Positions 1 through 64,000 of a DNA stretch of 64,000 nucleotides are shown here, piece by piece. Below the pieces are notes generated by a model. That model saw only the letters and a list, made by a program, of their open reading frames with translations. It was not told the origin of the DNA and made no database searches. Positions within the stretch are counted from its first letter, which is position 1. Every line of letters starts with the position of its first letter. Both the position numbers and the translations under genes were made by a program. The stretch is taken from contig OZ242260.1 of NCBI GenBank assembly GCA_965207065.1, positions 1,504,001 to 1,568,000 on the forward strand, given 5' to 3'. The stretch comes from a bacterium. GTDB taxonomy: Bacteria > UBA8248.

Positions 1-549
1 TGTGGAACGACTCACGACGCTGCACCGTGAGCGCAAGCGAATGGCGAGTTTGCTGATCAAGGACGTCACCCTCGCCAAGGGGCGAAGAGTTGCTCTTGGG
101 AGTGCGTCTGCGTTCCGGCGCCGGAGCGGCCCGCGCATGAGGTTTATAAAACCCCCGGCGAAGTCGTTGCCGAGATCGACAGATTGCTCGAAGCCCACAC
201 TGACCCCGAGATCGCGACAATCCTCAATGAGCGAGATTACCGGAGCGGATACGGCCACGCATTCCACAAGGGGATAGTCTGGAAGATCAGCACCAACCAT
301 GCCCTGAGGTCGCGCTATGAGCGCCTGCGGTTACGCGGGCTGTTGCCCATCGAAGAGATCGCTGAGCTGCTCATCGTCTCGACATGGACAATCAAGAAAT
401 GGCGCGCAAGCGCGAGTTTTTTGCACGGACACGCCTATAACGATAAACCCTGCTGCTTGTACGAGCTTCCGGAGTATCCGCCGATCATACGAGTGGGGGC
501 AGTATCTCGCGACAGCTTCTGCGAACGTCGGTGGTGTAACCATGTGTAA
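1..549 (+). pseudogene. C-terminal remnant of large serine recombinase, frameshifted
   Basis: RERKRMASLLIKDVTL and DPEIATILNE...EEIAELLIVSTWTIKKW lie in different frames and resemble the C-terminus of the recombinase at 8942-11017. Confidence 0.6.
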
Positions 550-671
550 CATTCGGTAATAAGGTGATGGAGGTTGGCCAAGCGAAGAGTTGCGGGATGT
601 TTCTATTCTTGCGCTGCCGCTGATATTAGTGGTCTTACCCGGCTGAAACACCTAGATCAGGAAAGCCGACT

Positions 672-851
672 CACTCCTTGCTATTCTGAAAATCGAATGA
701 TGGGATGTCCGGTTTCGAAAGTTTCTCTGGCAATTCGGGCGCGACTTCGGAGATATTCCGGCTGATTTGCTCGATTTCTTCCTCGCGGCCGGCCTTCTCC
801 ATGTCGCGGATGATTGCCTGAGCGGTGAACATTGCCGAGCGCAACAGGTGG
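672..851 (-). repeat. 3' fragment (copy A) of repeated small RHH-like gene
   Basis: Translates HLLRSAMFTAQAIIRDMEKAGREEEIEQISRNISEVAPELP, nearly identical to 40967-41110. Confidence 0.8.
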
Positions 852-1039
852 GTGCGACAGGCTGCTAGGTTAAATTATTCAGATAATCGGAATAATGCCG
901 TCGCCCGCTCGTAGCCATGGACGTCACGCTTACCGATATTGTCCTTATTCTCGCGCCACAACTTCACCCCTTTCAAGAGGGACATTGAGGCGCGTGCGCA
1001 GCACCTCTTGCGCCTGCAGTTCATTCTGTATTGTTCAGT

Positions 1040-1275
1040 TTCCCGCCGCTTCGTTACGGCAGTCGCATCATCAGCCGCTTCGTTCGCCAAGTGGAGATGC
1101 GGGTCGAAGCAGCGTTCTCTATGAGGCGTACTGGATCGCCCTAGAAGTCACCCTAGTTGTAGGAATTAGTGAAACTCGTGGCCGTGATGCGTGCACGCTT
1201 AGACAATGACCGCAACGCTTCGATGTCCCTGGTGCCAAGCGGGCGATCAATCCGTTTGTATTGGTATTCGCTCAC
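1040..1275 (-). pseudogene. remnant of conserved hypothetical protein (SEYQY..IDRPL type)
   Basis: Minus strand reads VSEYQYKRIDRPLGTRDIEALRSLSKRARITATSFTNSYN*GDF*GDP, with internal stops. Confidence 0.5.
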
Positions 1276-1544
1276 GACTCGCCCTACCGGTATTAGGCCA
1301 TTGCGCTATTCACCAAGATTCGGATTCTGCAAGAAAAATGATCCCCGTGTTTATGCTTGATGGCAACCGTGTGCGGCGCATACCCGGCGAAGACGGCAGG
1401 AATTCCTTTACCTTGCCTGCAAATTTACTTCCACCTTCTCCAATCGAGTTGGCCGGGACAAGTTTATTTGCCCCGGTTTTGTGGCCGAAACTCTTGTGGC
1501 CAGATTTACCCACCTGTTATTATCTCAATATAGATAATTGCCGA

Positions 1545-1992
1545 AACTGGTCCGTGCCCAACTAGAAGAAGGCGGTCTCCGCTTCGAGCCGACGCGAACT
1601 CTTTGCCCGGTGCTGGTAGCCGTAAAGATACAGCTTCAGCAGCAGCGCCGGGTCGAACGCTGGCTAACCGGCGCCGCAGTTCCCTTCGGCATGCTCGAAT
1701 CCCAGCGCCCGCAGATCCAGCGTACCGACGAACGCATCAATTGCGCGCACCGCATTTTGCCCGGACATGTAGTCGTCCAGAGACGGCGGAAGCAGCATCA
1801 TCTGGCTTCGGGACTGCACCTCCTGATAACGCCTCTCGGACATGGAGGTGATCCTTGATTGGTTGTCTCGCTCGCCGATAATGATAGCACCTACAGACAA
1901 CTCAGACATCACTCGCCATCGTCTCATACCTGACTCGTTGAATATTCTGTCATAGTGTCGTTCGATATTTGTGAGAATACTTTCACAGTCTC
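1545..1992 (-). mobile_element. IS1182-family remnant: left end plus N-terminal transposase fragment
   Basis: RSQMMLLPPSLDDY...VRAIDAFV...PAFDPALLLKLYLYGY...SSRRLE with internal stop; end-like GAGACTGTGAAA at ~1981-1992. Confidence 0.7.
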
Positions 1993-2171
1993 CAACGCGG
2001 CGTATTTACCGCGATGCCGGGCGCTGAGGGCCACCGGCTTCGAACGAAGCCGGATAGACGCCCTGAGACAGGAAATGAACCACAACTACGAGGGGGGAAA
2101 CGAACTCGGTCGCAAGTCCTTGGTCGATGTACGTCTAAAGGAATTTTCCAGCATTATTCGGACTTGATCAA

Positions 2172-2564
2172 TTACTTTAATTTAGGTGTTCTCAAGCAAC
2201 TCAGCGTGACTGTGTAGCTATGCTCTCCGAATAGATTGAGAAGACCCCTACCTTGCTCGGCGGTCTCTTTCACTTGTTTGAGAATCTCCGCTATATTTTC
2301 TGCAATATTCGGCCATTCAAAATACGAATATGACATAACTCCCGAGGTGCCGCTTTTACCGCTCCCAGTAGAATTTTCGCCGACCACCTTCTCTACAGTA
2401 CATGCGTACACGGCAACAGTATTGGTATGATCTATGATAGAGGTGGCACTTTGCAGCACCGATCCAGTTCCGACGGCAATTACTTGATTATCCGAACGCG
2501 TAATCGTCACTTTTGAACACGCCGCAAGCGAAAGCGCCAGCACAGCCAACATGATTCTATACAT
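2172..2564 (-). CDS. hypothetical lipoprotein (130 aa)
   Basis: AGGAG RBS; signal peptide MYRIMLAVLALSLAAC with lipobox. Confidence 0.65.
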   Translation of the reverse strand: MYRIMLAVLALSLAACSKVTITRSDNQVIAVGTGSVLQSATSIIDHTNTVAVYACTVEKVVGENSTGSGKSGTSGVMSYSYFEWPNIAENIAEILKQVKETAEQGRGLLNLFGEHSYTVTLSCLRTPKLK

Positions 2565-2863
2565 TGTCAAAACTCCTTGATACGGTCGTGAGATTACCTT
2601 GAACACGATACTAGAACTAGCAGCTCTCAGCAACGGTGCGACCGAGTCGAGGTTCGGGTTGGCACAAAGTCCTTGGGGCCCACTCCTGGGGCTTTGTCCA
2701 TCCACCAGACAGGGATCCCGGTCGTCAGCCTCAGAAAGCCGGAGAACGACACGGATTTGTTCTTCTTGATGTTTTCATACTTCACAATGAGATAACTGTA
2801 GATCTGGCGTCTCGTGAGATGGGACACTGCCTATTCAATGCCGTTCTAGGAACTTTGCTGTCC

Positions 2864-3277
2864 TTATTTACATTCAAGTTTCCATTGATAGAAGCAACCG
2901 CCGGGCCGGTGATCCGTGTCGTCGCGAAACACCTTCGTCCAGTTTCCTGTGCGCAATGACGTGCTCCAACCACTGCATGTGTTCCGATTCCTCTGACATT
3001 GGTCAGAGCCTTCGGTTTCTCGGAAGCAGATTCTGCACTCCTTTATTCTCTTCGTCAGTTCGTTTGTCGCGCTCTTCAAGCCGCTCTCATTGGCCGACAA
3101 GCGGGCTTCCGCTGTTCTCATATCGTCGGTAGTTGCACCATTCATAGCCTTAATCAGCCAGCCATCAGTCACCTTTTCCAAAACGAGAATTCCGATCGCG
3201 AGCAATATGGCGGTTACCACCCCGCCGATGACCTGAGTCTTGATTACATTGAACATCTTGCGTTGATCGTCGGACAT
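2864..3277 (-). CDS. membrane-anchored protein with Cys-rich C-terminal domain resembling the invertebrate MACPF accessory domain (137 aa)
   Basis: GGAG RBS; N-terminal TM helix, short coiled coil, then CRICFRETEGSDQC...CSGWS...WTKVFRDDTDHRPGGCFYQWKLEC. Confidence 0.65.
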   Translation of the reverse strand: MSDDQRKMFNVIKTQVIGGVVTAILLAIGILVLEKVTDGWLIKAMNGATTDDMRTAEARLSANESGLKSATNELTKRIKECRICFRETEGSDQCQRNRNTCSGWSTSLRTGNWTKVFRDDTDHRPGGCFYQWKLECK

Positions 3278-3585
3278 TGTTGGTTCTCCCTGTCTATAAA
3301 GAAAAGATTCGGAGGCCCGCTCGGGCGCATCAACAGCGGCGAGATACCGGCACACTTGAACGGCGGCCCGGGTCTCTCGTCAGTGGCGGGCTTGATTGTT
3401 AAAGCGTTCGCATTTATGCTCGTAGCCATTCGGATATACTGAGGCGTTTTGGCCAAGGTTGAAGGGTCACTAATGTGCACAACATACCACAACCGGTTGC
3501 TGAGAAACCAAACTCTTTATCTTTACAAAAATGGTAGATATAGGCGGCTTTACTTGGCTGAAACTTATGAATTGTTACAGTCTGC

Positions 3586-3745
3586 CTGCTTCCCCTTTTC
3601 TCTGAACCTGCCTGCTTTTTGAATCTTTCCCTGATTTCCCCGGAAATTCCTGCGCGATTCGGGAGATAGTGCGGCTGATTTGCTCGATTTCCTCCTCGCG
3701 TCTGTCTTGTTCCATGTCGCGGTCTTGGGCTGCGAACATGGCCGA
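3586..3745 (-). repeat. degenerate 3' fragment (copy B) of repeated small RHH-like gene
   Basis: SAMFAAQ..RDMEQDRREEEIEQISRTIS; DNA GGCTGATTTGCTCGATTTC shared with copy A. Confidence 0.7.
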
Positions 3746-4014
3746 CGAGGTGAACGATCCCTCCCGGCAATATCACACCATGACAAGGTGACGTCGTATA
3801 TGGACGCGACCGAGCCCGGATGCGCGAAAGTTGCAATGAATCCGCTTATTGGTTGATTACATGTTGCGCAAGAGGGATCCTAGAGAAGATGGGAAAAATC
3901 ATCCAATACAAGTAGTTTCAGCAGAATATGAGGATTTCACAACTGGTGGAAATTGTCGAATGTCTAGATTGATAAATTGAGCGAAATCTGGTGGAAATCC
4001 GCAAAAAATGTCTG

Positions 4015-4777
4015 TACGCGCTCACCGTCACGGTGTCCTCCTTCAAACCCGCCATCAGGTGCAGCAGGACCTTGGCACTGTTCGCCGTGAATCCCCAGGC
4101 CGCTAATACTGGTTCTCACCTACTTCCTGGGCGGATACGTACCACAATCCCGTCGGTGAACAGATAGACGTCCTCGTACGTGCCCAGATCCTGCAACGCG
4201 AACTTCTGATAGTCTTCCCAGAGTCGCTCCCCGAATTCCGAAACCGCCGTGCGCGAAAGTAGCAGACGATCGCTCTCGTCGGTGAAAACTTCTTCAACCT
4301 CGCGGACCGACAGACCGTGTGCCAGAAGCTCCACCGCCAACCCTTCGAGCGTCTCGGTGCGACCCTTGAGATTATCCCGGATATCCGAGTGAAACCCTTC
4401 CCCGTGCCCGGCAATCTGCGGGGACGCGTACTCGATAAACCCTTCCGCCGCTTTCAGACGACCAAGTCGGTGGCCCTAGCCGGGTTCCGGTCCGTGCTCG
4501 TAATATTCCCGGCCGAGAGCGTCGCGGCTTTCCGCCTCCAGCGCTTCTTCCACGATGAGGCGCGTGGCCGGCTTCACCAGGTTGGCTTGCGCATCGGGAG
4601 TCGACAGGCGAACTTCAATCAGGGCGGACAGGGCTTGGCAAGTGTGAATCGATACCTGTCATCACTTCTTCATGGGTGCCTCCTCTGTTGGATGCTGGCA
4701 CTCACCTGCACGGTTTTATGATGCCTCTGTCGAGGATACATCACTTTCGGAAATTTCCAGCAAGTTTAAGACTTAAC
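4015..4777 (-). mobile_element. IS256-family remnant: left end plus N-terminal transposase pseudogene
   Basis: RLIVEEALEAE..ALGREYYE, GLSVREVEEVF, LSRTAVS, YLFTDGI with internal stops; end-like GTTAAGTCTTAAACTTGCTGGAAATT at 4752-4777. Confidence 0.75.
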
Positions 4778-5560
4778 AGTCTGTCGAACTTGGCTTGCTG
4801 AGAAGGTCGAAGCGCCGTCGTAGGAGCAATTCTCGGGGTTCCCTGTCATAGATTCGCGTTGGACAGCGATTCGGTGTCAGGAGTCATGCTCGACCTTCAC
4901 TGGCCCGGTGGTGGTCGTATTGGCCGTAGGTAGGCCACGGGACGAGGCGTTTTATTGCCGGAGCACGCCAACGTCAGGTTGTGTAGGCGAATGCAGTGTA
5001 GGCTGGCATCACCAAAGACCCCCACTCACCCTGCACCTTGTCGAGACCGCGCAAGTGGAAGTGCCTGAAGAGCATCGCCTGCTTGACGATGCCGAACACC
5101 GGCTCCACCGTCTGTCGGCGCAGGAGATATCGGGCACGCTCTTCGGGCTGCGCCATCTTCGTGCGCATCGCAGCAATCCAGTCTGCCCGAACCGCCGGAC
5201 ATGGCCGGAAGTCGTGCCGACGGCGTTGTCCTTCGGATTCCGTGCCCACCAGAATCCGGCGCCGCGTCCCTTGAGTCGTTCCACATCCTTGACAGTCGCA
5301 TAGCCGCTGGCCGCCAGCACCCGGGTCGGTGCGCCAATCCTTGGCGGAATCGCGTCCACACCCGACACCAATTCCCGGTGGTCGCTCGCATTGTTGCTCA
5401 CCAGCGCACCCAACACCAACCGGCTGCCCTCGGCATCTACCGCCGCCTACGCGTTGTAGGCCTGACGGTACTCGTGCCTTTTGCTCTTGCGCATCAAGGC
5501 GTTGTCCCCATCCGTCAGGTTGATCTGCCGCCTTCTTCGGGCCCCTCCCGCGCTTGCATC
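4778..5560 (-). mobile_element. IS1182-family remnant: C-terminal transposase fragment and right end
   Basis: QINLTDGDNALMRK..QAYNA, VLAASGY, RRQTVEPVFGIVKQAMLFRHFHLRGLDKVQGEW, split by stops and frameshifts. Confidence 0.75.
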
Positions 5561-5959
5561 ACATGGTTTCCGTGCCAAGTAAGCTTGCACCATCATCGTG
5601 CGCGACGTGAAATTAATAGAGATTTCCCACGCGCTTCTCGTCAAATTAAATTCTAAGGAATGGTTCAGAGGAATGCGCAAGACCAAGAGATGTTGCGGCT
5701 ATTGCCTGCAAATCTCTGCTTCATCATTTTGTATCAACGCAGTTCGGGCCGATGCACAGGTCTCGGTAATCACATCGTGCCCCGAACAAAGTGTCAGTTT
5801 GAACATGTAAAGCAACGATATCTCGCGGATACGGTCTGTCGAATGTCTATGTGGCGTGAATTTTCGACTTTCATAACCATTTCTCAGATGATCCATGATC
5901 GCGCAGTTTATGGATTGACGCCGCTCGAGTCTGTCCAACCCCGCATAATCTTCTGCCGA

Positions 5960-6413
5960 TTTACGCTGCAATTCCGGCGCGGCTTCGGAGACATTTCTGT
6001 TGATTCGCTTGATTTTCTCTTTGCTTCGGGTACTTTCCATGTGCGGATGATGACCTGTGCGGAGAACATCACAGAACACAACAGGTGAATTCCCGCCTCA
6101 GTTTGCGACCACTTGCGACGCTCGATAGCCTCCATTGCGAGTTCGACCACGAGTCTGTTCGGCGATTTTTCTCGCCTTTCGGCTTCTTTTTCGAGGCGCC
6201 TCCACTGCTCGGGCTTCACCCTGACGTTCTTTTGTATTGTCTGAAGCCTCGGTTTTGCAGCTTCTTTATTGAAGGTTTTCACTCTAATTGATCGCAAAAC
6301 GGGTCGGAAAATCCCGTTTCCTTGCATCGGGCTCGCTACATTTTGGGCGCATGCATCCTCAAAAAGCCCCGGTCGATGAGATACCAAACGGATAGCCATC
6401 ATAGCGCAGCGCA
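5960..6413 (-). repeat. copy C of small RHH-like gene (frameshifted) plus conserved upstream hairpin region
   Basis: TIQKNVRVKPEQWRRLEKEAERREKSPNRLVVELAMEAIERR; aligns with 40967-41428 including ~130 bp of non-coding DNA. Confidence 0.8.
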
Positions 6414-6481
6414 CGCCCATCCGTATTCTCATAGCATACGTGCAGGAAACACCCTGATACCAGATGTATGCCATCAGCATA

Positions 6482-7399
6482 GTGCGCCGTGGAAAGGCGC
6501 CATTCCCTAGCGGGTGCGAATCCCGCCCGGCAACTGTCGCTCCAGCCGGTAGCAATCGGGGCGGGTGATGGAGGCAACGACATGGCCTGAAGCACTCCGA
6601 TGGAAAAGGGCCGCCACGGGCGGCTCAGCGACCATGCGGGCCGCAACGCGAGTGAACGCCGAGCAGGCCTCGAAAATGCATGATGCGAGTGCCGACCCGC
6701 CTATGCAACGGGGAAGGCTGTCACCGGCCGGGAAGCGAGCGACATGAGCACCGGCCGGGTCTCGCCGGGGTAGTGGCGGCGGCACGCATGGAAGATGGGA
6801 ATGGCAGCAACACGGGAAGCCCTGCCGGTGGAGCGCACACTCCAACCGGAACCCCGCGAGGGGCAGGCCGGGCCGGCAGGGTGGCGGATGGGCTCGTAGT
6901 ACCTGAGAGGCCGGGTAACGCCGGCGGAGGAAAGGAGCCCTGGTTCGGGAGCGATGCGGAAAGGGAGGAAGGGCATGACCACTGGCGAGAGCCTATCAGG
7001 GTCGGAAAAGGCTCGGAAACTCCAGACCGTGTTACATGCGAAAGCCAAGGAAGAACCCGGACGGCGCTTCCACGCGCTGATAGACAAGGTGTGGCGCGAA
7101 GACTTTCTGGCCGAAGCCTGGAGGCGGGTCCGCCGCAATCGCGGGGCCGCCGGGGTGGACGGAGAGACGTTCGCGGACATCGAGGCGTACGGCGTGGGAC
7201 GCTGGCTCGGGGAACTGGCGCGGGAACTGAAGGATGGGGTATACGCACCGAAGCCTGTGCGACAAGTGCTCATCCCGAAGAAACAGCCCGGCAAGTTCCG
7301 GCCTCTGGGCATCCCCTGCATAAGGGACCGGGTGGCGCAGACGTCGGCCCTGCTCGTGCTTGAGCCGATATTCGAAGCGGACCTGCAACCGGAGCAGTA
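6482..7399 (+). mobile_element. group II intron, 5' portion, truncated by IS256
   Basis: GTGCG start, structured 5' region, candidate EBS1 TATGC (~6702) complementary to exon end GCATA, followed by RT ORF; no DV/DVI after the interruption. Confidence 0.8.
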
Positions 7400-7400
7400 G
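6975..7400 (+). pseudogene. ltrA: group II intron reverse transcriptase/maturase, N-terminal fragment
   Basis: GAAGVDGET, PVRQVLIPK..GKFRPLGIPCIRDRVAQ..LEPIFEADL; ends at the IS256 IR, before YADD. Confidence 0.85.
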
Positions 7401-7429
7401 AGTTACTGTCAAATGTTGTGTATGGCCGT

Positions 7430-7692
7430 ATGTGGACGGCCCCGTAAATGCAAACATGTTGTTTGAACGATTCAGGGTCTGTGGTCAGGTGCAGTCGTAT
7501 GTCCGACCTCTTGGTGCGGCATATCTCTCACCGCGGGCCCGTATGGAGATGCGCGGATCGGGTCCGAATCGTCCTGGCGAGCTCAAGGGCTCTCGGCCAT
7601 ACCCCGGTTTACCCGACCCTGTCTCATTGACCATTTACCCTTACCCGTCCTCCGACCTGCTCACATTCCTGGATAATCCGTTTGTCTGCCGC
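7430..7692 (-). ncRNA. putative seek/bridge RNA region of IS1111 copy 1
   Basis: Homologous to 20160-20430; internal 9-mers at 7594-7602 and 7568-7576 match the two insertion junctions. Confidence 0.75.
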
Positions 7693-8460
7693 TCAGGCGA
7701 CCGGCGCCGGTTCCTGGTAGACTTCTTTCTTCGTCATCAGCGCCCATGCGATGCGCGCCATTCGATTCGCCAGCGCCACCGCGACCAGCATTCGTGGCTT
7801 GCGCGCCAGCATCCGGGCCAGCCATGAGCCCGCCGGCGCGCCGCGCCGGACCGCGCTGCGCACCACCGTCATAGCACCTATGTTCAAGAGCCGCCTGATG
7901 TCGCGCTGTCCCATCTTCGACACTTTGCCCAGTCGGGACTTGCCTCCGGTCGAGTGCTGTCTGGGCACGAGGCCGAGCCAGGCGGAGAAGTCCCGTCCGC
8001 GTTTGAAGCTCTCCAAAGGCGGCGCGAAGGCCAGTATCGCCGACGCGGTGATCGGACCGATTCCCGGGATGCTCATCAGACGCCTCGCCTCCGCATCCGC
8101 GTAAGCGCCCGCGTGGAGTTGCCTCTCCAACTCCCTGATCTTCTCGTTGAGTTCGGCAATTTGATCGAGAAGAACCCCGCCCAACTCGCGGACCACCGTC
8201 GGCAGCTCCGTAACCGGGTCTCCAAGAGCCGCCGCCAGGCGAGAGGTATTCACTAGTCCCTGCGGAGCGATGACCCCGAACTCCGCGAAGTGACCGCGCA
8301 ACGCATTGACAGTCTGCGTGCGCTGGCGAACCAGGAGATCGCGCGTGCGGAACATCATCCCCTGGGCCTGCTGCGTTTCGCTCTTCACCGCCACGAAGCG
8401 CATGGTCGGGCGCGAGGCGGCCTCGCAGATCGCCTCCGCGTCCGCCGCGTCGTTCTTCTG
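7693..8460 (-). pseudogene. IS110 transposase, C-terminal part
   Basis: QKNDAADAEAIC, SIPGIGPITA, AWLGLVPRQHSTGGK, VALANRMARIAW. Confidence 0.9.
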
Positions 8461-8504
8461 ACGCTTGACCAAAAGGGTCACACACTGCCCGTTATCATGA
8501 TGGG

Positions 8505-8945
8505 GTGAGGGTTTATTACCGCTACCATCCGCTGGCGGGCTGCCGCGTAACTTGCCTTGGGCGTCGAAAGGCGTATGGGCAGAGGATGTTGATCATCCGG
8601 CATCCGGACGGAACACAGATGCATGTCCCGGAGTGGATGACCAGGCCGGATGCGGCCCTGCTCGAGGTTCGCGACGTCCCGAGAATCTCCCTGCGGGCGC
8701 TTCGTGAATTGCGGAATCTCATCGATGCGTCTCTTCTTGTACCGGACCAGGCCCGGAGGGGAGGAGACGATGAACACCAGACGCCGAAATTCGAAACAGG
8801 GGGAACTGTTTCCCCCGGAACAACCGCCGCACCTGATAACGGACGAAAGACGCGAGGCGCTGATACCGCTCCTGTCGATGACCATCGCAGTGGCCATGGA
8901 AGCTCCGGGACCGGAGAGCCCGACGAGTCGGGGGGCCGGCCATGA
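8505..8945 (+). CDS. DUF5372-like accessory protein of recombinase element (ends uncertain)
   Basis: RVYYRYHPLAG...PDGTQMHVPEWMT motif. Confidence 0.6.
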   Translation: MRVYYRYHPLAGCRVTCLGRRKAYGQRMLIIRHPDGTQMHVPEWMTRPDAALLEVRDVPRISLRALRELRNLIDASLLVPDQARRGGDDEHQTPKFETGGTVSPGTTAAPDNGRKTRGADTAPVDDHRSGHGSSGTGEPDESGGRP

Positions 8946-8952
8946 GGGGTGA
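8770..8952 (+). CDS. small accessory protein of recombinase element (60 aa)
   Basis: GGAGGAG RBS; MNTRRRNSKQGELF...; overlaps recombinase start. Confidence 0.55.
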   Translation: MNTRRRNSKQGELFPPEQPPHLITDERREALIPLLSMTIAVAMEAPGPESPTSRGAGHEG

Positions 8953-11017
8953 GCAAACAAGGATCACCGCCGGCCATCTGGCGCGCGCGGCCTGTGTCTA
9001 CGTTCGACAGTCCTCACTCGGCCAGGTTCGCAACAACCTGGAAAGCCAGCGCCTTCAGTACGGATTGCAGGCCCGCGCGAAGGAGCTGGGCTGGCGGGAA
9101 GTGATGACGATCGACGAGGACCTCGGCCGTTCGGGAGGTGGCGGCGTCGAGAGGCCCGGCTTCCAGAAACTCCTGAGCGCGGTCTGCGAGAACAGGGTCG
9201 GCATCGTGTTGTCCGTCGACGCCTCCCGCCTGTCCCGAAACGGCCGTGAGTGGCATACTCTTCTCGAGTTCTGCGCCGTGGTCGGCTGCCTCCTGGGAGA
9301 CGGGCGCGGCATCTACGACCCCGGTCTGCCCGATGATCGCATGCTGCTCGGCATGAAGGGGAGCTTCAACGAAATGGAAAGCTCGCTCCTGCGCCAGCGC
9401 TCCCACGACGCCCGTCGCCAGAAGGCGGAGCGGGGCGAGTTGTTCCTGAACCTGCCGGCCGGATACGTGAAGGTCGGGCGCGACGCCATCGCGCTCGACC
9501 CCGACCAGCGGGTGCGCGACGCGGTACGGCACGTATTCCGCAAGTTCACCGAGCTGCGGAGCATTCGCCAGGTGTTCCTGTGGTTCCGGCAGGAAGGAGT
9601 CGAGCTTCCGTATCGCTCTCTCGACACCGGCGTTCATGGATGGCGGGTCGCCTGGAAGCTGCCGGTGTACAATACCGTCCACCAGATCCTGACCAACCCG
9701 ATCTACGCGGGCGCCTACGCCTACGGTCGCAGGAGGCGGCGGAGGGTGATCGAGGAGGGGCGCCAACGCATCGTGAACGAGGTCAGGCGCAACCCGGAGG
9801 AGTGGGCGATATTGATTCGCGACAACCACGAGGGCTATATCTCCTGGGAGGAATATGAACGCAATCGCGGCCTGATCGCGGCCAATGAGCCGAAAATCAA
9901 GGGAGCGGTGCGCGAGGGCGGCGCGTTGCTGACCGGCTTGTTGCGATGCGGTCATTGCACCCACAAACTCCAGGTCGTCTATTCGGGGAACAGCGGGGTG
10001 GGCCGCTACCTCTGCCAGGGCAGGCGGTCGCACACGGATGGTACAACCTGCATCTCCTTTGGTGCGGGCGACGTCGACGAGGCCGTCGCCGCCGCCGTGT
10101 TGCGAGCGGTAGAGCCGCTGGGAGTGGAAGCCGCGCTCGGTGCGCTCAAAGAGCGCGGAAAGGAAGCAGCCGAACGCGCCCGTCTGGCGGAGCTGGCGCT
10201 CGAGGAAGCCCGGTTCCAGGCGGAGCAGGCGCGGGCGCGGTTCGAGGCGGTCGATCCCCGCAACCGCAACGTCATCGGCAATCTCTCGCGGGCATGGGAG
10301 GAGCGCCTCGAGGTCGTGCGGGAGCGGGAGGCCCGGTTGGAGGCGGCGCGCTCACAACTCCAGCTTCAGGAGCCGACACCCTGCGAGCGAGCCGCGTATC
10401 TCGCCCTCGGCGCCGATCTGGAGCAGGCCTGGAACCATGAGAACGTGACGACCGCGATGCGCAAGCACATTCTGCGCGCGGTGCTCGTTGAGATCATCGT
10501 GACCGTCTCGGCCGAGCGGATCGATCTCGTCCTGCATTGGGAGGGCGGCGATCATACGGGACTCTCCGTACGCAGGAGAAAGAGCGGACTAACGCGTATC
10601 GCGGCGGACGCCGACACCGGGACCATGATCCGGGAACTTGCCCGCCTCATGCCGGACCGGGCCATCACCGCGTTCCTGAACCGGGCCGGGAAGCGGACCG
10701 GCAAGGGCAATGCCTGGACCGAGGCGCGCGTACGCGCCTGGCGTTCCCATCACGGCATAGCGGTCTATCGTGATGGGGAGCGACAAGAGCGCAACGAACT
10801 GACACAGACCGAAGCCGCGGCGAGGCTGAAAGTCAGCGCCAGAACAATGAACCGTCTGATCAAGCGCGGCGTTGTTCCGGCCCGCCAGGCCTGCAAGGGC
10901 GCGCCCTGGGTGATATCCGCAGATGCTCTCGAACTGCCGGATGTTGCCCGGGCGCTGAAAAAGGGAGTATACCCGCCGGCACCGGATGATGAACAGAAAA
11001 CCTTTTGTTTTCAATAA
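8942..11017 (+). CDS. large serine recombinase (resolvase, recombinase, Zn ribbon, C-terminal HTH), 691 aa
   Basis: YVRQS catalytic motif, DASRLSRN, ILTNPIYAG, LTGLLRCGHC. Confidence 0.92.
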   Translation: MRGEQTRITAGHLARAACVYVRQSSLGQVRNNLESQRLQYGLQARAKELGWREVMTIDEDLGRSGGGGVERPGFQKLLSAVCENRVGIVLSVDASRLSRNGREWHTLLEFCAVVGCLLGDGRGIYDPGLPDDRMLLGMKGSFNEMESSLLRQRSHDARRQKAERGELFLNLPAGYVKVGRDAIALDPDQRVRDAVRHVFRKFTELRSIRQVFLWFRQEGVELPYRSLDTGVHGWRVAWKLPVYNTVHQILTNPIYAGAYAYGRRRRRRVIEEGRQRIVNEVRRNPEEWAILIRDNHEGYISWEEYERNRGLIAANEPKIKGAVREGGALLTGLLRCGHCTHKLQVVYSGNSGVGRYLCQGRRSHTDGTTCISFGAGDVDEAVAAAVLRAVEPLGVEAALGALKERGKEAAERARLAELALEEARFQAEQARARFEAVDPRNRNVIGNLSRAWEERLEVVREREARLEAARSQLQLQEPTPCERAAYLALGADLEQAWNHENVTTAMRKHILRAVLVEIIVTVSAERIDLVLHWEGGDHTGLSVRRRKSGLTRIAADADTGTMIRELARLMPDRAITAFLNRAGKRTGKGNAWTEARVRAWRSHHGIAVYRDGERQERNELTQTEAAARLKVSARTMNRLIKRGVVPARQACKGAPWVISADALELPDVARALKKGVYPPAPDDEQKTFCFQ

Positions 11018-11040
11018 CGTAGAGGGGTGACTTAGTATGA

Positions 11041-11301
11041 CTGGCGTTTCACGTAAGGCTTCACGTAGACCGGTGGCATGAGCTTCACCTCGTGACCGAG
11101 CCTGCCGATCTCGCGGCCCCAGTAGTGCGCGCTCGCGCACGCCTCCATCGCAATCAGGCAGCGCGGCTGCGAAGCCAGAAAACCCGGTACATTCCCCCGG
11201 GTCAACTTCTTGCGAAACGCGACCGAACCGTCTATGCGCGCGCCATGGAGTTGAAAACCATGTTTCACCAAGTCGATACCGATGATGTGAACCTGTTCCA
11301 T
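11041..11301 (-). pseudogene. IS110 transposase, N-terminal part
   Basis: MEQVHIIGIDLVK, MEACASAHYW, YVKPYVKRQ; GGAGG RBS. Confidence 0.9.
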
Positions 11302-11381
11302 GGGGTCCTCCTTCCGGGCGGTATGAAGACGCCACCTCGCCACAGTGTGATACCTGCCAGGAGGGGTCGTCCACCCCATCG

Positions 11382-12004
11382 TCCTGAGTTCAGCGGCCTC
11401 CCTGCCGGTTTCTTTTTCGTTCACCCCATCGATGAACCTCACGTCGGTGATCACGTCGGCCAGATGACGCAAGCCGCTTAGCCGCCCCCATCGCTTCTCG
11501 GCGCTCATGGCGAGTTGATGCACCAGGCTCAGCGCCGTCTTCTCGCTCAGGCAGTTCCTCGTCTTCGCCGTTCGCAGCCGGATCGTGGCGAAGGTCGACT
11601 CGATGGGGTTCGTCGTCCGGATACTCCGCCAGTGCGCCGCCGGGAAGTCGTAGAAGGCGAACAACTCCTCGCGGTCCCGCGCCAGACACTCGGCGGCCTT
11701 GGGGTACTTCGCCTCCCAGGTGGCGAGAAAGCGTTCAAACGCCTTCTCCGCGCGCTCGCGGGCGTCGGCCCCCCACATCTCATACAGCATCGGCCTCGCT
11801 TCGCTCTGAACGCTTTTGGGCAGCTTGTCCAGAACGTTCGCCGTCTTGTGAACCCAGCAGCGCTGCGCCCGGGTCTCGGGATACACCTCGGCCAGCGCCG
11901 ACCAGAACCCCAGCCCCCCGTCGCCCACCGCCAGCTTCGCCGCCTTCACCCCCCGCTCCCGCAGGCTCAACAGAACCGCCTTCCAGCTCTCCTTCGATTC
12001 CCGG
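11382..12004 (-). pseudogene. IS256 transposase, C-terminal part
   Basis: RESKESW, LAVGDGGLGFW, QRCWVHKTAN, IRTTNPIESTF. Confidence 0.9.
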
Positions 12005-12024
12005 TTATGTAGAGCTCTACATAA

Positions 12025-12138
12025 CCGGGATTATGTGGAGTTCATGGTTATGTGGAGTTCATCCTGGAGTTCGTTGTTTTTGTGTGGTTTGCGGGTAGCG
12101 AACTCCACATAACTTTTGCATCGTCTCTCCTGTCCGCG
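12025..12138. repeat. RIT left terminal inverted repeat (114 bp)
   Basis: Reverse complement of 15393-15506 with one mismatch; internal TTATGTGGAGTTC repeats. Confidence 0.92.
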
Positions 12139-12191
12139 TCGTTTCGGAGAGCGGCGGCAAGACAGGCCTGCCGCCGCTCTCCGTTCCCTCA

Positions 12192-13202
12192 TCAGCACCT
12201 CGAGCGTTGTCCGTCTCCATTGCCTGCGAGCATGGCGAGCAGCTTGTCGGGCGCCCGGAAGCGACCCGGCCGGAGGTCCGGCAATCGGGCGCCGTCGAGC
12301 ATCTCGAGTTTTTCTGTGGGGTCGGCGTGCAGATAGACCTCGGTGCTCTGGATGGTCGCATGTCCGAGCCAGAGGGAGACCTTGCGCATGTCCCCGGTTG
12401 CCTGAAGCGTATGCATCGCGCAACTGTGTCTCAGGGTGTGGGGCGTCACGTGTTTGCCGGCGAGGCCCGGCTCCGCCCTGGCCGCGTTCTTCAGATGTTT
12501 TGCGAGTATGACGTTGAACCCCCAGCGGCTCAGCCTTCGCCCGAGCCGGTTGTGGAACAGTTCCGGGTCGCCTTCGGGGTCGCGCAGGCGGAGCCATGCC
12601 TCGATGCCCGAGCGCGTCTCTTTCCAGAGCGGAAGTCTCCGCTCGCGGCGTCCCTTGCCCATGATCCGGACGCCGGCCGGCGCCCGGCGGTCGTAGTCGT
12701 CGAGCTTCAGGGCGGTCAGTTCACTGACGCGCAGTCCGCAGGCGTACGTCAGATGGAGCATGGCCCGGTCACGTATTCCGTCCCTTCGCCCCGGGTCGGG
12801 CGCGTCGAGCAGGGCCTTGATCTCGGCGCGGGTGAGCCAGGCCACCAAGGCCTTGTCTGCCTTCTTCTTCGGGATCAGGGCGATCCGGACGGCTTGCTCC
12901 AGGGTGCCGGGCTCGCGCCATTCGACGAAGCGGAAGAACGCCTTGACGGCCGCGAGGCGCGCGTTGCGCGTACTGACGGCCGCGCCCTTGCGCTCGACGT
13001 GCTCCAGGAAGGCGAGCACCATATCCGCGTCGATCTGCTCGAGAGCAAGCTGCGAAGGTCTCACCCCGAGCCTGCGGGCGACGAAGCGCAGCAGCAGCGA
13101 CAGCGCTCGCGAGTAGGCGTCCACCGTGTTCGGGCCGGCGCCCTTCTCAAAGGGGAGATGCTCGGACACGAAGGCGCTTGCATGCCGGGCCAGCGGGGTC
13201 AT
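12192..13202 (-). CDS. ritC: RIT tyrosine recombinase C
   Basis: GLRVSEL, GKGRRER, TPHTLRHSCA, WLGH, TEVY. Confidence 0.88.
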   Translation of the reverse strand: MTPLARHASAFVSEHLPFEKGAGPNTVDAYSRALSLLLRFVARRLGVRPSQLALEQIDADMVLAFLEHVERKGAAVSTRNARLAAVKAFFRFVEWREPGTLEQAVRIALIPKKKADKALVAWLTRAEIKALLDAPDPGRRDGIRDRAMLHLTYACGLRVSELTALKLDDYDRRAPAGVRIMGKGRRERRLPLWKETRSGIEAWLRLRDPEGDPELFHNRLGRRLSRWGFNVILAKHLKNAARAEPGLAGKHVTPHTLRHSCAMHTLQATGDMRKVSLWLGHATIQSTEVYLHADPTEKLEMLDGARLPDLRPGRFRAPDKLLAMLAGNGDGQRSRC

Positions 13203-14116
13203 GACGCGTCCTCCCCATGGAAGGCTTCCGTCCGCCGGGCGACTTCTCCCAGCAGCGCCTCGGTGCTCTCGTGATACCACCAGGTATGGGCGACGGAGGC
13301 ATGGCCGAGCCAGGCGCTGAGAGCGACCATGTGCCGGGCGACCGCCCGCCGCCCGGAGCCGCAGGCTTCGAGCGAGCGCACCGCGAAGGTGTGGCGCAAG
13401 TCGTGGATACGCGGGTTGCGCCCGTCTTCCCGCGCACCTGCGAGACCTGTGCGCGAGCGCATCCGGCGGAACACGGCGCGGGCCGCGGAAGGACCCATGC
13501 GGCCGCGGCCGTCGGCCAGGAAGAGGGCTTCGGTATCCGCCGGCACGCGAACCCGCGCCCGGAGGTGACGCGCGAGTTGCGTTTCGACCGTGGGATGGAA
13601 GGGCAGCAGGCGCCGTCCTCCACGCTTCGCCGTCCTGACCATCAGTCCCTCCGGGGTGACGTCATCCACGTCGATCGCCAGCGCCTCGCAGCCCCGCAGT
13701 CCGGTGGCGGCGATCAGCCCGAACAGGATCCGGTACTGGCCCGGGACCGGGCACCTGATCGTGGCGCACTCATCGGCCACGGCCAGGAGCGCGGCGATCT
13801 CGGAAGCAGAGTAGATGTAGGGCTTGGGCCGCACCCGGTGCGCGCGGGGCAGGACGTCCGCCGGAGGCGCCTCGTGCCGGGGGTCCTCCACGGCCATCGC
13901 CAGGGCGAAGCGGCGCACGAGCAACACCAGTCTGCGCCGCTGCAGGGCCGATGAGGAACGGCGCGCCCATTCGAGGACGCTCTGCGTGTTGACGTGGCTA
14001 TCGCCGCGGGCCTGCGCGAAGGCGGCGTAGTTCGCGAGACGCCGGGCGTCCTTGCGGAAGCTGCGCCCGGCGGCGCGGATGGAGGCGACGTATCGCTCGA
14101 CGGCATCGACGATCAT
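13199..14116 (-). CDS. ritB: RIT tyrosine recombinase B
   Basis: PYIYS, ATGLRGCEA, PRIHDLRHTFAV, AWLGH..HTWWY. Confidence 0.88.
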   Translation of the reverse strand: MIVDAVERYVASIRAAGRSFRKDARRLANYAAFAQARGDSHVNTQSVLEWARRSSSALQRRRLVLLVRRFALAMAVEDPRHEAPPADVLPRAHRVRPKPYIYSASEIAALLAVADECATIRCPVPGQYRILFGLIAATGLRGCEALAIDVDDVTPEGLMVRTAKRGGRRLLPFHPTVETQLARHLRARVRVPADTEALFLADGRGRMGPSAARAVFRRMRSRTGLAGAREDGRNPRIHDLRHTFAVRSLEACGSGRRAVARHMVALSAWLGHASVAHTWWYHESTEALLGEVARRTEAFHGEDAS

Positions 14117-15354
14117 GACGCGCCTCCCGGCCAGGGCTGCGCAATCTCGCGAAGCCGTATCGGGTCCGTTCTGGCGTAGATGGAAGTGGTCAGTATACTC
14201 CTGTGCCGCAGGAGCGTGGCGATGGTCTCCAGCGTGGCGCCGTCTTCGAGCAACCGGCAGGCCACCGAATGGCGAAGCAGGTTTACGCCTCCCGATGGAG
14301 TATCCTCCAATCCCGCGCGGCGCAGGGCGCTCGCGACGATTGAGCCGACGACGGACGAGGAGGAGAAGGGACGCCAGGGCGGACGCATACAGAGGAACAC
14401 GTGCGGGTCGTCCAACGGCGGCCGCCCGTCCTTCAGCCAGACGAGGATGGCGTCGCCGACCTCCTGGGGCAGGGGCAGCGTGGCCTCGCGACGCCCCTTG
14501 CCCGTGACGCGCAGACGTCCGCGCCGCCAGTCGATCTGCTCGAACGTCAGGCCGCCGGCGTCGCCCGCCCTGAGCCCCAGCCGGGCGACCAGGAGCAGGA
14601 AGGCGAGGTCCCGCCGTCCGATCGCCGTGCCCGTGTCGCAGGAGGCGAGGAGCCGCTCCACCTCCGCCGCCTTCAGGCCGCGCGGAACGTTGTCGCGCCG
14701 CGGCATGACGACGCACGGCACGGCTCTTGCCAATATCGCCGGACACCGGTCGAGCGCGGCGTTGTACCCGAGCCAGGAGCGTAGCGCCGTCGCTCTCGAC
14801 TTCCGGGAGGGCAACTTCCCGGACAGACCCGCGTGGGAGAACGCCGCGCGAAGGTTCGCGGCGTCGTAGCGCGCCGGGTCCGTGCCGACCAGCGGCAGCA
14901 GTTGGCTCAGCGCGCACTCGTAGCGCCGCAGGCTCGAGGCGGCCAGCCCCTTGTGCCGCCCAAGCCAGTCGAGCCAGGCCGCGACCTCCGGCGCCCGTTC
15001 CGGCGTTCGCACCGCCGGAGCATCGGTCACCCCGCTCCCTGAGAGGAACCGCACGAACCTTCGCACCCCGTAGAGGTACCTCTTGCCGGGCGGACGGCGG
15101 CGCGCCCCGGGACAGCGGCACTCATGAGCGCCGAAGCGAGCCACATCGCTCTCGACGGCGTCATCCGGACATCTGCCCGTCAAGTGAAGCCAATGGCAAA
15201 AATGCCGGGCTGCCTGAACGTATCCCTCCACCGTCGAGCAAGTGTGATCGAGTTGGAACAGATGATGCCGGTAGGCGTCGACGTGCCGGGCGTGCGGCCC
15301 CATGTCCATCAACCAGCGTCGTGTGACAGGATCGAATCGTGTCGTATCGGGCAT
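14113..15354 (-). CDS. ritA: RIT tyrosine recombinase A
   Basis: RLGLRAGD, GKGRRE, LLRHSVA, LLRH..TTSIYA; GGAGG RBS. Confidence 0.88.
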   Translation of the reverse strand: MPDTTRFDPVTRRWLMDMGPHARHVDAYRHHLFQLDHTCSTVEGYVQAARHFCHWLHLTGRCPDDAVESDVARFGAHECRCPGARRRPPGKRYLYGVRRFVRFLSGSGVTDAPAVRTPERAPEVAAWLDWLGRHKGLAASSLRRYECALSQLLPLVGTDPARYDAANLRAAFSHAGLSGKLPSRKSRATALRSWLGYNAALDRCPAILARAVPCVVMPRRDNVPRGLKAAEVERLLASCDTGTAIGRRDLAFLLLVARLGLRAGDAGGLTFEQIDWRRGRLRVTGKGRREATLPLPQEVGDAILVWLKDGRPPLDDPHVFLCMRPPWRPFSSSSVVGSIVASALRRAGLEDTPSGGVNLLRHSVACRLLEDGATLETIATLLRHRSILTTSIYARTDPIRLREIAQPWPGGAS

Positions 15355-15392
15355 CGTAACCTCCTGTTGTGAATAGGCGCCCGAAGCGCGGG

Positions 15393-15506
15393 CGCGGACA
15401 GGAGAGACGATGCAAAAGTTATGTGGAGTTCGCTACCCGCAAACCACACAAAAACTACGAACTCCAGGATGAACTCCACATAACCATGAACTCCACATAA
15501 TCCCGG
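15393..15506. repeat. RIT right terminal inverted repeat
   Basis: Inverse of 12025-12138. Confidence 0.92.
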
Positions 15507-16132
15507 AAGCCCGGCTCCAGGGCCAGGAAGCGCTTGCGGCCCCGCGCGTCGCAGCCCACAACCACCAGAAGACAGCGCCGCTCCCCGCTGCGCACGTTCA
15601 CGTAGATGCCGTCCGCCCACAGATACGCGAACTCCTCGTCATCCCACGCCCGCTCGCGCCACTGCGCGTACTCGCGCTCCCAGCCCTCCTTGAGACGCGA
15701 GACCGTCGACGGGGACAAGCCCCCCACCGACTCGCCGAACAGCGCCCGGAGCGCCTCATCGAAGTCGTTCGTCGATACCCCCTTCAGGTACAGCCACGGT
15801 ATCACCGCCTCCACGCGCCGCGTCTTGCGCAGATACGGCGGCAACAACTCCGAGCGGAAACGCCGCCCCGAACCCGACCTGTCCCGCGTCCGCGGGACAC
15901 GGACACGCACCCGACCCACTCCCGTCAATACCTCCCGCGACGGCAGATAGCCGTTGCGCACCACCGCGCGACGACCCTGCGCGTCGTGTTCGCCCGCATG
16001 TTCTGCCAGATAGGCTTCCAACTCCGCTTCCACCGCCTGGCGGATGATTCGCTGCGCGCCCGCGCGTACCAGTTCGCTCAACTCGTCGCGATAGGCTGGA
16101 TTCCGGAAGGGAATCGTCGTATCTTCTCTCAT
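15501..16132 (-). pseudogene. IS256 transposase, N-terminal part
   Basis: VVRNGYLP, VRVPRTRDR, LYLKGVST, YLWADGIY, broken at ALEPGFR. Confidence 0.9.
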
Positions 16133-16322
16133 GGTGGCGCATCTCCTTGTGCTGAATGACCGGGCTTCTGACAACCCTATTTCAGCAGGATGCGCCGCCT
16201 TCTTCAATTCAGCCCATACACAAGTTCTGAGAGTAACTCCAGTATATACGATGATTTTTGCAAAAGGAAAAATTGGTGATTGGTCGTAATTGCATAAGGC
16301 ATATACTCACTTGACTAACCCA

Positions 16323-17291
16323 CTATCTATCAGGCCATATTTCAGCATCCTCGCCCGGTTCTTGATTTGGCCTGAAATCCAGCAGGTAGGTTTCGGGGTC
16401 GATTTTCGAGAACGTAACATCTGTCCGGCCATACTCGATGAGGTGATGCCTCGTCACATACACGCCAGAACCAACACGTAGACGCGCCCTCAAGTAAGCA
16501 CCGAGCAAACTGTTGTCCTGTGTAGTGTGCAATCCCTTTCCGGCATCTTGAGCGCGAACACATATGAAGCTGTCGCCATCATCCGTAAGAACCGTGAATT
16601 GCTCAAACCTGTCAGGGAAGAATCCACTACGCCCCACGCTTGCGGGAATGTTGATGTAGGCTTGGTTCGGGTTTCTCCCAGACCTTTGCCCCCAGTTAAT
16701 GCCCGATCTGGTAGGCGTCTCACCTTCTCTCGAAAGAAGAGTGAGGGTAACGCTTTCAAGTGGGCTTCCCGTCTCAAAACCCTTCCGGCTTTGCAGCAAG
16801 GTGATCTGAGTGTCGATATGGGGCTGAATGCAGTCCGATGCGTTCCTGAGAATGAGGTTGTGGAAGTCGTTTGCATCGCATGAATCGGCTGGGGACATGA
16901 CCTCTATTTGCGCCCTTCCGAATCCCGTCATAGTATAGTTGGCGGAGCCGCAGAAAGCCTTTATCGGCTCTCCTTTGGCATTCAACCACACATACGATTT
17001 AGCATGAACTGGATTGCCTCGAACCACGTATCGGCAAATGAAGTCCGTATCCCAGGACGGATGATCCATCATTTTGCAGAATGCGGAATGCTGGGCTTCC
17101 TCTATCCCGTGTTGTATCGTCATGCCGATTATGAGTTCTATCGAGATGTTGAGGTCTAGTTCCTTCAGGTGCTCCATATGCCTGTCGGCCATATTCGCGG
17201 TAGCGAATCCGCTGACAATACGCAGGCGCCCTCCGTTCACGTCATACGCGGGCGATAGCAGGACTTCACGGAAGAGGTCTTCGTGGATCAT
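16323..17291 (-). CDS. PLD-type restriction endonuclease (NgoFVII-like)
   Basis: IVSGFAT, HAKSY...GSANYT PLD motif, SGINWGQ..RNPNQAYI; coupled to the MTase. Confidence 0.8.
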   Translation of the reverse strand: MIHEDLFREVLLSPAYDVNGGRLRIVSGFATANMADRHMEHLKELDLNISIELIIGMTIQHGIEEAQHSAFCKMMDHPSWDTDFICRYVVRGNPVHAKSYVWLNAKGEPIKAFCGSANYTMTGFGRAQIEVMSPADSCDANDFHNLILRNASDCIQPHIDTQITLLQSRKGFETGSPLESVTLTLLSREGETPTRSGINWGQRSGRNPNQAYINIPASVGRSGFFPDRFEQFTVLTDDGDSFICVRAQDAGKGLHTTQDNSLLGAYLRARLRVGSGVYVTRHHLIEYGRTDVTFSKIDPETYLLDFRPNQEPGEDAEIWPDR

Positions 17292-18373
17292 ATTGTGAGT
17301 TCATAAGCAGGGACGTCATGCTTGACGAGTGAATTCAGGACGGCGCGATAAACGACCTCCGCGCCCTTCGGTGGAACGGCCATGCCGATTTGCTTTCGCA
17401 CGGATTCTTTCCCGCCCTCAAAGACAAAGCTGTCGGGAAATGTTTGGAGTCTCGCCCTTTCTCTATTCGTCAAGGCGCGATTTTCTTCCCAATGATATAG
17501 ATGCGTTCCACCGCCACCGGAACCAGTAACCGTATAGCTTGGCGCATCCGGCTTGAGTCTTCTGTAAATTTGGCTGATGGTTGCGCCGCTCTTGAGGTTC
17601 AATTTTAGATGCTTGGGCAAATCAGCCGTGAAGGCGTTCTCTCCCGGCTTGATATGTTTCAACCTCTCGACAACATTTCCAGACTGGTTTGTGCGCTCGT
17701 TGTTGGTCGCATCATCCGGTATGTCGCTCAATGCTTCTTTAGCCGTATTGAAATTATCCATGTGTGTGGGCGCAGGATGCTCGAAAGAATCAATGCCCAG
17801 GTCTTTGCGAAAACCGACCACGAACAATCTGTGGCGCGCTTGAGGCACTCCGTATTCCTCTAGGCGATAGGTGTGCGGGAAAATCGCATATCCGGCTTTT
17901 CGCAGGGAAGACAGGATGATGGCAAAGTCTTTATTATCACCGCTCGACTTGATGCCGCTCACATTCTCGGCTACGAAAAATGCAGGTTTCTTCGCCTTGA
18001 GCGCACGCACTCCCCAGATGTAAAGGCCACCATGCTGGCCAGATATACCCCGTCGCTCTCCTATTACGCTGAAATCATTGCATGGGAACCCGAAGGCCAG
18101 CCCGTCAATATCCGCCAGTTCCTTGAAGTCCAAGTCCTTCACATCCCCGCACATGACACCGCCTTCCGGCAACGGGATATTATTTTCGAGCGTCTTGCAA
18201 GCATCCGCGTCCCTGTCGTTTACCCACACGTGAACGAAACCATGCCCGCCCACCTTCGCGTTGTGCGCGCCCAGCGTCATGCCTCCTGCACCAGCAAATA
18301 ATTCACCTATCCGATAGGTCTTGTGATCCGGAGATGGAGCCATAGCGAGCGCAAGCTGATTGTCGAAGCTCAT
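17288..18373 (-). CDS. DNA (cytosine-5)-methyltransferase
   Basis: ELFAGAGG, GFPCNDFS, AENVSG, PQARHR, RERARLQTFPD, QIGMAVPP. Confidence 0.93.
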   Translation of the reverse strand: MSFDNQLALAMAPSPDHKTYRIGELFAGAGGMTLGAHNAKVGGHGFVHVWVNDRDADACKTLENNIPLPEGGVMCGDVKDLDFKELADIDGLAFGFPCNDFSVIGERRGISGQHGGLYIWGVRALKAKKPAFFVAENVSGIKSSGDNKDFAIILSSLRKAGYAIFPHTYRLEEYGVPQARHRLFVVGFRKDLGIDSFEHPAPTHMDNFNTAKEALSDIPDDATNNERTNQSGNVVERLKHIKPGENAFTADLPKHLKLNLKSGATISQIYRRLKPDAPSYTVTGSGGGGTHLYHWEENRALTNRERARLQTFPDSFVFEGGKESVRKQIGMAVPPKGAEVVYRAVLNSLVKHDVPAYELTI

Positions 18374-19296
18374 CCGGTAAGCTCCCGCCAAGAGAGTTTC
18401 CCGCAGGTGATGCGGCTGATGATGTTTTCACATCGGATGCCTGAGCTTCGCTCTTTCCTCATGTTGAATCGAGCGGAGTATTCGTCCACATAGCGATGCA
18501 AATGCTTCGCGCTCATCTTGTAATAGACGCCGATATAACCGCGCTTGAGCAAGCTCCAAAAGCTTTCCACGCCATTCGTATGCGCCATGCCCTTCACATA
18601 CTGGCCTACGCGGTGGTTCACCATGACATGATGATAGAGACGGCCTAGATGCCGATAGGAGAGAAACTCATCCGTTGAAATGACCGACCCGGATGCGACC
18701 GACTTGAGGACTTCCCTTGCTATGGTGCGCTTCTTGGTGTTCTCGACTGGACGGGCCACAATATCTCCGCCTCGTTGTAACATCGCCAGGACGGGTTTCT
18801 TCGTTTTTAGACTGCGCCCCTTGGTTCCTCCGGTGCGCTTGTGTTTATGCTTGTTGGCCTCTCGACCCCCGATATAACTTTCATCGACCTCAATCGTTCC
18901 CGAGAGCTTGGGAGCCTTTTCGGTTGCGCCAAAGGCTTTTCTGATTCTGTGTTCCATGAACCATGCCGTATTGTATGCAACGCCAAGCTCACGCTGCAAC
19001 TGCGTAGCGGGAATGCCTCTGCGATTCGAGGACATGAGCCATATCGCCACGATCCATTTTCGGAGAGGAACTGGAGAATCCTGAAATATCGTGCCGATTC
19101 TCACAGTGAATTGATCACGGCAATCAGCGCACTTATACCGCTTCCCATCGCTGAAAGCATAGACCTTGCCCGTGCTTCCACACTTAGGGCAATACATCCC
19201 ATGCCGCCACCTGATTTGCGCGATGTACTTGTGAGCCGCTTCCTCGTTCGGTATGTTTTCGTATAGCTGATTCAGGCTGTCAAAACTTATTTCCAT
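18370..19296 (-). CDS. IS1595-family transposase
   Basis: Zn ribbon CPKC..CADC; EVDESYIGG, STDE, HTNGVESFWSLLKRG. Confidence 0.92.
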   Translation of the reverse strand: MEISFDSLNQLYENIPNEEAAHKYIAQIRWRHGMYCPKCGSTGKVYAFSDGKRYKCADCRDQFTVRIGTIFQDSPVPLRKWIVAIWLMSSNRRGIPATQLQRELGVAYNTAWFMEHRIRKAFGATEKAPKLSGTIEVDESYIGGREANKHKHKRTGGTKGRSLKTKKPVLAMLQRGGDIVARPVENTKKRTIAREVLKSVASGSVISTDEFLSYRHLGRLYHHVMVNHRVGQYVKGMAHTNGVESFWSLLKRGYIGVYYKMSAKHLHRYVDEYSARFNMRKERSSGIRCENIISRITCGKLSWRELTG

Positions 19297-19544
19297 GACC
19301 TTCCCTCCCTATGATGATAACAATATACATCATTTAATTGGGTTAGTCAAGTGAGTATATGCCTTGCATAAAGGTACACTCTACGTTACGTCTGTTCGGT
19401 ATTTCTTTTTTGCTCCTTATTCCCTATGTCCAAATCTTCGATCCACACGGAACTAACTGCGCCGTCAATATTATTATGTTCAGCTTACCACGGAATGATC
19501 TCGCAGCTGACTAGATACTGAGATAATCACTATCATTGGCACCA

Positions 19545-20432
19545 GAAGGCTGCGGTGCCATCTGGCGGAGTTCGGGCTCATCGCTCCAAAAGGGGCCGGT
19601 TCATCTCACATGGTTGCTGTTGGCAGTGAAAGGTCTGGACTCGGGTCTGCCGGAGGCGGTGCACGAACTGGGCGGGGTTCTGCTCGCGTAGATTGCCAGC
19701 CTGAAGGAGAAGATACAGGAGTTGGAGGGGCAACTGCGCGCGAGCGCGCGCGAAGACGAGGAGGCGAGACACCTGATGAACATCCCGGGGGTCGGGTCGC
19801 TCTGCGCGTCGGTGATACAGGCCTTCGCGCCGCCGATGGAAAGCTTCCGACACGGGAGGGATTTCTCCGCCTAGATCGGCCTCGTGCCCCGACAACACTC
19901 CACGGGCGGCAAAACGCGGGTGGGCAGAATATCAAAGATGGGCCAGCGCGACATCAGGCGGCTTTTGATCATAGGGGCCATGGCGGTAGTGGGTTGGGCG
20001 GTCCGGCGCGGCGCGCCGGCGGGTTCATGGTTGGCCCGGATGTTGGCGCGCAAACCTCTTATGCTGGTCGCGGTGGCGCTGGCGAATCGAATGGCGCGCA
20101 TCGCTTGGGTGTTGATGACGAACAGGGAATTCCACAAGGAGCCTGTGCCGGTCATCTGAGCGGCAGGCGAGTGAATATAGCCGGGAGGAATGTAAGCAGG
20201 TCGGAGGACGGGTAAGGGAAAATGGTCGACGAGACGGGATCGGGAAAACCAGGGTACATTCGAGAGTTAACAAGCTCGCGAGGCCGATTCGGACCCGGTC
20301 CGCGCATCTCCATACGGGCCCGCGGTAAGAGTTAAACGCCGCAAACGAGAGGTCGGACATACGACTGCACCTGACCACGGACCCTGAATCGTTGAAATAA
20401 CATGCTTGTATTCACGGGGTCGTCCACATACG
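19545..20432 (+). mobile_element. second IS110/IS1111 copy, 5'-truncated, transposase pseudogene
   Basis: Homologous to 7430-8300; internal TAG stops; PRQHSTGGK; right end GGGGTCGTCCACATACG. Confidence 0.85.
20160..20430 (+). ncRNA. putative seek/bridge RNA region of IS1111 copy 2
   Basis: Same scaffold as copy 1; GTACATTCG (20254-20262) is the reverse complement of flank CGAATGTAC (20431-20439). Confidence 0.72.
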
Positions 20433-20508
20433 AATGTACGACAGAGCCTGACCGTATTGCGACGAACCCTCCGAAGAAAACGCTTGCATTCTAGTGGGCG
20501 TCCATGTT
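20431..20508 (+). mobile_element. right-end remnant of a third IS1111-type element
   Basis: TACGACAGAGCCTGACC...CTTGCATTCTAGTGGGCGTCCATGT parallels TACGACTGCACCTGACC...TTGCATTTACGGGGCCGTCCACAT of copy 1. Confidence 0.55.
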
Positions 20509-20618
20509 CATAAATATACGATTGGGTGAACGCGACCTCCCATCGACAGCGACTCGTTTGCTTTTGTTGCCAAGTCAGCGCATGCCACTTAACGAGATGT
20601 ATCAGTGGGAGTGAGGAA

Positions 20619-22777
20619 ATGAACATCGCAGAACTCAAACAAATTAGCCGGACTGGACCGGTTCTCGACATAACTAATTACACAGATCATTTCATAAGGT
20701 CACTTGTTAAGTTGATCCGAAGCACGAAACGTCACGGCGTTATGTTTGAGACGGAATCGTCGACTTCCGCAGCCGCATGGCTACTGTGTATAGCGGATGC
20801 CAATGCTTTCGGAACCCTCAGCACCGACGCTCAGTTGGAATGTACATTTCCCGAGATGGCTCCAAACCAACTCCTAGGATTTCGGGGGCAGAAGGCCAAA
20901 TATGAGAGTATTGTGACTAGACTGCATCGATTATTGCGCCAGGCTAAGCCCTGGAGAGGAGGATGCCATGACCTGAAACCTCTCGTAGCGACCCAGAGGG
21001 TTCGACTCCCGCCCGGCAAAGGCGAAGCCGGCCAGCCGGAAGCGAGTCTTGCATGGCGTGCGGCAACGCCCGTCGTGAAGCGTAGACAGCAGGTGATGAA
21101 GCGGCGGGGTAAGCCTCGAAATCGGTCAATCGACGACGCCTTCATTGTTAATCGTGTGGGGGCAGCACCGGGAGCGCCGCCAATGGCGAGGCGCAACGGG
21201 TCGTCCGGGGTCGTGGGCCGGCGCAAAGTCACGGGACGGGTCGCCAGGGAACCTGGGAGATCCTGCTCTTGCCCGTGGGCAAGAACGCTGGAAAGGGGAC
21301 GGCCAGCGTGAACAATCCAGACCCCGGCCCGTCGCCGGACCTGCACGGCGGCGGGAGCGCCCCAGGGCGGACACGAACCCGGCAGGCGCCCGCGGAACCG
21401 GCTGGCCAAAACAATAAGCCGAAGGACATGCGAGGGTAGGAAGTCGTAGCGCCCTGATAGTACCGCTGAAGGCGGGGAACCGTGGCCATCGGGACCCGCT
21501 GGAGGGAAGCGGGGCGTCATCTGTACAGAACCACTGATGGGAAACGATGGAGGAAACTCTGAGTTCCACCAACACGTACACGAAACAGCAGTGGATAGCC
21601 GAACAGGCGAGGAATGCCTCGACCTGCGGACCAAGGGTGACAACCCCTTGAGCGAACCTGTCAGGTGAGGAACCGAGTGCGTCAATCGCGCACGCTCGGG
21701 TCTGCGGGGGGAGGGGCGCAGCAATGCCCCCTCCTACCCGGCCCTCAAGAAAAGCGTGTCGAGGCAGACAAAGCTTTCAGTTGGTTTCGTGCTGCAATTT
21801 CAGCTTGGCACAATACAAACTTCCGCTACCTTAATGACATGTTCGACAATGGTGGGGTTGAGCATGAGTCCGCCATGGGTGTCGCGCAACATTACCAACT
21901 CCCCACTTTTTTAGTGGACTGGACATGGAATCCTTTCGTGGCCTTGGCGTTCGCCATGTCCGATCTAAGGGATGGTGAAGAGGGCGTGGTCTTTCTTCGA
22001 GATTTTGGCGACGGAACTAACCCAACATCCGACTATAACGTTCTTTTGCCGCCGTCGTTTGCCAAGAGAGCTTGGCGTCAAAGGGCGTTCTTTTCCTGGC
22101 ATCCAGTTGCTCCTGAGGATTGGGACAATCCGGTCGTGCAGAGAATTGCAGGGGATATTCCGCGGCATAATGCAATGCCCAACAATTATTATCACATCAA
22201 ATTTCGTGCGACTGAGAGTGACATAAAATGGGCGAAACAGAGTTATGCTGGATTGATGAAGGAGGATCTGCCCGGCTTGGGTTGCTTGGCGAAATGGTGT
22301 TTAGAAGCCGCACGAAAGGGCGCGAATGGGCCTTTACATCCCAATGTTCTCTCGTTGGATGATTTCCAGAAATGGTGTAATCGTTGCAACTTGAATTTAC
22401 CTGAGTTTGTGGTGACGAATCGAGAAGTGGAAGTAACAGAGAACTTTGCTCTCATGATGGATTATATAGATGAAATGAGCGTTAGGCGTAATCCAAGTAA
22501 TGGCACAATCGGTTACTTCATTCCGAGTGTGTTAACGGCCTGTGTGGGAATGCCATGGAACAGTTGTATGAAGTATCCCGCCCGCGGACTTAAGAACCTG
22601 AATGATCCAAGAGCAGATGTTTTCTTTGACGATGATGGGCAACCCTGTATGGATCACTGGCATAAAAAGCTGAGCTATATGAAGTCGTTGGTTGACATAA
22701 GACGTATACAGAACGACGATTTTTTTCGATCAATGTTTGTAGAACGCCCGCGGGGAAAGAGGCAACAAATCGGTTAA
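20619..22777 (+). CDS. FRG-domain protein split by a group II intron (exons 20619-20933 and 21743-22777; 449 aa spliced)
   Basis: FRGQ in exon 1; AQHYQLPTFLVDWTWNPFVALAFA and QRAFF in exon 2; exons join in frame. Confidence 0.8.
20934..21742 (+). mobile_element. ORF-less group II intron (809 nt)
   Basis: TTGCG start; DV GAGGAACCGAGTGCG..CGCACGCTCGGGTCTG; DVI ending CTACCCGGC; EBS1 TAATCG (21149-21154) pairs with CGATTA (20928-20933); only a short RT stub remains. Confidence 0.85.
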
Positions 22778-23009
22778 ATGTGGACACAATGATTGTACGA
22801 CTAAAACTTTTGCTTTGTTCGGGTGAGCTACTGTCGATGGGATGGACACAGAATCTATCTTGCAAACTGGGCCCGATCATTGTTTGCAGCAAGTGGAAAG
22901 GGGTTCCAATGAGAAGAAGAGCGGAGATGAGGGATTGAGTGTCAAATGAACCACGTGCCAAAATCGCTACATGAAACCGAAAATTATTGGTGTTTGGGTC
23001 CAGGTGTGG

Positions 23010-23461
23010 ATGCGGGAAGATCGCGGCATATTTTCACATTGCTGAGGAATTCATGGAATTGGGGATAGGGCGATTGGATGCATCGTCGTTTTCCCAGATA
23101 GGGTTTTATCGTTACAGCGTCGGCGTATTTTGTCTTGGCCATGCGTTTGAATTATTGTAAAAAGGCATTATTAAAAGAAAATGTTACAGGGCATAAATTT
23201 GGAACCTTATACAAGGCAATAAACGATTCGCGAAGGAGCGAGCTTGAAGATATCATTGTTGGTGAAGGATGGTCGTCAGTGGACGAGTTCCACAAATTCC
23301 TGCTTAAAACAATTAACCCCGTGAATAGAAAGTATTTTGATGAGAGTAGTGGGTGGGATATTTGGAGTCATGATGGCATTGGAAATGTAAACCATAAGTT
23401 GTGGCCGGGCTTAGTTCAATTGTGGAAACGAGTACACGATTACGCCGCGTCTAAAATTTGA
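23010..23461 (+). pseudogene. HEPN-like protein, frameshifted
   Basis: FCLGHAFELL in one frame continues as KALL..GHKFGTLY...RKY in another. Confidence 0.5.
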
Positions 23462-23990
23462 AAAAATCCCAATCTTTCGAACTGATCCTTCGCCCGTTTT
23501 CAGACGGCGGGGGGGGGGTCAGACTGGCGGGGAATCTTTGTAGTTTGTTGATAGTATTTTGGATGTTAGTTTTTTCGAGCTTCGTTGAGGATTTGCTTAT
23601 CTGCAATACGTAATCAAAACGAAAGCGGATGAATTATAATTTGTGCGTATCCTAGCGGGCCCGTGTCGGTGTAACCGCGCAGCCGTTCGTCCAGCGGTAT
23701 ATCGGTATTGTCGTTAAACGCGGTCATGGCGCGCGAACATAAGGAAAGAACGAGTGTCCGTTCAATCGTTATTTCTAGCGCGGAATATACACCAGTGAAG
23801 AGCCCGCGCCCGCGCCGGCGAGTGGGTCGCTCATCGATTCGACCTGAAATCAAGGGGATTTTGCAGAGAAAAAATGACGCCGGAAGATACAGGAACAGGC
23901 GCTACGGAAAAAACCGATAAATCCGAAAGCCCGGGATCGAACCCTCAAAAGACTCTTTCGTTCACGCCCCTGTACCCGCCGCGCCCGGCC

Positions 23991-24956
23991 TCACTTGCCG
24001 TAGCGCAGCCTTGCCACGGCGCCCTGTTGCGCGAGTTGCCCCTGCGCGTAGCGCCCAGGCATGGTCGGCGATTGCCAGCGCCCGGCGAGCTGCATCTCGA
24101 CCAGGGAAGCCCCCGCCGTGGCCAGGCTCTGCGCGCTGCCCACCCGGAGGCTGTGCCCACTGATCCGCCCCTCCACTCCTGCGTCGCGCGCGCGATGGAT
24201 GATTATGCGGCGGATGCTCCCCTCGGTTAGACGACCTTTCCGCAAGCAGCCCGATCTGTGAACGGGCCGGAAAAGCGCCCCCTCCGAGATTGAGGCAATC
24301 TCGAGCCAGGTACTGATGCGCACGATGGTGGGTTCTCCCAGAAACTGCACGACGCCCGCACCTTCCTGGTCCGTCTTCGAGCGCCGGATGAGCACAGTCT
24401 GCTCGTCCAGGTTCACGTCGGAGACGTCCAAAGCTTCCATCTCCGACACCCGGAGCAACGCGTCGCTCGCCACAGAGATGATCGCGGCGTCGCGTAGTCC
24501 GGCCAGATCCCCGAACCTTTCGGCCAGTTCCGCGGCATGGTCCGCTTGCTCCCAGCGCACCCCGGCCACCTGACCGCGACCGCGCTCATAGGCCAAGCGC
24601 CTAAAGCCGGCCAGCACCCGCTCCGTCGCAGGTCCCACGGGCGAGTCCCGCCCCGCAAGTCTCACCCGGAAGCGAAGCGCCGCCACCGTCAGCGAGGCGG
24701 TAGCAGCCGAGCGGCCCTCCTCGTAGAGATCTCCCAGATACGCCGCCACACCGACGTCGGTTTCGGGGTGCCCCGAGCGATCAAATCCCCGCAGAGCCGC
24801 CCCGTACACCCGACGGGTGTTCTCAGACATCGAGGCCCTCGCCAAGTTTGCTGCCAGCGGAGCTTGAACCGCTTCCTTGGCCCCGGCGTCTTCGTCAAAG
24901 CGAAGTTTCGTGTCGGGCCGGATGGTGATGCTCCCGTCGCCATGATGAGAGGCCAA
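23991..24956 (-). CDS. Cre-like tyrosine recombinase/resolvase (start uncertain)
   Basis: SENTRRVY, LLRVSE, RRSKTDQEG, SGHSLRVG, GRWQSPTMPGRY. Confidence 0.88.
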   Translation of the reverse strand: MASHHGDGSITIRPDTKLRFDEDAGAKEAVQAPLAANLARASMSENTRRVYGAALRGFDRSGHPETDVGVAAYLGDLYEEGRSAATASLTVAALRFRVRLAGRDSPVGPATERVLAGFRRLAYERGRGQVAGVRWEQADHAAELAERFGDLAGLRDAAIISVASDALLRVSEMEALDVSDVNLDEQTVLIRRSKTDQEGAGVVQFLGEPTIVRISTWLEIASISEGALFRPVHRSGCLRKGRLTEGSIRRIIIHRARDAGVEGRISGHSLRVGSAQSLATAGASLVEMQLAGRWQSPTMPGRYAQGQLAQQGAVARLRYGK

Positions 24957-25103
24957 CCCCCAGGATCGGCGGCTGATTCCTTTACACGAAGCCGTTCGAG
25001 CGCCTCGTGTACTAACAAATATAGACAGTTGCGGGGAAATGCCAAGGAAAAAACGTCGTTCGACGGCACGAAGTCAGGCTCCAAGGCAATGAATTTTCTA
25101 AAG

Positions 25104-25125
25104 ATTGATAATTATCATTATCAAT
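25104..25125. promoter_or_regulatory. palindromic candidate recombinase-binding (res-like) site
   Basis: ATTGATAAT-TATC-ATTATCAAT upstream of the Cre-like gene; further GATAAT motifs at ~25254 and ~25282. Confidence 0.5.
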
Positions 25126-25309
25126 TTTTTCTACAAGCATTCTGGAGGCACGTCAAGCGTAATTCCGGGGCCTTGAAGGGGTTTTGAGGGCCGTTTCGGA
25201 CCGTATTGCGTCCTTTTGCGCAAGTTTGCGCCTCGAAACAGGGGTTCAGGAAAGATAATGGAACTACTGGCATCCCGCAATGATAATTATCGATGGATAC
25301 GCAGGAATC

Positions 25310-25430
25310 GAGACGCCCAAGACGGTCAGCGTCGTCGTCCTGGACAACTTGGTTGATGTCAGCGGTTAAACCTTCAAATTGCGGCTCAGCAACGCCTTCA
25401 GTGTACAGATTGCCGACTCATAGTCGACTG
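25310..25430 (+). pseudogene. Calx-beta domain remnant
   Basis: ETPKTVSVVVLDNLVDVSG*TFKLRLSNA. Confidence 0.55.
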
Positions 25431-25550
25431 GCACAAACGAGCCTTTAAAAGCTGTGCCATAAGGCCGACGGAGACCGAAGAGAAAAAGATATATCAGGTG
25501 ATAGCAAGGCTGGAAAAATCATTAATTCTATTTACTGAAAGGACTCGACT

Positions 25551-26300
25551 ATGAACTACACGAGAAGGCAGTTTCTGAAGAACTCAGCAACAGCCTCCGC
25601 CCTCCTCGCGACCGGGTGCGTCAGCTCCCATGGAGAAAAAGCATCCTACACCACCCAGATTCTAAAACCCCAAAACCAAAACACCGTCTTCCACTGGATC
25701 GACGTGGCCTTACAGCAGGTTCGGAACCAGCGGCTCCTCGTTCCCCGGGCGGCATACAATTACGGGCTGACCATGGCCACCGGCTTTCTCGCCGCGAATG
25801 GAATCCTACAAACTTATGATGAACCTTTCGGCATCGGCCCCGGCCCGCACGGCGCGGATCCGGAAGTTGCCTACGGCGTTGCCTTCGCAGAGTCGGCGGA
25901 AGAAGCGTTCCAGCAGCCTTTTTCGTTCGAGCGCGCCAGATTCCTGAGACGCTTTCCCGGAAGCGAGGCAAAATCCTTGGGCGTTAAGTGGGGCCGCACA
26001 GTCGCCCGCAAGGTGCTCAGGATGCGGACGAACGACGGCTCCGAACCCAGCGAAGCCAACTATTATCTAGGGCGTTACGAGCGACGTACAGACTCACTGC
26101 GGTGGCGCCCCACCGGCCCGTTTTACGGCGCGACACCGGGACCGGCGTTCGCCTCTTTCGACCGCGGCCTCTTTCCGGGCCATGGACAAATCAAGCCTTG
26201 GACGATGAGGAGTGGTTCGCAGTTTCGAGTAGGCGATTTCTACGATCCGGCGAGCCCCGAGTTTGCCGAAGAATTCGATAACATCCGGCGCATCGGGGAT
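25551..26300 (+). pseudogene. Tat-exported vanadium-haloperoxidase/PAP2-like protein, N-terminal half only
   Basis: TRRQFLK Tat motif plus lipobox-like ATGC; KPWTMRSGSQFR...SPEFAEEFDNIRRIG; catalytic C-terminus missing. Confidence 0.65.
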
Positions 26301-26328
26301 ATGCGCCATTATGTTTAATTGCACATAA

Positions 26329-27346
26329 CGGCGCGCATCTGCTGTGCGCGCGGTTGCGCCGCTTGAACGTCGACGCCTCGGCCGGCAGCGAGGAGGAGTT
26401 GGCGCGGATCGTGGCGCAGGTCCGCAGGCGCTGGCCGCGTACGCGGGTCGTGGTCCGCGGCGACTCGGGGTTTTGCCGCGAACCGTTGATGCGCTGGTGC
26501 GAGGAGAACGGCGTCGACTACGTGTTCGGCATGGCGCGTAACGCGCGGTTGGTCCGGGCGATTGGCCGGGACCTCTACCGGGCCGGGGTCGTGTGCCACC
26601 GCAGCAGTGAACCGGCGCGCCGGTATCGCGACTTCCGCTATCGCACACGCAAGAGCTGGTCCCGAACCCGGCGGGTGGTGGGCAAGGCGCAGCACCTGCC
26701 CAGGGGGGCGAACCCCCGGTTCGTAGTCACCAGCCTCCGCCCCCGGCGGGCCGACGCCAGGCGCCTCTACGAAGAACTCTACTGCGCCCGGGGAGAGATG
26801 GAGAACCGCATCAAGGAACAGCAACTCGGCCTGTTCGCCGACCGCACCAGCAGCGCCACCCTGAAGGCCAATCAGTTGCGACTCTACTTCGCCTCCTTCG
26901 CCTACGTCCTGATGCACGGATTGCGACGCCTGGGGCTGGCCGGCACGACATACGCCAGGGCCCAGTGCGCCACGCTCCGGCTGAAGCTGCTCAAGCTCGG
27001 CGCCCGCGTGAGGGTCACCGTGCGCAAGGTCCGGCTGTCAATCTCCGGAGCCTACCCCCATGCGGCGACCTTCGAAAAGGTGCTGAACAACCTGCGTACG
27101 CACCCGCCCTGGCCGGCGGCGGGGGAGAGAAGCTGAACGTACAATCGCAGCGACGCTAATCCTTGCAGGGGGAAACCTGCGCCTGCGCGTCGGCCGACAC
27201 TCCGAAAAAGCATTCGTAAGGGCCGGGGAAACGCCTCTCGGGCACCGTGCGTCATCGTATCATGCCAGCGAAGAAGGCTGCCTCCCGAATAAAGCCGTCC
27301 ACAACTTCAAATCAGGCCGATCCGCAGCCTCGGTGAAATATCCGGG
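26329..27346 (+). mobile_element. IS1380-family remnant: C-terminal transposase and right end
   Basis: HLLCARLR, VRGDSGFCRE, NPRFVVTSL, YCARGEMENRIKEQQL; end GGTGAAATATCCGGG. Confidence 0.85.
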
Positions 27347-27360
27347 CTAATCATGTCGGC

Positions 27361-27835
27361 ATGAAGATTTGCACAGAAGATATTCAGGCGGAAGTTTCGT
27401 TAGTCGAGAGGTCGGATGTCCCACGGCCTCATCCCCCCGGGTTGCCCGCAACCGCAGAGGCGTACTGGCGTTCGCTGTACGAGCGCGAGCGTGCGCGCGC
27501 GGAGGCGGCGGAGGCGCGCTGCGAGGGGTTGCGGCTCAAGGAGGTGGCTTCGCGCGCGCGGGCGGGTTCGCTGAAGTGGCATCTCGACAACAGCCGGAGG
27601 AAGCTTGCCGCGCGCGTCAAGAAGTTGAAGGAAGTCCGCCGCGCCGCGAAGCAGGACGTCCTGGCGCTCGAGGCGGAAGTGGCTCGACAGGAGAAGCTTC
27701 TCCGCAAAGCCGATGTCGAACCGGGGGAGCGCAGCCCGCTCGAGTCGCTGCGCAAGGAGATTGAGCGGTGGAAGGAGGCGCACGCCCGGCTGAAGAACCG
27801 GCTGGCCTGGGAGAAGCGGGAGACGCTCAGGCGAA
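27361..27835 (+). pseudogene. coiled-coil fragment, possibly a transposase N-terminus
   Basis: YWRSLYERERARAEAAEARCE heptad-rich stretch that breaks off into unrelated sequence. Confidence 0.3.
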
Positions 27836-28216
27836 CGTTGAAGTCGTCCGAACCCGTCAAGTCACCGACCGAGACCGCCGTCCCGTCCCGAGCGACGCAG
27901 CGCGCGCCCGCGCAATCGAACGTCTCCCCGACGAGCGTCGCGCCCCCGCCTTCAAGCAAATCGCGGGCATGGGTACTGGTGAGGAGCAGCGCGTCGGCGC
28001 GCCCGATGTGGGACGACTGGATCTTCGTCACAGAACCGCCGATCCGTCGTCTCGACGGAGTTGTCTGATGGTCTGCACCGGCGAGAAGCCAACCTGTCAT
28101 AAAAAAGTGGCGGCCATGGACATGAAGCCATACAATAGAAGGCAGATATCATAGAGGTATGGGGAAAAAGATTACCGGAAGCTGCACGAGTCGGCATCGC
28201 GAGAAGGAATCAAATC

Positions 28217-30556
28217 ATGCGGGAAAGCGCACAGAACATGACATCCAAGTCGAAGTCCGGTTTTTTCGATCTGGTAGTGGGTCGATACTTCTGGACGATA
28301 GCCGTCACATTCCTGGTGACCGCGGTTCTCGCCGCGGGAGTGCAGCACCTGATTACCGTCAATGTAGGCATCCGAAATCACTTCGATGAAGATGATCCGC
28401 ATTTGATCAAACTCGACGATTTCGAAAAGACCTACGCAGTGTCGGACAGCGTGCTCGTCATTGTCGCCCCGCCGAACGACACCGTTTTCACGCGCAAAGC
28501 ACTCGATGCGATTGAGCAACTGACGGAGGTGTTGTGGCAAACGCCTTATTCTGTCCGTGTCGATTCGATAACCAATTACCTGCACACCGAGGGAATCGAG
28601 GACACCCTGATTGTCGAGCAGCTGGTCGACGATGCGGCTTCGCTGGACGAGGTCAAACTCGCCCGCATTCGAGAGATTGCGCTCACCACACAGGAAACGG
28701 CCGGCCGTTTCGTCTCTCGCGATGGTCGTGTGGCCGGGCTGATCGTGAGCCTGGCAATTCCCGATGAGAAACGGAAACAGCGCAAAATCGAAGTGGTCGA
28801 CGGTCTCTACGGTCTCGTCAACAAACAGCGCGCGGCCAACCCCGACATCGAATATCACATCTATGGTGAACTGTTGTTGAATCGGGCGGTTCGCGAGGCG
28901 CTGAATGAAGATATGTCCTTTTTGGCGCCAATCGCGTTTGCGATGATGGTTCTGGTGGCCATTCTATTGCTGCGTTCGGTTTGGAGCGTTTGTGGAATTT
29001 TTGCGATGATAATTGCGGTGATGGCATCGAGTTTCGGTTTAACCGGCTGGTTCGGATTGAAATTCTATGCGGAAAGCGGCGCCGCGGTATTCGTTCTGAT
29101 GGCGATTGCCATCGCACACTCTGTCCACCTGATCGAAGGAATGACCGATGGAATGCTTCGTGGAATAGAACGTAAAGCCGCTGTTGTTCATTCCCTGCAA
29201 ATCAATGCCCATCCGATATTCCTCACTTCGCTCACCACCATGGTCGGTTTTCTGAGCCTGAATTTCTCGGAAATGCCCCCGTTTCGAGTGATGGGAAATA
29301 TCGTTGCGTTCGGCGCCATGTGCGCATTCGTTTACGCGGTCACGCTTTTGCCCGCATTGTTGGCGATGATGCCCATGCGGGCGCCCGCCGAAAAGAGAAA
29401 CGGAACGAAAACATTCAAGCGTTTGGGAGATTTCGTCGTTTCCAAAAGCACCTTGTTGCTTTGGGCTTTCGTCATACTCGTTCTGGTGAGCGCATATGGC
29501 GTCTCGAGAATTAAACTGAATGACAACAACAACGCCAAGCTGCTTAATGAAAGCTACGAGTTGCGCCGATCGGGGGATTTCATAAACGAGAACTTTTCCG
29601 GGCTGGATTCCTTTGAATATTCCCTGATCTCCGGGCGTGCAGGGGGAATCACCGACATTGAGTACCTGCATCGGGTGGATTCGTTCGCCAATTGGCTTCG
29701 CGAACAGCCTGAAGTTTCTCACGTCACCTCGATTGCCGATATCATGAAGCGGATTAATCAGAATCTGCACAATGACGCAAAAGGCTCCTATGCCCTGCCG
29801 GCAAACTCCGACCTTGCGGCGCAATACCTGCTTTTATACGAGTTCTCTCTACCGGTCGGCCGCGACATAAACAATCTCATCAACTTTGAGCGTTCGGCGA
29901 CCCGGATGACCGTCGTGATCGGGGGAATGTCGGTCAAAGAGCAAATCGAGCTGGACAATCGCGCTTCTGCCTGGCTGGGAAAAAATGCGCCGCAAATGCG
30001 AACCGGAGCGACCGGCGTCACCATTGTCGGCGCTTACTCGGTGATGAGAAACATCGTGAACATGTTACTCGGCACCTTCATCGCAATCTCGATCGTCTCG
30101 CTGCTGTTGATTTTTGCATTCAAAAGCCTTCGTTTGGGGCTTCTGAGCTTAATACCTAATTTCGTTCCGGCAATCATGTCCCTGGGGGCTTGGGGTTACG
30201 CCGTGGGAACCGTGAATATTGCGGCGTCAATCGTTACCGCGATAGCGTTTGCCATCGTTGTGGACGATACCATCCATCTCCTGTCCAAATACCTAAAATC
30301 ACGCGCAGAGGGCAAATCACCTTCCGAAGCTATCGCGCCGACTTTCGAACTCGTTGGAAAACCACTACTAAGCACAACCTTGATTTTTGCGGTGGCGTTT
30401 TTCGTCTTTGGCGCATCGGGGCTAGTGACCAATCAGACGCTCGGGTTGCTGGTCGGAATGACGGTCATCATTGCGCTCGTTGCGGACCTCTTTTTACTAC
30501 CGCCGCTTCTGCTGGCGCTCGACAGGACGAAACACGGGCAAGCGCTCGGCGACTAG
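28217..30556 (+). CDS. MMPL/RND-family lipid transporter (779 aa)
   Basis: Two TM bundles; PIFLTSLTTMVGFLSL, AIVVDDTIHLL, ADLFLLPPLL. Confidence 0.9.
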   Translation: MRESAQNMTSKSKSGFFDLVVGRYFWTIAVTFLVTAVLAAGVQHLITVNVGIRNHFDEDDPHLIKLDDFEKTYAVSDSVLVIVAPPNDTVFTRKALDAIEQLTEVLWQTPYSVRVDSITNYLHTEGIEDTLIVEQLVDDAASLDEVKLARIREIALTTQETAGRFVSRDGRVAGLIVSLAIPDEKRKQRKIEVVDGLYGLVNKQRAANPDIEYHIYGELLLNRAVREALNEDMSFLAPIAFAMMVLVAILLLRSVWSVCGIFAMIIAVMASSFGLTGWFGLKFYAESGAAVFVLMAIAIAHSVHLIEGMTDGMLRGIERKAAVVHSLQINAHPIFLTSLTTMVGFLSLNFSEMPPFRVMGNIVAFGAMCAFVYAVTLLPALLAMMPMRAPAEKRNGTKTFKRLGDFVVSKSTLLLWAFVILVLVSAYGVSRIKLNDNNNAKLLNESYELRRSGDFINENFSGLDSFEYSLISGRAGGITDIEYLHRVDSFANWLREQPEVSHVTSIADIMKRINQNLHNDAKGSYALPANSDLAAQYLLLYEFSLPVGRDINNLINFERSATRMTVVIGGMSVKEQIELDNRASAWLGKNAPQMRTGATGVTIVGAYSVMRNIVNMLLGTFIAISIVSLLLIFAFKSLRLGLLSLIPNFVPAIMSLGAWGYAVGTVNIAASIVTAIAFAIVVDDTIHLLSKYLKSRAEGKSPSEAIAPTFELVGKPLLSTTLIFAVAFFVFGASGLVTNQTLGLLVGMTVIIALVADLFLLPPLLLALDRTKHGQALGD

Positions 30557-30735
30557 CTTCCGGGACGTTTCGTGATGGCGTAGGTCGAAGGCATGAGGCC
30601 GTCGAAGCGCCGATCAGGCCGGGGTAGTTCCGCCGGTGTCTCGCGAGCAAACTTCCGCCCGTCCGCGTCCACGTTTGCGGCATGCCTTCATTCTCGATAG
30701 CGTCCGTATTGCCGGTCAGGCCTGCAGGAGCACCT

Positions 30736-32754
30736 TCAAGCCGAAATTTCGCGCAACTGGCTTGCGATGCGCAGCCGAAGTTTCTTCGTAACCGACAATG
30801 CCGGGAACGGGTTGATTTTCAGCTTATAGTCTTTAGGCGGCAGCGCGAACTCGAAATGATGCGCTATAACCAACACGGTAACCGTCAACTGCAAATGCAT
30901 CCATGCCCATCCTGCGCACGAGTGGGTATCCAAGCCGTTCGGAGCGTATCCAGGACCTTGATGCTCATTGCGCGGCGGCAGGTAACGGTCGATATCGAAT
31001 TCGTAGGGGTCTGCGAAGCAATCACTCATGTAGTGCGCCGCGGTTTGCACAATGTACAACCGTTCCCTGAGCGGCAGTGAATAATTTTCCACGACGCAAG
31101 AACTTGCGACATCGCGAAGATGTATGCAGATAATCGGATACATTCGTAAACATTCCATGAGAAAACGTCTGGTAACGTCATACTTGTCCGGCGAAAACTC
31201 GTCTTTATCCGGGTCGCCGCCATCGAAAAGCGCGTTTGCCTCTTCACGAATTCTCGCCGTAATTTCCGGCTGTCTGGCCATTTCATAAAGCACGAATCCC
31301 AACATGTCCCCTAGATAAATACTTTGAAACACAGGCGTTACCGCCAGCATGAACAGCAGGTTTTGCTCCGGGATAAACTGCGGGTCGCTGTTGTGCAGAG
31401 AAATCAGTTCGTCCGCCAGATCCTCGGCAACACCTGCGCGGTGAATGGGTATATGGTTCTGCTCGATGCGCCGCAGGAGTTTCTCGTAAAGCTGAAAGCG
31501 ATACTTCATGCCGGGAGTGCGCGTCAGGAATTTCGGCAGAAAATCCGCAACGTAGCAAAGGATTGCTCTTTCATTCCATTTGACCAGATCTTCAAATACA
31601 TCTTGCGAATCCGTACTAATAAGAACCTGAGACATTTGAAAATTGGTCATCAACCGGGTATCTCGCTGTACTTCTAGTCTCGAGCCCGCCTGCCACTCTT
31701 GACTTATCATGAATTGGCGGCTCAGTCGGAACATATCATCCAGCCTCTCATAGAAACTGGCTTTCGAGTAAATTCTCCCCATCAGCTTGCGCAATCGAAA
31801 ATGATCGGCTCCGTCCATCGACGGCAGTAAATTGTTTGCGCCGCAAACCATCTCCATCTTGCGAAAAAAATTGCCGGAAGTTAAAAACCTTCGGGAATTT
31901 CGACGCACCCAATGATTGATATCAGGTCCAGCCAAAAATGTTCGCGGCTCTTGAAACGGCGCACAGATTTGAAAGACCGGACCATATCGGTCGGCCAGAT
32001 TTCCGAACAGCGCCGGCAGGTTGCCGTCCCACAAATGCCGATTTGCAAGCAAGCTCTTTAGGGGAATCTTCGGAATTGGTTTTGTGAGGGGTGAGTGTTG
32101 CAATGCAGGCGTAATGGCGACTTGCTTGACGGCAGTGGAAATGACCCGGTTGAGCAGTTCCGTTTTACAAACCAGGTCAATTCGCTTTTTCTCTTCCTCA
32201 TCCAGCTCGAAAATAAATTTAATGATATCGCACGCATCCAAAAGACCGATTATCAGGGAATCCCTCGGGTCCGGAATGATATCCGTGAAAATCACCTCCT
32301 CGATTCTCGATTTGATGTACCTTCCGACGCTCTCGCTTCGGGGATAACGTTCCAATTCCGCATGCCAGGCGCAGTGGTTCGTTGTGTAAAACTCACCATC
32401 ATGGCGCGTCAGAATTTCGGACTTGAGCAAGTGCTTCAGCGTAGCATCGATGATGTCTTCCGAATGAACTGCAAGCCGCTCAATCCAGTATCGCGGTTCT
32501 TCCAGATTGGGATGGGATGCGATCTCTTCCAGGCATAAATCCAGTGCCAGGTCGCCTGTTTTGGTTGAATCCAGGAGAAAAAGCGATTCTTCATCTGTAT
32601 CAACGCGTGATTTCAAGGAGAGATCGGCCAGAACAGCGCCGATGGTGGCGCAGTTCAACGTCCAGCCCTCCACTTGGTGGAAATAACCGTTCTGCTCGTT
32701 GAGAATCGTCAGGATGAATTCTTGCGGGATATTCAACGATTGCTTCGTTATCAT
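30736..32754 (-). CDS. GPP34 (GOLPH3-like) domain-cytochrome P450 fusion (672 aa)
   Basis: N-terminus EFILTIL..GAVLADLSL..TGDLALD..WIERL; P450 motifs YGPVF, ECLRMYP, FDIDRY, heme Cys in PNGLDTHSCAG. Confidence 0.82.
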   Translation of the reverse strand: MITKQSLNIPQEFILTILNEQNGYFHQVEGWTLNCATIGAVLADLSLKSRVDTDEESLFLLDSTKTGDLALDLCLEEIASHPNLEEPRYWIERLAVHSEDIIDATLKHLLKSEILTRHDGEFYTTNHCAWHAELERYPRSESVGRYIKSRIEEVIFTDIIPDPRDSLIIGLLDACDIIKFIFELDEEEKKRIDLVCKTELLNRVISTAVKQVAITPALQHSPLTKPIPKIPLKSLLANRHLWDGNLPALFGNLADRYGPVFQICAPFQEPRTFLAGPDINHWVRRNSRRFLTSGNFFRKMEMVCGANNLLPSMDGADHFRLRKLMGRIYSKASFYERLDDMFRLSRQFMISQEWQAGSRLEVQRDTRLMTNFQMSQVLISTDSQDVFEDLVKWNERAILCYVADFLPKFLTRTPGMKYRFQLYEKLLRRIEQNHIPIHRAGVAEDLADELISLHNSDPQFIPEQNLLFMLAVTPVFQSIYLGDMLGFVLYEMARQPEITARIREEANALFDGGDPDKDEFSPDKYDVTRRFLMECLRMYPIICIHLRDVASSCVVENYSLPLRERLYIVQTAAHYMSDCFADPYEFDIDRYLPPRNEHQGPGYAPNGLDTHSCAGWAWMHLQLTVTVLVIAHHFEFALPPKDYKLKINPFPALSVTKKLRLRIASQLREISA

Positions 32755-32834
32755 GTTACACTCCATTCCTCGTGATTTGATTCTTTCTCGTGATGCCGAT
32801 TCCTGCGGCTTCCGGTCCCCTTTTTTCCATCCCT

Positions 32835-35800
32835 CTACGAGATCTTCTTTGCCGTTCCGGTTCCGCCGTCCGGCTTCATGTCCACAGCCGCCACTCTTCC
32901 AGCCATGACGCGTTGACTTCTCGCCGGTAATATCATGCTCTTTCGTCGCTTCCGGCGACGCTGCTCGTAGAGACCAAGCGCGTGCAGGGGGAAATACTGG
33001 CGGTAGAGCACGTAATCCAGGAGCGCCGTCCGAAAAAAAACGCCGGGCATGTCCTGCTTGGGCCAAGTCCCGTCTGCTTCCTGCGTATTAAGCAGGAAGC
33101 CAGCGCCCCGGGAAATCGCGGCCCAGTCTGTTTCGTCCGCCTTGAGGAGTGCTATCAGCGCCCACGCGGTCTGTATGACCTGGCTTTCCTGATGCGGGAC
33201 GTAGCAACCGCTTAGGCAGCCGCTGTGGTGTTCGCCCCATCCCCCGTCTGGCTGCTGGCGCTCCAGCAGCCAGCGGCAAGACGCGCGCAGCGCCGGATCG
33301 CTTGGACCGGCCCGGTCCGAAACAAGGCCCCAGATGCCGAAAAGGGTGCCGTAGATGTACTGGACCCCCCATACGCCGCGCCAACTGCCGTCAGCCATCT
33401 GGTTCCGTCGCAACCACAAGGCGCCCCGGGCGATGGAGTCGGCAACCACTGACCTGTCGCCAATTTCAGGAAATCGATCCCGGCAGACAGCCAGCGCCGC
33501 GATACAAGACGCGGTACATTCGACAAAAGAATGCTCGGTCATCGATTCGCCGAACATCTCTGCAGGATTCAAGCGCTCCAGATCAATTGCCGAGCGCCTG
33601 GCCTCATAACTGCCGAAGCCGCCGTCGGGGTTCTGGCTTCGCAACATAAAGCCAATCGCTTCGCTGAGCACGGACGAGTCCGTGTCGTCTCCGTGGGCGG
33701 CGACGAGTCCAAGCACCGCCTGCGCCGTGCAGTCACTCACCGGCCAGCCATGCCACCCACCGGCGAAGCACCAGCCGCCTTTGGGGTCAGCGCGGTAGGC
33801 TTCACGAAACCGTTCAAAGCTGATCTTGATCTGTTCGCCGAGCAGAAAATCGGCGCCGCGCCGGAGCGCATCCCGAACACGGTCCGTCTCAGGCATGGTA
33901 GCCAGAGCCTGCAGCGCGAACCCGGTATCCCACGAAGCGCTTCTTGCTCCGGTGACCCGCAAGCCGTCGTCTTCGTCTTCCCATATCCAGGAATCCATTT
34001 TCGATAGCGCCCTTCGGCAATCGGTATCGTCCGGATCGTGCAGCCACAGCGCCAGAATGTTGAGAATGCCGCTGACTGGAGAGATGCTCGTATGGCTGGT
34101 GGTCTGCAGTTCCCATCTGATCTGCCCGAGAATTGCATCCATGCACCGTGTGCGCAGGTGTTTGCTGTGGAACCGCTCGACCAGCCGTGCAAATCTATAT
34201 CCGAGCCTGAGCCAGACGGACGGCCTTGCAAAAAGATCGGCATCCCGAAGCCGGTTCCTAGCGGCGAGAAAATCGGCCCTGGCAAAACCTTGCGGATAAA
34301 GCTCTTCCCGCAACGCAGCGATAACTGGTGTGACGGGCGCCTGGTACCGGCGGGCATAAATCGACGCCATCGCCATATAGATGAGCCGTGTATGGCAGTA
34401 CCAGTTGGAGGGATGCAGCGGTATCTTCCGCGGCAGGCTCCACAATTCCGGCAGAACAGCGTTCACGCCGTTCCAATCATAAAGATTAAGGAGCGCCAGC
34501 CAGAATTTTCCCCAGCTCGGAATGCCGAGAATCCCCTCGGCCTGAATGAACCGCCGGGCCGGCGCGATCAGGGGGTCATCCGGCTCTACACCGAGCAGCC
34601 GCGCCGCGACATAAACGAGGGCGGTGACGAACAGATGGGGCGACGAATGCTCGTGCAGGCCCCATGAACCGTCTTGGAGACGGGTCCTCTCAAACGAGTG
34701 CAGCACCCGGCGCCGCTTTCCCGGATCGAGCGGCTGGCCGATGATGTGGTGGAGCAGTACGTATTGCGCCGTGAGCATGGGACACCAGACCATCTCGCCT
34801 TCCCAGTCGCCGTCCTCTCTCTGCAGTTGCACGAGGCATTGGGCGGCGCTTTCCAGCGCCGGACCGGCATCGGGCGAATCGACCTCTCCGGCGCGGGCGG
34901 GCCGCTCCGATTCGGTTTTCGAAGGGATGGTATAGGGGAATGCCCGTCGTAGGTGCTCTCGCGCTTTCGCGCTTTCCTCCCTTCCTTCCCTGGCCGCCTC
35001 CCTCAACTGGCGGATGCCGAGCAGCAACCACCAAAGGCGAGCAGCCAACGCGCGAAAGTTCACCAATATCCGACGCCATAGAAACCTGCGGATGGAGAAG
35101 GTTGTCTCCCGGCTCATTGCCCGCGCGACAGTTTCGCAAAAGGAGAAAACCGTCATTGGCATGGACAACTCTTGGCAGGCAAGTATCCGCATGGTCCGGT
35201 CCCGATACCCCGAATTCGCTCGCCAGCCCTGGTAAACGGCCTTTCTGAGCATAACCGATTCGGTGCGGTAATCGGTCAACACCTCATAAAGCCCCATGGC
35301 AAGGAACTCGGGAATACGGGTCGCCTGGAACCGCTTTGCGGTGAATTGCTGGAAGTCCTCGCTTTCGGAGAGCGCCAGCGCATCGCCGAAGCCGAGAGTC
35401 ATGCCGACTGCCGTCATGGGATGATAGTGTCCGGCCGCATCGCCGATAAGCACCCGGTGCGGGTTCCCGTACGTGACACGCGGTCTCAACTGGTTGGCGG
35501 CGGCATAGAATCGCCTGACGTGCAGCGCTTCGACGAAGGCCGGCCCGAGATTTCCTGGAAGCAGCCTGCCATAGGATTCAGACAAGAAACTTATCCGGTC
35601 CTTGGAATTCCAACAATCCAATGGGACATCCAGGTTGACCCGGACGGAGCCGTTCGCAAGTCCGTAAATGAAAATTGGACCCGGCCCACCCAGAACCAGA
35701 TGGCCGTATCCTTCAAACAGCAGGTCGGCGTCGTGTAACGTCACCCCGAGCATCCGCGAACAGAGCATCGGGTCCATGGAATATCCCAAGGATCTGCGCA

Positions 35801-36275
35801 CGATCGAAGCGCGGCCGTCGGCGCCGATAATTCGGTCGACATTTATGGCGCATTCCAAGCCATTTCTCGAGAAGGTAATCCGTTCGTCTTCAACGACATT
35901 GACCCGCGCGTGGGAAATGAAATCGACATTGGCCTCGTTCTCAATGACCTCGCGGAGGCTTGAAACGAGCAGCGCGTGGTCGCATACCAGACCCCGTGAA
36001 CCGTCTGGATAAGGAAGCAGGATCGGGTCGGAGTCGTCGTCGGGCAGCACCACGAAACCGACGCCCGACTTGCTGCCGGACAGCGTGTCGACATCAATCC
36101 CGATGTCACGCAACAACTTCACTCCCGGCGGATGCAACCATTCGCCTGCAAGGCGTTTAGACGCTTTCGGATTCGCTTCGAGCAGGGCCACCTTAACGCC
36201 CTTGCGCGCAAGGACAATTGCGCATACGCTTCCCACCGGTCCCGCGCCGATAATGGCGGCATCATACTTCGGCAC
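32835..36275 (-). CDS. squalene epoxidase-oxidosqualene cyclase fusion (1146 aa from GTG)
   Basis: SE: IIGAGPVG, AGEWLHPPG, IGDAAGHYHPMTAVGMT. OSC: IPSWGKFWL, YCHTRLIY, GWPVSDCTAQ, LNPAEMFG, VECT, QW repeats. AGGAG RBS. Confidence 0.92.
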   Translation of the reverse strand: MPKYDAAIIGAGPVGSVCAIVLARKGVKVALLEANPKASKRLAGEWLHPPGVKLLRDIGIDVDTLSGSKSGVGFVVLPDDDSDPILLPYPDGSRGLVCDHALLVSSLREVIENEANVDFISHARVNVVEDERITFSRNGLECAINVDRIIGADGRASIVRRSLGYSMDPMLCSRMLGVTLHDADLLFEGYGHLVLGGPGPIFIYGLANGSVRVNLDVPLDCWNSKDRISFLSESYGRLLPGNLGPAFVEALHVRRFYAAANQLRPRVTYGNPHRVLIGDAAGHYHPMTAVGMTLGFGDALALSESEDFQQFTAKRFQATRIPEFLAMGLYEVLTDYRTESVMLRKAVYQGWRANSGYRDRTMRILACQELSMPMTVFSFCETVARAMSRETTFSIRRFLWRRILVNFRALAARLWWLLLGIRQLREAAREGREESAKAREHLRRAFPYTIPSKTESERPARAGEVDSPDAGPALESAAQCLVQLQREDGDWEGEMVWCPMLTAQYVLLHHIIGQPLDPGKRRRVLHSFERTRLQDGSWGLHEHSSPHLFVTALVYVAARLLGVEPDDPLIAPARRFIQAEGILGIPSWGKFWLALLNLYDWNGVNAVLPELWSLPRKIPLHPSNWYCHTRLIYMAMASIYARRYQAPVTPVIAALREELYPQGFARADFLAARNRLRDADLFARPSVWLRLGYRFARLVERFHSKHLRTRCMDAILGQIRWELQTTSHTSISPVSGILNILALWLHDPDDTDCRRALSKMDSWIWEDEDDGLRVTGARSASWDTGFALQALATMPETDRVRDALRRGADFLLGEQIKISFERFREAYRADPKGGWCFAGGWHGWPVSDCTAQAVLGLVAAHGDDTDSSVLSEAIGFMLRSQNPDGGFGSYEARRSAIDLERLNPAEMFGESMTEHSFVECTASCIAALAVCRDRFPEIGDRSVVADSIARGALWLRRNQMADGSWRGVWGVQYIYGTLFGIWGLVSDRAGPSDPALRASCRWLLERQQPDGGWGEHHSGCLSGCYVPHQESQVIQTAWALIALLKADETDWAAISRGAGFLLNTQEADGTWPKQDMPGVFFRTALLDYVLYRQYFPLHALGLYEQRRRKRRKSMILPARSQRVMAGRVAAVDMKPDGGTGTAKKIS

Positions 36276-36279
36276 CGAG

Positions 36280-37359
36280 TCAGCGCTCCTCAAAGGGCGC
36301 TGAGTACAGCGCGGCGGCGGTTGTGAAGGGCAGGTCGCCGTCCTGGATCGAGAGCAGGAACGTTTCCGGACCCTCGATCTCGTCATCATGCTCGGTGGGA
36401 ATAGAGAAGCGGTACCGGGGCCACCCCGCCGGGATAGTCAAATTGTAGGGGCCGCCCGTGTAGTCCCCTTGTTCCGACGCGGTCTGGTCCGTGTTCACCA
36501 ATGTAACAGTTGTATTCGTGAACCGAGGCCACGAGAACATCAGTTTCCATCTCGAGCACCTCGCCTTTGGCCACCGAGTTGGCGTTGTCCAGATACTCAA
36601 CACGCTTGTCAGGTCGCTGTGCGTCACGGTCTGCTGGCCGGCGTGCCCACGGGCAGGCCGCAGGCGACGTTGGTGTTGCTTGCCCTCGCTCCCGAAAACG
36701 ACGTTCAGCGTCCCTTCGTAGGCGTTGCCTTCTTCTAGGTTCGCCACTGGGGTGAGCATGATGAGCGCCTACTGCACCACGTTCGTGGCGAGGCCGGTGA
36801 AGGTCAGAGTCAGGTCACTTCCCGTACCGGACACCGTAACGCTGGTTCCGGTGGTGGCGTAGGAGTAGTCCGAGGTCACGTGATTGGTGTTGCGGACGGT
36901 GGTCGAGTTAGTGCCTATGCCGATGGAGAAGTGCGCCACGTCGTCCGTCAGCAGCCGCTGGCCGAGCTTGACCCTGACCTGCGCCGTGTCGGTCGCGTCG
37001 CCTTCGGTCATCCACGTATCCATCGCCTCGAAGGAGACCGTGACCTGCGCGGTGGCCTCGTCGGCAAAACCCGCCGACAGCAGGACAGGCAACAGCAAGG
37101 ACAGGAAGAGACGGTGCGGGGAAAAGGTGGTCCGTTTCCAGGGCGTGCGTCCCGGGGCGCCGATTCTTTTGCGGAGTCCGGAAGCCGCGCCGCGCGGACC
37201 GGAGCGGCGGGAAAACTCAGGCGGTGAGGCTGGAAGGCAAAGGCAGCGCCGCCATGCGGTAACGCTCATGGCCGACGTTCGGTTCGGTTCGGTTCGGTTC
37301 GGTTCGGTTCGGTTCGGTTCGGTTCGGTTCGGTTCGGTTCGGTTCGGTTCGGAGAACAT
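36280..37359 (-). pseudogene. secreted Calx-beta protein remnant with 5' simple-sequence repeat
   Basis: Signal-like LFLSLLLPVLLSAGFADEATAQ; in-frame TAG at 36769; GDY..LTIPAG..FSIPTEHDDEIEGPETFLLSI. Confidence 0.65.
37277..37351. repeat. (GTTCG)15 pentanucleotide tandem repeat
   Basis: Perfect tandem units encoding (EPNRT)5 just after the ATG at 37359. Confidence 0.95.
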
Positions 37360-37855
37360 GGTGAAGAACGCTCTCGTCCGGCTTGTCAAGCCCTGATATG
37401 AAGCTTTTCTGCTATTGAAGAAGGCCCGAAAAACCAAGGGGAATGTTGCAAGGCGGCGCGCATCTTCGGTCTCCTTAAAGAATGGGAATAATTCAGCAAA
37501 GTTAACAAAGATTTTAGAGATTAACTTCATCATTGAGTTCATCGAATCTTGATCCTGAATGGTCAAATTAAGCGTTTATGTTTGCAAATGCTTCTTTCAT
37601 ATCTTGAGCCGTTATCCGGTTCCTTGCATAGATTCATACTATTCATTTTTGTATTGGCGTCAGCCGGAACGGATCGGGCCGAATGCCGCTTAACCTATGA
37701 GTTTTGGAGTGGGCTCCTGCGTATTCACTCGAGAATGAGGGCTTGTATTTCGAAAGCGATCCCATTATCGGGTCAACCCGCAAACCATGTTGCATTGAAT
37801 ACCTTGGCTATGTCAACGAAATTTGTCAAGAAAAATTGATTTGAAATATTTGGCA

Positions 37856-38421
37856 TCATGAGCGCCCAGAAGCGATGGCGCCGGCTACGCGGCTTCCGTC
37901 AATGACGCGGACGCTGCTCCCCAAGTCCTCATGCCTGCGGATGCGCCCGGCGTCTGCGGCACGCACCAGAAGCAACTGGCGGAACGCGATGTGCCCCGAC
38001 GTAAAGACGACGGCCTCCTCCCAGCCGCATCGAGAGTTCGCGAATCGAGGATCGTGATGCCCCCGCCCACCATGTCGAACTGCGATCCGGCCGCGCGAAG
38101 CCAGATGTTCTTCCAAGACGCGATGCCGCGGCGGGAAAAAGAGAGGCCCGCGCCCTTCATCGCTTCGAGGGCGCTCAACAGATTCGACTCGTAGCCTAGA
38201 TGGACGTGGGAGCCGGCGGAATTTGGAGCGGGGTCGGCGCTGTAGCTCACCGGTTTGAAGAAGGCATAGTATCCGAATATCAGAGGACGTCCATCACTCG
38301 TGCAAGCCACCGAAGGTGTGGCGAACGCGCCGACAGCGAGAACGAGACAAACCATCGAGGCGCAGGCGGCGAGTGATGTCCGTCCGGGCAGGCGGGAAAA
38401 CAGCGCAAGCATGCCTTTCAT
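37856..38421 (-). pseudogene. ABC-type amino-acid substrate-binding protein, truncated
   Basis: Signal peptide; FKPVSY, GYESNLL, FDMVGGGITILDSR, then frameshift and loss. Confidence 0.6.
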
Positions 38422-38734
38422 CCTTTCGGACGTAATGGAGTGGCGGCGAATTCGTGATGGAATCCTGCGCCTGAGAACGGCATTCTCGTATCATCCGCGC
38501 AATCGCCCAAGCGTCGAACCCGTACCATCTTTCGAATTCACCGGTTTCTCGACGTCATATCCGTCCCTCACATCCATTTCTTCACGTCGCTTGGTTTTGA
38601 GAGCGAATGAGAGTTTGGCCTTTTTCCAGAATGGTTTCGAATACTCTTCGAACCCAATTGTAACCCCGCTGTGATAAAATGCGGCGTACGCGGACGACGG
38701 ATGGATCCCACAACAGCAGAAGGAAACGCAAGCC

Positions 38735-38931
38735 ATGAAGCTGGGCGTATTGACGGGGACGGCGACTGCCCCGGCCTGAACGCGGTCATCCGCGCGGCGA
38801 CGGCATCGAACTTCCACCGGGGAAGCCATACGCTGGGTATCCGCCCGGGCTGGCACGGCCTGGTGGACGGCGATTTCACCGAGATTACGGGCCCGGTGAT
38901 CTCCGGTATCAGTGACAATACCATCGCTTAA
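38735..38931 (+). pseudogene. pfkA: 6-phosphofructokinase N-terminal remnant
   Basis: MKLGVLTG / GDCPGLNAVIRA..GIRPGWHGLV across a frameshift. Confidence 0.7.
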
Positions 38932-39102
38932 CCGAAAAACTATAAGGGGCCGACGAGGCAGCTGCAAAGTTGCTTTTCTTCACGATTCGTAACGCAGAGG
39001 TCCTTAGGGGCGCCGCGTTGACTGGAGCGCTGCGAAGGGGCAGTTTGCCATTGTGTTTGGGGAATACCCAGATGTTCGGACAGCCCCTTCAGGAGGTTTC
39101 GA

Positions 39103-40860
39103 ATGATGTCCGTTTTTACCTCCAGGATTGTTGGACTCGTCGCCATGATCGCAATCATGTCCGGCTGCAGCAGCGCAACCAGACAAGGCCACGGCGTCCC
39201 GCCTGCAGGAGAATTGTTCCACGGGCAGAAAGCATTGATGGAAAAAGTCGAAGCCGGAGGTCCCCTCGAGGGTGTTCTGACGATTATCGATACGGAGTGC
39301 CGGGTTGCGGAATCCCACTGCGCCGTGGTCACTGAAACCGCCGCGGCGTTCGGAACACCTCGGGGAAACATACTCCACACGGAAAAAGGGCGCTTCGGCG
39401 ATGCCGACTATGAGTCCGTGCTTACTCACCCTGAAACGCTCGAAGAACTCATTGCATCCGGCGGATTGGAGGCCATAATCGAGGAGTTGAAACTTCTTGG
39501 GACGGCTCCGGGGACTTTCCTGACCCGGGCAACGTGGGAGGCGCACAGAGAACGGACGAAAGTCGTGGTCATGCCGTTCGGTCCGGTTTTCAACCGGCCG
39601 GGAGACGGTTCCCTGATCGCAAGTCGCAACATGCTGTTTGTCGCGTCAATCGGAAACGTCATCACCGATGAGAGCCAGCCGTTCGACAAGGATAGCTTCG
39701 TGCGCAACTGGTACACGCCCGGCTGGTGCAGCGATCGGGAATCGGTGGAGCGGCGCACGGGCAGCGGCAACTTCTATTGCGATCTCCTGAACGACGCACA
39801 GCTCGCCAGCATCTTCAGGAACCTGAAGGAGGCGCAGGGAAAGGCTCTGTATGCGACCTGGGGAGACATCAAGGACGGAGAAGTCACGCCCTATCCTTTT
39901 GCGGTGAGCTGCGGGGAAGCGAAGAACGATTGCTTCACGGTCATCCTGCCGCCTGAGCATCGGGGCCGGAAGATCGAGAGTTTCGATGATATGGCGCAAT
40001 ACGCCGTCGGCACCTCGTTTGCGTCGCCGGCTCTCGGCAGCTATCTCTTTTATCTTTCCCAACTCTGGGACGATGCGGGAGAGGTGCGCAGGATTCTCAA
40101 CGAATGCGCCATCGACGTTGGAGAACCCGGAATCGACAGGGAATTCGGCCGGGGCGTTGCGAGCGCCGACTGTCCGCAGGTGGCGAAGAGGGAAAGGACC
40201 ACCGCGCGGGCGAGCGTCTCACTTGACATGCGCTCGCCGCTGATGAATGCGCGGGATGCGGTGGTGTCTGCTGCCGCGGCGAGGGGCTACGAGGGGTCCA
40301 GGTCTTCGCGGCGGGAATCCGAATCCGGCGCGAGGGGGCCGCTTTCGTTCCACACCGCCCGGCCGCGGGGCGGGGCGAGAGCGCCGCTTCGGTTTTCGTT
40401 CGCCTCCTCGGCGCGGCAGCGTGTCGTTCCGGAGATTTACCTGGCGGAGGGCATTCTGGGCGCCGGGGTGACGAAACGCTTCACCACCGGCGAGAGCATC
40501 TCCTTATCGTTCGGGCATGGGTACGACACCCTTGCGGCGTCTTCCTTCCTGGCCGGCCCCGGACGCCGGGAATCGTTCATGGAGGTCGGCGTGCGTAAGC
40601 CGCTACTTCTAGGCCGAAACACGCTCGTCGAACTGTCGGGTTCATACGGGCGGGTGAACGATGAAATGCGACTCCAGGTATTCAGGGCGGGACTGAGGTC
40701 GGTGCATCGGGAAGGCAACCATAGCGTTGCATTCGACCTCGCGTATGCGCGGGCGGCCGGTTCTCTCGGCATCCCCGGCTATAGAGACGTGGGCAGGAAC
40801 AAGGTCCCCTTCATGAAGGAGTCGTTTGACACCGCCGTTTCCTGGCGCCTGGAATTTTGA
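39103..40860 (+). CDS. lipoprotein with divergent subtilisin (S8)-like domain and beta-barrel-like C-terminus
   Basis: AGGAGG RBS; IMSGC lipobox; TIIDT, SHCAVV, ASIGN, GTSFASP, DVGEPGIDREFGRG; terminal WRLEF. Confidence 0.7.
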   Translation: MMSVFTSRIVGLVAMIAIMSGCSSATRQGHGVPPAGELFHGQKALMEKVEAGGPLEGVLTIIDTECRVAESHCAVVTETAAAFGTPRGNILHTEKGRFGDADYESVLTHPETLEELIASGGLEAIIEELKLLGTAPGTFLTRATWEAHRERTKVVVMPFGPVFNRPGDGSLIASRNMLFVASIGNVITDESQPFDKDSFVRNWYTPGWCSDRESVERRTGSGNFYCDLLNDAQLASIFRNLKEAQGKALYATWGDIKDGEVTPYPFAVSCGEAKNDCFTVILPPEHRGRKIESFDDMAQYAVGTSFASPALGSYLFYLSQLWDDAGEVRRILNECAIDVGEPGIDREFGRGVASADCPQVAKRERTTARASVSLDMRSPLMNARDAVVSAAAARGYEGSRSSRRESESGARGPLSFHTARPRGGARAPLRFSFASSARQRVVPEIYLAEGILGAGVTKRFTTGESISLSFGHGYDTLAASSFLAGPGRRESFMEVGVRKPLLLGRNTLVELSGSYGRVNDEMRLQVFRAGLRSVHREGNHSVAFDLAYARAAGSLGIPGYRDVGRNKVPFMKESFDTAVSWRLEF

Positions 40861-40966
40861 ATTCATCGGTACGCATCGTTTACGGGTGAACCGTTATCGA
40901 GGCGGCTCTGCATAATGGCGCGCATTGTCCGGACGCCGATGCCGTAAGAGTTTTTTATAAAACAAT

Positions 40967-41428
40967 TCATTCCAATAATCCCGGCAATTCGGGCGCGACT
41001 TCTGAGATATTCCGGTTGATTTGTACGATTTCCTCCTCTCGTCCGTCCCGATCCATTTTGCGTATGATGGCCTGCGCCGCGAACATCGCGGAGCGAAGCA
41101 GGTGGATTTCCGCCTCGGTTCGCGGCCATTCGCGACGCTCCAGGGCCTCCATCGCGAGTTCGACCACGAGTCTGTCGGGTGAATTTTCCCGCCATTCGGC
41201 TTCTTTTCGAGGCGCTTCCACTGATCTGATTTCACCATGACGTTGATTTGTATCGTCCGGAGCACCGGTTTTGCTGCTTCTTCATGAAATTTTTCACCCT
41301 GATCGATCGCAAAACGGGCCGGAAAAATCCCGTTTTCTGCATCGGGTGCACTACATTTTGAGCGCGTGCACCTTCAAATTGCCCCGGCCCATGAGATACC
41401 AGACTGGTATCCATCATAGCGCAGCGCA
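40967..41428 (-). repeat. copy D of small RHH-like gene (frameshifted) plus candidate oriT
   Basis: TIQINVMVKSDQWKRLEK / SPDRLVVELAMEALERREWPRTEAEIHLLRSAMF; upstream hairpins conserved with copy C. Confidence 0.8.
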
Positions 41429-41938
41429 GGCCTGCTCGATACCAATTCAGTATCTCCGCAGGGGAAAGGCCATTCGCTGCTACCGCCGGTCACTCGATCC
41501 ATCCATATGAGGGGCAAGCGGAGCGCAGGCATTCGCATCATGGGCGACCCGCCACCTGAAAGATATCAGGATGGTATTACATTTTCCGGCGCGACGGGAG
41601 CACTCAGGAATACGAATTTTCACGGCATACTGCACGCAGTCGTATCACTGTAACACCAGCATCAGCGATGCGTCGGGTGTACTGAAAGAAACGCCGAAGG
41701 GCGGCTAGCGCAGGGATTCTTAGGAACGCGAGTCGAGGGGAATCATGCCGGTGAGAATGGCGAGCGGGAGCCGTCGCGGCGATTGAGCGCGAGGAGCAAT
41801 GCGGGGAGTTGTTCCTGCGGCAAGACCAGTGGAGTCTTCATCGTTGCCGGCGCAAGCGGCGCGAGCGTTGGTCGACGAGACGCAAAGGGCCGCGCCGCCG
41901 CCGGGCGGGGTGGCGACGCGACCCGAGGTGTTTTCGCG

Positions 41939-42898
41939 TCAGGCTGCAACGCGCTGGACGGGGATACCGAGGGTTTTAGCTTTGTCGACGAGGTTGTCGG
42001 TGATGCCCGAACCCGGGAACGCGATCACGCCCTTGGGCAGGAGTGCGAGGAGTTCGTCGTTCCTGCGGAAGGGAGCGGCCCTGCCGTGGGCGTCCCAATC
42101 CGGTTTGCAGACGACCTGGTGGACGCCGTTCCGCTCGGCCCATCCCGCCGCTATCTTCTCCGCACCGGGGCCGCCGCCGTGGACGAGAACGACGTCGGCG
42201 TACTTGGCCTTGACCTTGTCGAGGTGGCCGATGATTTTGCCCGCATCGCTCGCCTCCTTGCCTCCCGCGACGGCGACGAGGGTTCCCTGGGGCAAGTGGG
42301 CCGTGTTCTCGCGGTCCTTTCTGGCTCGCTGGAAGTCGCGCGCCTCGATGACAGCGGAGGTGAGCTTGCCGGTCTGGCTGACGTGGGAACCTCGCCTCGG
42401 CCGCCATACCTCGCCGGTCTCGATGCGGTAGGCTTCTGCTGCCGTGTCCCTGAGTCCCTCGAAGGCGTCCCTGCGCTCCGTGAGGTTGTTGGCCCGGTCG
42501 GTCTTGAGTTCGAGTTCACGCGACCTGATCTCGGAGCCGTCCTGCTCACGCTGTAGTTCGCGGACCCCGGGGATGAGCCTGTCGGCGGCGCGGTCGAGGC
42601 GTTGTGTCTGTGCGTCCAGGGTGTTGACGAAGCCCCAGAGGAGGTTTCTTCGCTCATCCGCGAGCTGCGTTCCATCGGGCACGGCTTCTGCGAGTGCGCT
42701 GAAGGCCTTGATGACGGCGGCGGTTGCTTCGCCCTCGTCCCACACGGGGCGGTTGTCGAACTCATCAGGCCCGGGCGTGGCGCCGAACAGGGCGGCCTGC
42801 TCGCAGACCATGGCGGTGAAGGATTCGTTCTGCGCTTCGTGTTCCGTGTGCTCGTGCATGTTCATCTCCTTGTGGTCATGAGTCGCGGTGGCAGTCAT
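41939..42898 (-). CDS. DUF2493 (SLOG-fold) domain protein
   Basis: VAVAGG, LVHGGGPGAEKIAAGWA, PDWDAHGRAAPFRRN, AFPGSGITDNL. Confidence 0.8.
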   Translation of the reverse strand: MTATATHDHKEMNMHEHTEHEAQNESFTAMVCEQAALFGATPGPDEFDNRPVWDEGEATAAVIKAFSALAEAVPDGTQLADERRNLLWGFVNTLDAQTQRLDRAADRLIPGVRELQREQDGSEIRSRELELKTDRANNLTERRDAFEGLRDTAAEAYRIETGEVWRPRRGSHVSQTGKLTSAVIEARDFQRARKDRENTAHLPQGTLVAVAGGKEASDAGKIIGHLDKVKAKYADVVLVHGGGPGAEKIAAGWAERNGVHQVVCKPDWDAHGRAAPFRRNDELLALLPKGVIAFPGSGITDNLVDKAKTLGIPVQRVAA

Positions 42899-42947
42899 CG
42901 TTCACTCCTTTCAGTGATTGGGTTTTCAGCCGTTGGTTCGGTTGTCC

Positions 42948-43319
42948 TCAAGCGAGGGGATGGTTGAATTCGGGAAGAGCGAAGCCACGCTCGTTGCGCC
43001 CCACTTCTTTGGGCATCTCGTCGAGATATTTGGCTGCCCACTCGGCGGCGCGTGCGAGGACGTCGCCGTGGCACGGGAGGGGCCAGCAGTGACAGCCGAG
43101 CTCGCAGCCAAGGAGGTCGGCGAGTTCGTAGAGGTCGAGCTCCTGGCGCTGGATTTTTCCCCACAGCCATCGCCGGTATTTCTCGATCACGACGTCGCGG
43201 TCGCCGTCGGCACCGACCCGGAAGGGGTTTCCCCACTTCGTCATGCGGTCGATCCTGACCAGCAAGCCACTGCCGTTTTCTGCGATATAGTCGTTCAGGT
43301 TCACCACGGTGGTTTCCAT
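42948..43319 (-). CDS. DUF4326 domain protein
   Basis: IDRMTKWGNPF, VIEKYRRWL, LGCHCWPLPCHGDVL. Confidence 0.85.
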   Translation of the reverse strand: METTVVNLNDYIAENGSGLLVRIDRMTKWGNPFRVGADGDRDVVIEKYRRWLWGKIQRQELDLYELADLLGCELGCHCWPLPCHGDVLARAAEWAAKYLDEMPKEVGRNERGFALPEFNHPLA

Positions 43320-43354
43320 GCCTTTCTCCTTTCCAGAGAGTTAACGGATATGCT

Positions 43355-43585
43355 TCTTAGCGCCTCATTTTCAGCACGTAAGGGCATCGGGCGGTGTTGC
43401 CGATGCCCGTAGGCGGGCGAATCAAGGGCTTGTCATTTTCCGGGGGGTTCCCGAAAAACACGGTTCATAGAGCGGCGCTCCTGTTTTTTGCCGCTCGACG
43501 TTTTTGGGGGGGCACCGGCAAATGATGGCCGCTTGCGGCCACCCTTTATTCGCTCGGCGTTCGTGCTAAAATGAGGACGCTAAGA
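43355..43585. promoter_or_regulatory. 230-bp imperfect fold-back, candidate single-strand promoter/ssi
   Basis: Arms TCTTAGCGCCTCATTTTCAGCACG and CGTGCTAAAATGAGGACGCTAAGA, inner paired segments and two side hairpins. Confidence 0.6.
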
Positions 43586-43976
43586 GAGAGACATCAGTAC
43601 CGCCACCGGGACACAAGAGTTTTTGGTGTTTCACGATGAAGGCGAAGCTCATCGGGAAACATCCCTTCATGCTGCGGAAAGGGTCATTTCGGGCCGTTTT
43701 TTCCGGCCCGAAATTCCCGCAGCGGGGGGTGGACCGAGCCACTGTCTTGAGTATGGAGTGAGTGCAGGCGCCTGCAGATCTTCCGTGAACATGGTTTACC
43801 GTTCACGGAACCGGAGATTCCTCGGGTGCTCCCGGTAGACGAGAGAAGCCGACAAGGCGGGAAAGACGAGTGCCTCATCCATGGCTGCGGGAGAGGGTGT
43901 TCGGGGCATGACGGACCTCCTCTGGATAACAAGCAAAAAAAGGGGCCGGCGCCGTAACGCCGACCCCCCGGGGTGA

Positions 43977-44417
43977 TCAGAATGGAATGTCTTCGCCCAC
44001 TACGCCTGCCGCCACCACCGCCGTCTCGGGGTGCGCGCCATTGCCGTTGCCATTTCCGTTCCCGTTCATCTTCTCCAGGAACTGCACCCGCCCGCCGGGC
44101 GCGATGAGGATCTCGGTCGAGAACCGGTCCGAGTCTTCCTCGTCCTTCTTCCAGCGCCTGGTCTGGAGCTTGCCCGCGACGTAGACCAAGCGGCCCTTCT
44201 TCGCGTGCTTTTCGAACATGTCCACCAGGCCCGGCTGGAAGGTGACGACCCGGTGCCACTCGGTCTTGTCCACCCGATCGCCGGACTGCTTGTCGACGTA
44301 GCCCTCGTCGGTGGCGATCGAGAGGTTGGCGACGCGTCCGCCGCTCGCGAGATGGTTGATGGTGACGTCGGCGCCGAGACGCCCGATCAGTTCCGCTCTG
44401 TTGAGTCCGAATGCCAT
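43977..44417 (-). CDS. ssb: single-stranded DNA-binding protein
   Basis: LNRAELIGRLGAD, KTEWHRVV, GKLQTRRW, C-terminal DIPF. Confidence 0.95.
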   Translation of the reverse strand: MAFGLNRAELIGRLGADVTINHLASGGRVANLSIATDEGYVDKQSGDRVDKTEWHRVVTFQPGLVDMFEKHAKKGRLVYVAGKLQTRRWKKDEEDSDRFSTEILIAPGGRVQFLEKMNGNGNGNGNGAHPETAVVAAGVVGEDIPF

Positions 44418-44814
44418 TTTGATTCTCCTTGAAGTGTAGTGTGGATGATAAAGTCGAGGAGCCGGAAATCCTTTCTCTCCGCCCCCCGGTTCGCCCTAAA
44501 CGCTACAGAACTCCTCCGTCTCGCCTTGCGCCTCGTCGCGCAGCTTGCGGATCGTGTACGCGTCGAGTCCGAGTTCTGCGAGCAACTCATCTGCGGTGGG
44601 AATGTCGACGTCGTAGTCGTTCTCGTACATGGCCAGGCCTCCTCTCGCGTTGTCGCCGGCGGCGGGAACTGGAGACCGTCTCCCTCTCCCTACCGGGCAT
44701 TTGCCCGGCTCTCCGCTTCACTCTCACTCTCGAGGGGAGGTCTTCATCCGGCGGGGAGCGCTCACGGAACGCGCCTGCCCTTGCATCGGGCCCTGAATTA
44801 TTGTCGGATGAGGC

Positions 44815-45231
44815 ATGGACGGACGAAGGCGCACGGGAAGATTCAGGTTCTGGTTACCGGCGCTCCTGTGGCTGCCGGCGGGGATGATTGCGGGCGAGGT
44901 TCTGCGCACGGGCTCAGCGGAGCAGGTGATGACACCCTCCTCGCTCATGGAGTTGCCGGCGGTTGCTCCGTTCGGCCTGCCGCTGGCGCTCGCCTGCCGG
45001 AGGCTGGCCCGCTCGGGCTATCCGGGTCCCGCCCTGGTGGCGTGGTTGGCGCTAGGAGCCGCCGCTGTGGCGGACCTCCCCGGTGCGCTGCCCGTCGGCG
45101 TTCAGGTGATCCTGGTCTCTCTTCCGGTCTGGCTGGCGGCGTGGCGGCTCACGCCGCGGCCCCGCGGCCCGGGATTCGCCCCCTCGTCACGACGACCGGA
45201 GAGCCGGAGGTTTCGCGGTCCGTTCCGGTGA
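44815..45231 (+). CDS. hypothetical membrane protein
   Basis: GAGG RBS; several hydrophobic helices. Confidence 0.45.
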   Translation: MDGRRRTGRFRFWLPALLWLPAGMIAGEVLRTGSAEQVMTPSSLMELPAVAPFGLPLALACRRLARSGYPGPALVAWLALGAAAVADLPGALPVGVQVILVSLPVWLAAWRLTPRPRGPGFAPSSRRPESRRFRGPFR

Positions 45232-45374
45232 CGGTCGTCAAACCCTCCCTCCCCGGCCGGGTCTGACCCTCCGTCGGCGGCCGGCCGGCTGCGCAGCAGG
45301 GCGACGCCGTACCCTCCCTCCCCGCTCGGTTCCGGCCCCCGCCGTCGGGCGGACGGCTGCATGTGCAGGCGCGC

Positions 45375-46190
45375 TCACCAGGGAGCCGCGGTGAGTTTCG
45401 CCATCACGGAGATATCCTCAACCACCTCGACCTCCTCCCGGGAGAGTTTCGCGAAGGCGAGGCACATCGCCACCTCCTCCCAGGAGTCCAACGGTCCGTG
45501 CTCGATACCCGTGGCGAGCTCCACAACTGTGTAGCGTGGTGGATGGACGGGCATCCCCCTGTGCACGCCCGAGGAGTGCCAGGAGCGCGAAGCGCAACGG
45601 GCGCACCTGGCAGCTCCATCAGTCGGCGATGAGCAGTCAACACATGCCACGCGAGCGCGCCTTGCATGATAGCGTGCCCGGCTCGCGGCGTTCTTGCGCG
45701 GACGGCGCTTCGAATCCCTTGCGGTGCACGAAGCGCAAGTAGAAGCGTTGTCGATTACTTCCGCCCCGCACCGTCCGCATCGCCCCCCGGCGCGCCTTTC
45801 GGCGTAGAGCTTCCTCTCGGCCGCCCGGCGTTCTTCGCGGCAGGGCGTGCAGACCGCGCTTCCTACAACGGGCGCCTGCCGTCCGCACATCGCACAGAGG
45901 CCCGCCTCGCGTCGTTCGCGTCTTCGCCTCCTGTTCCTCTCCCGCGCCATGCGCCGGCGGCTCTCGGGATCCCGCCCGCCATATCGAGTACCCTCTGATT
46001 TGGCTCTGGCGTATCGGGCTTGTTCGGACTTGCGTCCTCTCTTGAGGCAGTTCGCGCAGAGGCTTCGCTCGGGCACGGGAGGATGTTTGCCGCACCTGGG
46101 GCACATGCCCCGCGCGCGGCGCTCGGCCGCGCTTCTCCTGTGGCGTTCGCGCTCATAGGCGCGCCTGGTTTCCGGATCCTTGTGAGGCAT
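45375..46190 (-). CDS. Arg-rich protein with repeated CxxC pairs (putative multi-Zn-finger)
   Basis: Four units of CxxC-x~9-CxxC separated by basic helices; GAGG RBS. Confidence 0.65.
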   Translation of the reverse strand: MPHKDPETRRAYERERHRRSAAERRARGMCPRCGKHPPVPERSLCANCLKRGRKSEQARYARAKSEGTRYGGRDPESRRRMARERNRRRRRERREAGLCAMCGRQAPVVGSAVCTPCREERRAAERKLYAERRAGGRCGRCGAEVIDNASTCASCTARDSKRRPRKNAASRARYHARRARVACVDCSSPTDGAARCARCASRSWHSSGVHRGMPVHPPRYTVVELATGIEHGPLDSWEEVAMCLAFAKLSREEVEVVEDISVMAKLTAAPW

Positions 46191-46702
46191 GGGATTTTCC
46201 TCATGTGTCGGTGAAGTCGTACGGCCGGCAGTGGGCCGGCCAGACGTCTTGCGGGCTCATCCCCGGCTCATCATCTGTCCCCAGACGAGGTGCTCGCCCC
46301 ACAGTTGCAGGCCGCTGGCGGGGATTTTGATCCCCGTACAAATGATGAGCTCGTCCCGGGCGGGACGCATCTCCCTGACAACACGCCGCGAGGCCGTCAC
46401 GCGTTTTCTTCTGCGCCCCGCGCTCTCCCCTGCGGGCAGGGGTCTGAGTTCACCCCCGCCCGAGGATTTGTAGCGCCTTACCTCGTAACGCTCGTCCGCC
46501 AGGCCCTGTCCCAAGAGATGGGTGAGGAAGGGTGCTTTCGTCTTCTCGTCTTCCCCGTACAAATGATGAGGTTTCCGAGGATTTGTAGCATCGCGCGCCT
46601 CCTTGCAAAGGTGAATGATGGCGGCGGAAGCGAGCCTCTCCCGGCCCTCTTCCGCCGCCCCCTCCCGGCCAGGCTCCGCCTCTCCGAGGCGCGAGGCGGG
46701 GA

Positions 46703-47035
46703 TCAGGGAGCCGGGTCGTGACCGTGAAGCTCCTGCTCTTCGAGGTCGCGGAGGTGTGCGTAGCGTCCGGTCCTCGTCGTCCAGTCGAAGCGCTCGCCGT
46801 GATCGTCGGGGAGCCGGTAGCGGGTGAAGGCCGTCCAGTCCCCATGGCGGAACCCCCGCCACAGGACGCACGAGAGGGCGGCGATGAAGGCCCAGAGAGC
46901 CGCACAGAACCAGACGTCCCAAAGGAGGCGGAGTCCGCTCCCGGCCGCGAGAGAGAAGATCGTGGCGAGGAGCGCGAGAGCGGGTCCCGCCAGAACGAGG
47001 GCCCGGGCGTATGGGGAAGGATTCGGGTCACTCAT
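46703..47035 (-). CDS. small hypothetical membrane protein
   Basis: GGAGG RBS; two TM helices. Confidence 0.5.
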   Translation of the reverse strand: MSDPNPSPYARALVLAGPALALLATIFSLAAGSGLRLLWDVWFCAALWAFIAALSCVLWRGFRHGDWTAFTRYRLPDDHGERFDWTTRTGRYAHLRDLEEQELHGHDPAP

Positions 47036-47416
47036 GGGTCGCGCCTCCAGGGATGCGGGTGAGGGGAATGCGGGCGCCGCCCGGCCTCTCCGGCCAGGCT
47101 CCCGCACCCCCTGACGGCCCGGCTCCGCCTCTCGCCGGCGCGGCAGCGGTCTTCGCGGAACCCCTGACGTCCTCATCCCGAGTAGACGCGTATGCGCCGT
47201 TTCGAAGGATGGGGGGGCACATCTGCCCGGCGGGCGCGAACTTCGCCGTTCGACGGGCTCGGGACAGCCCCTTCGATACGCGGCTTCGCCGCTACTCCGG
47301 CCGAGGCGGAGCGGCGGCCGTCCCGGGATGAAAATGAATTTCCGTCATTCCCGGACCCGGAAGTTGCGCATCCACTATTAAAGATGCATGTTATATATGT
47401 ATTTGGAGGGTGTCTG

Positions 47417-47778
47417 ATGAGGCTTACGGTTCAGACAGTCTACGCTCTCAGGATGCTCATGCACCTGTCCTGCCACTCCGGCGCTCTGGTCACGATCCAC
47501 GAGATCGCGGAGCGATACGGGATATCGAAAAATCATCTGATGAAGGTCGCGCATTCATTGAGGCGCGCAGGGTTTGTCGAAACGAACCGGGGCGGCGGGC
47601 TTCGGCTCTCGAAACCGGCGAAGGCGATTCTTGTGGGAGCCGTGGCGAGACGAATGGAACAGGGCAGCGCGCTCGTCGAATGCTTTCCCGGGGCAGAAAG
47701 GGATGCCTGGTCGCGCCGATGTTGCGTGCCGCCGTCATTGGCGCATCACGCAGTTCCGGATGGGAGGATTCCACATGA
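47417..47778 (+). pseudogene. Rrf2/NsrR-like regulator, frameshifted
   Basis: MRLTVQTVYALR, ISKNHLMKV, GGGLRL, LVECF. Confidence 0.8.
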
Positions 47779-48056
47779 TTGAGAATGTGCCGGCGGGACT
47801 CGTCAGATTCTACGGAAGCAAAGTATTCACCGGGAAGACGGTTCCCCAAAAACCCGGGACCCTGCACGATGCGAAGCCCGGCATCCGGGGCGGAATCGTG
47901 GTTCCTGACGGTTGCCTCGACCATGTCGTTCCGTATTCGCCCGAGCGGCGTCGCCGCCTCGAGACCGGCGACTACGGCGTCATCCGGCCTGCCGGGCCCC
48001 GCCGCGTGGGACTTCCCGGAAAAGTTCGGTTCAAGCTGGAATTCACCGGCGCATAG
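47775..48056 (+). CDS. DUF1971/TehB-N-like cupin, possibly degenerate
   Basis: SKVFTGKTVP..HDAKPGIRG; ATGA-coupled to the Rrf2 gene. Confidence 0.55.
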   Translation: MIENVPAGLVRFYGSKVFTGKTVPQKPGTLHDAKPGIRGGIVVPDGCLDHVVPYSPERRRRLETGDYGVIRPAGPRRVGLPGKVRFKLEFTGA

Positions 48057-48059
48057 ACA

Positions 48060-48340
48060 CGGACCGGAATTCGCCCGGACGCGCAGCCGCGTCGGGGCGC
48101 CTCGCCCCCTCTCATCCGTTGCAGTACGCCCGCGAGGCCCGGGAGTGGCGCAGATCATGGATCCGCACGCCCTTAATGCCCGCGCGCTCCCTTATGAGAC
48201 GTCAGGCCCCGTCGACGTTCCTTAAGCGCGTCCCCGGCTTCCTGCCGGGGGTCACCCAGGTCTCCCCGGGGTGGGCGGGAGACCCGGGAAGAGTTTGAAC
48301 GCGGGCCCTGAGAGCGAAACGACCCGCGCGCCCGCCTTGG
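48060..48340 (-). pseudogene. tyrosine integrase C-terminal remnant
   Basis: PGRKPGTRLRNVD..IRERAGIKGVRIHDLRHS; homologous to 51430-51650. Confidence 0.7.
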
Positions 48341-48595
48341 AGTCTTAATGCCAGAAAGATCAAAAATCAGGAGTATGAATCAATAAGTTGGAACCAATGC
48401 GAAACTGAGTGGAATCAGGAACTCTGTCAGCCGCAGGAGTCAAGATTTGCGGCATCGCACGTTCCTGATGGTGCGGATGCGTTCCTGTGAACATACCGGG
48501 CCGTTGCGACAAAGCGCAGAATGCGGATAACATCGAGGATCATCAACTCTGGACTTCGCCGATTCGTTTGCGTTTACCGGGAAAGGAAAATTACG

Positions 48596-51070
48596 ATGAG
48601 GATCGCTTTGGCGGCAGCCGCCGCTTATGTAGTGCTGGCGGTGATGATATCCCATGCCGGACCTCTCGCGCCGGCCCCGCAGGTCATCGCCGAATACGAC
48701 CGCAAGTTCATCGAGCGCTCGGGTGCTCAGACGCTCGAGGAGCTGTTGGACACCGGCATCATCCGCTACTTTTTCACCGGGGGACGAGATCTGCTCGTCC
48801 TGGTGAACGGCAGACCCTACGCCACCACCGGCCAGAATCTGGATTCCCTGCCGCTCTCGGCCGTGGAGCGCATCGAGGTTCTGAGAGGCGAGAGTCTGAG
48901 CACGCTGGGCGGCCACGCCGCCATAAACGGCGCGTTCAATATTGTTCTCAGAAAGGACCTGGACGGCTTCGAGATGCGTACGGTTACGCGGATGCCGAGC
49001 CGGGACGGTGGCGACGGCTGGCAGGGCAGTGTCTTCTGGGGCGGCGCGGTCGGCAAGGGAGGACGCATGACCATCGGCGCAGACATACTGGACCGCCAGG
49101 AAATCCTCGGCAAGAACCGGGAACACAGCCGTTCCGAGTGGGTCGAGGGCGGCAGCTTCAGCCAGGCCAAGAATATCAGCGTCGGCGGCAACACCGTCTA
49201 TGTCTCCCAGAAAGACGACCAGGGAGCACCTACCGCCTTAAGGTCGGTGCCACTGGGGGACTGCGACCCGGCGCAAGGTTATGTCGGCCCGCTCAGCAAT
49301 CCGCCCGGTATCCGCACGGGCGACAAGGGCTGTGGTTACGCCTATGGAAACATCTGGTGGGATACACCCAGCTATGAGCAGAAGAGCGCCATCCTGAACC
49401 TGGAGCATCCGCTCGGAGAGGACGCCGAACTCCATCTGGACGCGAACATCAGGCAGGGCCGCGGGGCGTTCCGCTACGCGCCGTCGGTCGACGCGTTTTC
49501 CTTTACGCCGAACGAGACATTGCTGGATGAGCTCAAGCGAGCAGCCGGCTCCGACTTCCAGTTGGGAGAAAACGACGAGTTCGTCGTGGGGCACCGCTTT
49601 ATCGGCCACGGCAACCGTGACTGGGTGACGGATACCGAGGAATACGACGTTTCCGCAAGCGTCGAGGGTCGTCTGGGTGAAGGTCTCGGCTATGACGTGC
49701 GCGTCAGCGCCTACCGGCTGGACAATTCCGTGTCCGGCGACACCTTCGTGCATGCCGGCAAGATCAGGGAAGAGATCGAGAGTGGGAGCTACAACCTCGT
49801 GAACCCGTTGGACCCGCGTAATTCCGCAGCGATCAAGAACAGCAGCTTGCGGCAGGAGGAAAATATCAGTTCGGAGTATCTTGGCGCCCGTCTGGCGCTG
49901 GAGGGCTCCGGCTTCGCTATCGGCGGGCGCCAAACGGCATGGACCGCAGGGGTCGAGCTGGGGAGCGTGGACGCGCACCGCCTCCTGGTCTTTCGGGACA
50001 AGGACGGCTATACCCATAACGTGACCGAGGTGCTCGGTTCCGGCGGAACCAGTTATGCCGGCAAGCGCGACATCGCCGCGGCATTTGCGGAGATGTCCTT
50101 GCCGCTTACCGACAAACTGGAAATCAGGGTCGGGGGGCGAGGCGATGAATACGACGATATAGGCGGATTGGAATCGTGGCGTTTCGGGGCCGAATACCGG
50201 CTGACCGGCATCGTCACGCTGCGCGGCTCGTGGAGCGCGGGCGAGACGTCGCCCTCGATGCGGCATATCTACAGCGACGCGTCGCAGGACCACCCTTATG
50301 TCGTTTGCGACCCCGGGAGCGGACCGCCGCCCCGCACGTGCGATAGTCCGAACTTCCGGCAGGTGACGCGCGAGACAAGCGGCAACCCGGGTCTCGACCC
50401 TGCAGGCTCCGAGATGCTTTCTTTCGGCGCCGAGGCCCGCAAAGGGCCGTTCTATCTCGTCGCGGACTGGTATCGGCTCGCAATATCCGACCTGCCGGGG
50501 CAGAACACCGCCACCTGGGCCATGTTGAACCTGCAAGAATGCCAGGGCGGCAACCGGAATGATTGCATCGAGCGCATCGGCGGCGACATCACCATTCACG
50601 ACAGCTTTGCGAACATTGTCGATACCGAGATTTCGGGCGTGAATTTCCGATACGGCGCGCGCAAGAGAACGGATTGGGGCGTTATCGGGTTGCGCGGGTT
50701 CTGGCGGCACGTCATCAGTTCCGAACAGCAAATCGCGGGCGAAAAGCGGCGGCATCCCCTCCCCCGGGATGCGGTGCGCGTCGTAGTCTCGGCCGGGCGT
50801 GGCAATCTCACCGCTTTCTGGTCCACGAACTACCGCTCCGAAATCGAGAGTGAGTCGGGCGAAGGGAGGTTCAAGTCCTGGACCGGCCACGATTTGACGC
50901 TCGACTGGAAGCGGCCGCTGGGGCTGGAAAGCATGCGGGTGACCGCAGGCGTGTACAACCTCACCGATGCCAAACTCTCGACGAATACAGCCAACCCCTC
51001 CGTTGCGGACGGGCCCAGAGCGGCCGGCTGGGGCCGCACCTTCTTCCTCACCCTCAACATGCGGTTCTGA
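48596..51070 (+). CDS. TonB-dependent receptor (824 aa)
   Basis: Signal peptide; LVLVNGR, IERIEVLRG-like plug motif, GVYNLTD, terminal GRTFFLTLNMRF. Confidence 0.9.
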   Translation: MRIALAAAAAYVVLAVMISHAGPLAPAPQVIAEYDRKFIERSGAQTLEELLDTGIIRYFFTGGRDLLVLVNGRPYATTGQNLDSLPLSAVERIEVLRGESLSTLGGHAAINGAFNIVLRKDLDGFEMRTVTRMPSRDGGDGWQGSVFWGGAVGKGGRMTIGADILDRQEILGKNREHSRSEWVEGGSFSQAKNISVGGNTVYVSQKDDQGAPTALRSVPLGDCDPAQGYVGPLSNPPGIRTGDKGCGYAYGNIWWDTPSYEQKSAILNLEHPLGEDAELHLDANIRQGRGAFRYAPSVDAFSFTPNETLLDELKRAAGSDFQLGENDEFVVGHRFIGHGNRDWVTDTEEYDVSASVEGRLGEGLGYDVRVSAYRLDNSVSGDTFVHAGKIREEIESGSYNLVNPLDPRNSAAIKNSSLRQEENISSEYLGARLALEGSGFAIGGRQTAWTAGVELGSVDAHRLLVFRDKDGYTHNVTEVLGSGGTSYAGKRDIAAAFAEMSLPLTDKLEIRVGGRGDEYDDIGGLESWRFGAEYRLTGIVTLRGSWSAGETSPSMRHIYSDASQDHPYVVCDPGSGPPPRTCDSPNFRQVTRETSGNPGLDPAGSEMLSFGAEARKGPFYLVADWYRLAISDLPGQNTATWAMLNLQECQGGNRNDCIERIGGDITIHDSFANIVDTEISGVNFRYGARKRTDWGVIGLRGFWRHVISSEQQIAGEKRRHPLPRDAVRVVVSAGRGNLTAFWSTNYRSEIESESGEGRFKSWTGHDLTLDWKRPLGLESMRVTAGVYNLTDAKLSTNTANPSVADGPRAAGWGRTFFLTLNMRF

Positions 51071-51239
51071 GGGTCCGTCGGACAGCTTCGGGAGGGGTGC
51101 TGCTTTCCCGGCTGAGCCGGGAAGGGCTTCGGGGTGGTATCCGGGTGCGGGCGTCGGGGTCGGCATGCTCTCGGGCGCGACATTCATGCCATCGCTCAAT
51201 ATCGGCGTGCGCAGCTGCTTCCGGGACCGTCCTTCGCAC

Positions 51240-52451
51240 TCACCTCGGAGACGGCGGGCGGCGCTCCCGCCAGCCTTCCAGCATGTCCTCCGCGATGCTC
51301 CCGGCAACCCGCTCGGCCGCCTCCTGCGCCAAATCGCGCGCGAGGTGCGCGTAGCGCGCCGTCGTTTCCATCTTGCTGTGACCCAGGAGCTTCCCGATCA
51401 CGGGGAGCGACTCGCCGAGCGCCAGGGCCCGCGAGGCCCAGGAGTGCCGCAGGTCGTGCAGCCTCACGTCCCCGAGGCCCGCGCGCTCCCTTACCGTCCG
51501 CCAGGCCTCGTCGATGTTCCCAAGGTGCGTCCCCGGCTTCCTGCCCGGTATGACCCAGGGGCCGCCGTGGGCGCCAAGGAGGTCCGCGAGGAGTTCGACG
51601 GCCTCAGGCGGCAAGGGGACCGCCCGCGCGCCCGTCTTGGAATCGGGCAGCCTGAGCTCGCCCGCTTCGAGCGCCACGTCTTCGCGGCGCAGCTTGAGGA
51701 CCTCGCTCCTCCGGCACCCGGTAAGGGCCAGGAGCCGGATAGCGGCCACCACGGGCGCGGAAACGTCGCCCGCAGCCTCCGCCTCCTCAAGCGCCTCTCC
51801 CAGCCGGGTGAACTCCGAATCCGTCAGGAACCGCTCGCGCCTGCGCTCGGGGTATTTCATAATCGAGCGGCAGGGATTTGATAATCCGTCCGGCGCCATG
51901 CCCCAGCCAGCAGCCTGCTCGTACATCGCGGAGAGGGTGCGGAGCGCCATGTTCGCCACCGCAGGCGTCTCGTACAAGCTCTCGTGGAATTCCGCCACCT
52001 GCGCGCGAGAGAGCGCAGCCAGCGGCAGCTTGCCCAGGGCGGGCAGGACGTGGCGGTTGATCACCGAGCGGTAGAGCGCGGCGGTGGCCGGCTTGCACCG
52101 CACCGCGACGTATTCGGCGAGGTAGCGCGAGCACACCTCATTCACCGTGGGGCCGCCCACAGGCTTCATCGGTTCGGGAACCGCCTCCTCGCCCGCCTTT
52201 ACCCTCGCGATGATGCGGGCGGCGCGCTTCCTCGCCTCATCGGCGTTGATCACCCCGTGGCGGCCCACCGCCACCCTCTTGGGTCCCTCGGGACCCCGCG
52301 CCTGGGCGATGTAGACTTTTGAGCCGGTGGGATAAACCCGCACGCCGAAGCCGGTGAGCTCCCGGTCCCAGAAGACCGTGTCTTTCTCCACTTTTAGCTT
52401 CCCGACCGCGCGGTTGGAAAGCGTCCCGTATTTCGTCTTCGCCATCTTCAC
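51240..52451 (-). CDS. tyrosine integrase with Arm-binding domain
   Basis: FWDRELTGFGVRV, LTGCRRSE, SKTG, HDLRHSWAS, LLGH..TTARY. Confidence 0.92.
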   Translation of the reverse strand: MKMAKTKYGTLSNRAVGKLKVEKDTVFWDRELTGFGVRVYPTGSKVYIAQARGPEGPKRVAVGRHGVINADEARKRAARIIARVKAGEEAVPEPMKPVGGPTVNEVCSRYLAEYVAVRCKPATAALYRSVINRHVLPALGKLPLAALSRAQVAEFHESLYETPAVANMALRTLSAMYEQAAGWGMAPDGLSNPCRSIMKYPERRRERFLTDSEFTRLGEALEEAEAAGDVSAPVVAAIRLLALTGCRRSEVLKLRREDVALEAGELRLPDSKTGARAVPLPPEAVELLADLLGAHGGPWVIPGRKPGTHLGNIDEAWRTVRERAGLGDVRLHDLRHSWASRALALGESLPVIGKLLGHSKMETTARYAHLARDLAQEAAERVAGSIAEDMLEGWRERRPPSPR

Positions 52452-53626
52452 CCGGCCCTCCTGTTCGTGATGTGAATCCCGATACTCCCGCCCACCCGTA
52501 CCGCCGCCTCCCTCTCGGCCTCGCGCATCAGGTGCGCGTAGCGCGCGCTCGTCGCCACGCTCGTGTGCCCGAGCAGCTTGCCTATCGTGTATAAACTCTC
52601 GCCCAGCGCCAACGCCCTCGACGCGTAGGAGTGCCTGAGGTCGTGGATGCGCACGTCATGGAGCCCCGCCCGCTCCCTGATCGGCCGCCAGTAGTGGTGC
52701 AGGCCCGTGAGATGCTTCCCGGGTCTTTGTCCTGCGAATATCCAGGGGTTCTCAGGCAGCCTGGGAATGGCGTCCAGTATCCCGAGCACCGGCTTCGTCA
52801 GGGGGACCATCCGGGGACCCGCCTTGGCGTCCCTCAAGCGCAGATCGCCCGCCGTGCGGTCCACGTCGTCCCACCCGAGGCTCAGTATCTCGCCCCTGCG
52901 GCACCCGGTCAGGACGAGCAGCCGGATCGCCGCAACCGCGGGCGGCCATGTCCCGTCCTCCGCCTCGGCTTGCCTGAGCGCACGGCCCAGGCGCCGGTAT
53001 TCCTCAGGCGTCAGGAACCGCTCCCTCTTGCGCGTCCTGTAGCGGCGCACCGAGAGGCAGGGGTTCCGCCCGGGTGGGACCAGTTCCCACGCCTCGGCAA
53101 GGGTGTACATCCGCGAGAGTAGATGGACGGCCGCGTTGGCCCGGGCGGGCGTGGCCCTGAGCCTGTGATGAAGCGCCGTGACTTCCGCCCCGCCGACTTC
53201 TTCCAGCGCCATCCCGCCCAGGGCCGGCAGGATGTATTTGCCGAGCACCGTGCGGTACGCCGAGGCGGTGGCTGGCTTGAGATGCCGCTCCACGTGGATG
53301 CGCATGAAGCGCTCTGCGAGTCCCGATACGGTGGACTCCGCCTCGTGTGGTGGGGGTATTGGCTCTTCGCCCTGCTTGATGCGGTCGATGAGGAGGGCGG
53401 CCTGTTTCCTCGCCTCGTCGACGGTCAGTTCCCCGTGGTGGCCGAGCGTCACGCGCTTCGGACCCCCGGGTCCCCGGGACTGCACCACCCAGGTCTTCCT
53501 TCCCGTAACGTGGACTCGCACACCCAAGCCCGCCAGCTCCCGGTCCCAGAAGATCGCGTCCTTCCCGTCGGCCTCGAGCGCGTCGACGGTGCGCTTAGTG
53601 AGTTTCAGATCGCTTCGCTTCGGCAT
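52448..53626 (-). CDS. tyrosine integrase with Arm-binding domain (tandem paralog)
   Basis: FWDRELAGLGVRV, LTGCRRGE, HDLRHSYAS, LLGH..SARY. Confidence 0.92.
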   Translation of the reverse strand: MPKRSDLKLTKRTVDALEADGKDAIFWDRELAGLGVRVHVTGRKTWVVQSRGPGGPKRVTLGHHGELTVDEARKQAALLIDRIKQGEEPIPPPHEAESTVSGLAERFMRIHVERHLKPATASAYRTVLGKYILPALGGMALEEVGGAEVTALHHRLRATPARANAAVHLLSRMYTLAEAWELVPPGRNPCLSVRRYRTRKRERFLTPEEYRRLGRALRQAEAEDGTWPPAVAAIRLLVLTGCRRGEILSLGWDDVDRTAGDLRLRDAKAGPRMVPLTKPVLGILDAIPRLPENPWIFAGQRPGKHLTGLHHYWRPIRERAGLHDVRIHDLRHSYASRALALGESLYTIGKLLGHTSVATSARYAHLMREAEREAAVRVGGSIGIHITNRRAG

Positions 53627-54180
53627 CCCACCTCCTGAAATATGTAATCAAAACGCATACGTTCGGCTTCATACTGGAGGGTATCAGAGCATACGTGTGA
53701 CGAAAGCGCAAGGGGGGTCGGAGTGGGGAATAAGAAAAATATGGCATTATAAACAATCAGTTATCGTAGACAAACGGAGTCAATGGTGCCATTGCGTGTT
53801 CAACGACTTCATGGCAATAATTAATCGAAATTTACGGAAATTCCGTCTCGTCCCGATTCGGCGGTTCACTGGTCAAACGGGACCAATACCGGAGCGATGG
53901 AAGCAACAGATGATTCAGCTGATTGCCGACCGGAGAGTGAAGATTTGCGCGATGCCTCGGGTGGCGCATCATACTGGACGCACGGATTTCATGGAGCACG
54001 GCAAATGCGGGCAATTGCGCGTCCGCTCCTCGGTCTGGAAAAAGGGGTTCCCGGGCGATGAGGTGGCGCGCCTGCGTCGCAGATTCGTCGGGTGGCGCGT
54101 GAAAGGCGCATCTTCTTTTCGTCCCGAGCGAAAATAAGTTTCAGGAAAGTGAAAAACGGGTGCTACAATGGGTCGTTTCC

Positions 54181-55638
54181 ATGAAAAAGGAGCGCGCCTT
54201 GGAGAGAAGCCTGTTCGATCAGCCAGAAGAAGACGGCGGAGCGCAGGAACCCCGGCTCGATCCGGCGGCGCCCCTGGCCGAGCGCATGCGCCCCCGCACG
54301 CTCGATGAGGTCCTGGGCCAGGATCACCTCATCGGCCCGGGCCGCGTGTTGAGGCGCGCCGTGGAGGAAGACGCCCTGCGCCCGCTCATCTTCTGGGGAC
54401 CGCCCGGCACGGGCAAGACGACGCTCGCGCGCATCATCGCGAACAGGACGAACGCGCACTTCATCACGCTGAGCGCGGTGCTCCACGGGGTGAAGGAATT
54501 GCGCGCCGCCGTGGACGAGGCGAAGCGCATGCAGCGCAGGAGCGTCCGCACGATTCTGTTCATCGACGAGATCCACCGCTTCAACAAGGCCCAGCAGGAC
54601 GGCCTCCTGCCACACGTTGAAAACGGCATGCTCACCCTCATCGGCGCCACGACGGAAAACCCTTCCTTCGAGGTCATCGCGCCCCTGCTCTCCCGCGCGC
54701 GCGTGTTCGTGCTCGAAGGATTGAAGGAAGAGCACGTCGTCGCGCTTCTCCGCCGCGCCCTGGAAGACGCCGAGCGGGGCTTGGGCGCCATGAAGCTCGA
54801 AGCCGAGGATGACGCGCTGCGCCGCGTCGCGGTCTTGAGCAGCGGGGACGCGCGCTCGGCGCTCAACATTCTGGAAGCCGCTGCCGCTTTGGCCGGTGAG
54901 AGCCGTCGGGTCGATGCCGCATTGGTGGGCGAGGCCGCCCAGCGCAAGACGCTGCTCTACGACAAGGCGGGCGAGGAGCACTTCAACCTCATCTCCGCCC
55001 TTCACAAGATCCTGCGGGCTTCCGATCCCGACGCCGCGCTCTACTGGCTCGCGCGCATGCTCGAGGGGGGCGAAGACCCCATGTACATCCTGCGGCGCCT
55101 CGTGCGCTTCGCCTCCGAAGACGTCGGCATGGCCGACCCGAATGCGCTCGCCGTGGCGACCGCCGCCCAGGGGGCGTTCCACTTCATCGGCCTCCCCGAG
55201 GGGAAGCTCGCCATCGCCCAGGCGGTGGTCTATCTCGCCCAGGCGCCCAAGAGCGACGCGGTCTACCGGGGCTTCGGGGCCGCCGAGCGCGCCGTGCGCG
55301 AGCGCGACGCCGCACCCGTCCCCCATCACCTGAGGAACGCGCCCACCGGCCTCATGCGCGATCTGGGCTACGGCGCGGGCTACAAGCACGCGCACGAGTT
55401 CGACGACGCGGTCGTGGAGATGGAGGGCATGCCCGAAGGGCTGCAGGGTACGCGGTTCTACCACCCCACCTCCCGGGGGTTCGAGGCGGAGGTCCAGAAG
55501 AGACTCGCCATACGCGAGGAGAAACTGAACGAGCGCCTCGGCGAACGCCTGAACGTGCCCGATGAGAAGTCCATGGACGACCGCCGCCCCTCCGACCCCG
55601 CCATGCCCGGCAGAAGGGCGCGGCGCAAGGATAAATAA
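54181..55638 (+). CDS. rarA: replication-associated recombination protein A
   Basis: PLAERMRP, GPPGTGKTT, FIDEIHRFNKAQQD, GATTENPSF, ASEDVG. Confidence 0.95.
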   Translation: MKKERALERSLFDQPEEDGGAQEPRLDPAAPLAERMRPRTLDEVLGQDHLIGPGRVLRRAVEEDALRPLIFWGPPGTGKTTLARIIANRTNAHFITLSAVLHGVKELRAAVDEAKRMQRRSVRTILFIDEIHRFNKAQQDGLLPHVENGMLTLIGATTENPSFEVIAPLLSRARVFVLEGLKEEHVVALLRRALEDAERGLGAMKLEAEDDALRRVAVLSSGDARSALNILEAAAALAGESRRVDAALVGEAAQRKTLLYDKAGEEHFNLISALHKILRASDPDAALYWLARMLEGGEDPMYILRRLVRFASEDVGMADPNALAVATAAQGAFHFIGLPEGKLAIAQAVVYLAQAPKSDAVYRGFGAAERAVRERDAAPVPHHLRNAPTGLMRDLGYGAGYKHAHEFDDAVVEMEGMPEGLQGTRFYHPTSRGFEAEVQKRLAIREEKLNERLGERLNVPDEKSMDDRRPSDPAMPGRRARRKDK

Positions 55639-55700
55639 CCAAGTATAGAGAATTGCACTTTTGGTTTGCCAAATGAAAGAGGGAATGGGACGAGCAGCGA

Positions 55701-56171
55701 CTATTTTTCGCTTTCCCTTTTCCGTCGCATGAATATGACCGGATGCCCATAGAGGTCACCGCTTACATTGTTCAACTCCCTGTGCGCGATATCTTCTGAT
55801 GGTCCAAGTTTGCTGGTCCACCACCCATTTTCTAATTGTCGCGCTGCATGTTTCGGAACATTGCCTTTAGCGAAGATAACTATTTTTTCATATTCTTCTT
55901 CCAATGATCCGTCATCGCATTTCTTGTATCCAAGCGTTTCAAATGCAGCGCTAAAAGCCTCAAGGGTTTCTTCCATGGGAACATTTTGAGGCCAAAATAT
56001 CCGTTCTAATTGCTCGTCTATCTCACAGGGCCACCACCAATGTTCATCATCGGCAGCTGCCCAAGCTATGCAATTATAATTTTCCGTAGGACTACTTGTT
56101 ACGATGTGATTATTTTTATTGAGGAGGGGAAATAGTACGTAGAAATCTTCTCCTAAACGATCAAAAGACAC
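55701..56171 (-). CDS. hypothetical protein with papain-like Cys/His motifs
   Basis: NYNCIAWAA..WWWP, HAARQL..GWWTSKLG..EDIAH. Confidence 0.7.
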   Translation of the reverse strand: MSFDRLGEDFYVLFPLLNKNNHIVTSSPTENYNCIAWAAADDEHWWWPCEIDEQLERIFWPQNVPMEETLEAFSAAFETLGYKKCDDGSLEEEYEKIVIFAKGNVPKHAARQLENGWWTSKLGPSEDIAHRELNNVSGDLYGHPVIFMRRKRESEK

Positions 56172-56595
56172 CTTTTCTCTTCCCCCACGAAAGCCATGAC
56201 TGCACTATTTTCGAAGGGTTTCCATGGGCGCTCTTTGGGACTGGGTTCTCTCCAGTGATTTTTTTAAGCGCGTGAATCCAAAAATTAGGTTTGTTTTTTT
56301 CTAGATCCAATTGCCTCAATATCATAGGAACCGCCCGTTCTCCCATCGCTATTATTTTTCGATAGGATGGACATGCAGTAATATCCGAAATGGATGACAT
56401 TACTTTTTTTTCCATGTTCCATTTTGCCAATAAATGCTCAAAGTCCGTCAGGTCTAAAATTCCTCTGCCCCACGACCTGGTGTGCCGGACGAATTTGGCG
56501 CTTCTGACGATATCGGCAGTAGTTTCCAATGCCTCATCCCTGGGCTGAATTGTTTCCGTTCCCGTCTGCTCAAAATCTATATTCGCTATATCCAC
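56161..56595 (-). CDS. hypothetical helical protein
   Basis: PSYRKIIAMGERAVPMILRQL..WIHALKKITGENPV; overlaps the downstream gene. Confidence 0.7.
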   Translation of the reverse strand: MDIANIDFEQTGTETIQPRDEALETTADIVRSAKFVRHTRSWGRGILDLTDFEHLLAKWNMEKKVMSSISDITACPSYRKIIAMGERAVPMILRQLDLEKNKPNFWIHALKKITGENPVPKSAHGNPSKIVQSWLSWGKRKGVF

Positions 56596-56596
56596 T

Positions 56597-56860
56597 TTAT
56601 GAAGTCCTCTCTTTCAATTCCTCGGGTGCTTCTAATACTGAGACAACTTGCTGGTGTTTGATGAGATAATAAGGGTTTCCTTCATCATCCCATTTACCAT
56701 GCACTCTAACAGCACGCACAAGCATCGTTTTTATTCCCAATACCGTTCCATCATCTAGCGTATACTCAACCAATGCCTCAGTAGATTTTGTGATCGGAAT
56801 ATTCAAACCTTCCACTTCCGTTCCATCTATGTCTTTTGTTTTAATTTTTCGGTATGCCAT
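56597..56860 (-). CDS. hypothetical protein (87 aa)
   Basis: EYTLDDGTVL..WDDEGNPYY; 1 bp from the next gene. Confidence 0.65.
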   Translation of the reverse strand: MAYRKIKTKDIDGTEVEGLNIPITKSTEALVEYTLDDGTVLGIKTMLVRAVRVHGKWDDEGNPYYLIKHQQVVSVLEAPEELKERTS

Positions 56861-57343
56861 CCTGGAACCCTTTTTGTGGAACAGATTATGCGTACCATCA
56901 CGATACCTAATAAATTATAGGATAGATATACCCACTTGCAACGAGGTACTTTAATCTAAAGAGTATTTGATTTTCACAAAAGATCAAAAGGCGGCTTTCT
57001 CTTTCCCTTACCATCATAGCAACTGACCCTGATGCTCAAATCGATAAATTGTTATAAATATTCAACAGCTGCATTTTAATGAACTTGCATTTATTTGAAA
57101 TGACTAAAAAAATTTTGCTCATTAGCTAATGGTCTCTGCTCATTTTCGCCTCACGACAGCCACCATGCACACTCATTTCGCGCTTGAGGTTCTTCTGCAA
57201 ATTAAGGAGTTATGGCGTAATAGCGTCAGGAAGGCGCAATAATTTAAAAATAGAGCACGCTTTCAGATAGACTGGTTCGACCACATAATATTCACCATAC
57301 GCGGGAGCGATCCCATATCTTGAATATTCTAGTGGCGCAATTA

Positions 57344-58123
57344 TCAGTTCGCCGCCGCAATGGAATCCTTGGATTCAATCGCCTCATCCATCTCGTCGAT
57401 AATCGCCTTCGCCGCGCTGAACGGGTCGTCGTTTTTCGTGATGGGCCTGCCCACGACGAGATAGTCCGAACCCATGCGGATGGCGTCCGCAGGCGTCGTG
57501 ATTCGCTTGTGATCGTCCGAGGCGGACCACGCCGGCCGGATTCCGGGGCTTACGATATCGGCGTTCGGGAACCTCTCGCGGCAGGCCCCGATGGCGTCGC
57601 CCGAGACGATCAGCCCGTCGCATCCCTCGGCGAGCAGCTTCTCCCCGCGTTCGAGAATGTATTGCGCCGAATCCGTTCCCGTAATTCCTTCGCTTCGCAA
57701 GTCATCATCACTGAGACTGGAGAGCAAAGGCACCATCAGGAGTTTGGGATGCTCCGCTGTCCCTCGGGTTTTGAGCGCGGTTTCTATCGTCCTGGTCGTC
57801 ATCACGTAGGGCATGGACTCGGTGAGCGTGACGAACCTGACGTTCAGGGAGGTGCAGCCCTCGATGAAGCTGGCGATCGTGTTGCCGATGTCTCCCGACA
57901 GCTTGAGATCGACGAACACTCCGCCTTCGCCTGAGCGGCGCTCCTGCAGCTCATTGATGAATCCGAGCAGGTTCCCCGCCAGAAAGAGTTCGAGCCCGAC
58001 CTTGAAAAAGGATACGTTCTCGAGTTTCTCGACCAGCGTGAGCGCTTCCTCGTGCGTCGGCACGTCCAGCGCAACGATAAGGCGGTCTTTGCCGCTCAGG
58101 TTCGCCGCGGGTCGCTCCCCCAT
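57344..58123 (-). CDS. pyrF: orotidine-5'-phosphate decarboxylase
   Basis: LIVALD, FKVGLEL, VDLKLSGDIGNT, SPGIRP, VVGRPI. Confidence 0.92.
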   Translation of the reverse strand: MGERPAANLSGKDRLIVALDVPTHEEALTLVEKLENVSFFKVGLELFLAGNLLGFINELQERRSGEGGVFVDLKLSGDIGNTIASFIEGCTSLNVRFVTLTESMPYVMTTRTIETALKTRGTAEHPKLLMVPLLSSLSDDDLRSEGITGTDSAQYILERGEKLLAEGCDGLIVSGDAIGACRERFPNADIVSPGIRPAWSASDDHKRITTPADAIRMGSDYLVVGRPITKNDDPFSAAKAIIDEMDEAIESKDSIAAAN

Positions 58124-58318
58124 CGACGCTCCTCCTGTTTCTTCGGGCGGGTAAATCCGGTGATTTGCGGGCGTAATCGCAAAATCCTTATCTTATATTT
58201 CGCATGGGAAATCAATCGCGCGTCCCTCACGCTCTGGACGAGGCGAGGAGCATCATCAAGTGTTGCCCCGAAAGGCAAGATACTTGAAAATCAGGAAAAC
58301 TATCCCCGGAAACGCTGA

Positions 58319-58753
<435 letters not shown>

Positions 58754-58774
58754 ATCACCGCATTCCTCGCCTGA

Positions 58775-59170
58775 AGGGGTTGTTGAGAAAGCCCTGAATT
58801 CTAGATTCGGCGAATAGAACCGAGCGAGGAATCCGTAGGGACAGGCCCCCGTGCCTGTCCGATGTCGCTCCCCCCTTGAAAGGGAAACCCCATAAAGTCA
58901 ACCCCCCCTACCCCCCCTTGTCAGGGGGGTATAAAAAAGCGATGCGCCCCCGCCGGGCAGAGGAGGTTTTGCTGTTTCTTGCCCCCCTGACAAGGGGGGG
59001 TAGGGGGGGTTGGTTTTCAAGGCAGGGGGAGGACGAACGGGGTGGCTTTTTCAACAGACCCCTCAAGGGGGGAGTGATTCACCCCGACCCACACGGGCTT
59101 TTTCAACAACCTCTGACAAGGGGGGTTGGGGGGGGGTGCTACCCCGAGGAAGGGTATTTCAACAACCCCC
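58775..59170. repeat. cluster of G/C-run palindromic repeats (REP/MITE-like)
   Basis: CCCCCCTTGTCAGGGGGG inverse to CCCCCTGACAAGGGGGG, related CTGACAAGGGGGG again at ~59112; TTTCAACA motif three times. Confidence 0.65.
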
Positions 59171-60042
59171 TACCGAAACAGCTCGATGTCCGCCTCCGCC
59201 TCTCCGTGGTAGACCGCCTTCACCTTCAGCAGGTCATCCAACACCAGCTTCTTGTCGCGCGGGTTTCTCAAGAGATACGCCGGGTGATACGTCGAGAGGC
59301 AGGGTATTCCCTGGTAGCGCCCGAACTTGCCCCTGAGCCTGCCGATGGGCGTCTTCGTCTGGAGCAGCCACTGCGCGGCGAATTTCCCTAACGCCAGGAT
59401 GAGCCTGGGCTGGATGACGGCGAGTTGCTTGTGGAGATACGGTTCGCAGCAGTCGATCTCGTCCGGTTCGGGGTTGCGGTTGCCGGGCGGGCGGCACTTC
59501 AGGATGTTGCAGATGTAGACCTCCTGGCGCGGGACCTCGATGACGTTTTCGATCATCTTTGTCAGCATCTGGCCCGCCCGGCCCACGAAGGGAATCCCCT
59601 CCGCGTCCTCGTTCGCTCCGGGCGCTTCGCCGACGATGACGAGGTTCGCCGCCGGGTTCCCCACGCCGAACACGAGGTTCGTCCGGCCCGCTCCCAGCTT
59701 GCACCGCAAACAACCGTCCACGGCGGCTTCGAGTTCTGCGAGCGACATCTCCGCTTGGGGGTCGAAGGGAAGCGGCGGTGGTTCGGGGCCCGGGTCTCTG
59801 CGCTTCGCCATGGGGGCCAGGGTGGGTTCGGGCGCAGGGGCGGCCTGGGGAATCAGGGCATGTTGCTCGGGTTTTGGCGCGGTTTCGGGTTCAGGCGCTC
59901 GTGCGGGCGTGGCCGCCACGGGCTGCGCCGCCTTGGGAACCGCCTCCCGCGGAGTTCCCAGGCACACGTAACCGACCCCTGCGGCGCGTTGGCTTCTCAG
60001 GTGTCCGAGTATTTCTCTGGCCAGTTCTGCGCGGTGGTTCAT
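59170..60042 (-). CDS. uracil-DNA glycosylase family 4
   Basis: CLRCKL, VGEAPG, PFVGRAG, KCRPPGNRNP, YHPAYLLR. Confidence 0.93.
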   Translation of the reverse strand: MNHRAELAREILGHLRSQRAAGVGYVCLGTPREAVPKAAQPVAATPARAPEPETAPKPEQHALIPQAAPAPEPTLAPMAKRRDPGPEPPPLPFDPQAEMSLAELEAAVDGCLRCKLGAGRTNLVFGVGNPAANLVIVGEAPGANEDAEGIPFVGRAGQMLTKMIENVIEVPRQEVYICNILKCRPPGNRNPEPDEIDCCEPYLHKQLAVIQPRLILALGKFAAQWLLQTKTPIGRLRGKFGRYQGIPCLSTYHPAYLLRNPRDKKLVLDDLLKVKAVYHGEAEADIELFR

Positions 60043-60076
60043 CGTCTTGGGCCGGCGGGCGCTTAGGATGTAGGAA

Positions 60077-61315
60077 TCAAGTACTGATGTTTTGCCACAT
60101 TTTGGCGAGACGGTCGAGGATGCGTCCGGCCAGAACCCCTTTTTCGAGCACCGGGAGCGCTTCGGTTTCGCTTCTGTCGATGATCCAGGCGCGCGAGGCG
60201 TCCGCGCCCATCGCGTCCTCATCACCCGAAACCCTGTTCGCCACAATGAAGTCCATTCCCTTTCTTATGAGCTTCTCCTTCGCGCGCTCTAATACCTCTT
60301 CGGTTTCAGCGGCGAAGCCGACCAGGATTCTCCCTCCCTTATCGCCTGCGAGTTCGGCGAGTATGTCCGTCGTCCGTTCGAGTTCGACAGCGAGAGGTCC
60401 GTCCCCTTTCTTGTGTTTTCGGGCCGAGGGGTCGACCGGGCGATAGTCCGCCACGGCGGCGGCCATAATGAGAGCGTTTGCAACCACCCATTCATCCTTC
60501 ACGGCTTGATACATCTCGGCGGCCGATTCCACGCGGACGACGCGCACGCCCGGCGGGTCTGCGAGTACGGCGGGTCCGCTCACGAGAACTGCGTCCGCTC
60601 CCCGCCTCGCGGCCTCTCCCGCCAGGGCGAAGCCCATCTTGCCGCTCGAGCGGTTCGAGAGATAGCGCACGGCGTCCCATCTCTCCCGCGTGGGTCCCGC
60701 CGTGACCACCACCTTCATGCCCGAAAGATCGGGATTCGGAACCAGAATCGCTCGCGCGGCCAGCAGAATCTCCCCCGGCTCGGGCATGCGCCCCCGGCCA
60801 ACGCCCTCTTCCGCGCGGGCCATGCGGCCGGCGGCCGGCTCCATGACGACGTGGCCTCTCTCGCGCAGGGCGGATACGTTCTCCTGAACGGCGGGCGAGG
60901 CCCACATGCGCGGGTTCATGGCCGGCGCGACGAGCGCGGGCGGCCTGGCGGAGAGCAGGAGCGTGGAAAGAAAATCATCCCCGACCCCTTGCGCGAACTT
61001 TCCGATGATGTTCGCCGTGGCAGGAGCGATGATGATGAGGTCCGCATGATCCGTAAGCGAAACGTGCGGCATGTCGCCCGTGGATCCGCCCCCCTCGACC
61101 GGAAACATTCTCTGGATAGGCGTCACCCCCGTGAGCACCTCGAAGGGCAGCGGCTGAACGAACGATGCGGCGCTTTCAGTCAGGACCGTCTGCACCTCGG
61201 CCCCGTCGAGGGCGAGCAGCCGCGCCAGATCGATTGATTTATACGCGGCGATGCCGCCCGATACGCCGAGGACGGTTTTCTTCCCGCTGAGGGGGGCCTG
61301 CGCCTGTTTGCTCAC
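60077..61315 (-). CDS. coaBC: phosphopantothenoylcysteine decarboxylase/ligase
   Basis: GVSGGIAAYK, APATAN, APAMN, TAGPTRE, NRSSGKMG, VGFAAET; GTGA overlap with gmk. Confidence 0.95.
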   Translation of the reverse strand: MSKQAQAPLSGKKTVLGVSGGIAAYKSIDLARLLALDGAEVQTVLTESAASFVQPLPFEVLTGVTPIQRMFPVEGGGSTGDMPHVSLTDHADLIIIAPATANIIGKFAQGVGDDFLSTLLLSARPPALVAPAMNPRMWASPAVQENVSALRERGHVVMEPAAGRMARAEEGVGRGRMPEPGEILLAARAILVPNPDLSGMKVVVTAGPTRERWDAVRYLSNRSSGKMGFALAGEAARRGADAVLVSGPAVLADPPGVRVVRVESAAEMYQAVKDEWVVANALIMAAAVADYRPVDPSARKHKKGDGPLAVELERTTDILAELAGDKGGRILVGFAAETEEVLERAKEKLIRKGMDFIVANRVSGDEDAMGADASRAWIIDRSETEALPVLEKGVLAGRILDRLAKMWQNIST

Positions 61316-61893
61316 GGGGAATCGACCTCCCCGCGATGGTTCAGAATAATTTTTTTGAGTTCCTGAAAAGCGACGTCCAGGTCGTCGTTGATGATGACGT
61401 GGTCGAACTGGTGGCTTTGCGCCATTTCTTCTTCGGCTCTCGAGAGCCGGAGTTCGGCGTCTTCGCCGGTTTCTGTCGCCCGTTGTTCGAGGCGCGTGGA
61501 CAGCTCGTCCAGCGAGGGCGGCATGACGAATACGAGGCTCGCCTCGGCTCGTCTCCGCTTGACCTGCAGGGCGCCCTGGACGTCCAGGTCCATGATCACG
61601 TCGTCTCCCCCGGCCAGACGCGCGTCCACCGCCTCTGCGGGCGTTCCGTAGCATTCCTCGAAAACATGCGCCCATTCGAGAAACTCGTTTCTGGCGATCA
61701 TCTCGTCGAACCGCGGGCGTTCCATGAAATAATAATGAACCCCGTCCTCCTCGTACTCGCGCCTTGGCCGCGTCGTCGCGCTAATCGAGTGCCAGATGTT
61801 GGGGAGTTCCCGGCATGAACGGTCGATGAGCGTGGATTTGCCCGCCCCCGAGGGAGCGGAAATAACGAAGAGGCGGCCCCTGCTTTGCATCAT
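61312..61893 (-). CDS. gmk: guanylate kinase
   Basis: SAPSGAGKST, SATTRPRR, FLEWA, DVQGA. Confidence 0.96.
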   Translation of the reverse strand: MMQSRGRLFVISAPSGAGKSTLIDRSCRELPNIWHSISATTRPRREYEEDGVHYYFMERPRFDEMIARNEFLEWAHVFEECYGTPAEAVDARLAGGDDVIMDLDVQGALQVKRRRAEASLVFVMPPSLDELSTRLEQRATETGEDAELRLSRAEEEMAQSHQFDHVIINDDLDVAFQELKKIILNHRGEVDSP

Positions 61894-62762
61894 TCCACGT
61901 TCTGTACTTGTTCGCGGATTTTCTCGATGGCGCTCTTCACATCGACCGCGCTCTGGGTGAGGACGAGATCGATGGATTTGGACGAGATCGTGTTGGCCTC
62001 GCGGTTCATCTCCTGGGTGAGGAAATCGAGCTTCCGGCCGATGGGGCCTTCGCCCTCAAGCATCTCGCGAAACTGGACGACGTGGCTGTCGAGACGGCTG
62101 AGCTCCTCGCTGATGTCCCCGCGCTCTGCGGCGTAGATCATCTCCTGTTCCAGGCGCCCCTCGTCCATATCGACGCCTTGGGCGATTTCGAGAATCCGCT
62201 CGCGCATCCGCTCGGTGAGCAGCCTGCGCGCCTCGGGCAGGCGTTCGCGTATCTCGCCGCAACCCTTCTCCACGGTGTCGAGATGCTCACAGATGTCTTT
62301 CGATAGCGCGCCGCCCTCTTTCTCGCGCATCTCTCCCAGGGCGCCCAGCGCATCGCCGAGAGATTCCATCAGGACGCCCCGAATCTCGTCCTTCTCGGGT
62401 TCCGGCTCGGCGCTCTTGAGCAGGTCTCTGAAGCCGGTGAGTATCGAGAGGTCGATCTCGCCCGCGATTCCCAGTTCATTTTTCAGGGATTTCAGGGTGG
62501 TGAGCAGGGATTTCGCGGCATCGGCGTCGATGGGCGATGCGTGGTTCCCCTCCTCTCCCGAGCGGATATAGATGTCGAAGCGTCCCCGGGAGAAGCGCTT
62601 TTTCACCGCCTCGCGCACCTCATTCTCCAGGGCGAGCGACCAGCGCGGCCCCCGGCAGGAAACCTCCAGGTAGCGGTGGTTCACCGAGCGCGCCTCCACG
62701 CTGACCGAAGCCTCGCCCAGCGGCCGCTCTCCCGCACCGTAACCCGTCATACTGTCTATCAT
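61890..62762 (-). CDS. yicC: YicC/YloC family endoribonuclease
   Basis: SMTGYG, RSVNHRYLE, GRKLDFLTQEMNREANT, IREQVQNVE. Confidence 0.95.
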   Translation of the reverse strand: MIDSMTGYGAGERPLGEASVSVEARSVNHRYLEVSCRGPRWSLALENEVREAVKKRFSRGRFDIYIRSGEEGNHASPIDADAAKSLLTTLKSLKNELGIAGEIDLSILTGFRDLLKSAEPEPEKDEIRGVLMESLGDALGALGEMREKEGGALSKDICEHLDTVEKGCGEIRERLPEARRLLTERMRERILEIAQGVDMDEGRLEQEMIYAAERGDISEELSRLDSHVVQFREMLEGEGPIGRKLDFLTQEMNREANTISSKSIDLVLTQSAVDVKSAIEKIREQVQNVE

Positions 62763-62877
62763 GTTCCGCCCCGTGATGTGTTGTTAACAGCTAACCTGAA
62801 AGAGTCTACAATAATTTTCCGCTCGGGGCGTGTCAATTTACGCGCTTCGAGAAGATGTCCTTGGTTTGGGGTGAATT

Positions 62878-64000
62878 ATGGATACTTTCGTGCTTCAGGC
62901 GATTTCAGCGGAGTTGAGCGAGAACCTTCTGGGCGCGCGCCTGGAGAGAATCTCCCAGACCGACACGCACACGATCGTCCTCTATATCTCGGGCGCGAGA
63001 AGAGATAAACGCGCCCTTCTGATAAGCACGGACCCCGCGAACCCGCGCGTTCACCTGACGACGGACCCTCCCCCGAGCCTGCCGGAGGCGCCCACCTTTT
63101 GCCGCGCGCTCAGAAAACACTTGAGCGGCCATCGCCTCACCCGCGTGGCGGCCGGAGAGTGGGAACGCGTGCTCCAGTTCTCCTTCGAGCGGGGGGGCGG
63201 CGATTCCTTCGCGCTCATGGCGGAGGTGATGGGACGCTGGAGCAACCTCGTGCTCTTAAGCGGCGCGACGGGCGAAATCTTGGAGGCCAGGAGATTCGTT
63301 CCGCCCGGCCCACACACCCCGCGTCCTCTGGAGAGAGGGGGCAGGTATCAACTGCCGCCCGAGCAGAAAAAGCAGAATCCGGGCGCGCTCACGAGAGAAG
63401 CGCTTTTGGAGATGATTCGCGAGGCGAACCTTGGCTCCGCAAGTCGCGAGGATTTCGCGCGCTGGCTGGTTCGATCTGTGGCGGGCGTGAGTCCGGTACT
63501 GGCGCGCGAGCTTGCTCTTGCCTCCGGCGACGGGGAAGGCTGGGCGGGTGCTGCGGACGCGCTGATGGGGGTGATCGAGAGCTACCAAAACAAGGAATTC
63601 GCCCCCGCATGGATTCTGGGTGCGCATGGCGAACCTGCGGGGCTGAGCGCGGCCCGAATCGGGGGCGGCGATGCGGCCAAGTACCGCGCGTTCGGTTCCA
63701 TGAACGAGGCGGCGGATGCGTTTTATGGACGGCTCGTGAGAGATTCCCGGCTTGATGAGCGGAAAAAAGTGGTCTCCAGAATGCTCCGCCGCGCGGGGAA
63801 TCGTGTGCGCTCCTCCATCGAGGGGGTGCGGAGGGATCTGGCCTCCGCCGGGGAGGCGGACGCGGTATTGAGGAAAGGCGAGTTGCTGCTCGCGCATCTG
63901 GACGTGGTGGAGGCGAAGGCGAGCTTCGTTTCGGTTCCTGCGGAGGACGGACCGCTCGAAATCGCGCTCGACCCCAGGTTCACGCCCTCGGAGAACGCGC
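62878..64000 (+). CDS. rqcH: NFACT/RqcH (FbpA-like) protein, runs off the window
   Basis: Own translation: MDTFVLQAISAEL..GARLERISQ, APTFCRALRKHL, EVMGRWSNLVL, IALDPRFTPSENA. Confidence 0.85.
   Translation, partial: MDTFVLQAISAELSENLLGARLERISQTDTHTIVLYISGARRDKRALLISTDPANPRVHLTTDPPPSLPEAPTFCRALRKHLSGHRLTRVAAGEWERVLQFSFERGGGDSFALMAEVMGRWSNLVLLSGATGEILEARRFVPPGPHTPRPLERGGRYQLPPEQKKQNPGALTREALLEMIREANLGSASREDFARWLVRSVAGVSPVLARELALASGDGEGWAGAADALMGVIESYQNKEFAPAWILGAHGEPAGLSAARIGGGDAAKYRAFGSMNEAADAFYGRLVRDSRLDERKKVVSRMLRRAGNRVRSSIEGVRRDLASAGEADAVLRKGELLLAHLDVVEAKASFVSVPAEDGPLEIALDPRFTPSENA

Follow-up and report, generated by a model that had tools for sequence, protein, structure and literature searches.

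Five selfish DNA elements lie one within another over 9.8 kb of a sponge-symbiont genome, which raises the question of whether such a stack is real, whether its layers landed in each other by chance or by aim, and whether it could act as a switch. We analyzed a 64,000-nt stretch of this genome (hereafter the window, to which all coordinates refer), for which the nest had already been predicted. The nest brings together five recombination enzymes (reverse transcriptase/ribozyme, DDE, DEDD plus RNA, serine and tyrosine), and empty sites are known for three of its layers: the serine-recombinase element, the IS1111 element and the RIT. We consider it very probable that the stack is a real series of five selfish-element insertions, at least two of which were aimed at the element they sit in. 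The original prediction had the nest right and its coordinates almost exact; two points needed correction, namely the extent of the intron and the span of the IS1111 element.

The outermost layer is a group II intron on the plus strand (6482–7399), which begins with GTGCG, retains only its 5′ 918 nt and is cut off at the end of an IS256-family element. RNA domains I–IV were found at 6508–6771 (Rfam RF02003, 86.7 bits, with a partial match to RF02005), and the N-terminus of the intron reverse transcriptase (RT) is encoded at 6954–7399 (plus strand, 148 aa, with 42% identity to the genome's other intron RTs). No match to domain V/VI was found anywhere in the window, and the remainder of the RT is also absent, so that of the features of a group II intron (domains I–IV, RT, domains V/VI) this copy keeps a part only and is a truncated remnant of a member. 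Intact introns in metagenome contigs of other runs continue differently beyond 7399. The IS256-family element adjoins the RT at 7400, and the intron is truncated there, not merely interrupted. The neighborhood contains other mobile and defense genes (an IS1595 transposase, an IS5-like fragment and an NgoFVII-type R-M pair), as well as a second intron fragment and a second IS110-like relic.

The IS256-family element occupies 7400–16239 on the minus strand, exactly as predicted, between 26-nt terminal inverted repeats (7400–7425 and 16214–16239) that are 85% complementary. Its inserts divide it into the 3′ end (7400–7428), which holds one inverted repeat, the transposase gene's final five codons with their stop and, from the IS1111 target, the CG core; the C-terminal part of the gene (11382–12004, Pfam Transposase_mut profile positions 217–376); and the N-terminal part with the 5′ end and the other repeat (15507–16239, profile positions 21–201). 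Both halves thus match Transposase_mut, and when rejoined by coordinate they give the open frame of 422 aa that had been predicted, ending in EAAELRTAIHNI and a stop codon within the inverted repeat. We assign the element to the IS256 family on the basis of its Mutator-type DDE transposase, its terminal inverted repeats and its length (1385 bp without inserts; family members measure ~1.3–1.5 kb). Members of the family duplicate 8–9 bp of their target. No such duplication was found at the flanks of this element, where CAGTA is all that is shared and where the right flank, past 16239, is host DNA unrelated to the intron; we read this as secondary deletion or rearrangement and not as evidence against family membership. 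Many other IS256 remnants are present in the genome.

Within the IS256 transposase gene lies a RIT (recombinase in trio) element (12005–15506, minus strand, 3502 bp), confirmed at its predicted position by three consecutive tyrosine-recombinase genes of the same orientation, all matching Phage_integrase (15354–14113, about 14200–13199 and 13280–12192, minus strand), between 114-nt inverted repeats that are 99% complementary (12025–12138 and 15393–15506). Adjacent genes in one orientation, inverted repeats and near-identical copies in one genome are all properties of known RITs (Ricker et al, 2013; Van Houdt et al, 2009; as cited in PMC10214605 and PMC5737581). The repeats of the archetype, as cited in PMC10214605, are 34 bp long, and, unlike known RITs, the element here has an extra 30-nt palindrome at one end (12000–12029). 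A second copy elsewhere in the genome is 99.9% identical and has the palindrome at the other end relative to its interior; this copy lies outside any IS256 gene, and no specificity of the RIT for IS256 is evident. A contig of run X1 skips exactly 3502 bp and documents the RIT-free junction, which matters given that published tables (Table 1 of PMC10214605) list RIT target specificity and empty sites as not tested.

The IS1111-type element (minus strand) had been placed at 7427–11381. A CG flanks it on either side (7427–7428 and 11380–11381), a second IS256 copy has the unoccupied site GGC-CG-TCCTGAG, and only 3953 bp are inserted; the predicted span is therefore 2 bp too long and the element runs from 7429 to 11381. 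(The translation given with the prediction itself retains one CG.) The 3′ part (7429–8460) encodes transposase residues 88–341 (7693–8460), followed downstream by a 264-nt non-coding region (7429–7692) that includes a subterminal repeat with a 3-nt extension, and the 5′ part (11044–11381) comprises the left end and residues 1–87. The two halves match DEDD_Tnp_IS110 and Transposase_20 and, once rejoined by coordinate, yield the expected open frame of 341 aa, collinear with two intact 341-aa paralogs in the same genome; a third paralog has an N-terminal stop, and all are collinear across the recombinase site. Searching the genome for uninterrupted copies, as had been suggested, thus turned up the intact IS1111 paralogs and the second IS256 end, which holds the sole other genomic copy of the 14-nt IS1111 target, uninterrupted. 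The 12-nt subterminal repeats (GTGGACGACCCC and GGGGCCGTCCAC) match at 11/12 positions, with terminal extensions of CGATGGG (7 nt, counting one CG) on the left and ATA (3 nt), in keeping with the 11–13 bp repeats and the extensions of 7 bp (left) and 3 bp (right) described for the IS1111 family (Siddiquee et al, 2024; PMC11187229). Together with these ends, the ~340-aa DEDD (RuvC-like) transposase and the long downstream non-coding region, with predicted seekRNA segments matching both sides of the target, place the element in the IS1111 family (within ISfinder's IS110 family).

Elements of this family are guided by a seekRNA (Siddiquee et al, 2024), and the candidate guide here consists of two blocks in the non-coding region, at 7594–7602 (RNA GUAUGGCCG) and 7570–7576 (RNA CAGGACG). 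Across five independent sites (the window, paralog pair A/C, paralog B, L081/L082 and L083), these two blocks, whose surroundings are conserved, vary in step with the target flanks on the right and on the left. Guide and flank match perfectly over 6–9 nt at four sites, with one mismatch per block at L082, and in a predicted consensus fold the blocks face each other across an internal loop that encloses a small hairpin. As in the seekRNA systems, two short putative RNA segments match the two target sides, in the order described in PMC11187229 (complement of the top strand first); in contrast to those systems, the guides here were deduced from covariation alone. We infer that the guide RNA is made and used. 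Judged from these sequences, the IS1111 layer is an aimed insertion with a putative guide set for the IS256 end, not a chance event, and a guide programmed for IS256 is new here. The resulting arrangement has a precedent in IS4321 and IS5075, which, according to Partridge and Hall in 2003, reportedly target the terminal repeats of Tn21-family transposons; Hiraizumi et al are likewise said to have reported in 2024 that IS1111-family elements are guided by a bridge RNA. The nest's IS1111, like IS4321 and IS5075, sits in the terminal repeat of another transposable element. In contrast to those systems, it has as its target an IS256-family end that overlaps the final codons of the IS256 transposase gene, and the transposase gene of this copy is itself split.

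The split is caused by a large-serine-recombinase mini-element (8461–11043, plus strand, 2583 bp), whose boundaries, correctly predicted, are fixed by the intact IS1111 paralogs. It encodes a small conserved protein (8505–8945, plus strand; a weak DUF5372 match at E 0.0024 falls below the cut-off) and a 691-aa recombinase (8942–11017, plus strand) with the Pfam domains Resolvase (PF00239), Recombinase (PF07508) and Zn_ribbon_recom (PF13408) and a C-terminal HTH_17. Residues R22-Q23-S24 are invariant in 23 aligned relatives, and we take the serine nucleophile to lie here. The junctions have only CAG in common, and the crossover falls within the shared CAG/CTG. The catalytic, Recombinase and zinc-ribbon domains and a site-specific insertion without target duplication at a conserved site are features of integrative elements with a large serine recombinase; the enzyme, whose element is single-copy in the genome, is probably active. 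Large serine recombinases also integrate and excise the gene-interrupting skin element (SpoIVCA), SPbeta (SprA) and the cyanobacterial fdxN element (XisF). Like these, the mini-element lies precisely in a coding sequence, which conservative excision would restore; unlike them, it is minimal (2.6 kb, two genes), interrupts the transposase gene of a mobile element instead of a host gene, and shows no sign of developmental control, with a recombinase that bears the C-terminal HTH_17.

Relatives of the recombinase (6276 proteins at E ≤ 1e-3 among 8000 candidates scored) form a very large family of ~2.6-kb two-gene mini-elements: pairs of loci have just ~2.6 kb in common, and the small upstream ORF is kept in 136/160 related loci. 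No description of this family was found in the literature searched. When the flanks of the 160 loci were tallied with seeds, 63 adjoined IstB pieces, 9 a tyrosine recombinase and 6 an IS110/IS1111 piece, while 63 had nothing detected by the seeds and 19 were without flank. Pfam assigned 14 of 47 flank ORFs to IstB_IS21, 5 to Phage_integrase, 2 to DEDD_Tnp_IS110 and 2 to Transposase_20; among 124 flank ORFs from the loci with nothing detected, it found 13 matches to DruA and 10 to IS66, along with further transposases and AAA+/Lon/Mg-chelatase ATPases. When the four labelled target classes were placed on a tree of 153 recombinases, only 3 changes were required, compared to a shuffled mean of 14.6. 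The window's clade forms one branch (support 100), and all five members (the window, L081, L082, L083 and L001) adjoin an IS110/IS1111 piece at the same codon. Other clades each hit a conserved site of their own, in IS21 istB, IS66, DruA-like or tyrosine-recombinase genes or at a second position in IS110. The host IS copies of the window's clade stand in different genomic flanks and vary in identity: at the upper end, L081/L082 are 92% identical to the window copy (nt), and at the lower, the N-terminal piece of L001 is ~57% identical to paralog A (aa). In the comparison of the window with L082, the recombinase has a synonymous distance of 0.061 (dN/dS 0.19) and the host IS1111 transposase one of 0.162 (dN/dS 0.21), and the recombinase elements therefore look younger than their host IS, as expected of independent insertions; gene-specific rates could account for part of the difference. 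From these comparisons, the serine-recombinase layer is most plausibly an insertion aimed at one codon, not chance or a built-in switch, and the IS1111-targeting clade is new here. The idea that recombination chemistries parasitize one another is thereby supported, more strongly than the original prediction could show, by the IS1111 guide matching an IS256 end and by a serine-recombinase clade whose members all sit at a single codon in transposase genes of IS1111.

Other explanations would do without some of these insertions or without their aim. Mis-joined repeats could have produced the nest during assembly, since every component except the recombinase element is repeated in this genome, and the contigs listed (Logan contigs, i.e. 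read-derived assemblies as opposed to raw reads) bridge only the host/intron, both recombinase and the IS256/host junctions; bridging of the intron/IS256, IS256/IS1111 and IS256/RIT junctions of this copy was not seen among them. We give such a chimera almost no credence: it needs two exactly matched mis-joins per layer, as both flanks of each insert fit uninterrupted sequence present elsewhere, the IS256 sequence on either side of this very IS1111 copy is matched by its guide, the genome is one contig of 4.48 Mb, and the recombinase junctions are spanned by contigs from two studies (X19, 0 differences; X1, 70 differences). A neutral dumping ground, in which insertions into dead mobile DNA are tolerated and no layer chooses its target, would suit surroundings dense in mobile and defense genes, the abundance of IS256 remnants and the RIT and IS256 layers, for which no specificity is demonstrated. 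It is very unlikely for the nest as a whole and already contradicted for two layers, by guide blocks that fit the IS256 site on either flank and covary over five sites, and by 5/5 clade members at one codon of IS110/IS1111 transposase genes. As in ordinary nested insertion sequences ("IS graveyards"), there are elements within elements and the outer ones are inactivated; unlike there, five different recombination enzymes are involved and two layers exercise target choice, not tolerance.

Doubtful, but less so, is a single ancient entry of the recombinase into IS1111, after which the composite moved as one non-autonomous unit, with transposase supplied in trans by intact IS1111 copies and its own guide RNA in use. 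The 3.95-kb unit does align end to end at different genomic targets (95.6% and 81% identity) with each copy's guide matching its own flanks, paralogs able to supply transposase are present in this genome, and movement of cargo between IS ends is reported in PMC11187229. However, the recombinase parts are closer to each other than the IS parts (97.4% vs 91.6–93.5% and 85% vs 71–74%, nt), as they are in synonymous distance, and in L001 a recombinase of this clade occupies that codon in an IS110-family gene whose protein is only ~57% identical to paralog A over the matched N-terminal piece. The original prediction had suggested an ordered activation switch, in which the inserts are reversible interruptions and stepwise precise excision re-arms the transposases in turn (the recombinase element first, then IS1111, with the RIT excising separately). 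Excision by a serine recombinase is conservative in principle, the widely kept partner ORF might encode a directionality factor, dN/dS is 0.21 between the IS1111 halves of two interrupted copies, and all interrupted frames are open once the inserts are removed in silico. But recent insertions equally predict open frames, because any precise insertion gives in-frame rejoining on removal, and divergence before independent insertions explains the dN/dS. The truncated outer intron is dead and cannot be re-armed, those that gain would be selfish elements and not host genes, and a stop codon in the recombinase of the L081/L082 relative is what decay predicts. According to PMC11187229, it has yet to be established how IS1111 circles form when no equivalent rejoined target arises, and PMC10214605 gives the RIT mechanism as unknown. 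Empty-site joints were sought in read-derived contigs, and those traced fit paralogs or another population's RIT-free IS256, so we rejected them as excision of this copy. We regard the switch as highly improbable.

A series of real insertions, two of them aimed, would have proceeded as follows. A group II intron would have entered host DNA and later lost its 3′ part, and an IS256-family element would have landed in the intron RT gene, its present right flank being secondary through deletion or rearrangement. IS1111 would then have inserted into the IS256 end, five codons ahead of the stop of the transposase gene, directed by a non-coding RNA (seekRNA or bridge RNA) with two guide segments complementary to that site. 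Next, the 2.6-kb element, with its recombinase and small conserved partner protein, would have integrated by site-specific recombination within the IS1111 transposase codons that specify VKRQ|KNDAADA, the dedicated attachment site of its clade. The RIT would have entered the middle of the IS256 transposase gene.

A bolder interpretation, which we hold only tentatively and think rather unlikely, is that the nest is the product of a hyperparasite hierarchy with programmed aim, in which mini-elements are reversible gates on transposase production. The IS1111 guide would be set to the end of an IS256, and each mini-element clade would specialize on DNA encoding a single catalytic motif in other mobile elements (the Walker A of IstB, the "KND" aspartate of IS1111, the RHxxA box of tyrosine recombinases, and also IS66), with integration silencing the host element, excision restoring it exactly and the conserved small partner protein serving as directionality factor. 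More generally, nesting can be more than debris, namely a targeting strategy: the genes of mobile elements are conserved, exist in many copies and are not needed by the cell, and would therefore be ideal, harmless landing sites. The five guide/target pairs in near-identical IS1111 elements are a natural reprogramming series for bridge-RNA/seekRNA engineering, and the two-gene serine integrases, with their short, conserved, clade-specific attachment sites, should aid the annotation of mobile DNA and may be a source of compact integrases with known natural sites.

All five components of the nest that had been read from the sequence were confirmed by ORF listing, sequence reading, repeat finding and Pfam/Rfam scans, in a genome that consists of one 4.48-Mb contig and, judging by the sequencing runs in which the DNA occurs, probably belongs to a sponge symbiont. 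The IS256-family element (7400-16239) is bounded by 26-nt inverted repeats (85% complementary), and its Transposase_mut match is divided between two ORFs (positions 21-201 and 217-376). Within it lie the RIT (12005-15506), with three Phage_integrase genes and 114-nt inverted repeats that are 99% complementary, and the IS1111-type element, whose DEDD_Tnp_IS110 and Transposase_20 domains fall on two separate ORFs. The IS1111-type element is itself split by the serine-recombinase element (8461-11043), in which a 146-aa ORF precedes a 691-aa protein with Resolvase, Recombinase, Zn_ribbon_recom and C-terminal HTH_17 domains.

The boundaries were fixed using BLAST of the nest pieces against the whole genome, which returned three uninterrupted IS1111 copies at ~95% identity, two with intact frames of 341 aa and one with an N-terminal stop. 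As these copies span the recombinase site unbroken, the insert there is 2583 bp. Joining 7427-8460 to 11044-11381 yields an open 341-aa IS1111 frame (MEQVHIIGIDL...VKPYVKRQ/KNDAADAEAI...HSTGGK...PAPVA), free of the stops or frameshifts that had been named as a possible refutation. The genome also contains a second, insert-free IS256 end, ...GTGTATGGC-CG-TCCTGAG...; IS1111 is thus bracketed by a CG core (7427-28 and 11380-81), and the inserted DNA is 3953 bp. The span of 7427-11381 in the original prediction was thus 2 bp too long, although its translation was right. Uninterrupted copies elsewhere in the genome, which the prediction had suggested looking for, therefore exist for both IS1111 and the IS256 end. 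Joining 7400-7428, 11382-12004 and 15507-16239 by coordinate gives a 1385-bp IS256 with the expected open 422-aa frame, ending in ...EAAELRTAIHNI and a stop codon within the inverted repeat. All other IS256 copies in the genome are fragments or frameshifted, and the RIT junction was checked instead via Pfam profile coordinates and a joint in run X1, which comes from a different study and is a sponge metagenome. There, one contig joins 11998 to 15501, omitting exactly the 3502 bp of the RIT, which shows that a RIT-free IS256 exists in nature. The IS1111 left end lacks a stop in the IS256 transposase frame, and as a result the C-terminus of the IS256 transposase runs on into residues 1-87 of the IS1111 transposase, making a single 312-aa chimeric ORF (11032-11970, minus strand).

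The outermost layer required a revision. The 5' part of a group II intron (6482-7399, starting GTGCG) matches Rfam group-II-D1D4-4 (86.7 bits at 6508-6651) and, partially, D1D4-6 (6667-6771), and it contains an RT N-terminus ORF (6954-7399). This 148-aa fragment has no Pfam match and was identified through Rfam and through tblastn matches to other intron RTs. The RT ORF does end at IS256 (7399), as predicted; however, the intron is truncated rather than simply interrupted, since domain V/VI has no match anywhere in the window, position 16239 is followed by lower-GC host-like DNA (then an NgoFVII-type endonuclease and a C5 methylase), the intron continues beyond 7399 with different sequence in contigs of three runs, and the two IS256 flanks have CAGTA alone in common. 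The truncation was probably caused by deletion or rearrangement at the IS256 end. The restriction-modification pair directly adjoining the IS256 end is type II (16323-18391, minus strand; NgoFVII-like PLD endonuclease and C5 cytosine methylase). Farther on are an IS1595 transposase gene (18370-19296), just downstream of it an IS110/IS1111-like relic (19647-20432) that shares 81% identity with the nested IS1111 over the 3' part of the latter, and, 5 kb beyond the nest, a D1-D4 match to a second group II intron unrelated to the first (21003-21220, plus strand; RF02005, 123.6 bits).

The nested IS1111 copy has the features that Siddiquee et al (PMC11187229) describe for this family: subterminal repeats (12 nt here), 7- and 3-nt extensions, and a long non-coding region downstream of a ~340-aa transposase gene. 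Six copies from five independent sites (the window; paralogs A and C, counted as one duplicated site; paralog B; and the copies at the related recombinase-element loci L081/L082 and L083) were aligned over their 3' regions. Two short blocks vary together with the target while their surroundings stay conserved. In the window, block 1 (RNA sense) is GTATGGCCG, the complement of right flank CGGCCATAC, and block 2 is CAGGACG, with left flank TCAGGACG. Blocks 1 and 2 match the copy's own right and left flanks, respectively, in A/C (GTCTGGCCG and TGGGCCG), B (GTACCGCCG and CCCGCCG) and L083 (AAATCCG and GTAAGCG), and each has one mismatch in L082 (GTGCTGCCG against target GTGCAGCCG; GCTGACG against GATGACG). 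The RNAalifold consensus predicts an internal loop that surrounds a small hairpin, with one block on either side of the loop. Elsewhere in the genome the 14-nt target occurs just once, and this is the empty IS256 end. Given the covariation of blocks and flanks, we conclude that the nested copy is aimed at the IS256 end by its own predicted guide. A specificity of IS1111 for IS256 in general was rejected, as the paralogs are inserted elsewhere and each carries a guide of its own. The closest precedent for an IS1111 copy in the end of another element is IS4321/IS5075, reportedly found in the terminal repeats of Tn21-family transposons.

The RIT insert is bounded by repeated TCCCGG. A second copy (C1:2333902-2337407), 99.9% identical, lies outside any IS256 or other transposase gene, beside a different ORF (recognised by eye only), and a RIT specificity for IS256 was rejected on this basis. 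A 30-nt perfect palindrome, CCCGGTTATGTAGAGCTCTACATAACCGGG (12000-12029), consists of two short copies of the RIT end motif; it is at the left end of the window's RIT and, relative to the three genes, at the opposite end in the second copy. Such an arrangement would result if the interior had inverted between the 114-nt repeats. RIT target specificity and empty sites are given as untested in tables of PMC10214605, and PMC5737581 reports palindromic ends and exonuclease-protected forms. The genome is unusually rich in RITs: a second family has four copies with identical tblastn matches (C1 ~36 kb, 903 kb, 1152 kb and 2324 kb), and further diverged RITs are at C1 ~90 kb, 1480 kb and 3141 kb.

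The serine recombinase belongs to a clade with a single target. In a FastTree phylogeny of 153 recombinases (of 161, with 8 left out for being too short), the window's protein, L081/L082 (98% aa identity), L083 (86%) and L001 (83%) form a single branch with support of 100. In all five members, an N-terminal IS110/IS1111 piece, antisense to the recombinase, stops at one and the same codon, ...V(K/N)R, directly before the Q-K-N-D codons; at L001 the other side has been lost. The candidate attB in IS1111 is YVKRQKNDAADA (transposase sense ...AAACGC/CAGAAG...), and four attachment sites in the window's genome are unoccupied. The genomic flanks of the composites differ, and the elements resemble each other more than their hosts do: nucleotide identity to L082 is 97.4% for the recombinase element versus 91.6-93.5% for the host IS, and to L083 it is 85% versus 71-74%, while at L001 the element is 80% identical (nt) and the host has ~57% protein identity to paralog A over the matched N-terminal piece. 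Likewise, the window and L082 are separated by a synonymous distance of 0.162 in the IS1111 transposase and of 0.061 in the recombinase, with dN/dS of ~0.2 (purifying selection) for both. These comparisons are most simply read as repeated site-specific integration into IS1111 copies that had already diverged; less probably, an IS1111::recombinase composite moved in trans. The other 22 genomes of the genus yielded no close recombinase relative (best match 36-55% identical), which makes a recent arrival of the element likely. In the metagenomic relative L081/L082, TGA replaces the invariant W104 at recombinase codon 104, and this copy is probably dead.

Relatives of the recombinase (680-690 aa) number in the thousands: of 8000 candidates scored, 6276 reach E<=1e-3, and many are carried by stand-alone contigs of 2.5-2.9 kb. 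We took 160 loci, 80 from species-representative genomes and 80 from metagenomes. Pairs of loci have just ~2.6 kb in common, which identifies the element as a discrete mobile unit; several pairs have 3-5 kb in common, which fits a unit nested in another repeat. The N-terminal ~75 aa of the small upstream ORF are conserved at 136/160 loci. A Pfam scan of 47 boundary-touching ORFs from 24 loci (three near-duplicates left out) matched IstB_IS21 (14), Phage_integrase (5), DEDD_Tnp_IS110 (2) and Transposase_20 (2). In a seed tally across the 160 loci, the abutting pieces were IstB at 63, tyrosine recombinase at 9 and IS110/IS1111 at 6, with nothing detected at 63 and flanks missing at 19. The IstB pieces run antisense to the recombinase, and the break between them falls at the Walker A codons. 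Among 124 of 169 candidate flank ORFs from the loci with nothing detected (near-duplicates and the list tail left out), Pfam matched DruA (13), IS66 transposase (10), other serine recombinases (4) and Lon/AAA/Mg-chelatase ATPases, and IS91, IS6, DDE_5 and rve once each; non-matches are uninformative here, since spurious high-GC frames are common among these ORFs. The four labelled target classes require 3 changes on the recombinase tree, compared to a shuffled mean of 14.6. Individual relatives interrupt the gene of another large serine recombinase (L002), occupy a second site in IS110, close to residue 225 and in sense orientation (L027/L053), or lie in tyrosine-recombinase genes directly after a HTLRHSFATHLL..DIR motif (L051/L052/L074/L078/L079). 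Outside subscription journals and supplementary files, our literature search found no description of this mini-element family.

Other accounts of the nest that were considered include an assembly chimera and a switch. The read evidence consists of assembled Logan contigs from 4 runs, and the rows and joints are those listed. Contigs of run X19 bridge, with 0 differences, host/intron (6000-6523), both recombinase junctions (8439-11082) and IS256/host (16195-16800), and a run X1 contig with 70 differences also bridges both recombinase junctions; the remaining junctions of this nest copy were not bridged among the contig rows listed. Against an artefact, the two flanks of each insert fit an uninterrupted sequence existing elsewhere, and the guide of the nested IS1111 copy matches the IS256 flanks on both sides.

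The original prediction also proposed that precise excision could act as an ordered activation switch. In-frame rejoining is automatic when a precise insertion is removed, so it validates the boundaries and not a function. The listed joints 7426>11380, 8467>11051 and 8468>11053 are accounted for by the second IS256 end and by the intact IS1111 paralogs and are thus no evidence of excision, and the traced RIT empty-site joint fits the RIT-free IS256 of another population. Furthermore, the intron is beyond restoration, one relative's recombinase already contains a stop codon (L081/L082), the RIT mechanism is unknown, and PMC11187229 does not regard it as established how IS1111 circles form when no equivalent rejoined target is produced. 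We consider an ordered switch very improbable.

Overall, the nest is real and aimed nesting is well supported for two of its layers, with the switch reading unsupported. Insertion sequences nested in one another, and IS1111 elements inserted in transposon ends, were already known. What is new is a recombinase clade devoted to the 'KND' codons of IS1111, the wide range of targets that are specific to individual recombinase clades, and an apparent natural series of reprogrammed guides, one of them set to an IS256 end.

Follow-up and report, generated by a model that had tools for sequence, protein, structure and literature searches.

The 64-kb window (the whole 64,000-nucleotide stretch of bacterial DNA analysed here) holds an IS1111-family insertion sequence, element A, at 7429-11381 on the minus strand. 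The element sits in the right end of an IS256-family remnant, and its own transposase gene is split by a 2,583-bp element that encodes a large serine recombinase (Table 1). The adjoining stretch 6508-7399 carries group II intron domains at 6508-6771 (RF02003 at 6508-6651, E 1.3e-18; the only strong Rfam matches) and an intron-type reverse-transcriptase frame that is cut at 7399 by the IS256 end. Intron, IS256 element, IS1111 element and serine-recombinase element are thus nested four deep.

Table 1. Features of element A and of the IS256-family remnant around it, in window coordinates.
Feature	Position	Strand	Remarks
Outer piece of IS256-family right end	7400..7426	-	Tip 7400; inverted repeat ~26 bp (7400-7425); IR profile match
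Right half of IS1111 target	7420-7426	-	GCCATAC on element strand
CG core dinucleotide, right junction	7427..7428	-	Also present at 11380-11381; one copy is part of the element
IS1111 right end	7429..7443	-	3-nt extension ATA (7429-7431) and 12-nt subterminal inverted repeat (7432-7443)
3' non-coding region, 264 nt	7429..7692	-	Encodes predicted seekRNA/bridge RNA
Predicted donor-binding module	7494..7548	-	d1 CUCCAU 7543-7548; P4 7536-7539/7505-7508; P5 7530-7534/7516-7520; d2 ACAUA + CG + AC 7494-7502
Predicted target-binding module	7555..7619	-	P1 7612-7619/7555-7562; P2 7606-7607/7564-7565; encloses guides and P3
Target guide 2	7568..7576	-	CAGGA + CG, then AU; identical to top strand of left half-site and core
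Hairpin P3 between target guides	7579..7592	-	Paired in 96.7% of cells; one base pair occurs as AU, UA, CG and GC
Target guide 1	7594..7602	-	GUAUGGC + CG; complementary to top strand of right half-site and core
IS1111 transposase gene, C-terminal part	7693..8469	-	Stop codon 7693-7695
Inserted 2,583-bp element	8470..11052	+	DUF5372-like ORF (8505-8945) and 691-aa large serine recombinase (8942-11017)
IS1111 transposase gene, N-terminal part	11053..11301	-	ATG 11301-11299
IS1111 left end	11302..11381	-	7-nt extension CGATGGG (11375-11381), subterminal inverted repeat (11363-11374) and 5' leader
Inner piece of IS256-family remnant	11382..11970	-	Left half-target CAGGA 11382-11386, then C-terminal part of Mutator-type transposase (PF00872, E 3.5e-33)

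The ends of the element were set to the base by comparing its copies with empty sites. Contigs of all four public runs, two of which look like one data set filed twice, contain the junction 7426->11380, which skips 3953 bases with 3 ambiguous letters; subtracting the 2583-bp insert gives element A a unit length of 1,370 bp. In public-run contigs, the right end and guides of A also run into the IS256 tip, with other DNA following beyond 7400. A CG core is present at both junctions, and this 2-nt core is all that they have in common, without target duplication. With one CG counted as element, the terminal extensions are asymmetric, with 7 nt (CGATGGG) on the left and 3 nt (ATA) on the right. The subterminal inverted repeat is 12 nt long, shows 100% complementarity in copies B and C of the same genome, where its two arms lie 1336 nt apart, and is complementary at 11 of 12 positions in A. 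Downstream of the transposase gene of A the non-coding sequence measures 264 nt, against 80 nt upstream. The C-terminal part of its transposase matches Transposase_20 (PF02371, 3.9e-23) and DEDD_Tnp_IS110 (PF01548, 1.5e-09), an intact sibling transposase matches the same two families (7.6e-25 and 2.9e-13), and the C-terminal domain reads GLVPRQHSTG in A and GLVPRQHSSG in sibling C. In the excerpts of Siddiquee et al. 2024 (PMC11187229) that we draw on, the defining IS1111 motif is GL-P----S(t)G in the C-terminal domain of the transposase, and the traits of the family include subterminal inverted repeats of 11-13 bp, extensions of 7 bp and 3 bp, a transposase of 330-350 aa and a longer non-coding region downstream of the transposase gene. 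Element A has the defining features of the IS1111 family.

The two transposase pieces, 11301..11053 and 8469..7693 on the minus strand, read through as one IS110/IS1111-type transposase with the break after ...KPYVKRQ, and the corresponding joint in public-run contigs, 8467->11051, skips 2583 bases. A contig of public run X5 bridges the junction near 8470. An imperfect 12-bp direct repeat borders the insert (8458-8469 and 11041-11052, 9/12 identical) and leaves the insert boundaries ambiguous within it; both repeat copies encode V-K-R-Q in the transposase frame. The insert is single-copy in the genome, and homologues of its serine recombinase in 60 related genomes are only 36-55% identical. 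The insert looks like an integrative element with an attachment site in a conserved motif of IS110-type transposase genes. Since its transposase gene is broken, copy A is unable to move alone and could act only with the transposase of a sibling.

Joining the two pieces of the IS256-family remnant restores the target CAGGA-CG-GCCATAC. As the original prediction had it, this target overlaps the IS256 inverted repeat: the site occupies bases 21-34 from the right-end tip and includes the inner 6 of the ~26 bp of the repeat. The rebuilt 14-bp sequence is found uninterrupted once elsewhere, at genome position 2249684 (tip and target at 2249684-2249717), so that the genome holds the exact site twice, each time in the same IS256-family right end, once occupied and once empty. 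Both of these IS256 copies are remnants. In the uninterrupted copy, the IS256 transposase frame stops 9 bases from the tip, and IS1111 insertion therefore removes the last five codons of the IS256 transposase; in the window, the frame runs on to 11032. In the genome, ten IS256-family ends agree over ~26 bases counted from the tip. The exact site is limited to the right end of one subfamily, and where other IS256 copies carry the site with a single mismatch, it is the core that is altered (TG or CA instead of CG).

Both halves of this target recur as strings in the 3' non-coding region of A. The string GTATGGCCG, at 7602..7594 on the minus strand, is the reverse complement of the right junction CGGCCATAC at 7428..7420, and CAGGACGAT, at 7576..7568, recurs at the left junction at 11386..11378, likewise on the minus strand; both matches had been noted from the sequence, and they lie exactly where they were placed. 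Of CAGGACGAT, only CAGGA plus CG matches the target, and the final two letters (AT) correspond to the left end of the element itself. The complement of the top strand lies 5' of the match to the bottom strand, which is the order given for IS1111 elements in the excerpts of Siddiquee et al. (PMC11187229). A third string, ACATACGA (7502..7495), consists of the last five right-end bases, CG and the first left-end base and matches the circle junction that had been predicted.

How readily such strings arise by accident was gauged over both strands of the 64-kb window, in which each of the two 9-mers occurs three times and in both cases two of the three occurrences are at the predicted places: GTATGGCCG at 7420-7428 (+), 7594-7602 (-) and 16426-16434 (-), with a shuffled expectation of 0.44 and 0/100 shuffles reaching three, and CAGGACGAT at 7568-7576, 11378-11386 and 57786-57794 (all -), with an expectation of 0.62 and 4/100 shuffles reaching three. 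The latter figure, together with the length of only 9 nt for each match, is what speaks for chance, or for wrongly set ends that would turn the supposed flanks into an internal repeat. Empty sites, however, fix the ends to the base, siblings with other flanks carry other guides, and the cognate versus non-cognate statistics given below held in two sets, which leaves this explanation with next to no probability.

The same genome holds four siblings of A, namely copies B (genome position 354643), C (1934520) and D (4447707), and the 5'-cut copy F in the window at 19647-20437. A check of the flanks of all copies, which had been suggested along with the original prediction, showed that the siblings differ from A in both guide blocks and that each fits its own flanks. 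The right half-targets are GCCATAC for A, GCGGTAC for B, GCCAGAC for C and D, and AATGTAC for F, and each of the four guide sets matches its own flank at 9/9 positions on the right; the full sites read CAGGA-CG-GCCATAC (A), CCCGC-CG-GCGGTAC (B) and TGGGC-CG-GCCAGAC (C and D). Siblings that are ~97% identical over the transposase-gene DNA carry three different guide pairs. Copy B is broken near the N-terminus of its transposase, and C and D are intact, encode a 341-aa transposase and have the same ends and the same predicted donor strand d2 (see below) as A. Copies C and D are 99.9% identical to each other (1371/1372), whereas identity between their flanks is 81-89% over 300 nt and falls to 65-74% over 1 kb, from which we conclude that they are independent insertions at a homologous site in the same orientation. 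Exact empty sites number one for A, two for B and one for C and D, the last at window 46232-46245.

Copies B, C and D lie on either side of a 271-aa zinc-ribbon ORF in a ~7-kb unit that is repeated about ten times in the genome. Window 42276-49257 is one of these copies, which are 70-95% identical and consist of uncharacterised genes, including a YspA/SLOG-type protein and the zinc-ribbon ORF; it is the copy that holds the empty C/D-type target. Searches of the unit's genes against NCBIfam and PHROGs returned nothing except a SLOG/GTP-binding-like match. The non-coding region of copy F is complete (20153-20437) and runs straight into the terminal portion (profile positions 198-291) of a second IS1111 non-coding region, the whole spanning window 19647-20525. 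The site of F, GAGGC-CG-AATGTAC, is matched by its guides and stands directly before the donor strand of the host element. An exact 14-nt match to the predicted target of F at genome position 602400 (L033:1901-1914) was set aside: it lies in a short intergenic fragment, ~27/28 bases of which are like an IS1111 non-coding region, and no full non-coding region is present there.

We compared guides and flanks across relatives in two sets, reading the guides by alignment columns; motif-based extraction had mis-placed many. The first set comprised the own genome and 29 loci of related genomes (17/61 genomes matched, own included), from which duplicate rows and one interrupted copy were dropped to leave 22 distinct elements. 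On the right, an exact run of at least 7 was found in 14/22 cognate versus 6/428 non-cognate pairs, and on the left, an exact run of at least 6 in 10/14 versus 3/174. The second set was drawn from named records of other classes and phyla, with 80 loci kept of 574 relatives; 38 of the 52 second-set rows of alignment A2 were used, and 14 whose right end could not be located were dropped. Here the right guide agreed in 24/38 cognate versus 5/1366 non-cognate pairs and the left guide in 21/32 versus 10/962. Misses on the right (8/22 in the first set, 14/38 in the second) include decayed, nested or one-base-shifted cases. A search for a second copy with the guide pair of A gave 0 exact-pattern matches in genome contigs and in metagenome contigs, from which own or near-identical records are perhaps excluded; repeat choice of a target by the same guides was therefore not seen in an independent insertion.

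A structure for the RNA was proposed from alignment A2 (73 sequences), and its pairs were then counted. In these sequences 89.0% of cells pair, compared with 30.7-40.2% for slid partners; both sides have changed in 18 pairs, and 0/500 shuffles reach any of five measures, one of the pairing controls (control (b)) being somewhat flattering because the structure was derived from the same sequences. Helix P1 (8 bp) is 98.3% paired with compensatory changes in 7/8 pairs, and P2 is 97.9% paired. With P1/P2 and hairpin P3 supported, both target guides fall in an internal loop closed by these stems, so the fold and covariation check that had been called for places the two guide strings between covarying stems in the 73 sequences. 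The guide columns are the variable columns of the alignment.

In the predicted donor module, P4 is 99.3% and P5 98.1% paired. The strand d2, read as the 5 nt after P4 plus the core, equals the last 7 nt of the element in 51/91 rows with 11 distinct variants; among the other 40, the last core base is the sole difference in 10, 14 are truncated and 16 disagree, most of which look misaligned. As d2 follows the right end across variants, the circle-junction string ACATACGA gains support as a donor guide. The core of target guide 2 is the core of d2 in 70/73 rows (CG 44, TG 24, AG 2). The putative second donor strand d1, CUCCAU in A, can pair with the first six left-end bases if G-U pairs are used, and it shows some matching changes, such as CGCCAT with ATGGCG; distinct cognate combinations average 5.46/6 paired positions versus 4.70 for non-cognate ones, which is weak support.

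The core dinucleotide varies by lineage (CG, TG or AG) and agrees between target and donor guides. In several elements (junctions examined at L003, L007, L014 and L019), CA stands at the right junction, against CG at the left junction and in guide 2, a difference that suggests tolerance or resolution of a core mismatch at the second position. Two further helices, P0 (7622-7625/7546-7549; 72.6% paired) and P6 (7550-7554/7489-7493; 60.1% paired), were rejected, and with both pairing poorly no outer closure of the donor module was found in the 73 sequences. A pairing of 7629-7632 with 7536-7539 proposed by RNAalifold conflicts with P4 and was not counted separately, and a single-sequence fold with a z-score of only -2.30 and paired guide bases was set aside. 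Scanned against Rfam, the stretch 6500-13500 yielded no family for 7420-7700 at E up to 1.

The position of the guides also bears on whether the transposase protein could pick the target, with the matching strings a by-product copied at insertion or by gene conversion. Covariation of guides and flanks would arise either way, but the strings sit in a conserved loop between covarying stems, ~140-175 nt inside the element and not where copying at a junction would write them, and transposases that are ~97% identical at the DNA level use different sites. Moreover, published tests, as given in excerpts of Siddiquee et al. (PMC11187229), establish the seekRNA as essential and redirect insertion by reprogramming it. 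We consider choice by the protein very unlikely.

A 253-nt contig of an RNA library covers 7400-7641 with 1 differing letter. It may stem from carried-over DNA, such contigs give neither ends, strand nor level, and its stop at 7641 is near where the siblings become nearly identical and may be an assembly break. A scan of 7350-8000 for sigma-70-like promoters gave 0 sites. A conserved TTGCAT stands 17 nt before the hexamer that joined ends would form, and the two would fit a junction promoter of the kind that excerpts of Siddiquee et al. (PMC11187229) describe as formed by joined ends. The predicted RNA is probably made and loaded on the transposase. Since C and D share the ends and d2 of A, the predicted RNA of the broken copy A could still work with their intact transposase.

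From the anatomy of the element, the covariation of guides with flanks and with element ends, the stems and the empty site, all presented here, we put at roughly 90% the probability that this IS1111 element was inserted in fixed orientation at the CG core of a 14-bp site in an IS256 end, via a predicted two-module seekRNA/bridge RNA encoded in its 264-nt non-coding region. In the mechanism we propose, the 5' strand of the target loop would pair with the top strand of the right half-site and core, and the 3' strand, target guide 2, would pair with the bottom strand of the left half-site and core. The putative donor strand ACAUA-CG-A is identical to the right end of the element plus the core, and the second donor strand, CUCCAU, could pair with the first six left-end bases after the core. 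The transposase loaded with this RNA would then join the circular element to the 14-bp site, as experiments have demonstrated for ISEc11, ISPa11, ISKpn4 and IS621. That IS110/IS1111 elements use bridge RNAs or seekRNAs, which the original prediction had invoked as background, is published (Siddiquee et al. 2024, PMC11187229; Durrant et al. 2024, PMC11208160, both drawn on in excerpt).

The further claim that element A homes to IS256 ends is supported, within limits. The guides do specify a site in an IS256 right end, but that site exists only twice, in one subfamily, and may be one case of a broader habit of the clade. All five copies of the group in this genome sit in multi-copy DNA (A in an IS256 element; B, C and D in the repeated unit; F in an IS1111 non-coding region). 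Outside it, IS1111 elements nested in the non-coding region of another IS1111 were found at L004/L028, L008/L020, L058 and L059, with guides that match the site. These four cases lie at GAGGY-CG before the donor strand of the victim, and in L036 an element with matching guides is nested elsewhere, at GCAAA-CG further upstream; insertion at GAGGY-CG splits the predicted guide RNA of the victim. The nesting genomes include two Longimicrobiales MAGs and one Alphaproteobacteria MAG. A distant IS1111 lineage in three related genomes (L014, L026 and L027) lies in IS256-family repeats, ~10-12 bases from the tip and in the orientation opposite to A. At these three loci (near locus positions 1413-1500) the left junction is CG and the right junction CA. 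A separate observation concerns L061:3669-6002, where a 131-nt unit is repeated in tandem at least 17 times at 100% matches, with two variants of 161 nt; each unit covers the IS1111 non-coding region from its donor strand d1 up to its right end, and L036 has a single such partial duplication.

These locations could mean that the clade lives as a parasite of other mobile DNA, with guides repeatedly re-aimed at multi-copy mobile sequences, the targets being IS256 ends (at two positions), the ~7-kb repeated unit and the guide-RNA genes of other IS1111 elements; we offer this tentatively and at less than even odds. An incidental location, in which the 14-bp sequence called for by the guides falls in an IS256 end by coincidence and there is no tendency towards IS256 or mobile DNA, would agree with the mere two exact sites in the genome, both in remnants of one subfamily, with the core mismatches of the other IS256 copies, and with a profile scan for IS256 inverted repeats in L001-L118 that found only 4 loci (L001, L014, L026 and L027) with an IS256-type repeat beside an IS1111 end. 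We nevertheless hold it to be unlikely, given the multi-copy surroundings of all five copies, the IS256-family repeats around the distant lineage and the known aiming of IS4321 and IS5075 at transposon ends. If the re-aiming to mobile sequences is selected and not incidental, bridge RNAs would be tools of hitch-hiking as well as of conflict between transposons. The set of targets suggests a preference of RNA-guided insertion sequences for landing in other mobile DNA; such a preference, if real, would bear on how they spread without harm to the host and on competition between transposons.

The mechanism and the reading of guides from sequence are already known, and this locus is a further clear example, in which the target of an IS1111 element can be read to the base from sequence alone. 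Among the matches listed in a search of literature titles, none concerned IS1111 with an IS256 inverted repeat or nested IS1111 targets, which is weak evidence of absence from print. IS4321 and IS5075 are said (Partridge and Hall, in 2003) to insert in the terminal inverted repeat of Tn21-family (Tn3-type) transposons. Element A is like them in its family, in its subterminal inverted repeats and in occupying one position and orientation in the repeat of another transposable element. It differs in that it lies in an IS256 right end instead of a Tn21-family repeat, with only the inner 6 repeat bases in its site, and, by description, in its guides.

In IS621, the RNA is located 5' of the gene, the guide order is reversed and the core is CT, whereas A has its predicted RNA 3' of the gene, a CG core (replaced in relatives by TG or AG) and long subterminal repeats. 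The IS621 bridge RNA was reportedly also the subject of work by Hiraizumi et al. in 2024. The predicted modules of A nonetheless resemble the target and donor modules of the IS621 bridge RNA, each of which, in the excerpts of Durrant et al. (PMC11208160), reads both strands around a common core, with the cores agreeing. According to the same excerpts, 93.0% of IS1111 elements have a predicted bridge RNA in their right end.

In layout, A resembles ISEc11/ISXne4, ISPa11 and ISKpn4/ISPst6, which, in the excerpts of Siddiquee et al. (PMC11187229), have a non-coding region 3' of the gene, subterminal repeats of 11-13 bp, extensions of 7 bp and 3 bp and a short RNA with the top-strand complement 5' of the bottom-strand match, as predicted in A, and include related elements that are naturally re-aimed. 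Unlike A, they aim at a short linear site, REP sequences or attC sites (PMC11187229, same excerpts). The transposases of the re-aiming pair published there are 72% identical (PMC11187229, in excerpt), whereas the siblings described here are ~97% identical over the gene DNA, reside in one genome and carry three guide pairs, and they thereby form a natural test series for the re-aiming of guides.

Follow-up and report, generated by a model that had tools for sequence, protein, structure and literature searches.

Transposable elements directed by bridge or seek RNAs are known to be reprogrammable and to aim at repeated sequences. IS1111 members reportedly described by Partridge and Hall in 2003 (IS4321/IS5075) and by Post and Hall in 2009 (the IS1111-attC group) are said to be aimed at Tn21-family terminal repeats and at integron attC sites. 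Those targets are protein-recognised repeats of an unrelated element, whereas the insertion described here lies in the guide-encoding DNA of a close relative, with an aim that tracks the donor-guide variant of that relative. For ISEc11, ISKpn4, ISPa11 and ISPst6, the consulted parts of Siddiquee et al. 2024 (PMC11187229) describe the same organization as found here, a DEDD/Transposase_20 recombinase, a 3′ non-coding region, repeats with extensions and insertion without duplication. By the IS1111 rule given in that text, the subterminal inverted repeats are 11-13 bp long with a 7-bp left and a 3-bp right extension, and in the seekRNA the top-strand complement lies 5′ of the bottom-strand match, again as here (PMC11187229). 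Natural reprogramming between relatives is documented in the same pages for ISEc11 versus ISXne4, but the targets named there for the ISEc11 group are chromosomal or cassette sites rather than the RNA gene of a relative (PMC11187229). IS621 (Durrant et al. 2024, PMC11208160) likewise combines target and donor loops that share a core but, in the sections consulted, its RNA is located 5′ of the gene, its core is CT and its target is a REP element, whereas here the RNA is 3′ of the gene and the core is CG. The modular circles of ISPpu9/ssr9 (PMC12288879) also come from an IS110-family element with a 3′ RNA module that is a separable unit, but the part of that article consulted presents them as alternative excision products of one element, not as insertion into the RNA gene of another. 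We found no description of an IS110 or IS1111 insertion into another element's RNA gene in the portions of the literature that were searched, and as far as that literature extends, what is new here is an aim at a relative's guide-encoding DNA that tracks the donor-guide variant.

Within the window (the whole 64,000-nucleotide stretch of DNA that was analysed), copy 2, at positions 19566-20430 of the plus strand, is a decayed IS1111-type element that contains a C-terminal fragment of a transposase gene followed by a 3′ bridge/seek-RNA gene. The transposase pseudogene (19566-20159) retains only the C-terminal 197 codons, with two in-frame TAG stop codons. Read with TAG as X, this fragment matches Pfam Transposase_20 (PF02371; E 9.7e-19) and is 66% identical in amino-acid sequence to the intact inner recombinase of the metagenome contig L145 discussed below. 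The N-terminal DEDD domain has been deleted, and copy 2 therefore keeps Transposase_20 as the only one of the two IS1111-group domains, DEDD/RuvC-like PF01548 and PF02371, that are both present in a second element in the window, copy 1, and in the inner and outer elements of L145. The left junction, as the sequence-only reading had noted, is missing, and transposase homology detected by blastn begins near 19565. From the stop codon (20157-20159) there are 271 nt to the right end at 20430, a region conserved in 24 elements that constitutes the RNA gene (20160-20430; alignments A1 and A2 and a consensus fold), with a structural core at ~20191-20410. The right subterminal inverted repeat GGGGTCGTCCAC and its 3-bp extension, ATA (20416-20430), complement the left-end repeat GTGGACGACCCC of full-length copies, and the element terminates with ...GTCCACATA. 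Three further full-length copies in this genome, A, B and C, share the 3′ non-coding region with copy 2, and these and copy 1 start with CG-ATGGG-GTGGACGACCCC, so that the inverted repeat is a 12-bp subterminal sequence with a 7-bp left and a 3-bp right extension. The long 3′ non-coding region, these extensions and the guide order are features of the IS1111 group, and the covariation of the donor guide with the element's own end and a conserved fold that places the guides in loops are features of bridge RNAs. A cmscan of the window with the Rfam covariance models returned two group II intron matches only, and none at 20160-20430 or at the corresponding region of copy 1 (7427-7692).

Aligned with copy 1 (7692-7427, minus strand), the copy 2 region 20160-20430 has a mean column identity of 84%, and the two share a common scaffold but differ sharply in two slots, as first noticed by inspection. 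The slots of copy 1 are GTATGGCCG and CAGGACGAT, the former complementary to its flank CGGCCATAC. In copy 2, the right target guide GTACATTCG (20254-20262) complements the top strand of the target and is reverse-complementary without a mismatch (9/9 positions) to the immediately adjacent flank CGAATGTAC (20431-20439). It is followed by the left target guide slot GAGGCCGAT (20280-20288), which matches the left half-site and consists of GAGGCCG and then AT, the first two bases of the left end. GAGGCCG also precedes the insertion point in uninterrupted copies of the host family described below and at the intact junctions of two further nested elements (in G005 and L145). The guide-target covariation that had been proposed within the window extends beyond it, with the right flank matched 9/9 by the slot in all five RNA-bearing copies of this genome and complementarity of at least 8/9 in 18 of the 36 unique copies drawn from this genome and from relatives, compared with only 3.6% when slots were paired with the flanks of other copies. 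Slot 2 equals the left flank wherever a left end is present (CCCGCCG in copy A, GGGCCG in copies B and C, and CAGGACG at window position 11381 in copy 1). Taken together, the slots of copy 2 predict the target GAGGC-CG-AATGTAC, the left half being a prediction for copy 2 itself as its left junction is deleted. The left half-site is generic for the family, with 19 of 27 left flanks ending in GGNCG, and hence only the right guide discriminates between targets.

The DNA into which copy 2 is inserted looked, on sequence alone, like an IS1111-type right end, and is a genuine one. From the alignments, positions 20431-20508 (plus strand) are assigned to a third, sister IS family, here designated T and distinct from the family of copies 1 and 2, and represent the 3′ tail of a T RNA gene. 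The donor guide of this tail is CGAATGTACGAC, its right end, GTCCATGTT, has decayed, and strands such as GCTTGCA (20482-20488) form the 3′ sides of the closing helices of the host RNA. It is 77-94% identical to the last ~75 nt of the T tails in the related genomes G013, G004, G008, G014, G002 and G011 (E 1e-17 to 1e-26), with the best match in G013 (91% over 77 nt, E 5e-24). When 41 related genomes were searched with 20160-20520, many elements from the same genus matched query positions 1 to ~210 and then, directly, positions 272-346. The elements that skip to 272-346 are uninterrupted members of T with an RNA 5′ part that resembles that of copy 2. At the homologous columns, the uninterrupted T copies of G002, G004, G008, G013 and G014 read GAGAGGCCGAATGTACGAC, the predicted target, within ...CGCCGCAAnnGAGAGGCCGAATGTACGACTGAGCC..., and so contain GAGGC-CG-AATGTAC verbatim. 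This 14-mer is present exactly, and always at the same offset, in 9 of 57 RNA copies. An exact search of the 41 genomes, undertaken for the copy 2 14-mer only, located 11 occurrences, all in T-RNA sequence, 10 of them in T RNA genes and the eleventh, at G000:602400 in this genome, in a ~38-nt relic judged by eye to be T RNA. That relic (genome positions 602380-602435) is a piece of a T-family RNA gene in which the copy 2 target is intact and unoccupied. Elsewhere in the same genome (2307378-2307492) a copy-2-like RNA survives as a 115-nt relic, in which the left guide is that of copy 2 and the right guide is GCGCATTCG. The predicted target of this relic, GAGGCCGAATGCGC, is absent from the 57 RNA copies (0/57). 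The sequence-only reading had placed the copy 2 target in the RNA region of an IS1111 relative, and this stands, with the addition that the site is the donor-guide segment of a sister family. Its alignment of the target with a motif in copies 1 and 2 does not, as that motif matches at only 10 of 14 positions and the host is T, and copy 2 therefore does not aim at its own family.

The targeted segment is identified by its relationship to the end of the element that encodes it. In alignment A2, the six bases that follow GAGG(C/T)CG(G/A/T) are the same element's right-end hexamer in 21 of 24 elements and differ from it by one base in the other three, and there are five such coupled hexamer types (ACATAC, ATGTAC, ATATAC, ATACAC and ATGCAC). 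This identity establishes the targeted segment as the left donor guide. The T segment GAATGTACG thus mirrors T's own right end, CCATGTACG, just as the left donor-guide region of copy 2, GAGGTCGGACATACGAC (20349-20365), mirrors CCACATACG at its own right end. The motif GAGGTCGGACATACGAC is present twice in the window, at 7494-7510 (minus strand) and 20349-20365 (plus strand), with ~0.11 occurrences expected by chance. The presumed right donor guide of copy 2, CTCCATACG (20308-20316), is recognized from sequence and would pair with the left end CG-ATGGGG with one base bulged. This segment is invariant, or nearly so, in A2 and is hence beyond the reach of covariation. The consensus fold has 36 pairs, with 96.9% of positions paired, versus 26-46% when the partners are slid, and 17 cells changed on both sides versus 6.9 in shuffles. 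Double changes occur in only three of the pairs, no better than in shuffles, and support for the fold is therefore mainly from conservation, with modest covariation. Both target slots are located in an internal loop and the donor guide is on the 3′ side of a multiloop. Donor nucleotides in a multiloop have also been noted for IS1111 orthologues, in the consulted part of Durrant et al. 2024 (PMC11208160). Insertion took place between the host hairpin and the donor guide, and consequently the closing helices of the host, with 3′ strands at 20482-20488 and nearby, have been cut from their 5′ partners.

Nested elements with the same organization are present elsewhere in the group. In G005 (locus L013), both junctions are precise. 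The outer RNA reads ...GAAAGGCCG and is followed directly by the inner left end, ATGGGGTGGACG, so that the left flank of the inner element ends with AAAGGCCG and upstream there is a transposase remnant and an RNA 5′ part from another element, as had been predicted for intact copies. The inner element has the guides GTGTATCCG and CGAGGCCGAT and the right end GTCCACATA, after which the outer tail resumes with CGGATACACGAATG... (CGGATACACGAATGCGCC...). The right guide has been retuned to the donor-guide variant of its own host. The inner transposase gene is frameshifted, with PF01548 and PF02371 recognized on its two pieces. The metagenome contig L145, identical to L155 over 4 kb, has a complete outer element and an inner element that is 85% identical to it. 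Here, the outer RNA reads ...AAGAGGCCG followed by the inner element, with guides GTATGTCCG and GCGAGGCCGAT and the right end GTCCATAGA, after which the outer tail continues with CGGACATACGACAG.... The guide of the outer element agrees with the flank of that element. Of the two recombinases, the inner one is intact (340 aa; PF01548 and PF02371) and the outer one has both domains and a C-terminal frameshift. The three nested elements, in the window, G005 and L145, therefore all differ in their right guides, each of which fits the variant of its own host exactly. In G019 (L016), an element with a GAGGCCG-type scaffold and guides GTATGTCCG and CGAGGTCGAT is positioned after ...AAGAGGTCG in a copy-1-like RNA, and its predicted target, GAGGTCGGACATAC, is the motif seen in copies 1 and 2, a 14-mer present five times in this genome, all within its five RNA genes. 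The right junction is, however, one G short relative to the guide and the tail is chimeric. With this imperfect junction and a downstream flank common to the G005 locus, G019 provides a partial, non-independent case of reciprocal aim. L013 and L016 have the same downstream genomic flank and outer tail but different upstream RNA 5′ parts and inner RNA modules, and the 3′ parts of their inner transposases are close relatives, a comparison which suggests that RNA modules may be swapped between elements.

In all four nested elements (copy 2, G005, G019 and L145), the corresponding segment of the element itself has 3-4 mismatches to the 14-mer target, and these elements thus do not aim at themselves. 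In a tree of the transposase 3′ part (520 nt, 40 copies), copy 2 falls with the copy-1 clade, the inner elements of G005 and G019 group together and L145 is far away, a hint that the habit of aiming at relatives may have arisen more than once. Nesting is rare, documented in 3 of 51 phylum genomes and in 3 of 47 parsed RNA copies, with the left-junction pattern present in two of the 51 genomes (G005 and G019) and the right-junction pattern in two (G000 and G005), numbers that are to be read with the possibility that short-read assemblies hide more cases. Most nested elements are dead. A genome scan for the left-guide context TCGCGAGGCCGATYCGGAC returned 71 loci, 70 without a blastn match to the RNA and one, L069, an IS RNA with the structure of the G005 locus. 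A metagenome scan for the left-junction pattern returned 25 loci, of which two, L145 and L155 with the same sequence, are nested and the other 23 have, as judged by eye, no upstream IS RNA.

We consider it probable, at roughly 0.8, that copy 2 is the relic of an IS1111-group element that was guided by its bridge/seek RNA into the donor-guide DNA of a T element, and that this aim recurs within the group. RNA-guided insertion into the RNA gene of a relative is well supported. An incidental insertion, at a near-cognate or off-target site, would require only that the guides are tuned to a different repeat, for instance a REP-like palindrome, that T DNA happens to resemble, with no dedicated aim. 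The generic left half-site is as expected on that account, as are the small number and mostly dead state of the nested copies, and sister elements in G011 do insert at AGGTCG-GACATATAT palindromes that match the donor-guide segment of the copy 1 family, AGGTCGGACATA, over its first 12 bases. Off-target and half-match insertions of IS621 are also documented in the part of a preprint that was consulted (bioRxiv 10.64898/2026.08.31.748434). At the present locus, however, the full target loop is matched, over 7 left and 9 right bases, rather than a half-match to the donor arms of the element, all 11 exact 14-mers in the 41 genomes are in T-RNA sequence with none in another repeat, and three independent nested elements have different right guides that are each exact for their own host. 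Incidental insertion is, on this evidence, an unlikely explanation. Less likely again is that the junction resulted from a secondary rearrangement between IS copies, by homeologous recombination or recombinase action on donor-like half-sites, or from mis-assembly of repeats. Rearrangements of this kind do take place at such sites and make some of the loci harder to read. A tail segment is tandemly duplicated in G011 (L015) exactly at the donor-guide/right-end identity, the G019 tail is chimeric with a base missing, one right end abuts another in G006 (L010) and in G013 (L018), and the G005 and G019 assemblies are fragmented. The join in the window is, nevertheless, exactly at the right end and the next nine bases complement the element's own guide, an outcome that recombination at microhomology would not give. 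Both ends are precise in G005 and in L145, L145 and L155 are two contigs with an identical sequence, and G000 is a single 4.48-Mb contig. That the guide-flank complementarity and the likeness of the flank to an IS tail are both due to chance is hardly credible. The shortness of the motifs is the sole point for this, and is countered by the low frequency at which mismatched slots and flanks reach 8/9, by the E values of the matches to T tails and by the presence in the aligned T copies of GAGGCCG, a left half that was predicted independently.

The rearrangements themselves are of interest. In L015 of G011 (2380-2540), ATATACG is common to the donor guide GGATATACG and the right end CCATATACG, and exactly at this identity the 74-nt tail that separates them has been duplicated in tandem. 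Recombination of a right end with donor-guide DNA, used as a donor-like half-site, would give such a product, and this may be compared with the half-match recombination described in the consulted portion of the same preprint (bioRxiv 10.64898/2026.08.31.748434). In L010 of G006 (~1735-1760) and L018 of G013 (~1030-1060, minus strand), the final bases of one right end (TCCACATA or TCCATACA) are directly joined to a right end of T type, GCGTCCATGTACG, from a different element, which suggests that insertion or recombination at a CG in the subterminal repeat of a relative may provide a second kind of IS-in-IS site.

For RNA-guided insertion of copy 2, the proposed sequence of events begins with the target loop, the first strand of which, GTACATTCG, would pair with the top strand to the right of the CG core, and the second strand, GAGGCCG, would be identical to the top strand to the left of this core, the two together specifying GAGGC-CG-AATGTAC. 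The T donor-guide segment would have to mirror the T right end, and so would be conserved in every active T copy. Insertion, without duplication, would then have split the host RNA gene between its hairpin and donor guide, and so parted the host target loop from the donor guide and from the closing-helix 3′ strands. The 5′ parts of both the host and copy 2 were presumably lost in a later deletion, and both relics would have decayed. Where the aim recurs, the left guide would remain GAGG(C/T)CG with the right guide retuned to the donor-guide variant of the host. By analogy with ISEc11, ISKpn4 and IS621, the RNA would be made, would bind the recombinase and would direct recombination, and the same analogy predicts that the host element is disabled in cis. 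The sequence-only reading had termed this IS-on-IS parasitism of the donor-recognition part of a relative's non-coding RNA. Insertion into the RNA gene of a relative is borne out, with the correction that the target is the DNA that encodes the donor guide, not the RNA, and parasitism, in the sense of an adaptive strategy, is an inference. A half-match to the donor arms was separately considered as the cause of the copy 2 insertion and rejected, the halves of the target being unlike the element's own ends, CCACATA-CG-ATGGGG.

In the window and in G005, the aim is from elements of the GAGGTCG type towards RNA genes of the GAGGCCG type, and the reverse holds in G019. It is a tentative possibility, and one we would not favour at present, that the IS1111-type elements of this group form a community of mutually aiming lineages, in which the five coupled donor-guide/right-end variants are the trace of an escape-and-pursuit race that drives the diversification of ends and guides. 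An aggressor would keep the GAGG(C/T)CG left guide and retune the right guide to the donor guide of its victim, and the victim could change its donor guide only together with its own right end. If general, the aim documented here would be a natural example of RNA-guided competition between transposons, could explain the joint diversification of donor guides and element ends, and would mark a site that every active victim must keep. It would also warn engineers that recombination may act on the very DNA that encodes a donor guide, a possibility to which the duplicated tail in G011 points.

Copy 1 (7427-11381, minus strand) is interrupted, not truncated. Its 3′ part (7427-8485) has the C-terminal 262 codons of the transposase (PF02371 and PF01548), the RNA gene and the right end, and its 5′ part (11042-11381) has the left end, ATGGGGTGGACG, at 11379, with a left flank, ...CTCAGGACG, that matches the left guide, CCAGGACGAT. 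The two are separated by a ~2.56-kb insert (8486-11041) in which the only long ORF (8942-11017, plus strand) encodes a large serine recombinase with Resolvase, Recombinase, Zn_ribbon_recom and HTH_17 domains, and the insert looks like a minimal, recombinase-only mobile unit within a transposase gene. The target of copy 1, CAGGA-CG-GCCATAC, is located just 3′ of an Rfam match to group II intron domains D1-D4 (6508-6651), and sits within an ORF with a putative reverse transcriptase-like motif. The flanking ORFs (6954-7400 and 11515-12012) matched no Pfam family, and the assignment of copy 1 to a group II intron context is a putative one, made from the Rfam match and this motif. In G004, G006, G008 and G022 (L113, L114, L115 and L120), another IS lineage with the right guide GGACCAGATTTT is positioned beside the copy 1 target motif in the opposite orientation, so that a single repeated element is the target of two lineages at points close to each other. 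Among the four runs, of 17, that were compared with the window, a 253-nt Logan contig in the RNA libraries X2 and X3, which look like one data set, covers window positions 7400-7641 of copy 1 with one mismatch. Such evidence consists of contigs, without transcript starts or ends, and with DNA carry-over possible it is at most a weak hint that copy 1 is transcribed.

The whole window is a graveyard of mobile elements. Close to copy 2, 27-bp perfect inverted repeats (16296-16322 and 19339-19365) enclose a transposon, with a single copy in the genome, that carries a restriction-modification system. It encodes, all on the minus strand, an IS1595-type transposase (18370-19296), an NgoFVII-type restriction enzyme (16323-17291) and a C-5 cytosine methylase (17288-18391). 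Downstream of copy 2, an Rfam group II intron (D1-D4-6) is matched at 21003-21220, within a region that extends from 21003 to 21745. A second copy of this sequence (G000 ~2260050-2260464) continues to ...CCTCCTACCCGGCC and, 14 nt further on, there is the left end of an IS1111-type element, D (2260464), the RNA gene of which is cut off after ~45 nt. Between the arms of a 114-nt inverted repeat (12025-12138 and 15393-15506, 99% complementary) there are ~3.2 kb with an ORF for a tyrosine integrase (12192-13280, minus strand; Phage_integrase).

Follow-up and report, generated by a model that had tools for sequence, protein, structure and literature searches.

An ORF-less group II intron with non-canonical ends interrupts an FRG-domain gene in a bacterium from sponge-associated samples

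An FRG-domain gene of the bacterial contig OZ242260.1 is interrupted by a group II intron that has lost nearly all of its reverse transcriptase (RT), and, judging from the reading frames, the full-length FRG protein would be obtainable only after the intron is removed. With moderate confidence, we read the arrangement as a recent, selfish insertion of a trans-mobilised ORF-less intron that landed off-target in an intact, horizontally acquired FRG gene, and not as a designed switch. The evidence comes from a 64,000-nt stretch of the contig (the window), to which all coordinates refer, from the remainder of the same genome and from related genomes.

The interrupted gene and its intron

The elements of the gene and the intron are as follows:

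20607..20616, plus strand: candidate Shine-Dalgarno sequence (GGGAG/GAGG), read from the sequence directly 5' of the ATG at 20619
20619..20933, plus strand: exon 1 of the FRG gene, 105 codons, with the FRGQ motif at aa 88-91
20928..20933, plus strand: IBS1 (CGATTA), the final six bases of exon 1, all six in Watson-Crick pairs with EBS1
20934..21742, plus strand: group II intron of 809 nt without an ORF, in sense orientation relative to the gene, beginning UUGCG and ending CCCGGC
21003..21220, plus strand: domain I-IV core, Rfam RF02005 (group-II-D1D4-6), full model 1-225
21122..21127, plus strand: candidate EBS2 (TCGGTC), assigned from its complementarity to (G)ACCGA at -12..-7 of the usual target sites
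21149..21154, plus strand: EBS1 (TAATCG), in a domain I hairpin loop
21547..21651, plus strand: remnant of the RT/maturase ORF in domain IV, 34 codons and a stop
21670..21702, plus strand: domain V; AAC replaces the AGC triad, and its middle position forms an A.G mismatch
21705..21742, plus strand: domain VI; the branch A bulges out at 21736, six bases 5' of the 3' splice site
21743..22777, plus strand: exon 2 of the FRG gene, 344 codons and a stop; its first base, C, is the presumed IBS3

The first-pass annotation of this DNA had described an ORF-less group II intron of 809 nt with domains V and VI, and the Rfam matches bear this out. RF02005 matched at 123.6 bits (gathering threshold 49; E 1.4e-34), and RF00029, which covers domains V and VI, matched 21668-21742 and stopped precisely at the proposed 3' splice site, 21742, with a score of 35.7 bits that is below its gathering threshold of 40 (E 4.3e-5 in a 1.1-kb local search). 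The perfect 6-bp EBS1-IBS1 helix that had been reported (TAATCG vs CGATTA) also stands, as does the near-total loss of the RT, of which the 34-codon remnant is left compared with 449 codons in a full-length copy; the first 22 codons of the remnant match the start of this 449-codon IEP, and a short internal piece and the last codons are also kept. The 5' end of the intron, said to have been retained, is indeed present and shared by the lineage, but it reads UUGCG and not the canonical GUGYG. The domain V hairpin with its AC bulge and the bulged A of domain VI formed the same architecture in all 14 distinct 3' ends of the family (from 16 sequences, with two inverted domain VI remnants of L003 set aside).

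The start of the FRG gene at 20619 was correctly placed: homologue N-termini align to that ATG. Joining 20619-20933 to 21743-22777 by script gave a protein of 449 aa with the in-frame junction RLHRL/PQEKR, as had been proposed, and a search of 5.8 billion clusters returned 11 matches against which it could be compared, including the window's own 312-aa gene call (P0001) and one match that starts 3' of the junction. Nine intron-free homologues span the junction, eight of them without a gap and P0011 with one additional residue (e.g., RLHR-LPQEKR vs SLYR-LPEQER), and the spliced protein is colinear with these homologues across it; the closest, at 59% identity, is unbroken at this point. Intron removal reunites the FRGQ motif (aa 88, exon 1) with QHY (aa 154, exon 2), another feature that had been recognized from the letters of the DNA. 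With ten homologues as reference, the spliced protein keeps 26 of the 27 invariant positions and 39 of 42 near-invariant ones, the family-invariant Asp of WTWDP being Asn. Left unspliced, the frame would stop after 230 aa, only 105 of which are genuine FRG sequence, in agreement with the earlier claim that the gene needs splicing. For annotation, the message is that the gene caller kept a 312-aa fragment while the real product after intron removal would have 449 aa. Splice sites shifted by minus 1, minus 2 or plus 1 would place RF, RC or RLS at the junction and were rejected, because L-P occurs there in four of the nine homologues and EBS1 pairs with CGATTA. A promoter and terminator scan of 20200-23200 found nothing on the plus strand upstream of the gene, and its counts were not above those of shuffled sequences.

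Since the intron is a multi-copy repeat and the assembly a single 4.48 Mb contig, repeat mis-joining might have placed the intron in the FRG gene artificially. However, short-read contigs from public run X1, which may be the assembly's own sample, cross both intron-exon junctions with 0 differences (20500-20960 and 21714-22900), the boundaries fit EBS1/IBS1 and the frame is restored exactly, so that we regard an assembly artefact as extremely improbable. Run X3 covers the FRG exons thinly, with no bridging piece, and RNA runs X7 and X19 yielded contigs of the intron family only, among them a full-length form reading on into the RT at 21612. The spliced 20933/21743 joint was found in none of the four runs, the two RNA runs being without exon contigs and holding little of the organism.

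FRG domains had been described in the first-pass annotation as proposed conflict-associated enzymes, a view with which both profile matches and literature agree. Thirteen models of PDC-S15, the single-gene defence candidate under which PADLOC lists FRG proteins, match exon 2 (best E 6.3e-13), and the accessible part of PMC9503650 describes Frg as a clade of the ADP-ribosyltransferase (ART) superfamily, a potential antiviral effector and possible NADase; no functional test of FRG-domain proteins was apparent in the literature found. Pfam PF08867 (FRG) also matches exon 2, at 41.1 bits (cut-off 25) over profile positions 55-91 of 94 only, and exon 1 alone gave no Pfam match. The protein resembles other Frg/PDC-S15 proteins in passing the Pfam cut-off, in matching these thirteen models and in its conserved motifs (FRGQ, QHY, DW, and WRQR); it differs from them in that its subfamily, which has few relatives (the 11 matches above), carries a C-terminal extension of roughly 250 residues, and in the weak ART-fold matches of a modelled homologue. 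Foldseek with a structure model of the intron-free homologue P0003 (pLDDT 77) returned nothing at E <= 0.001. VIA-align with the same model gave a best Z of 4.2, and many of its weak rows (Z 3-4.2, all below 5) were ART-fold proteins aligned to residues ~78-280 of the model, a result that is only suggestive of an ART-like fold for the FRG protein.

Exon GC is 47%, compared with 59.5% for the genome, and 41 further genomes from the family yielded no orthologue of the FRG gene, with or without the intron; a search of genome contigs for the context of FRG homologues found four distant loci, on short contigs only. An NgoFVII-type endonuclease and a C5 methylase, together a type II restriction-modification pair, lie 2.2 kb upstream of the gene, and the surroundings also include a tyrosine recombinase and, from IS1595, IS110 and other elements, transposase genes or their remnants. 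The statement that many neighboring genes have decayed holds for two of these elements, which are broken:

19884-20159: IS110 remnant, broken
26354-27136: C-terminal fragment of a transposase, broken

It does not hold for the restriction-modification pair, the IS1595 transposase and the tyrosine recombinase, all of which have full-length domain matches. The FRG gene looks like recently acquired accessory DNA in an island of defence genes and mobile elements.

Copies, target sites and age of the insertion

The 809-nt intron was used as a query against its own 4.48-Mb genome, a single contig, which holds five ORF-less copies (A-E) at five sites, two full-length copies (F and G) and several fragments. 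Copy A, in the FRG gene, is identical to copy B at an unrelated site (809/809) and has 2 differences from copy C, identities that assembly polishing could inflate between repeat copies; copies D and E (790 nt) are 92% identical to A, with 2 differences between them. Copy F (2029 nt) lies 47 kb upstream of A, outside the window, and its ribozyme is 97% identical, while copy G measures 4260 nt; A has 5 mismatches in 679 nt to G and 21 to F. In all seven complete copies, the flanks diverge precisely at TTGCGCC... and ...CCCGGC, and the first base of the 3' exon is C. A compensatory A-U vs C-G pair in domain VI separates A, B and C from the other copies. Alignment to copy F shows that the ORF-less forms lack an internal part of the IEP ORF but still carry identifiable pieces of it. 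A congener (G013) and a genome from another family of the same class (G044) have ORF-less relatives whose deletion ends are partly different, and a second ORF-less sublineage is found in G002 and G011. The intron of the FRG gene therefore belongs to a non-autonomous lineage and is not a one-off decay product.

Since copy A is identical to B and only 2 differences from C, its insertion in the FRG gene appears to be very recent. Copy A RNA was presumably active when it moved, because it is identical to a copy inserted elsewhere. With so recent an insertion, intact exons would be expected with or without selection, so that the absence of stops from both exons, which had been pointed out earlier, carries no information on selection. 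The simplest course of events we can propose is that a mobile group II intron suffered an internal deletion and became a non-autonomous, ORF-less derivative, which would then have entered the FRG gene by reverse splicing and reverse transcription with an RT/maturase supplied in trans.

The six complete copies outside the FRG gene are preceded by '..CCGAACGNTTA' or a slightly altered form of it, within an inverted repeat. This usual site is the repeat 'ATCACC..CCGAACGNTTA/C' and is associated with mobile DNA; copy C has inserted 91 nt into an open frame that encodes an IS110 transposase further downstream. EBS1 and IBS1 covary, with 6/6 pairs both in A (TAATCG/CGATTA) and in F (TAAGCG/CGCTTA), and the remaining five copies form 4-5 pairs, wobbles included. 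Candidate EBS2 pairs with the (G)ACCGA of the usual sites and finds no pairing with the FRG exon. Since the FRG site has only IBS1 and the IBS3 base in common with the usual target, it is best viewed as an ectopic, off-target site for this intron family. By simple arithmetic, a genome this large should contain hundreds of seven-base matches of this kind, and there is no sign that the FRG gene was singled out as a target.

These findings bear directly on the idea, put forward in the first-pass annotation, of a defence protein gated by splicing, according to which the intron is retained as a gate on a toxic effector and the FRG protein appears only when splicing is permitted. Such a gate would suit a candidate defence effector (PDC-S15; a potential antiviral effector and possible NADase in the accessible part of PMC9503650) that lies close to a restriction-modification pair and whose full-length form requires splicing. 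However, copy A agrees base for base with copy B, which sits in unrelated sequence, and this leaves no time for selection to have acted on the arrangement; copy A also belongs to a proliferating family of rider introns for which the site is off-target. Moreover, the gene was not found in any of the 41 other family genomes searched, and its homologues are unbroken at the junction, both the closest and the others that span it (9 of 11). The proposed gating was therefore not upheld, and we hold it to be very unlikely. There is also little probability in the related reading that the host tolerates or exploits the insertion, making a potentially toxic, NAD-consuming FRG effector only when the retroelement maturase is present; were it true, defence output would be tied to how active the mobile introns resident in the genome are.

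Maturase supply and the prospects of splicing

Under the selfish-insertion reading, the intron, which lies in the sense strand, could in principle be spliced from the mRNA. It has kept the ribozyme sequence of its lineage together with perfect EBS1-IBS1 and IBS3 contacts, and the compensatory exchange in domain VI also favors splicing. The product would be the restored FRG protein of 449 aa, which is a candidate effector using NAD and belonging to the ADP-ribosyltransferase superfamily. According to the accessible part of PMC4424553, a bacterial intron without an ORF is nearly always accompanied in its genome by a related IEP, which may act in trans, and splicing of copy A should likewise depend on the maturase of a related full-length intron, copy F. 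Because of this dependence, expression of the FRG gene is now likely to be lower and to hinge on the F maturase.

Whether the genome supplies such a maturase is doubtful, and the insertion may in effect have killed the gene: with no working cognate maturase, the intron would stay unspliced and the FRG gene would be a very young, still stop-free pseudogene. We consider this a serious possibility, albeit rather an unlikely one. The search for a cognate maturase, a step that the earlier reading of the DNA had called for, produced one candidate, the RT/maturase frame of copy F, which is uninterrupted over 449 codons and matches TIGR04416, the NCBI equivalog model for group II RT/maturases, at 364 bits (cut-off 300) over aa 44-411. 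Its start position reads CTG, which speaks for a dead gene; the corresponding codon is ATG in A, B, C, and G, and TTG in D, E, and three congeners. However, the next candidate start in F, a GTG at codon 31, would preserve the whole of the TIGR04416-matched part, and the dN/dS of the frame (0.18 and 0.20 against intact copies of two congeners) points to a lineage under purifying selection. In copy G, the full-length copy nearest to A, a serine-recombinase element with Resolvase, Recombinase, and Zn_ribbon_recom domains interrupts the RT, the break falling between RVT_1 profile positions 127 and 124, and this loss again favors a pseudogene. Against it, two further and mutually identical 493-aa RT frames lie in introns of the same Rfam type, at only 41% identity, and the identity of A and B implies that a working IEP acted very recently.

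Several features of the FRG gene itself would also fit inactivation, namely the stop after 230 aa in the unspliced frame, the lack of candidate EBS2-IBS2 pairing at the site, the Asn in place of a family-invariant Asp and, as a weak point, the missing exons in two RNA runs that hold little of the organism.

A non-canonical core and its relation to known systems

In group II introns, the boundaries are 5'-GUGYG...AY-3' in "the vast majority" and the catalytic triad is AGC (or CGC), according to the accessible part of PMC4424553. The present lineage has neither these boundaries nor either triad, departing from three canonical core features with U1 for G, AAC for AGC, and ...GC for AY. The UUGCG...GC ends are found in all seven copies of this genome and also in copies seen in G002, G011, G013, G014, and G044. 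Domain V reads GAACCG... compared with the canonical GAGCCG; the middle base of its AAC triad faces G in the FRG-gene copy and C or A in relatives (an A.C or A.A pair), among which one copy has UAC and another GAC. The genome contains another intron of this Rfam type, with GUGCG, AGC, and ...AAU. A limited literature search did not turn up any domain V with an AAC triad. Since the lineage shows fresh, precise insertions, the U1/AAC/...GC core would appear to be active. That the lineage represents a group II ribozyme which moves in nature with three core positions changed in concert is, in our view, more likely than host exploitation of the insertion and, if confirmed, a non-canonical core with signs of recent movement would be of interest to researchers of ribozymes and of the spliceosome.

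The closest precedent is TeI3/TeI4 of Thermosynechococcus elongatus, where ORF-less TeI3 introns are mobilised by TeI4 "driver" IEPs (PMC2882425, in its accessible part, as for the comparison that follows). The two systems agree in several respects: the domain IV ORF has been deleted except for remnants of its N- and C-terminal parts, a number of near-identical copies occupy separate sites with good EBS/IBS pairing, the genome also holds related introns that still carry the ORF, some IEP genes have been disrupted by other mobile elements, and few copies lie within ordinary genes. They differ in that the host here is a bacterium from sponge-associated samples, the ends are UUGCG...GC and domain V carries AAC, one copy (A) lies inside a candidate defence gene, and only one cognate IEP frame is unbroken, with CTG at its start position. 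More generally, ORF-less bacterial introns are rare and nearly always accompanied by a closely related IEP-bearing intron (Simon et al. 2008, as cited in the accessible part of PMC4424553), and such an intron is also present in this genome. The group IIB intron UHB.I2, which lies beside an integron attC site and has the boundaries 5'-UUGCG..GU-3', is similar in its non-canonical 5' end and in its insertion beside a stem-loop-forming site, but differs in its reported short ORF and ...GU terminus, the likeness being drawn from the description in the accessible part of PMC7923331. A limited literature search found nothing relevant on group II introns in sponge symbionts.

The FRG-gene intron is thus a new example of a known phenomenon, found here in a sponge-associated bacterium; it gives no evidence that a splicing switch was built for the purpose. 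What sets it apart is a very fresh insertion in an ordinary, non-mobile protein gene, within one closed genome where copies resembling the donor, a candidate for the driver IEP and a second, broken driver are also present. It may therefore serve as a compact natural system in which to ask how far off-target a rider intron can land and still be spliced.

Ribozyme core of the intron lineage

The ORF-less group II intron that interrupts the FRG gene (copy A; Rfam RF02005, window 20934-21742) departs from the group II canon at its 5' end, in domain V and at its 3' end, and these departures were found in all copies of the family.

20934-20938, 21670-21702 and 21741-21742: non-canonical core positions of the intron

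Position 1 of the intron is U in this lineage, replacing G, and the domain V triad reads AAC, replacing AGC, with the middle A standing opposite G, C or A. The lineage's introns end in ...GC, replacing AY. The genome also carries an intron of this Rfam type that is canonical.

Relatives of the FRG-gene intron were present over window 20928-21612 among metatranscriptome contigs from two public RNA runs on sponge-labelled samples (X7 and X19), and these contigs include a full-length form of the intron that runs on into the RT ORF at 21612. In X1, a public run whose contigs cross both intron-exon junctions, contig depth summed over the intron far exceeded that over the exons, a comparison of contigs that cannot show expression level.

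Other features of the window

16323-18391, minus strand: type II restriction-modification pair, apparently intact, 2.2 kb from the FRG gene
23135-23461, plus strand: 108-aa ORF downstream of the FRG gene, within the same low-GC stretch
6508-6651: core of a different, second group II intron (RF02003, 86.7 bits)
About 6984-7385: RT remnant with the RF02003 intron core (166-aa frame, 41% to IEP, the intron-encoded RT/maturase)

In the restriction-modification pair, the endonuclease is an NgoFVII-type PLD enzyme that has a B3-like domain, and its partner is a C5 cytosine methylase. Searches of the 108-aa ORF against Pfam and with PADLOC returned no match.

The split RT of copy G and remnants beside copy C

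G000:C1:2285140-2289399, outside the window: intron copy G, full-length

The RT gene of copy G, in the genome of the source organism (G000), is interrupted at the conserved ..PQGGV|ISP.. motif by an insert of ~2.2 kb, whose encoded domains are Resolvase, Recombinase and Zn_ribbon_recom. Two congeners (G011 and G012) have their RT interrupted at the same residues, about 224-235.

At G000:C1:2259468-2259500 and locus L003, partial, inverted copies of domain VI adjoin intron copy C, an arrangement in which intron 3' ends make up a palindrome.

Usual insertion site of the family

The typical target, 'ATCACC...CCGAACGNTTA|C', lies inside a long inverted repeat, as seen in the flanks of copies B, C, E, F and G in G000 and at copies in related genomes (G002, G011, G013, G014 and G044, the last from another family of the same class). 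At copy G the arms of this repeat are 16 nt long and perfect, and copy C sits after the first 91 nt of a frame whose continuation is an IS110 transposase. The intron family may be targeting an IS110-family end.

Follow-up and report, generated by a model that had tools for sequence, protein, structure and literature searches.

What lipid is made where a squalene epoxidase-cyclase fusion (SE-OSC), a GPP34-cytochrome P450 fusion and an MMPL/RND pump lie side by side in a bacterial genome, and what becomes of that lipid? The window analyzed is a stretch of 64,000 nucleotides from a genome referred to here as G000. The related loci L002 and L003 belong to genomes G001 and G002, respectively. An earlier note on this DNA had proposed a mobile triterpenoid or sterol cluster with a non-canonical product. 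The features used below are as follows:

6508-6651 and 21003-21220: group II intron RNA domains
26354-27136: piece of a DDE transposase, C-terminal 246 of 435 profile positions
27871-37877, no strand assigned: conserved 10-kb block, common to the two nearest genomes
28060-28225, plus strand: 5' leader copy 1, about 160 nt, upstream of the MMPL gene
28217-30556, plus strand: gene of the MMPL/RND pump with a sterol-sensing domain (SSD); 779 aa; Pfam MMPL, Sterol-sensing and Patched
30736-32766, minus strand: GPP34-P450 fusion gene; 676 aa; N-terminal GPP34 followed by an atypical P450
32760-32935, minus strand: leader copy 2, upstream of the GPP34-P450 gene, overlapping the unconserved 3' end of the SE-OSC frame
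32835-36275, minus strand: SE-OSC fusion gene; 1146 aa; Pfam SE, FAD_binding_3 and SQHop_cyclase_N/C
33720-33722, minus strand: codon CAG (Gln890) in the SE-OSC gene; Glu in 78 of 79 family members
36280-36759: Calx-beta fragment, a sub-threshold profile match

The three genes had been described as intact, and both this and their identities were borne out: all frames are open over their full length at these coordinates, and the Pfam domains score above their cut-offs. For SE-OSC, the start at 36275 gives the 1146-aa form found in the protein database, and the open frame reaches 36389. The GPP34-P450 gene lies 68 nt downstream of the SE-OSC gene on the same strand and is convergent with the pump gene. 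The three genes are intact and under purifying selection, with dN/dS of 0.22-0.33 against G001 and 0.15-0.26 against G002; SE-OSC has the highest value (0.33), and the pump, 98% identical to its G001 copy, has 0.22.

The block that holds these genes is 96.8% identical to L002 over 10,019 nt and 92.7-93.4% identical to L003. Outside its ends, the flanks are unrelated to those of L002 and L003 or only 80% alike, and on both sides most of their DNA is repeated many times over in the two nearest genomes. As to the pseudogenes described around the three genes, the part of the neighborhood covered shows the partial DDE transposase, the sub-threshold Calx-beta fragment, the group II intron RNA domains and these multi-copy flanks. 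In the block, dS is 0.045-0.052 compared with a genome background of 0.34-0.63, and the block is therefore far younger than its genome. In the tree, SE-OSC nests inside a Rhodobacterales clade, whereas the host genome belongs to a small separate phylum. The proposed mobile unit is supported: the 10-kb cassette was recently transferred between related symbiont genomes. A run labeled as sponge metagenome, from which 36 of 483 contigs were aligned, contains contigs that match parts of the block at 99% or better.

In the PDB search, SE-OSC matched human lanosterol synthase (9e-134) far better than SHC (6e-51), and its epoxidase part matched human squalene monooxygenase 6c6n (1.7e-25). The epoxidase part also scores 73.1 with PF08491 (cut-off 20.1) and 69 with PF01494, and the translation contains GAGPVG, an FAD-binding Rossmann motif. 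The cyclase scores as OSC-type (TIGR01787, 504 vs. a cut-off of 322.7) and stays under the hopene cyclase cut-off (TIGR01507, 265 vs. 431). It is also under the NCBIfam cut-off for 2,3-oxidosqualene cyclase (TIGR03463, 720.8 vs. 851 bits) and matches positions 3-633 of the 634 in that profile; hence it represents a divergent clade and not a fragment. It is the sole cyclase found in G000.

The earlier note held that such fusions are rare and mainly myxobacterial. We found relatives in 318 species genomes; the best 80, which are 62-96% identical to SE-OSC, span many phyla, and none of them is labeled Myxococcota. The labels of the related loci name sponge bins and sponge-symbiont taxa, and the fused family spans sponge-symbiont MAGs of many phyla. 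A fusion of this kind has been published as MsbE of the msb cluster from a gammaproteobacterial symbiont of the sponge Melophlus sarasinorum (PMC7074536), and "fused SMO/OSC homologs" have been noted in sponge symbionts (PMC10070321). Compared by description, MsbE likewise joins an N-terminal epoxidase and a C-terminal cyclase in one protein.

HGWPVSD and DCTAQ: The catalytic Asp motif is present, as WPVSDCTAQ aligns with human WIVSDCTAE (D455, C456). The partner Cys is also present, FVECTAS aligning with human YVECTSA (C533). HGWPVSD aligns with human CGWIVSD, which places His at human position 449 and Val at 453. Val at this position goes with lanosterol among the bacteria tested in PMC4919349, and this bacterial rule predicts lanosterol for the present cyclase. 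MsbE has the same Val at the product-determining position, and it was the basis for predicting MsbE to be a lanosterol synthase (PMC7074536).

TGARSASWDT: The translation contains this motif as well as DCTAQ and HGWPVSD. His at position 449 and Ala at 381, the latter next to a deletion of one residue, match neither canonical set, and a non-canonical scaffold had been proposed from the motifs. This part of the proposal found no support, as GARS(A/x)SWDT and HGWPV(S/T)D are family-wide and occur also at loci with full sterol clusters. Related fusions with the same motifs mostly lie beside SdmB-SdmA-ERG24-CYP51; among the 80 related loci, CYP51 adjoins the fusion in 67 and ERG24 in 66. The predicted product is probably a lanosterol-type sterol, not demethylated and then oxidized and transported, and no new scaffold.

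E890Q: DCTAQ is not a family trait. It is a private substitution (1 of 79 family sequences; GAG to CAG) at the fourth residue past the catalytic Asp in SDCTA, with Gln890 numbered on the 1184-aa frame. An identical contig from run X1 carries the Gln890 codon, and other contigs in all four runs aligned have the Glu form. Since Gln890 replaces an otherwise invariant Glu near the catalytic Asp, it might weaken the cyclase, which counts against a working pathway. One could go further and regard the cyclase as decaying, with Gln890 and the mobile-element debris as marks of a non-working cassette. SE-OSC departs at 4 of 388 near-invariant columns, E890Q among them, compared with 1 each in L002 and L003, its dN/dS is the highest of the three genes, and the flanks are full of broken, repeated mobile DNA. 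However, eleven members of the family deviate from the conserved columns more often than this one, the Glu to Gln exchange is isosteric, the three frames are open throughout, and dN/dS is well under 1. Hence, we regard decay as very improbable.

Which enzymes act on the product? In the canonical cluster of sponge symbionts (SdmB-SdmA-ERG24-CYP51-SE/OSC), CYP51 and ERG24 lie directly upstream of the fusion, and the layout at the 67 related loci is extended by SdmB, SdmA and often SMT. No CYP51 or ERG24 remnant was found in a domain search of the ORFs upstream of the SE-OSC gene, in agreement with the earlier statement that the window has no squalene synthase or CYP51/reductase genes. Here, the neighbor of the fusion is the GPP34-P450/pump pair; in most related loci it is CYP51. 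The steroid clusters of Ircinia sponge symbionts (ERG24-CYP51-LSS; 115 of 537 MAGs, 10 phyla), as reported in PMC9531527, resemble this locus in cyclase family, kind of host bacteria and cross-phylum spread, but this locus differs in having the pair and no CYP51 beside the fusion. The msb cluster has an NAD(P) oxidoreductase, a Rieske oxygenase, a sterol reductase and a CYP51 homologue (msbA-D); none of the four has a counterpart at this locus, nor was one found in G000 as far as searched. The SE-OSC fusion and the GPP34-P450 are both already published and neither is rare. Distinctive of this locus and of few others is the GPP34-P450/pump pair at the cyclase in place of CYP51.

The absences extend to the whole genome, where CYP51, SdmA, SdmB (no tblastn match) and a cluster-type ERG24 were not found, so that a non-canonical pathway, as opposed to a non-canonical scaffold, stands. 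Absence of a gene is weaker evidence in MAGs, whose completeness is not established, than in closed genomes. Among 51 genomes searched, CYP51 was found in 42 and was absent from 9, namely G000 and the genomes of L002, L003, L004/5, L007, L009, L015, L027 and L047. These are the loci where GPP34-P450 and pump sit with the fusion and CYP51 does not. Nine loci (L002-5, L007, L009, L027, L047 and L051) lack SdmB, SdmA, ERG24 and CYP51, and L015 keeps only SdmB/SdmA of that set. In a search of 15 genomes, cluster-type ERG24 was absent from all nine CYP51-less genomes and SdmA from eight, being kept in G013. Squalene genes are present: the search for hpnCDE/sqs suggested in the earlier note located a NUDIX-HpnC-HpnD (HpnCD) fusion and HpnE elsewhere in G000, outside the window.

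The GPP34-P450 matches Pfam GPP34 (PF05719, 78.9 bits, residues 113-299) and p450 (PF00067, 76.1 bits, residues 589-761; long frame). It is 48-94% identical to at least 120 clusters, nearly all full-length and nearly all with both domains. Such proteins have been reported as GPP34_L, from sponge symbionts only (PMC11706023), and the protein in the window agrees with them in its two domains and, roughly, in length. In the PDB, the P450 domain comes closest in sequence to CYP51s (7jj1, 6mi0 and 6mcw; 2e-14 to 4e-14, about 20% identity), and identity to the symbionts' own CYP51 is 21-24%. Among proteins of solved structure, the CYP51-ferredoxin fusion of M. capsulatus (6mcw, 7jj1, 7snm) is closest to this domain in sequence. 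Its substrates are lanosterol-type sterols, and this bacterial P450, too, carries a helper domain; its ferredoxin is C-terminal, whereas GPP34 is N-terminal here. The AlphaFold2 model (pLDDT 87.6, pTM 0.83) shows the fold of a P450 (target TM-scores, 0.79-0.83). By sequence, the protein is a CYP51-related but atypical P450: its I-helix reads QSIYLGD without AGxxT (family consensus FMLAAAPxxQSIYLGD, with Y484 and G486 invariant), a HMMER alignment with CYP51 puts Leu at the Thr position, and neither the I-helix nor the B' helix signature of CYP51 is kept. As the usual acid-alcohol pair is missing from the I-helix, ordinary hydroxylation is not assured, which counts against the oxidation step proposed below.

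Could the GPP34-P450 replace CYP51 as sterol 14-alpha-demethylase in the CYP51-less genomes, so that the pathway is rewired rather than shortened? Besides the PDB matches, M. capsulatus CYP51 has the highest target TM-score (0.83) among the listed fold matches, and the GPP34-P450 gene lies within about 4 kb of the fusion in the nine CYP51-less genomes, whereas in the remaining genomes the immediate neighbor of the fusion is CYP51. A divergent ERG4/ERG24 protein is also kept in G000, G001 and G024. Against this, the fold search fails to separate CYP51 from P450 BM3, the CYP51 I-helix AGHHTS aligns with QSIYL at an overall identity of only about 20%, with the B' signature lost, and searches of G002, G003, G005, G007, G013 and G044 gave no ERG4/24 match at all. 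Moreover, CYP51 and GPP34-P450 occur together in 41 of the 50 other genomes, a co-occurrence that also counts against our preferred explanation. We consider such a replacement unlikely.

PMC11706023 proposes that GPP34_L is secreted and acts as an effector, binding PI4P of the host and keeping phagosomes from maturing, in which case the neighboring genes would say nothing on its role. The GPP34 domain is a true Pfam match, and the fusion is reported only from sponge symbionts. However, H615-x-C617-x-G619 and E538-x-x-R541 are invariant in all 45 aligned sequences, and these heme-thiolate and ExxR residues point to an enzyme needing reductant. The sequence shows no hydrophobic signal at its N-terminus. 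An MMPL homologue, and with it an RND lipid pump, is found no farther than 5 kb from 33 of the 71 long GPP34-P450 matches, and SE-OSC no farther than 20 kb from 30 of them; a rough chance estimate for genomes of about 4 Mb is below 1%. For the 43 matches that are at least 42% identical, the counts are 28 and 23. Sterol, squalene, MMPL and RND are missing from the main text of PMC11706023, and this context was not weighed there. Here, the gene probably shares an operon with that of a sterol cyclase and moves together with the gene of an SSD pump. A role as effector is thus, in our judgment, a slim prospect.

The pump (P0001) scores 120.4 with PF03176 MMPL (cut-off 20.5), 31.1 with PF12349 Sterol-sensing (22.3) and 23.6 with PF02460 Patched (23). 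Like HpnN (hopanoid) and BstA (sterol), it belongs to the HAE3/MMPL branch of the RND superfamily, and its gene lies beside triterpenoid synthesis genes. We rejected it as an orthologue of either, a point against the export step proposed below, as it is far below the equivalog cut-offs (HpnN: TIGR03480, 107 vs. 752, and NF052374, 39 vs. 1100; BstA: NF045600, 19.6 vs. 1400). Its PDB matches are only distant (MmpL5/4, 1e-9; HpnN structures, 4e-5). No periplasmic or outer-membrane partner was found within the 10-kb block. A paralogous pump at a second genomic locus is adjoined by a LolA-like protein and a barrel protein.

The pump and P450 genes have a common leader. Its copies at 28060-28225 and 32768-32928 form inverted repeats (I1, I3, I4; 82-89%). 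With nhmmer, only these two copies were found in G000, and L002 and L003 each have both as well. A search of the leader for conserved RNA structure found none. Across 13 loci, the identity matrices of pump and GPP34-P450 correlate at r = 0.93, and each correlates with that of SE-OSC at 0.66-0.68. Judged from these identities, GPP34-P450 and pump share a history distinct from that of SE-OSC.

Conservation of the trio, which the earlier note wished to see checked, was found in part: all 50 SE-OSC genomes searched contain a GPP34-P450, and 25 have it within 20 kb of the fusion, but most related loci (67 of 80) have CYP51 beside the fusion. In the genus, GPP34-P450 occurs in 14 of 23 genomes and the SE-OSC fusion in only 5. 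As 9 of these 14 genomes are without SE-OSC, the GPP34-P450 cannot depend on the bacterium's own cyclase, which again counts against the preferred explanation. The pair may instead handle external sterols from the sponge or neighboring bacteria, its place beside the cyclase being secondary. The common leader, the separate history and the sterol-sensing domain of the pump would fit. So would distribution: GPP34_L is reported in 50-96% of symbiont genomes of many phyla (PMC11706023), more widely than steroid clusters, found in 115 of 537 MAGs (PMC9531527). Conversely, only 68 nt separate the P450 gene from the cyclase gene ahead of it on that strand, half of the 50 genomes keep it near the fusion, and all nine CYP51-less genomes have the pair at the cyclase. 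Such handling of external sterols is, on balance, rather unlikely, slightly less so than replacement of CYP51.

Our preferred explanation, which we hold with somewhat better than even confidence, is that the recently exchanged cassette, some 10 kb long, carries the genes for a shortened sterol pathway as in sponge-associated bacteria, the lipid being oxidized and transported. Squalene would be supplied by the NUDIX-HpnC-HpnD fusion and HpnE from elsewhere in the genome. The MsbE-type SE-OSC would epoxidize and cyclize it, most likely to lanosterol. Without CYP51, a cluster-type C-14 reductase and the C-4 demethylase genes SdmA/SdmB, the product is expected to stay a 4,4,14-trimethyl "protosterol." The GPP34-P450, held at the membrane via its GPP34 domain, would oxidize this lipid, and the SSD-bearing pump, whose gene has the 160-nt leader in common with the P450 gene, would move it out of the inner membrane. 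A more far-reaching version, which is possible but doubtful, sees the trio as a minimal pathway for making, oxidizing and exporting a lipid: the bacterium would turn its own squalene into a lanosterol-type protosterol, GPP34_L, which is without the usual oxygen-activation motif, would use unusual chemistry to make from it a signal or membrane lipid resembling an oxysterol, and the SSD pump would pass this towards the sponge.

The cassette ties a published "sponge symbiosis" protein, the GPP34-P450, to sterol chemistry. If the more far-reaching version is true, this protein would act as an enzyme on sterols rather than as an effector on phagosomes. Sponge symbionts would then also supply steroids that are not demethylated and may have alkylated side chains, which would bear on the reading of fossil protosteroids and "sponge" steranes.

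The earlier note had described three intact genes here, and overall we confirm that observation. Three long open frames are present, and their domain order was read from a profile scan of the translations:

28217-30556, plus strand: MMPL-type RND pump with a sterol-sensing domain (SSD)
30736-32766, minus strand: GPP34 domain, then cytochrome P450 (GPP34-P450)
32835-36275, minus strand: squalene epoxidase, then squalene/oxidosqualene cyclase (SE-OSC fusion)

The cyclase half of the fusion matches human lanosterol synthase (9e-134) better than squalene-hopene cyclase (6e-51), and the epoxidase half matches human squalene monooxygenase (1.7e-25). With its start at 36275, the protein has the 1146-aa form of the protein database entry, and all three motifs quoted in the earlier note occur in its translation. 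The interpretation was partly supported: the gene identities stood, and the view that such fusions are rare in bacteria and mainly myxobacterial did not. A protein search with SE-OSC gave 561 clusters; each of the 120 matches listed is full-length and 65-100% identical, with Pfam domains for both the epoxidase and the cyclase. When one genome per prokaryote species was scanned, 318 genomes had a relative. The best 80 of these loci are labelled Alphaproteobacteria, Gammaproteobacteria, Nitrospirales, Binatia, Thermodesulfobacteriota, Opitutales, and Acidobacteriota, none as a myxobacterium, and sponge-bin names are frequent among them. The fusion is also already in print. MsbE is a bifunctional epoxidase/cyclase of a sponge symbiont published in 2020 (PMC7074536), "Fused SMO/OSC homologs" are named in PMC10070321, and steroid gene clusters were reported in 115 of 537 MAGs from Ircinia sponges, spanning 10 phyla (PMC9531527). 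A check of PMC8237579 and PMC12324236 for fused cyclases or sponge symbionts gave nothing relevant.

The cyclase motifs had been taken as a sign of a non-canonical scaffold. We aligned the window SE-OSC with fusion ORFs from 78 of the best 80 loci, L047 and L065 being left out because they have no ORF of ≥600 aa with DCTA. The motif VTGARSASWDTGFA or a near variant runs through the alignment, and HGWPV(S/T)DCTAE is found in 78 of the 79 sequences. DCTAQ is private to the window protein (1/79), its Gln codon being CAG as against GAG in the two nearest relatives. The window SE-OSC deviates from the family at four of 388 near-invariant columns, a count exceeded by eleven other members. Beside the fusion, CYP51 is found at 67 of the 80 loci, ERG24 at 66, SdmB at 66, SdmA at 65, and sterol methyltransferase (SMT) at 56. 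Because most loci adjoin these genes, the shared motifs belong to enzymes that feed the ordinary sterol pathway and do not mark an unusual scaffold. For position 453, Val leads to lanosterol and Ile to cycloartenol, a rule confirmed for bacteria (PMC4919349). Hence, the Val in the window SE-OSC predicts lanosterol as the product.

The usual locus order is SdmB-SdmA-ERG24-CYP51-SE/OSC(-SMT). At L002, L003, L004/5, L007, L009, L027, L047, and L051, all loci of SE-OSC relatives in other genomes, none of SdmB, SdmA, ERG24, and CYP51 lies within 10 kb. GPP34-P450 is next to the fusion instead, and all of these loci also show an MMPL homologue. L015, on an alphaproteobacterial chromosome (OZ244041.1), has kept SdmB and SdmA alone of the four. 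Its order is SdmB, SdmA, GPP34-P450, MMPL, SE-OSC, so that the GPP34-P450/MMPL pair occupies the exact place of ERG24 and CYP51 in the usual cluster; a genome search found neither of the latter. Whole-genome searches found CYP51 in 42 of 51 genomes. It was not found in nine, namely the genome of the window (G000) and those of L002, L003, L004/5, L007, L009, L015, L027, and L047; several of these are chromosome-level records, and the absences in the remainder rest on genomes of unstated completeness. In a subset of 15 genomes searched, cluster-type ERG24 was absent from all nine CYP51-less genomes, and SdmA from all of them except one (G013). In the genome of L051, CYP51, ERG24, and SdmA are present ~100 kb away from the locus. 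Relics of CYP51 and ERG24 were looked for upstream of the window fusion, but the ORFs of 36280-39546 contain none. The gene content of genomes without CYP51, ERG24, and SdmA suggests that some symbionts may make non-demethylated protosterols.

We searched for linkage of the three genes in 50 fusion-holding genomes (L002-L053 without L005 and L020). All 50 have a GPP34-P450 match spanning both domains. We kept 71 long matches and dropped nine partial or P450-only rows as well as all rows with the GPP34 domain alone. Of the copies kept, 33 lie ≤5 kb from an MMPL homologue (E ≤1e-60) and 30 lie ≤20 kb from an SE-OSC fusion. Among the 43 copies that are ≥42% identical to that of the window, 28 are near MMPL and 23 near the fusion by the same distances. 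Counted by genome, 25 of 50 have a copy ≤20 kb from the fusion. These figures are lower bounds because the MAGs are fragmented; by a rough estimate for genomes of ~4 Mb, chance would place <1% of copies that close. At the 13 loci with all three genes, pairwise identities of pump and P450 correlate with r = 0.93, and those of either with the fusion at r = 0.66-0.68; these values are descriptive and no test, since kin are not independent.

The MMPL and GPP34-P450 genes also share a leader of ~160 nt, the two copies being 82-89% alike:

28060-28225, plus strand: leader copy of the MMPL gene
32760-32935, minus strand: leader copy of the GPP34-P450 gene

These are the only two copies in G000, and the two nearest genomes retain both. 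At L009 and L021, weak matches lie upstream of the MMPL and GPP34-P450 genes. The shared leader suggests that both genes may be under common regulation. A structured RNA was considered for it and rejected, as RNAalifold, run with six copies, returned a covariation term of 0.03 and showed double-sided change at one pair out of 25. Rfam gave no match within the 10-kb block (27871-37877), and a promoter/terminator scan of 27800-33100 found fewer sites than in shuffles.

The window GPP34-P450 is a GPP34_L protein. Its 120 matching clusters listed are 48-94% identical, nearly all full-length with both domains, and where named at all are called only "cytochrome P450". The literature reports 656 GPP34_L proteins, from sponge symbionts only, and proposes a secreted PI4P-binding effector (PMC11706023). 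The main text of that paper never uses the words sterol, squalene, MMPL, or RND; its supplement (flanking-gene figure S11) and that of PMC10070321 may already show sterol genes or pumps next to GPP34 genes. Our literature search found no paper pairing GPP34 with sterol terms. Across 45 aligned sequences, the heme-thiolate loop and ExxR never vary, and the I-helix has QSIYLGD where AGxxT is expected. The closest solved sequences to the P450 domain are CYP51s (2e-14). The AlphaFold2 model has high confidence (pLDDT 87.6, pTM 0.83). A fold search did not separate P450 subfamilies, as P450 BM3, CYP184A1, and CYP51 score alike. Against solved structures, the GPP34 domain matched only Vps74 (E 0.1), too weakly to place PI4P-binding residues. 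In the genus of G000, 14 of 23 genomes hold GPP34-P450 and five the fusion, so the protein cannot depend on an endogenous cyclase. From this distribution, it may also have a role on sterols from outside.

The fusion is the sole cyclase found in G000. Genes for squalene synthesis, which the earlier note had proposed to search for, are present elsewhere in the genome, and a second sterol-type locus was found:

G000:C1:4145207-4147366 (L085 5207-7366), minus strand: NUDIX-HpnC-HpnD fusion, one 719-aa frame with NUDIX and two SQS_PSY domains (HpnC-like, HpnD-like)
G000:C1:598001-618000 (L084): second sterol-type locus with ankyrin, FAD amine-oxidase-like flavoprotein, LolA-like, GPP34-P450 paralogue, TPR protein, SSD/MMPL pump, outer-membrane barrel, KshA-like Rieske oxygenase, and SMT

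A gene for an HpnE-like oxidase lies directly downstream of the 719-aa frame. The GPP34-P450 paralogue is 40% identical to the window copy. A divergent ERG4/ERG24 protein is solitary in G000. At L087 (G000:C1:763590-774999), three complete MMPL paralogues form a tandem array interspersed with pieces of a fourth; the complete copies share 58-60% identity with the Nitrospira-type pump of L046.

The mobility of the cluster, also claimed in the earlier note, was borne out. In a FastTree phylogeny (78 rows, truncated L020 left out), the window SE-OSC falls within a Rhodobacterales clade with full support, though the genome is from another phylum, represented by 51 genomes in the set used. Two of the five fusions in the genus are only 66% identical to that of the window. 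The block (10,019 nt) is 96.8% identical to G001 and ~93% to G002, the two nearest genomes, and its flanks are unrelated or just 80% alike. For the same pairs, identity is 87% across 11.2 kb of the hpn region, and the main pieces of the second locus share 88-91% identity with G001. Against G001, dS is 0.045-0.052 for the trio, 0.34-0.63 for five hpn-region genes, and 0.15-0.56 for the second locus, whose Rieske, SMT, and P450 genes (0.15-0.21) lie below the hpn region. Therefore, the block is much younger than its carrier genomes. With dN/dS of 0.22-0.33 for the trio, it is still under purifying selection. Base composition was not telling as a sign of transfer (56.0% GC against 59.5% for the genome, SD 3.5%, 14th percentile). 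No terminal repeats bound the block, the only long repeats being the two leader copies.

The block is covered by contigs from four public runs. One run, which may be the source sample, includes contigs that match the window exactly, Gln codon included. Contigs of the runs break at a stretch of ~19 GTTCG pentanucleotide units (37267-37362), which lies in the block upstream of the fusion, inside a 265-aa frame that has no annotation. At the block edge, a 275-nt piece (37904-38177) is 93% identical to L002 in opposite orientation relative to the block. Further out, 41650-47000 and 48400-53900, the latter overlapping a TonB-dependent receptor frame (48521-51070), are multicopy in G001 and G002 (72-96% identity). 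Group II intron domains (Rfam D1-D4 models) at 6508-6651 and 21003-21220 fit a window rich in mobile DNA.

Single parts of the cassette are already known. Three points are new: the cyclase fusion stands together with an SSD pump and GPP34_L, the demethylation genes have been lost genome-wide, and the block was exchanged recently. Two hallmarks of sponge symbionts that the literature treats apart, the steroid gene cluster and GPP34-P450, meet here in one probable operon. With only three genes and a need for one substrate, squalene, the cassette offers the smallest natural setting for testing GPP34-P450 function. Non-demethylated protosterols would bear on the debate on bacterial symbionts as contributors to sponge sterols and sterane biomarkers (PMC10070321). 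That the block has diverged so little at synonymous sites shows that such lipid cassettes are still exchanged among symbionts.
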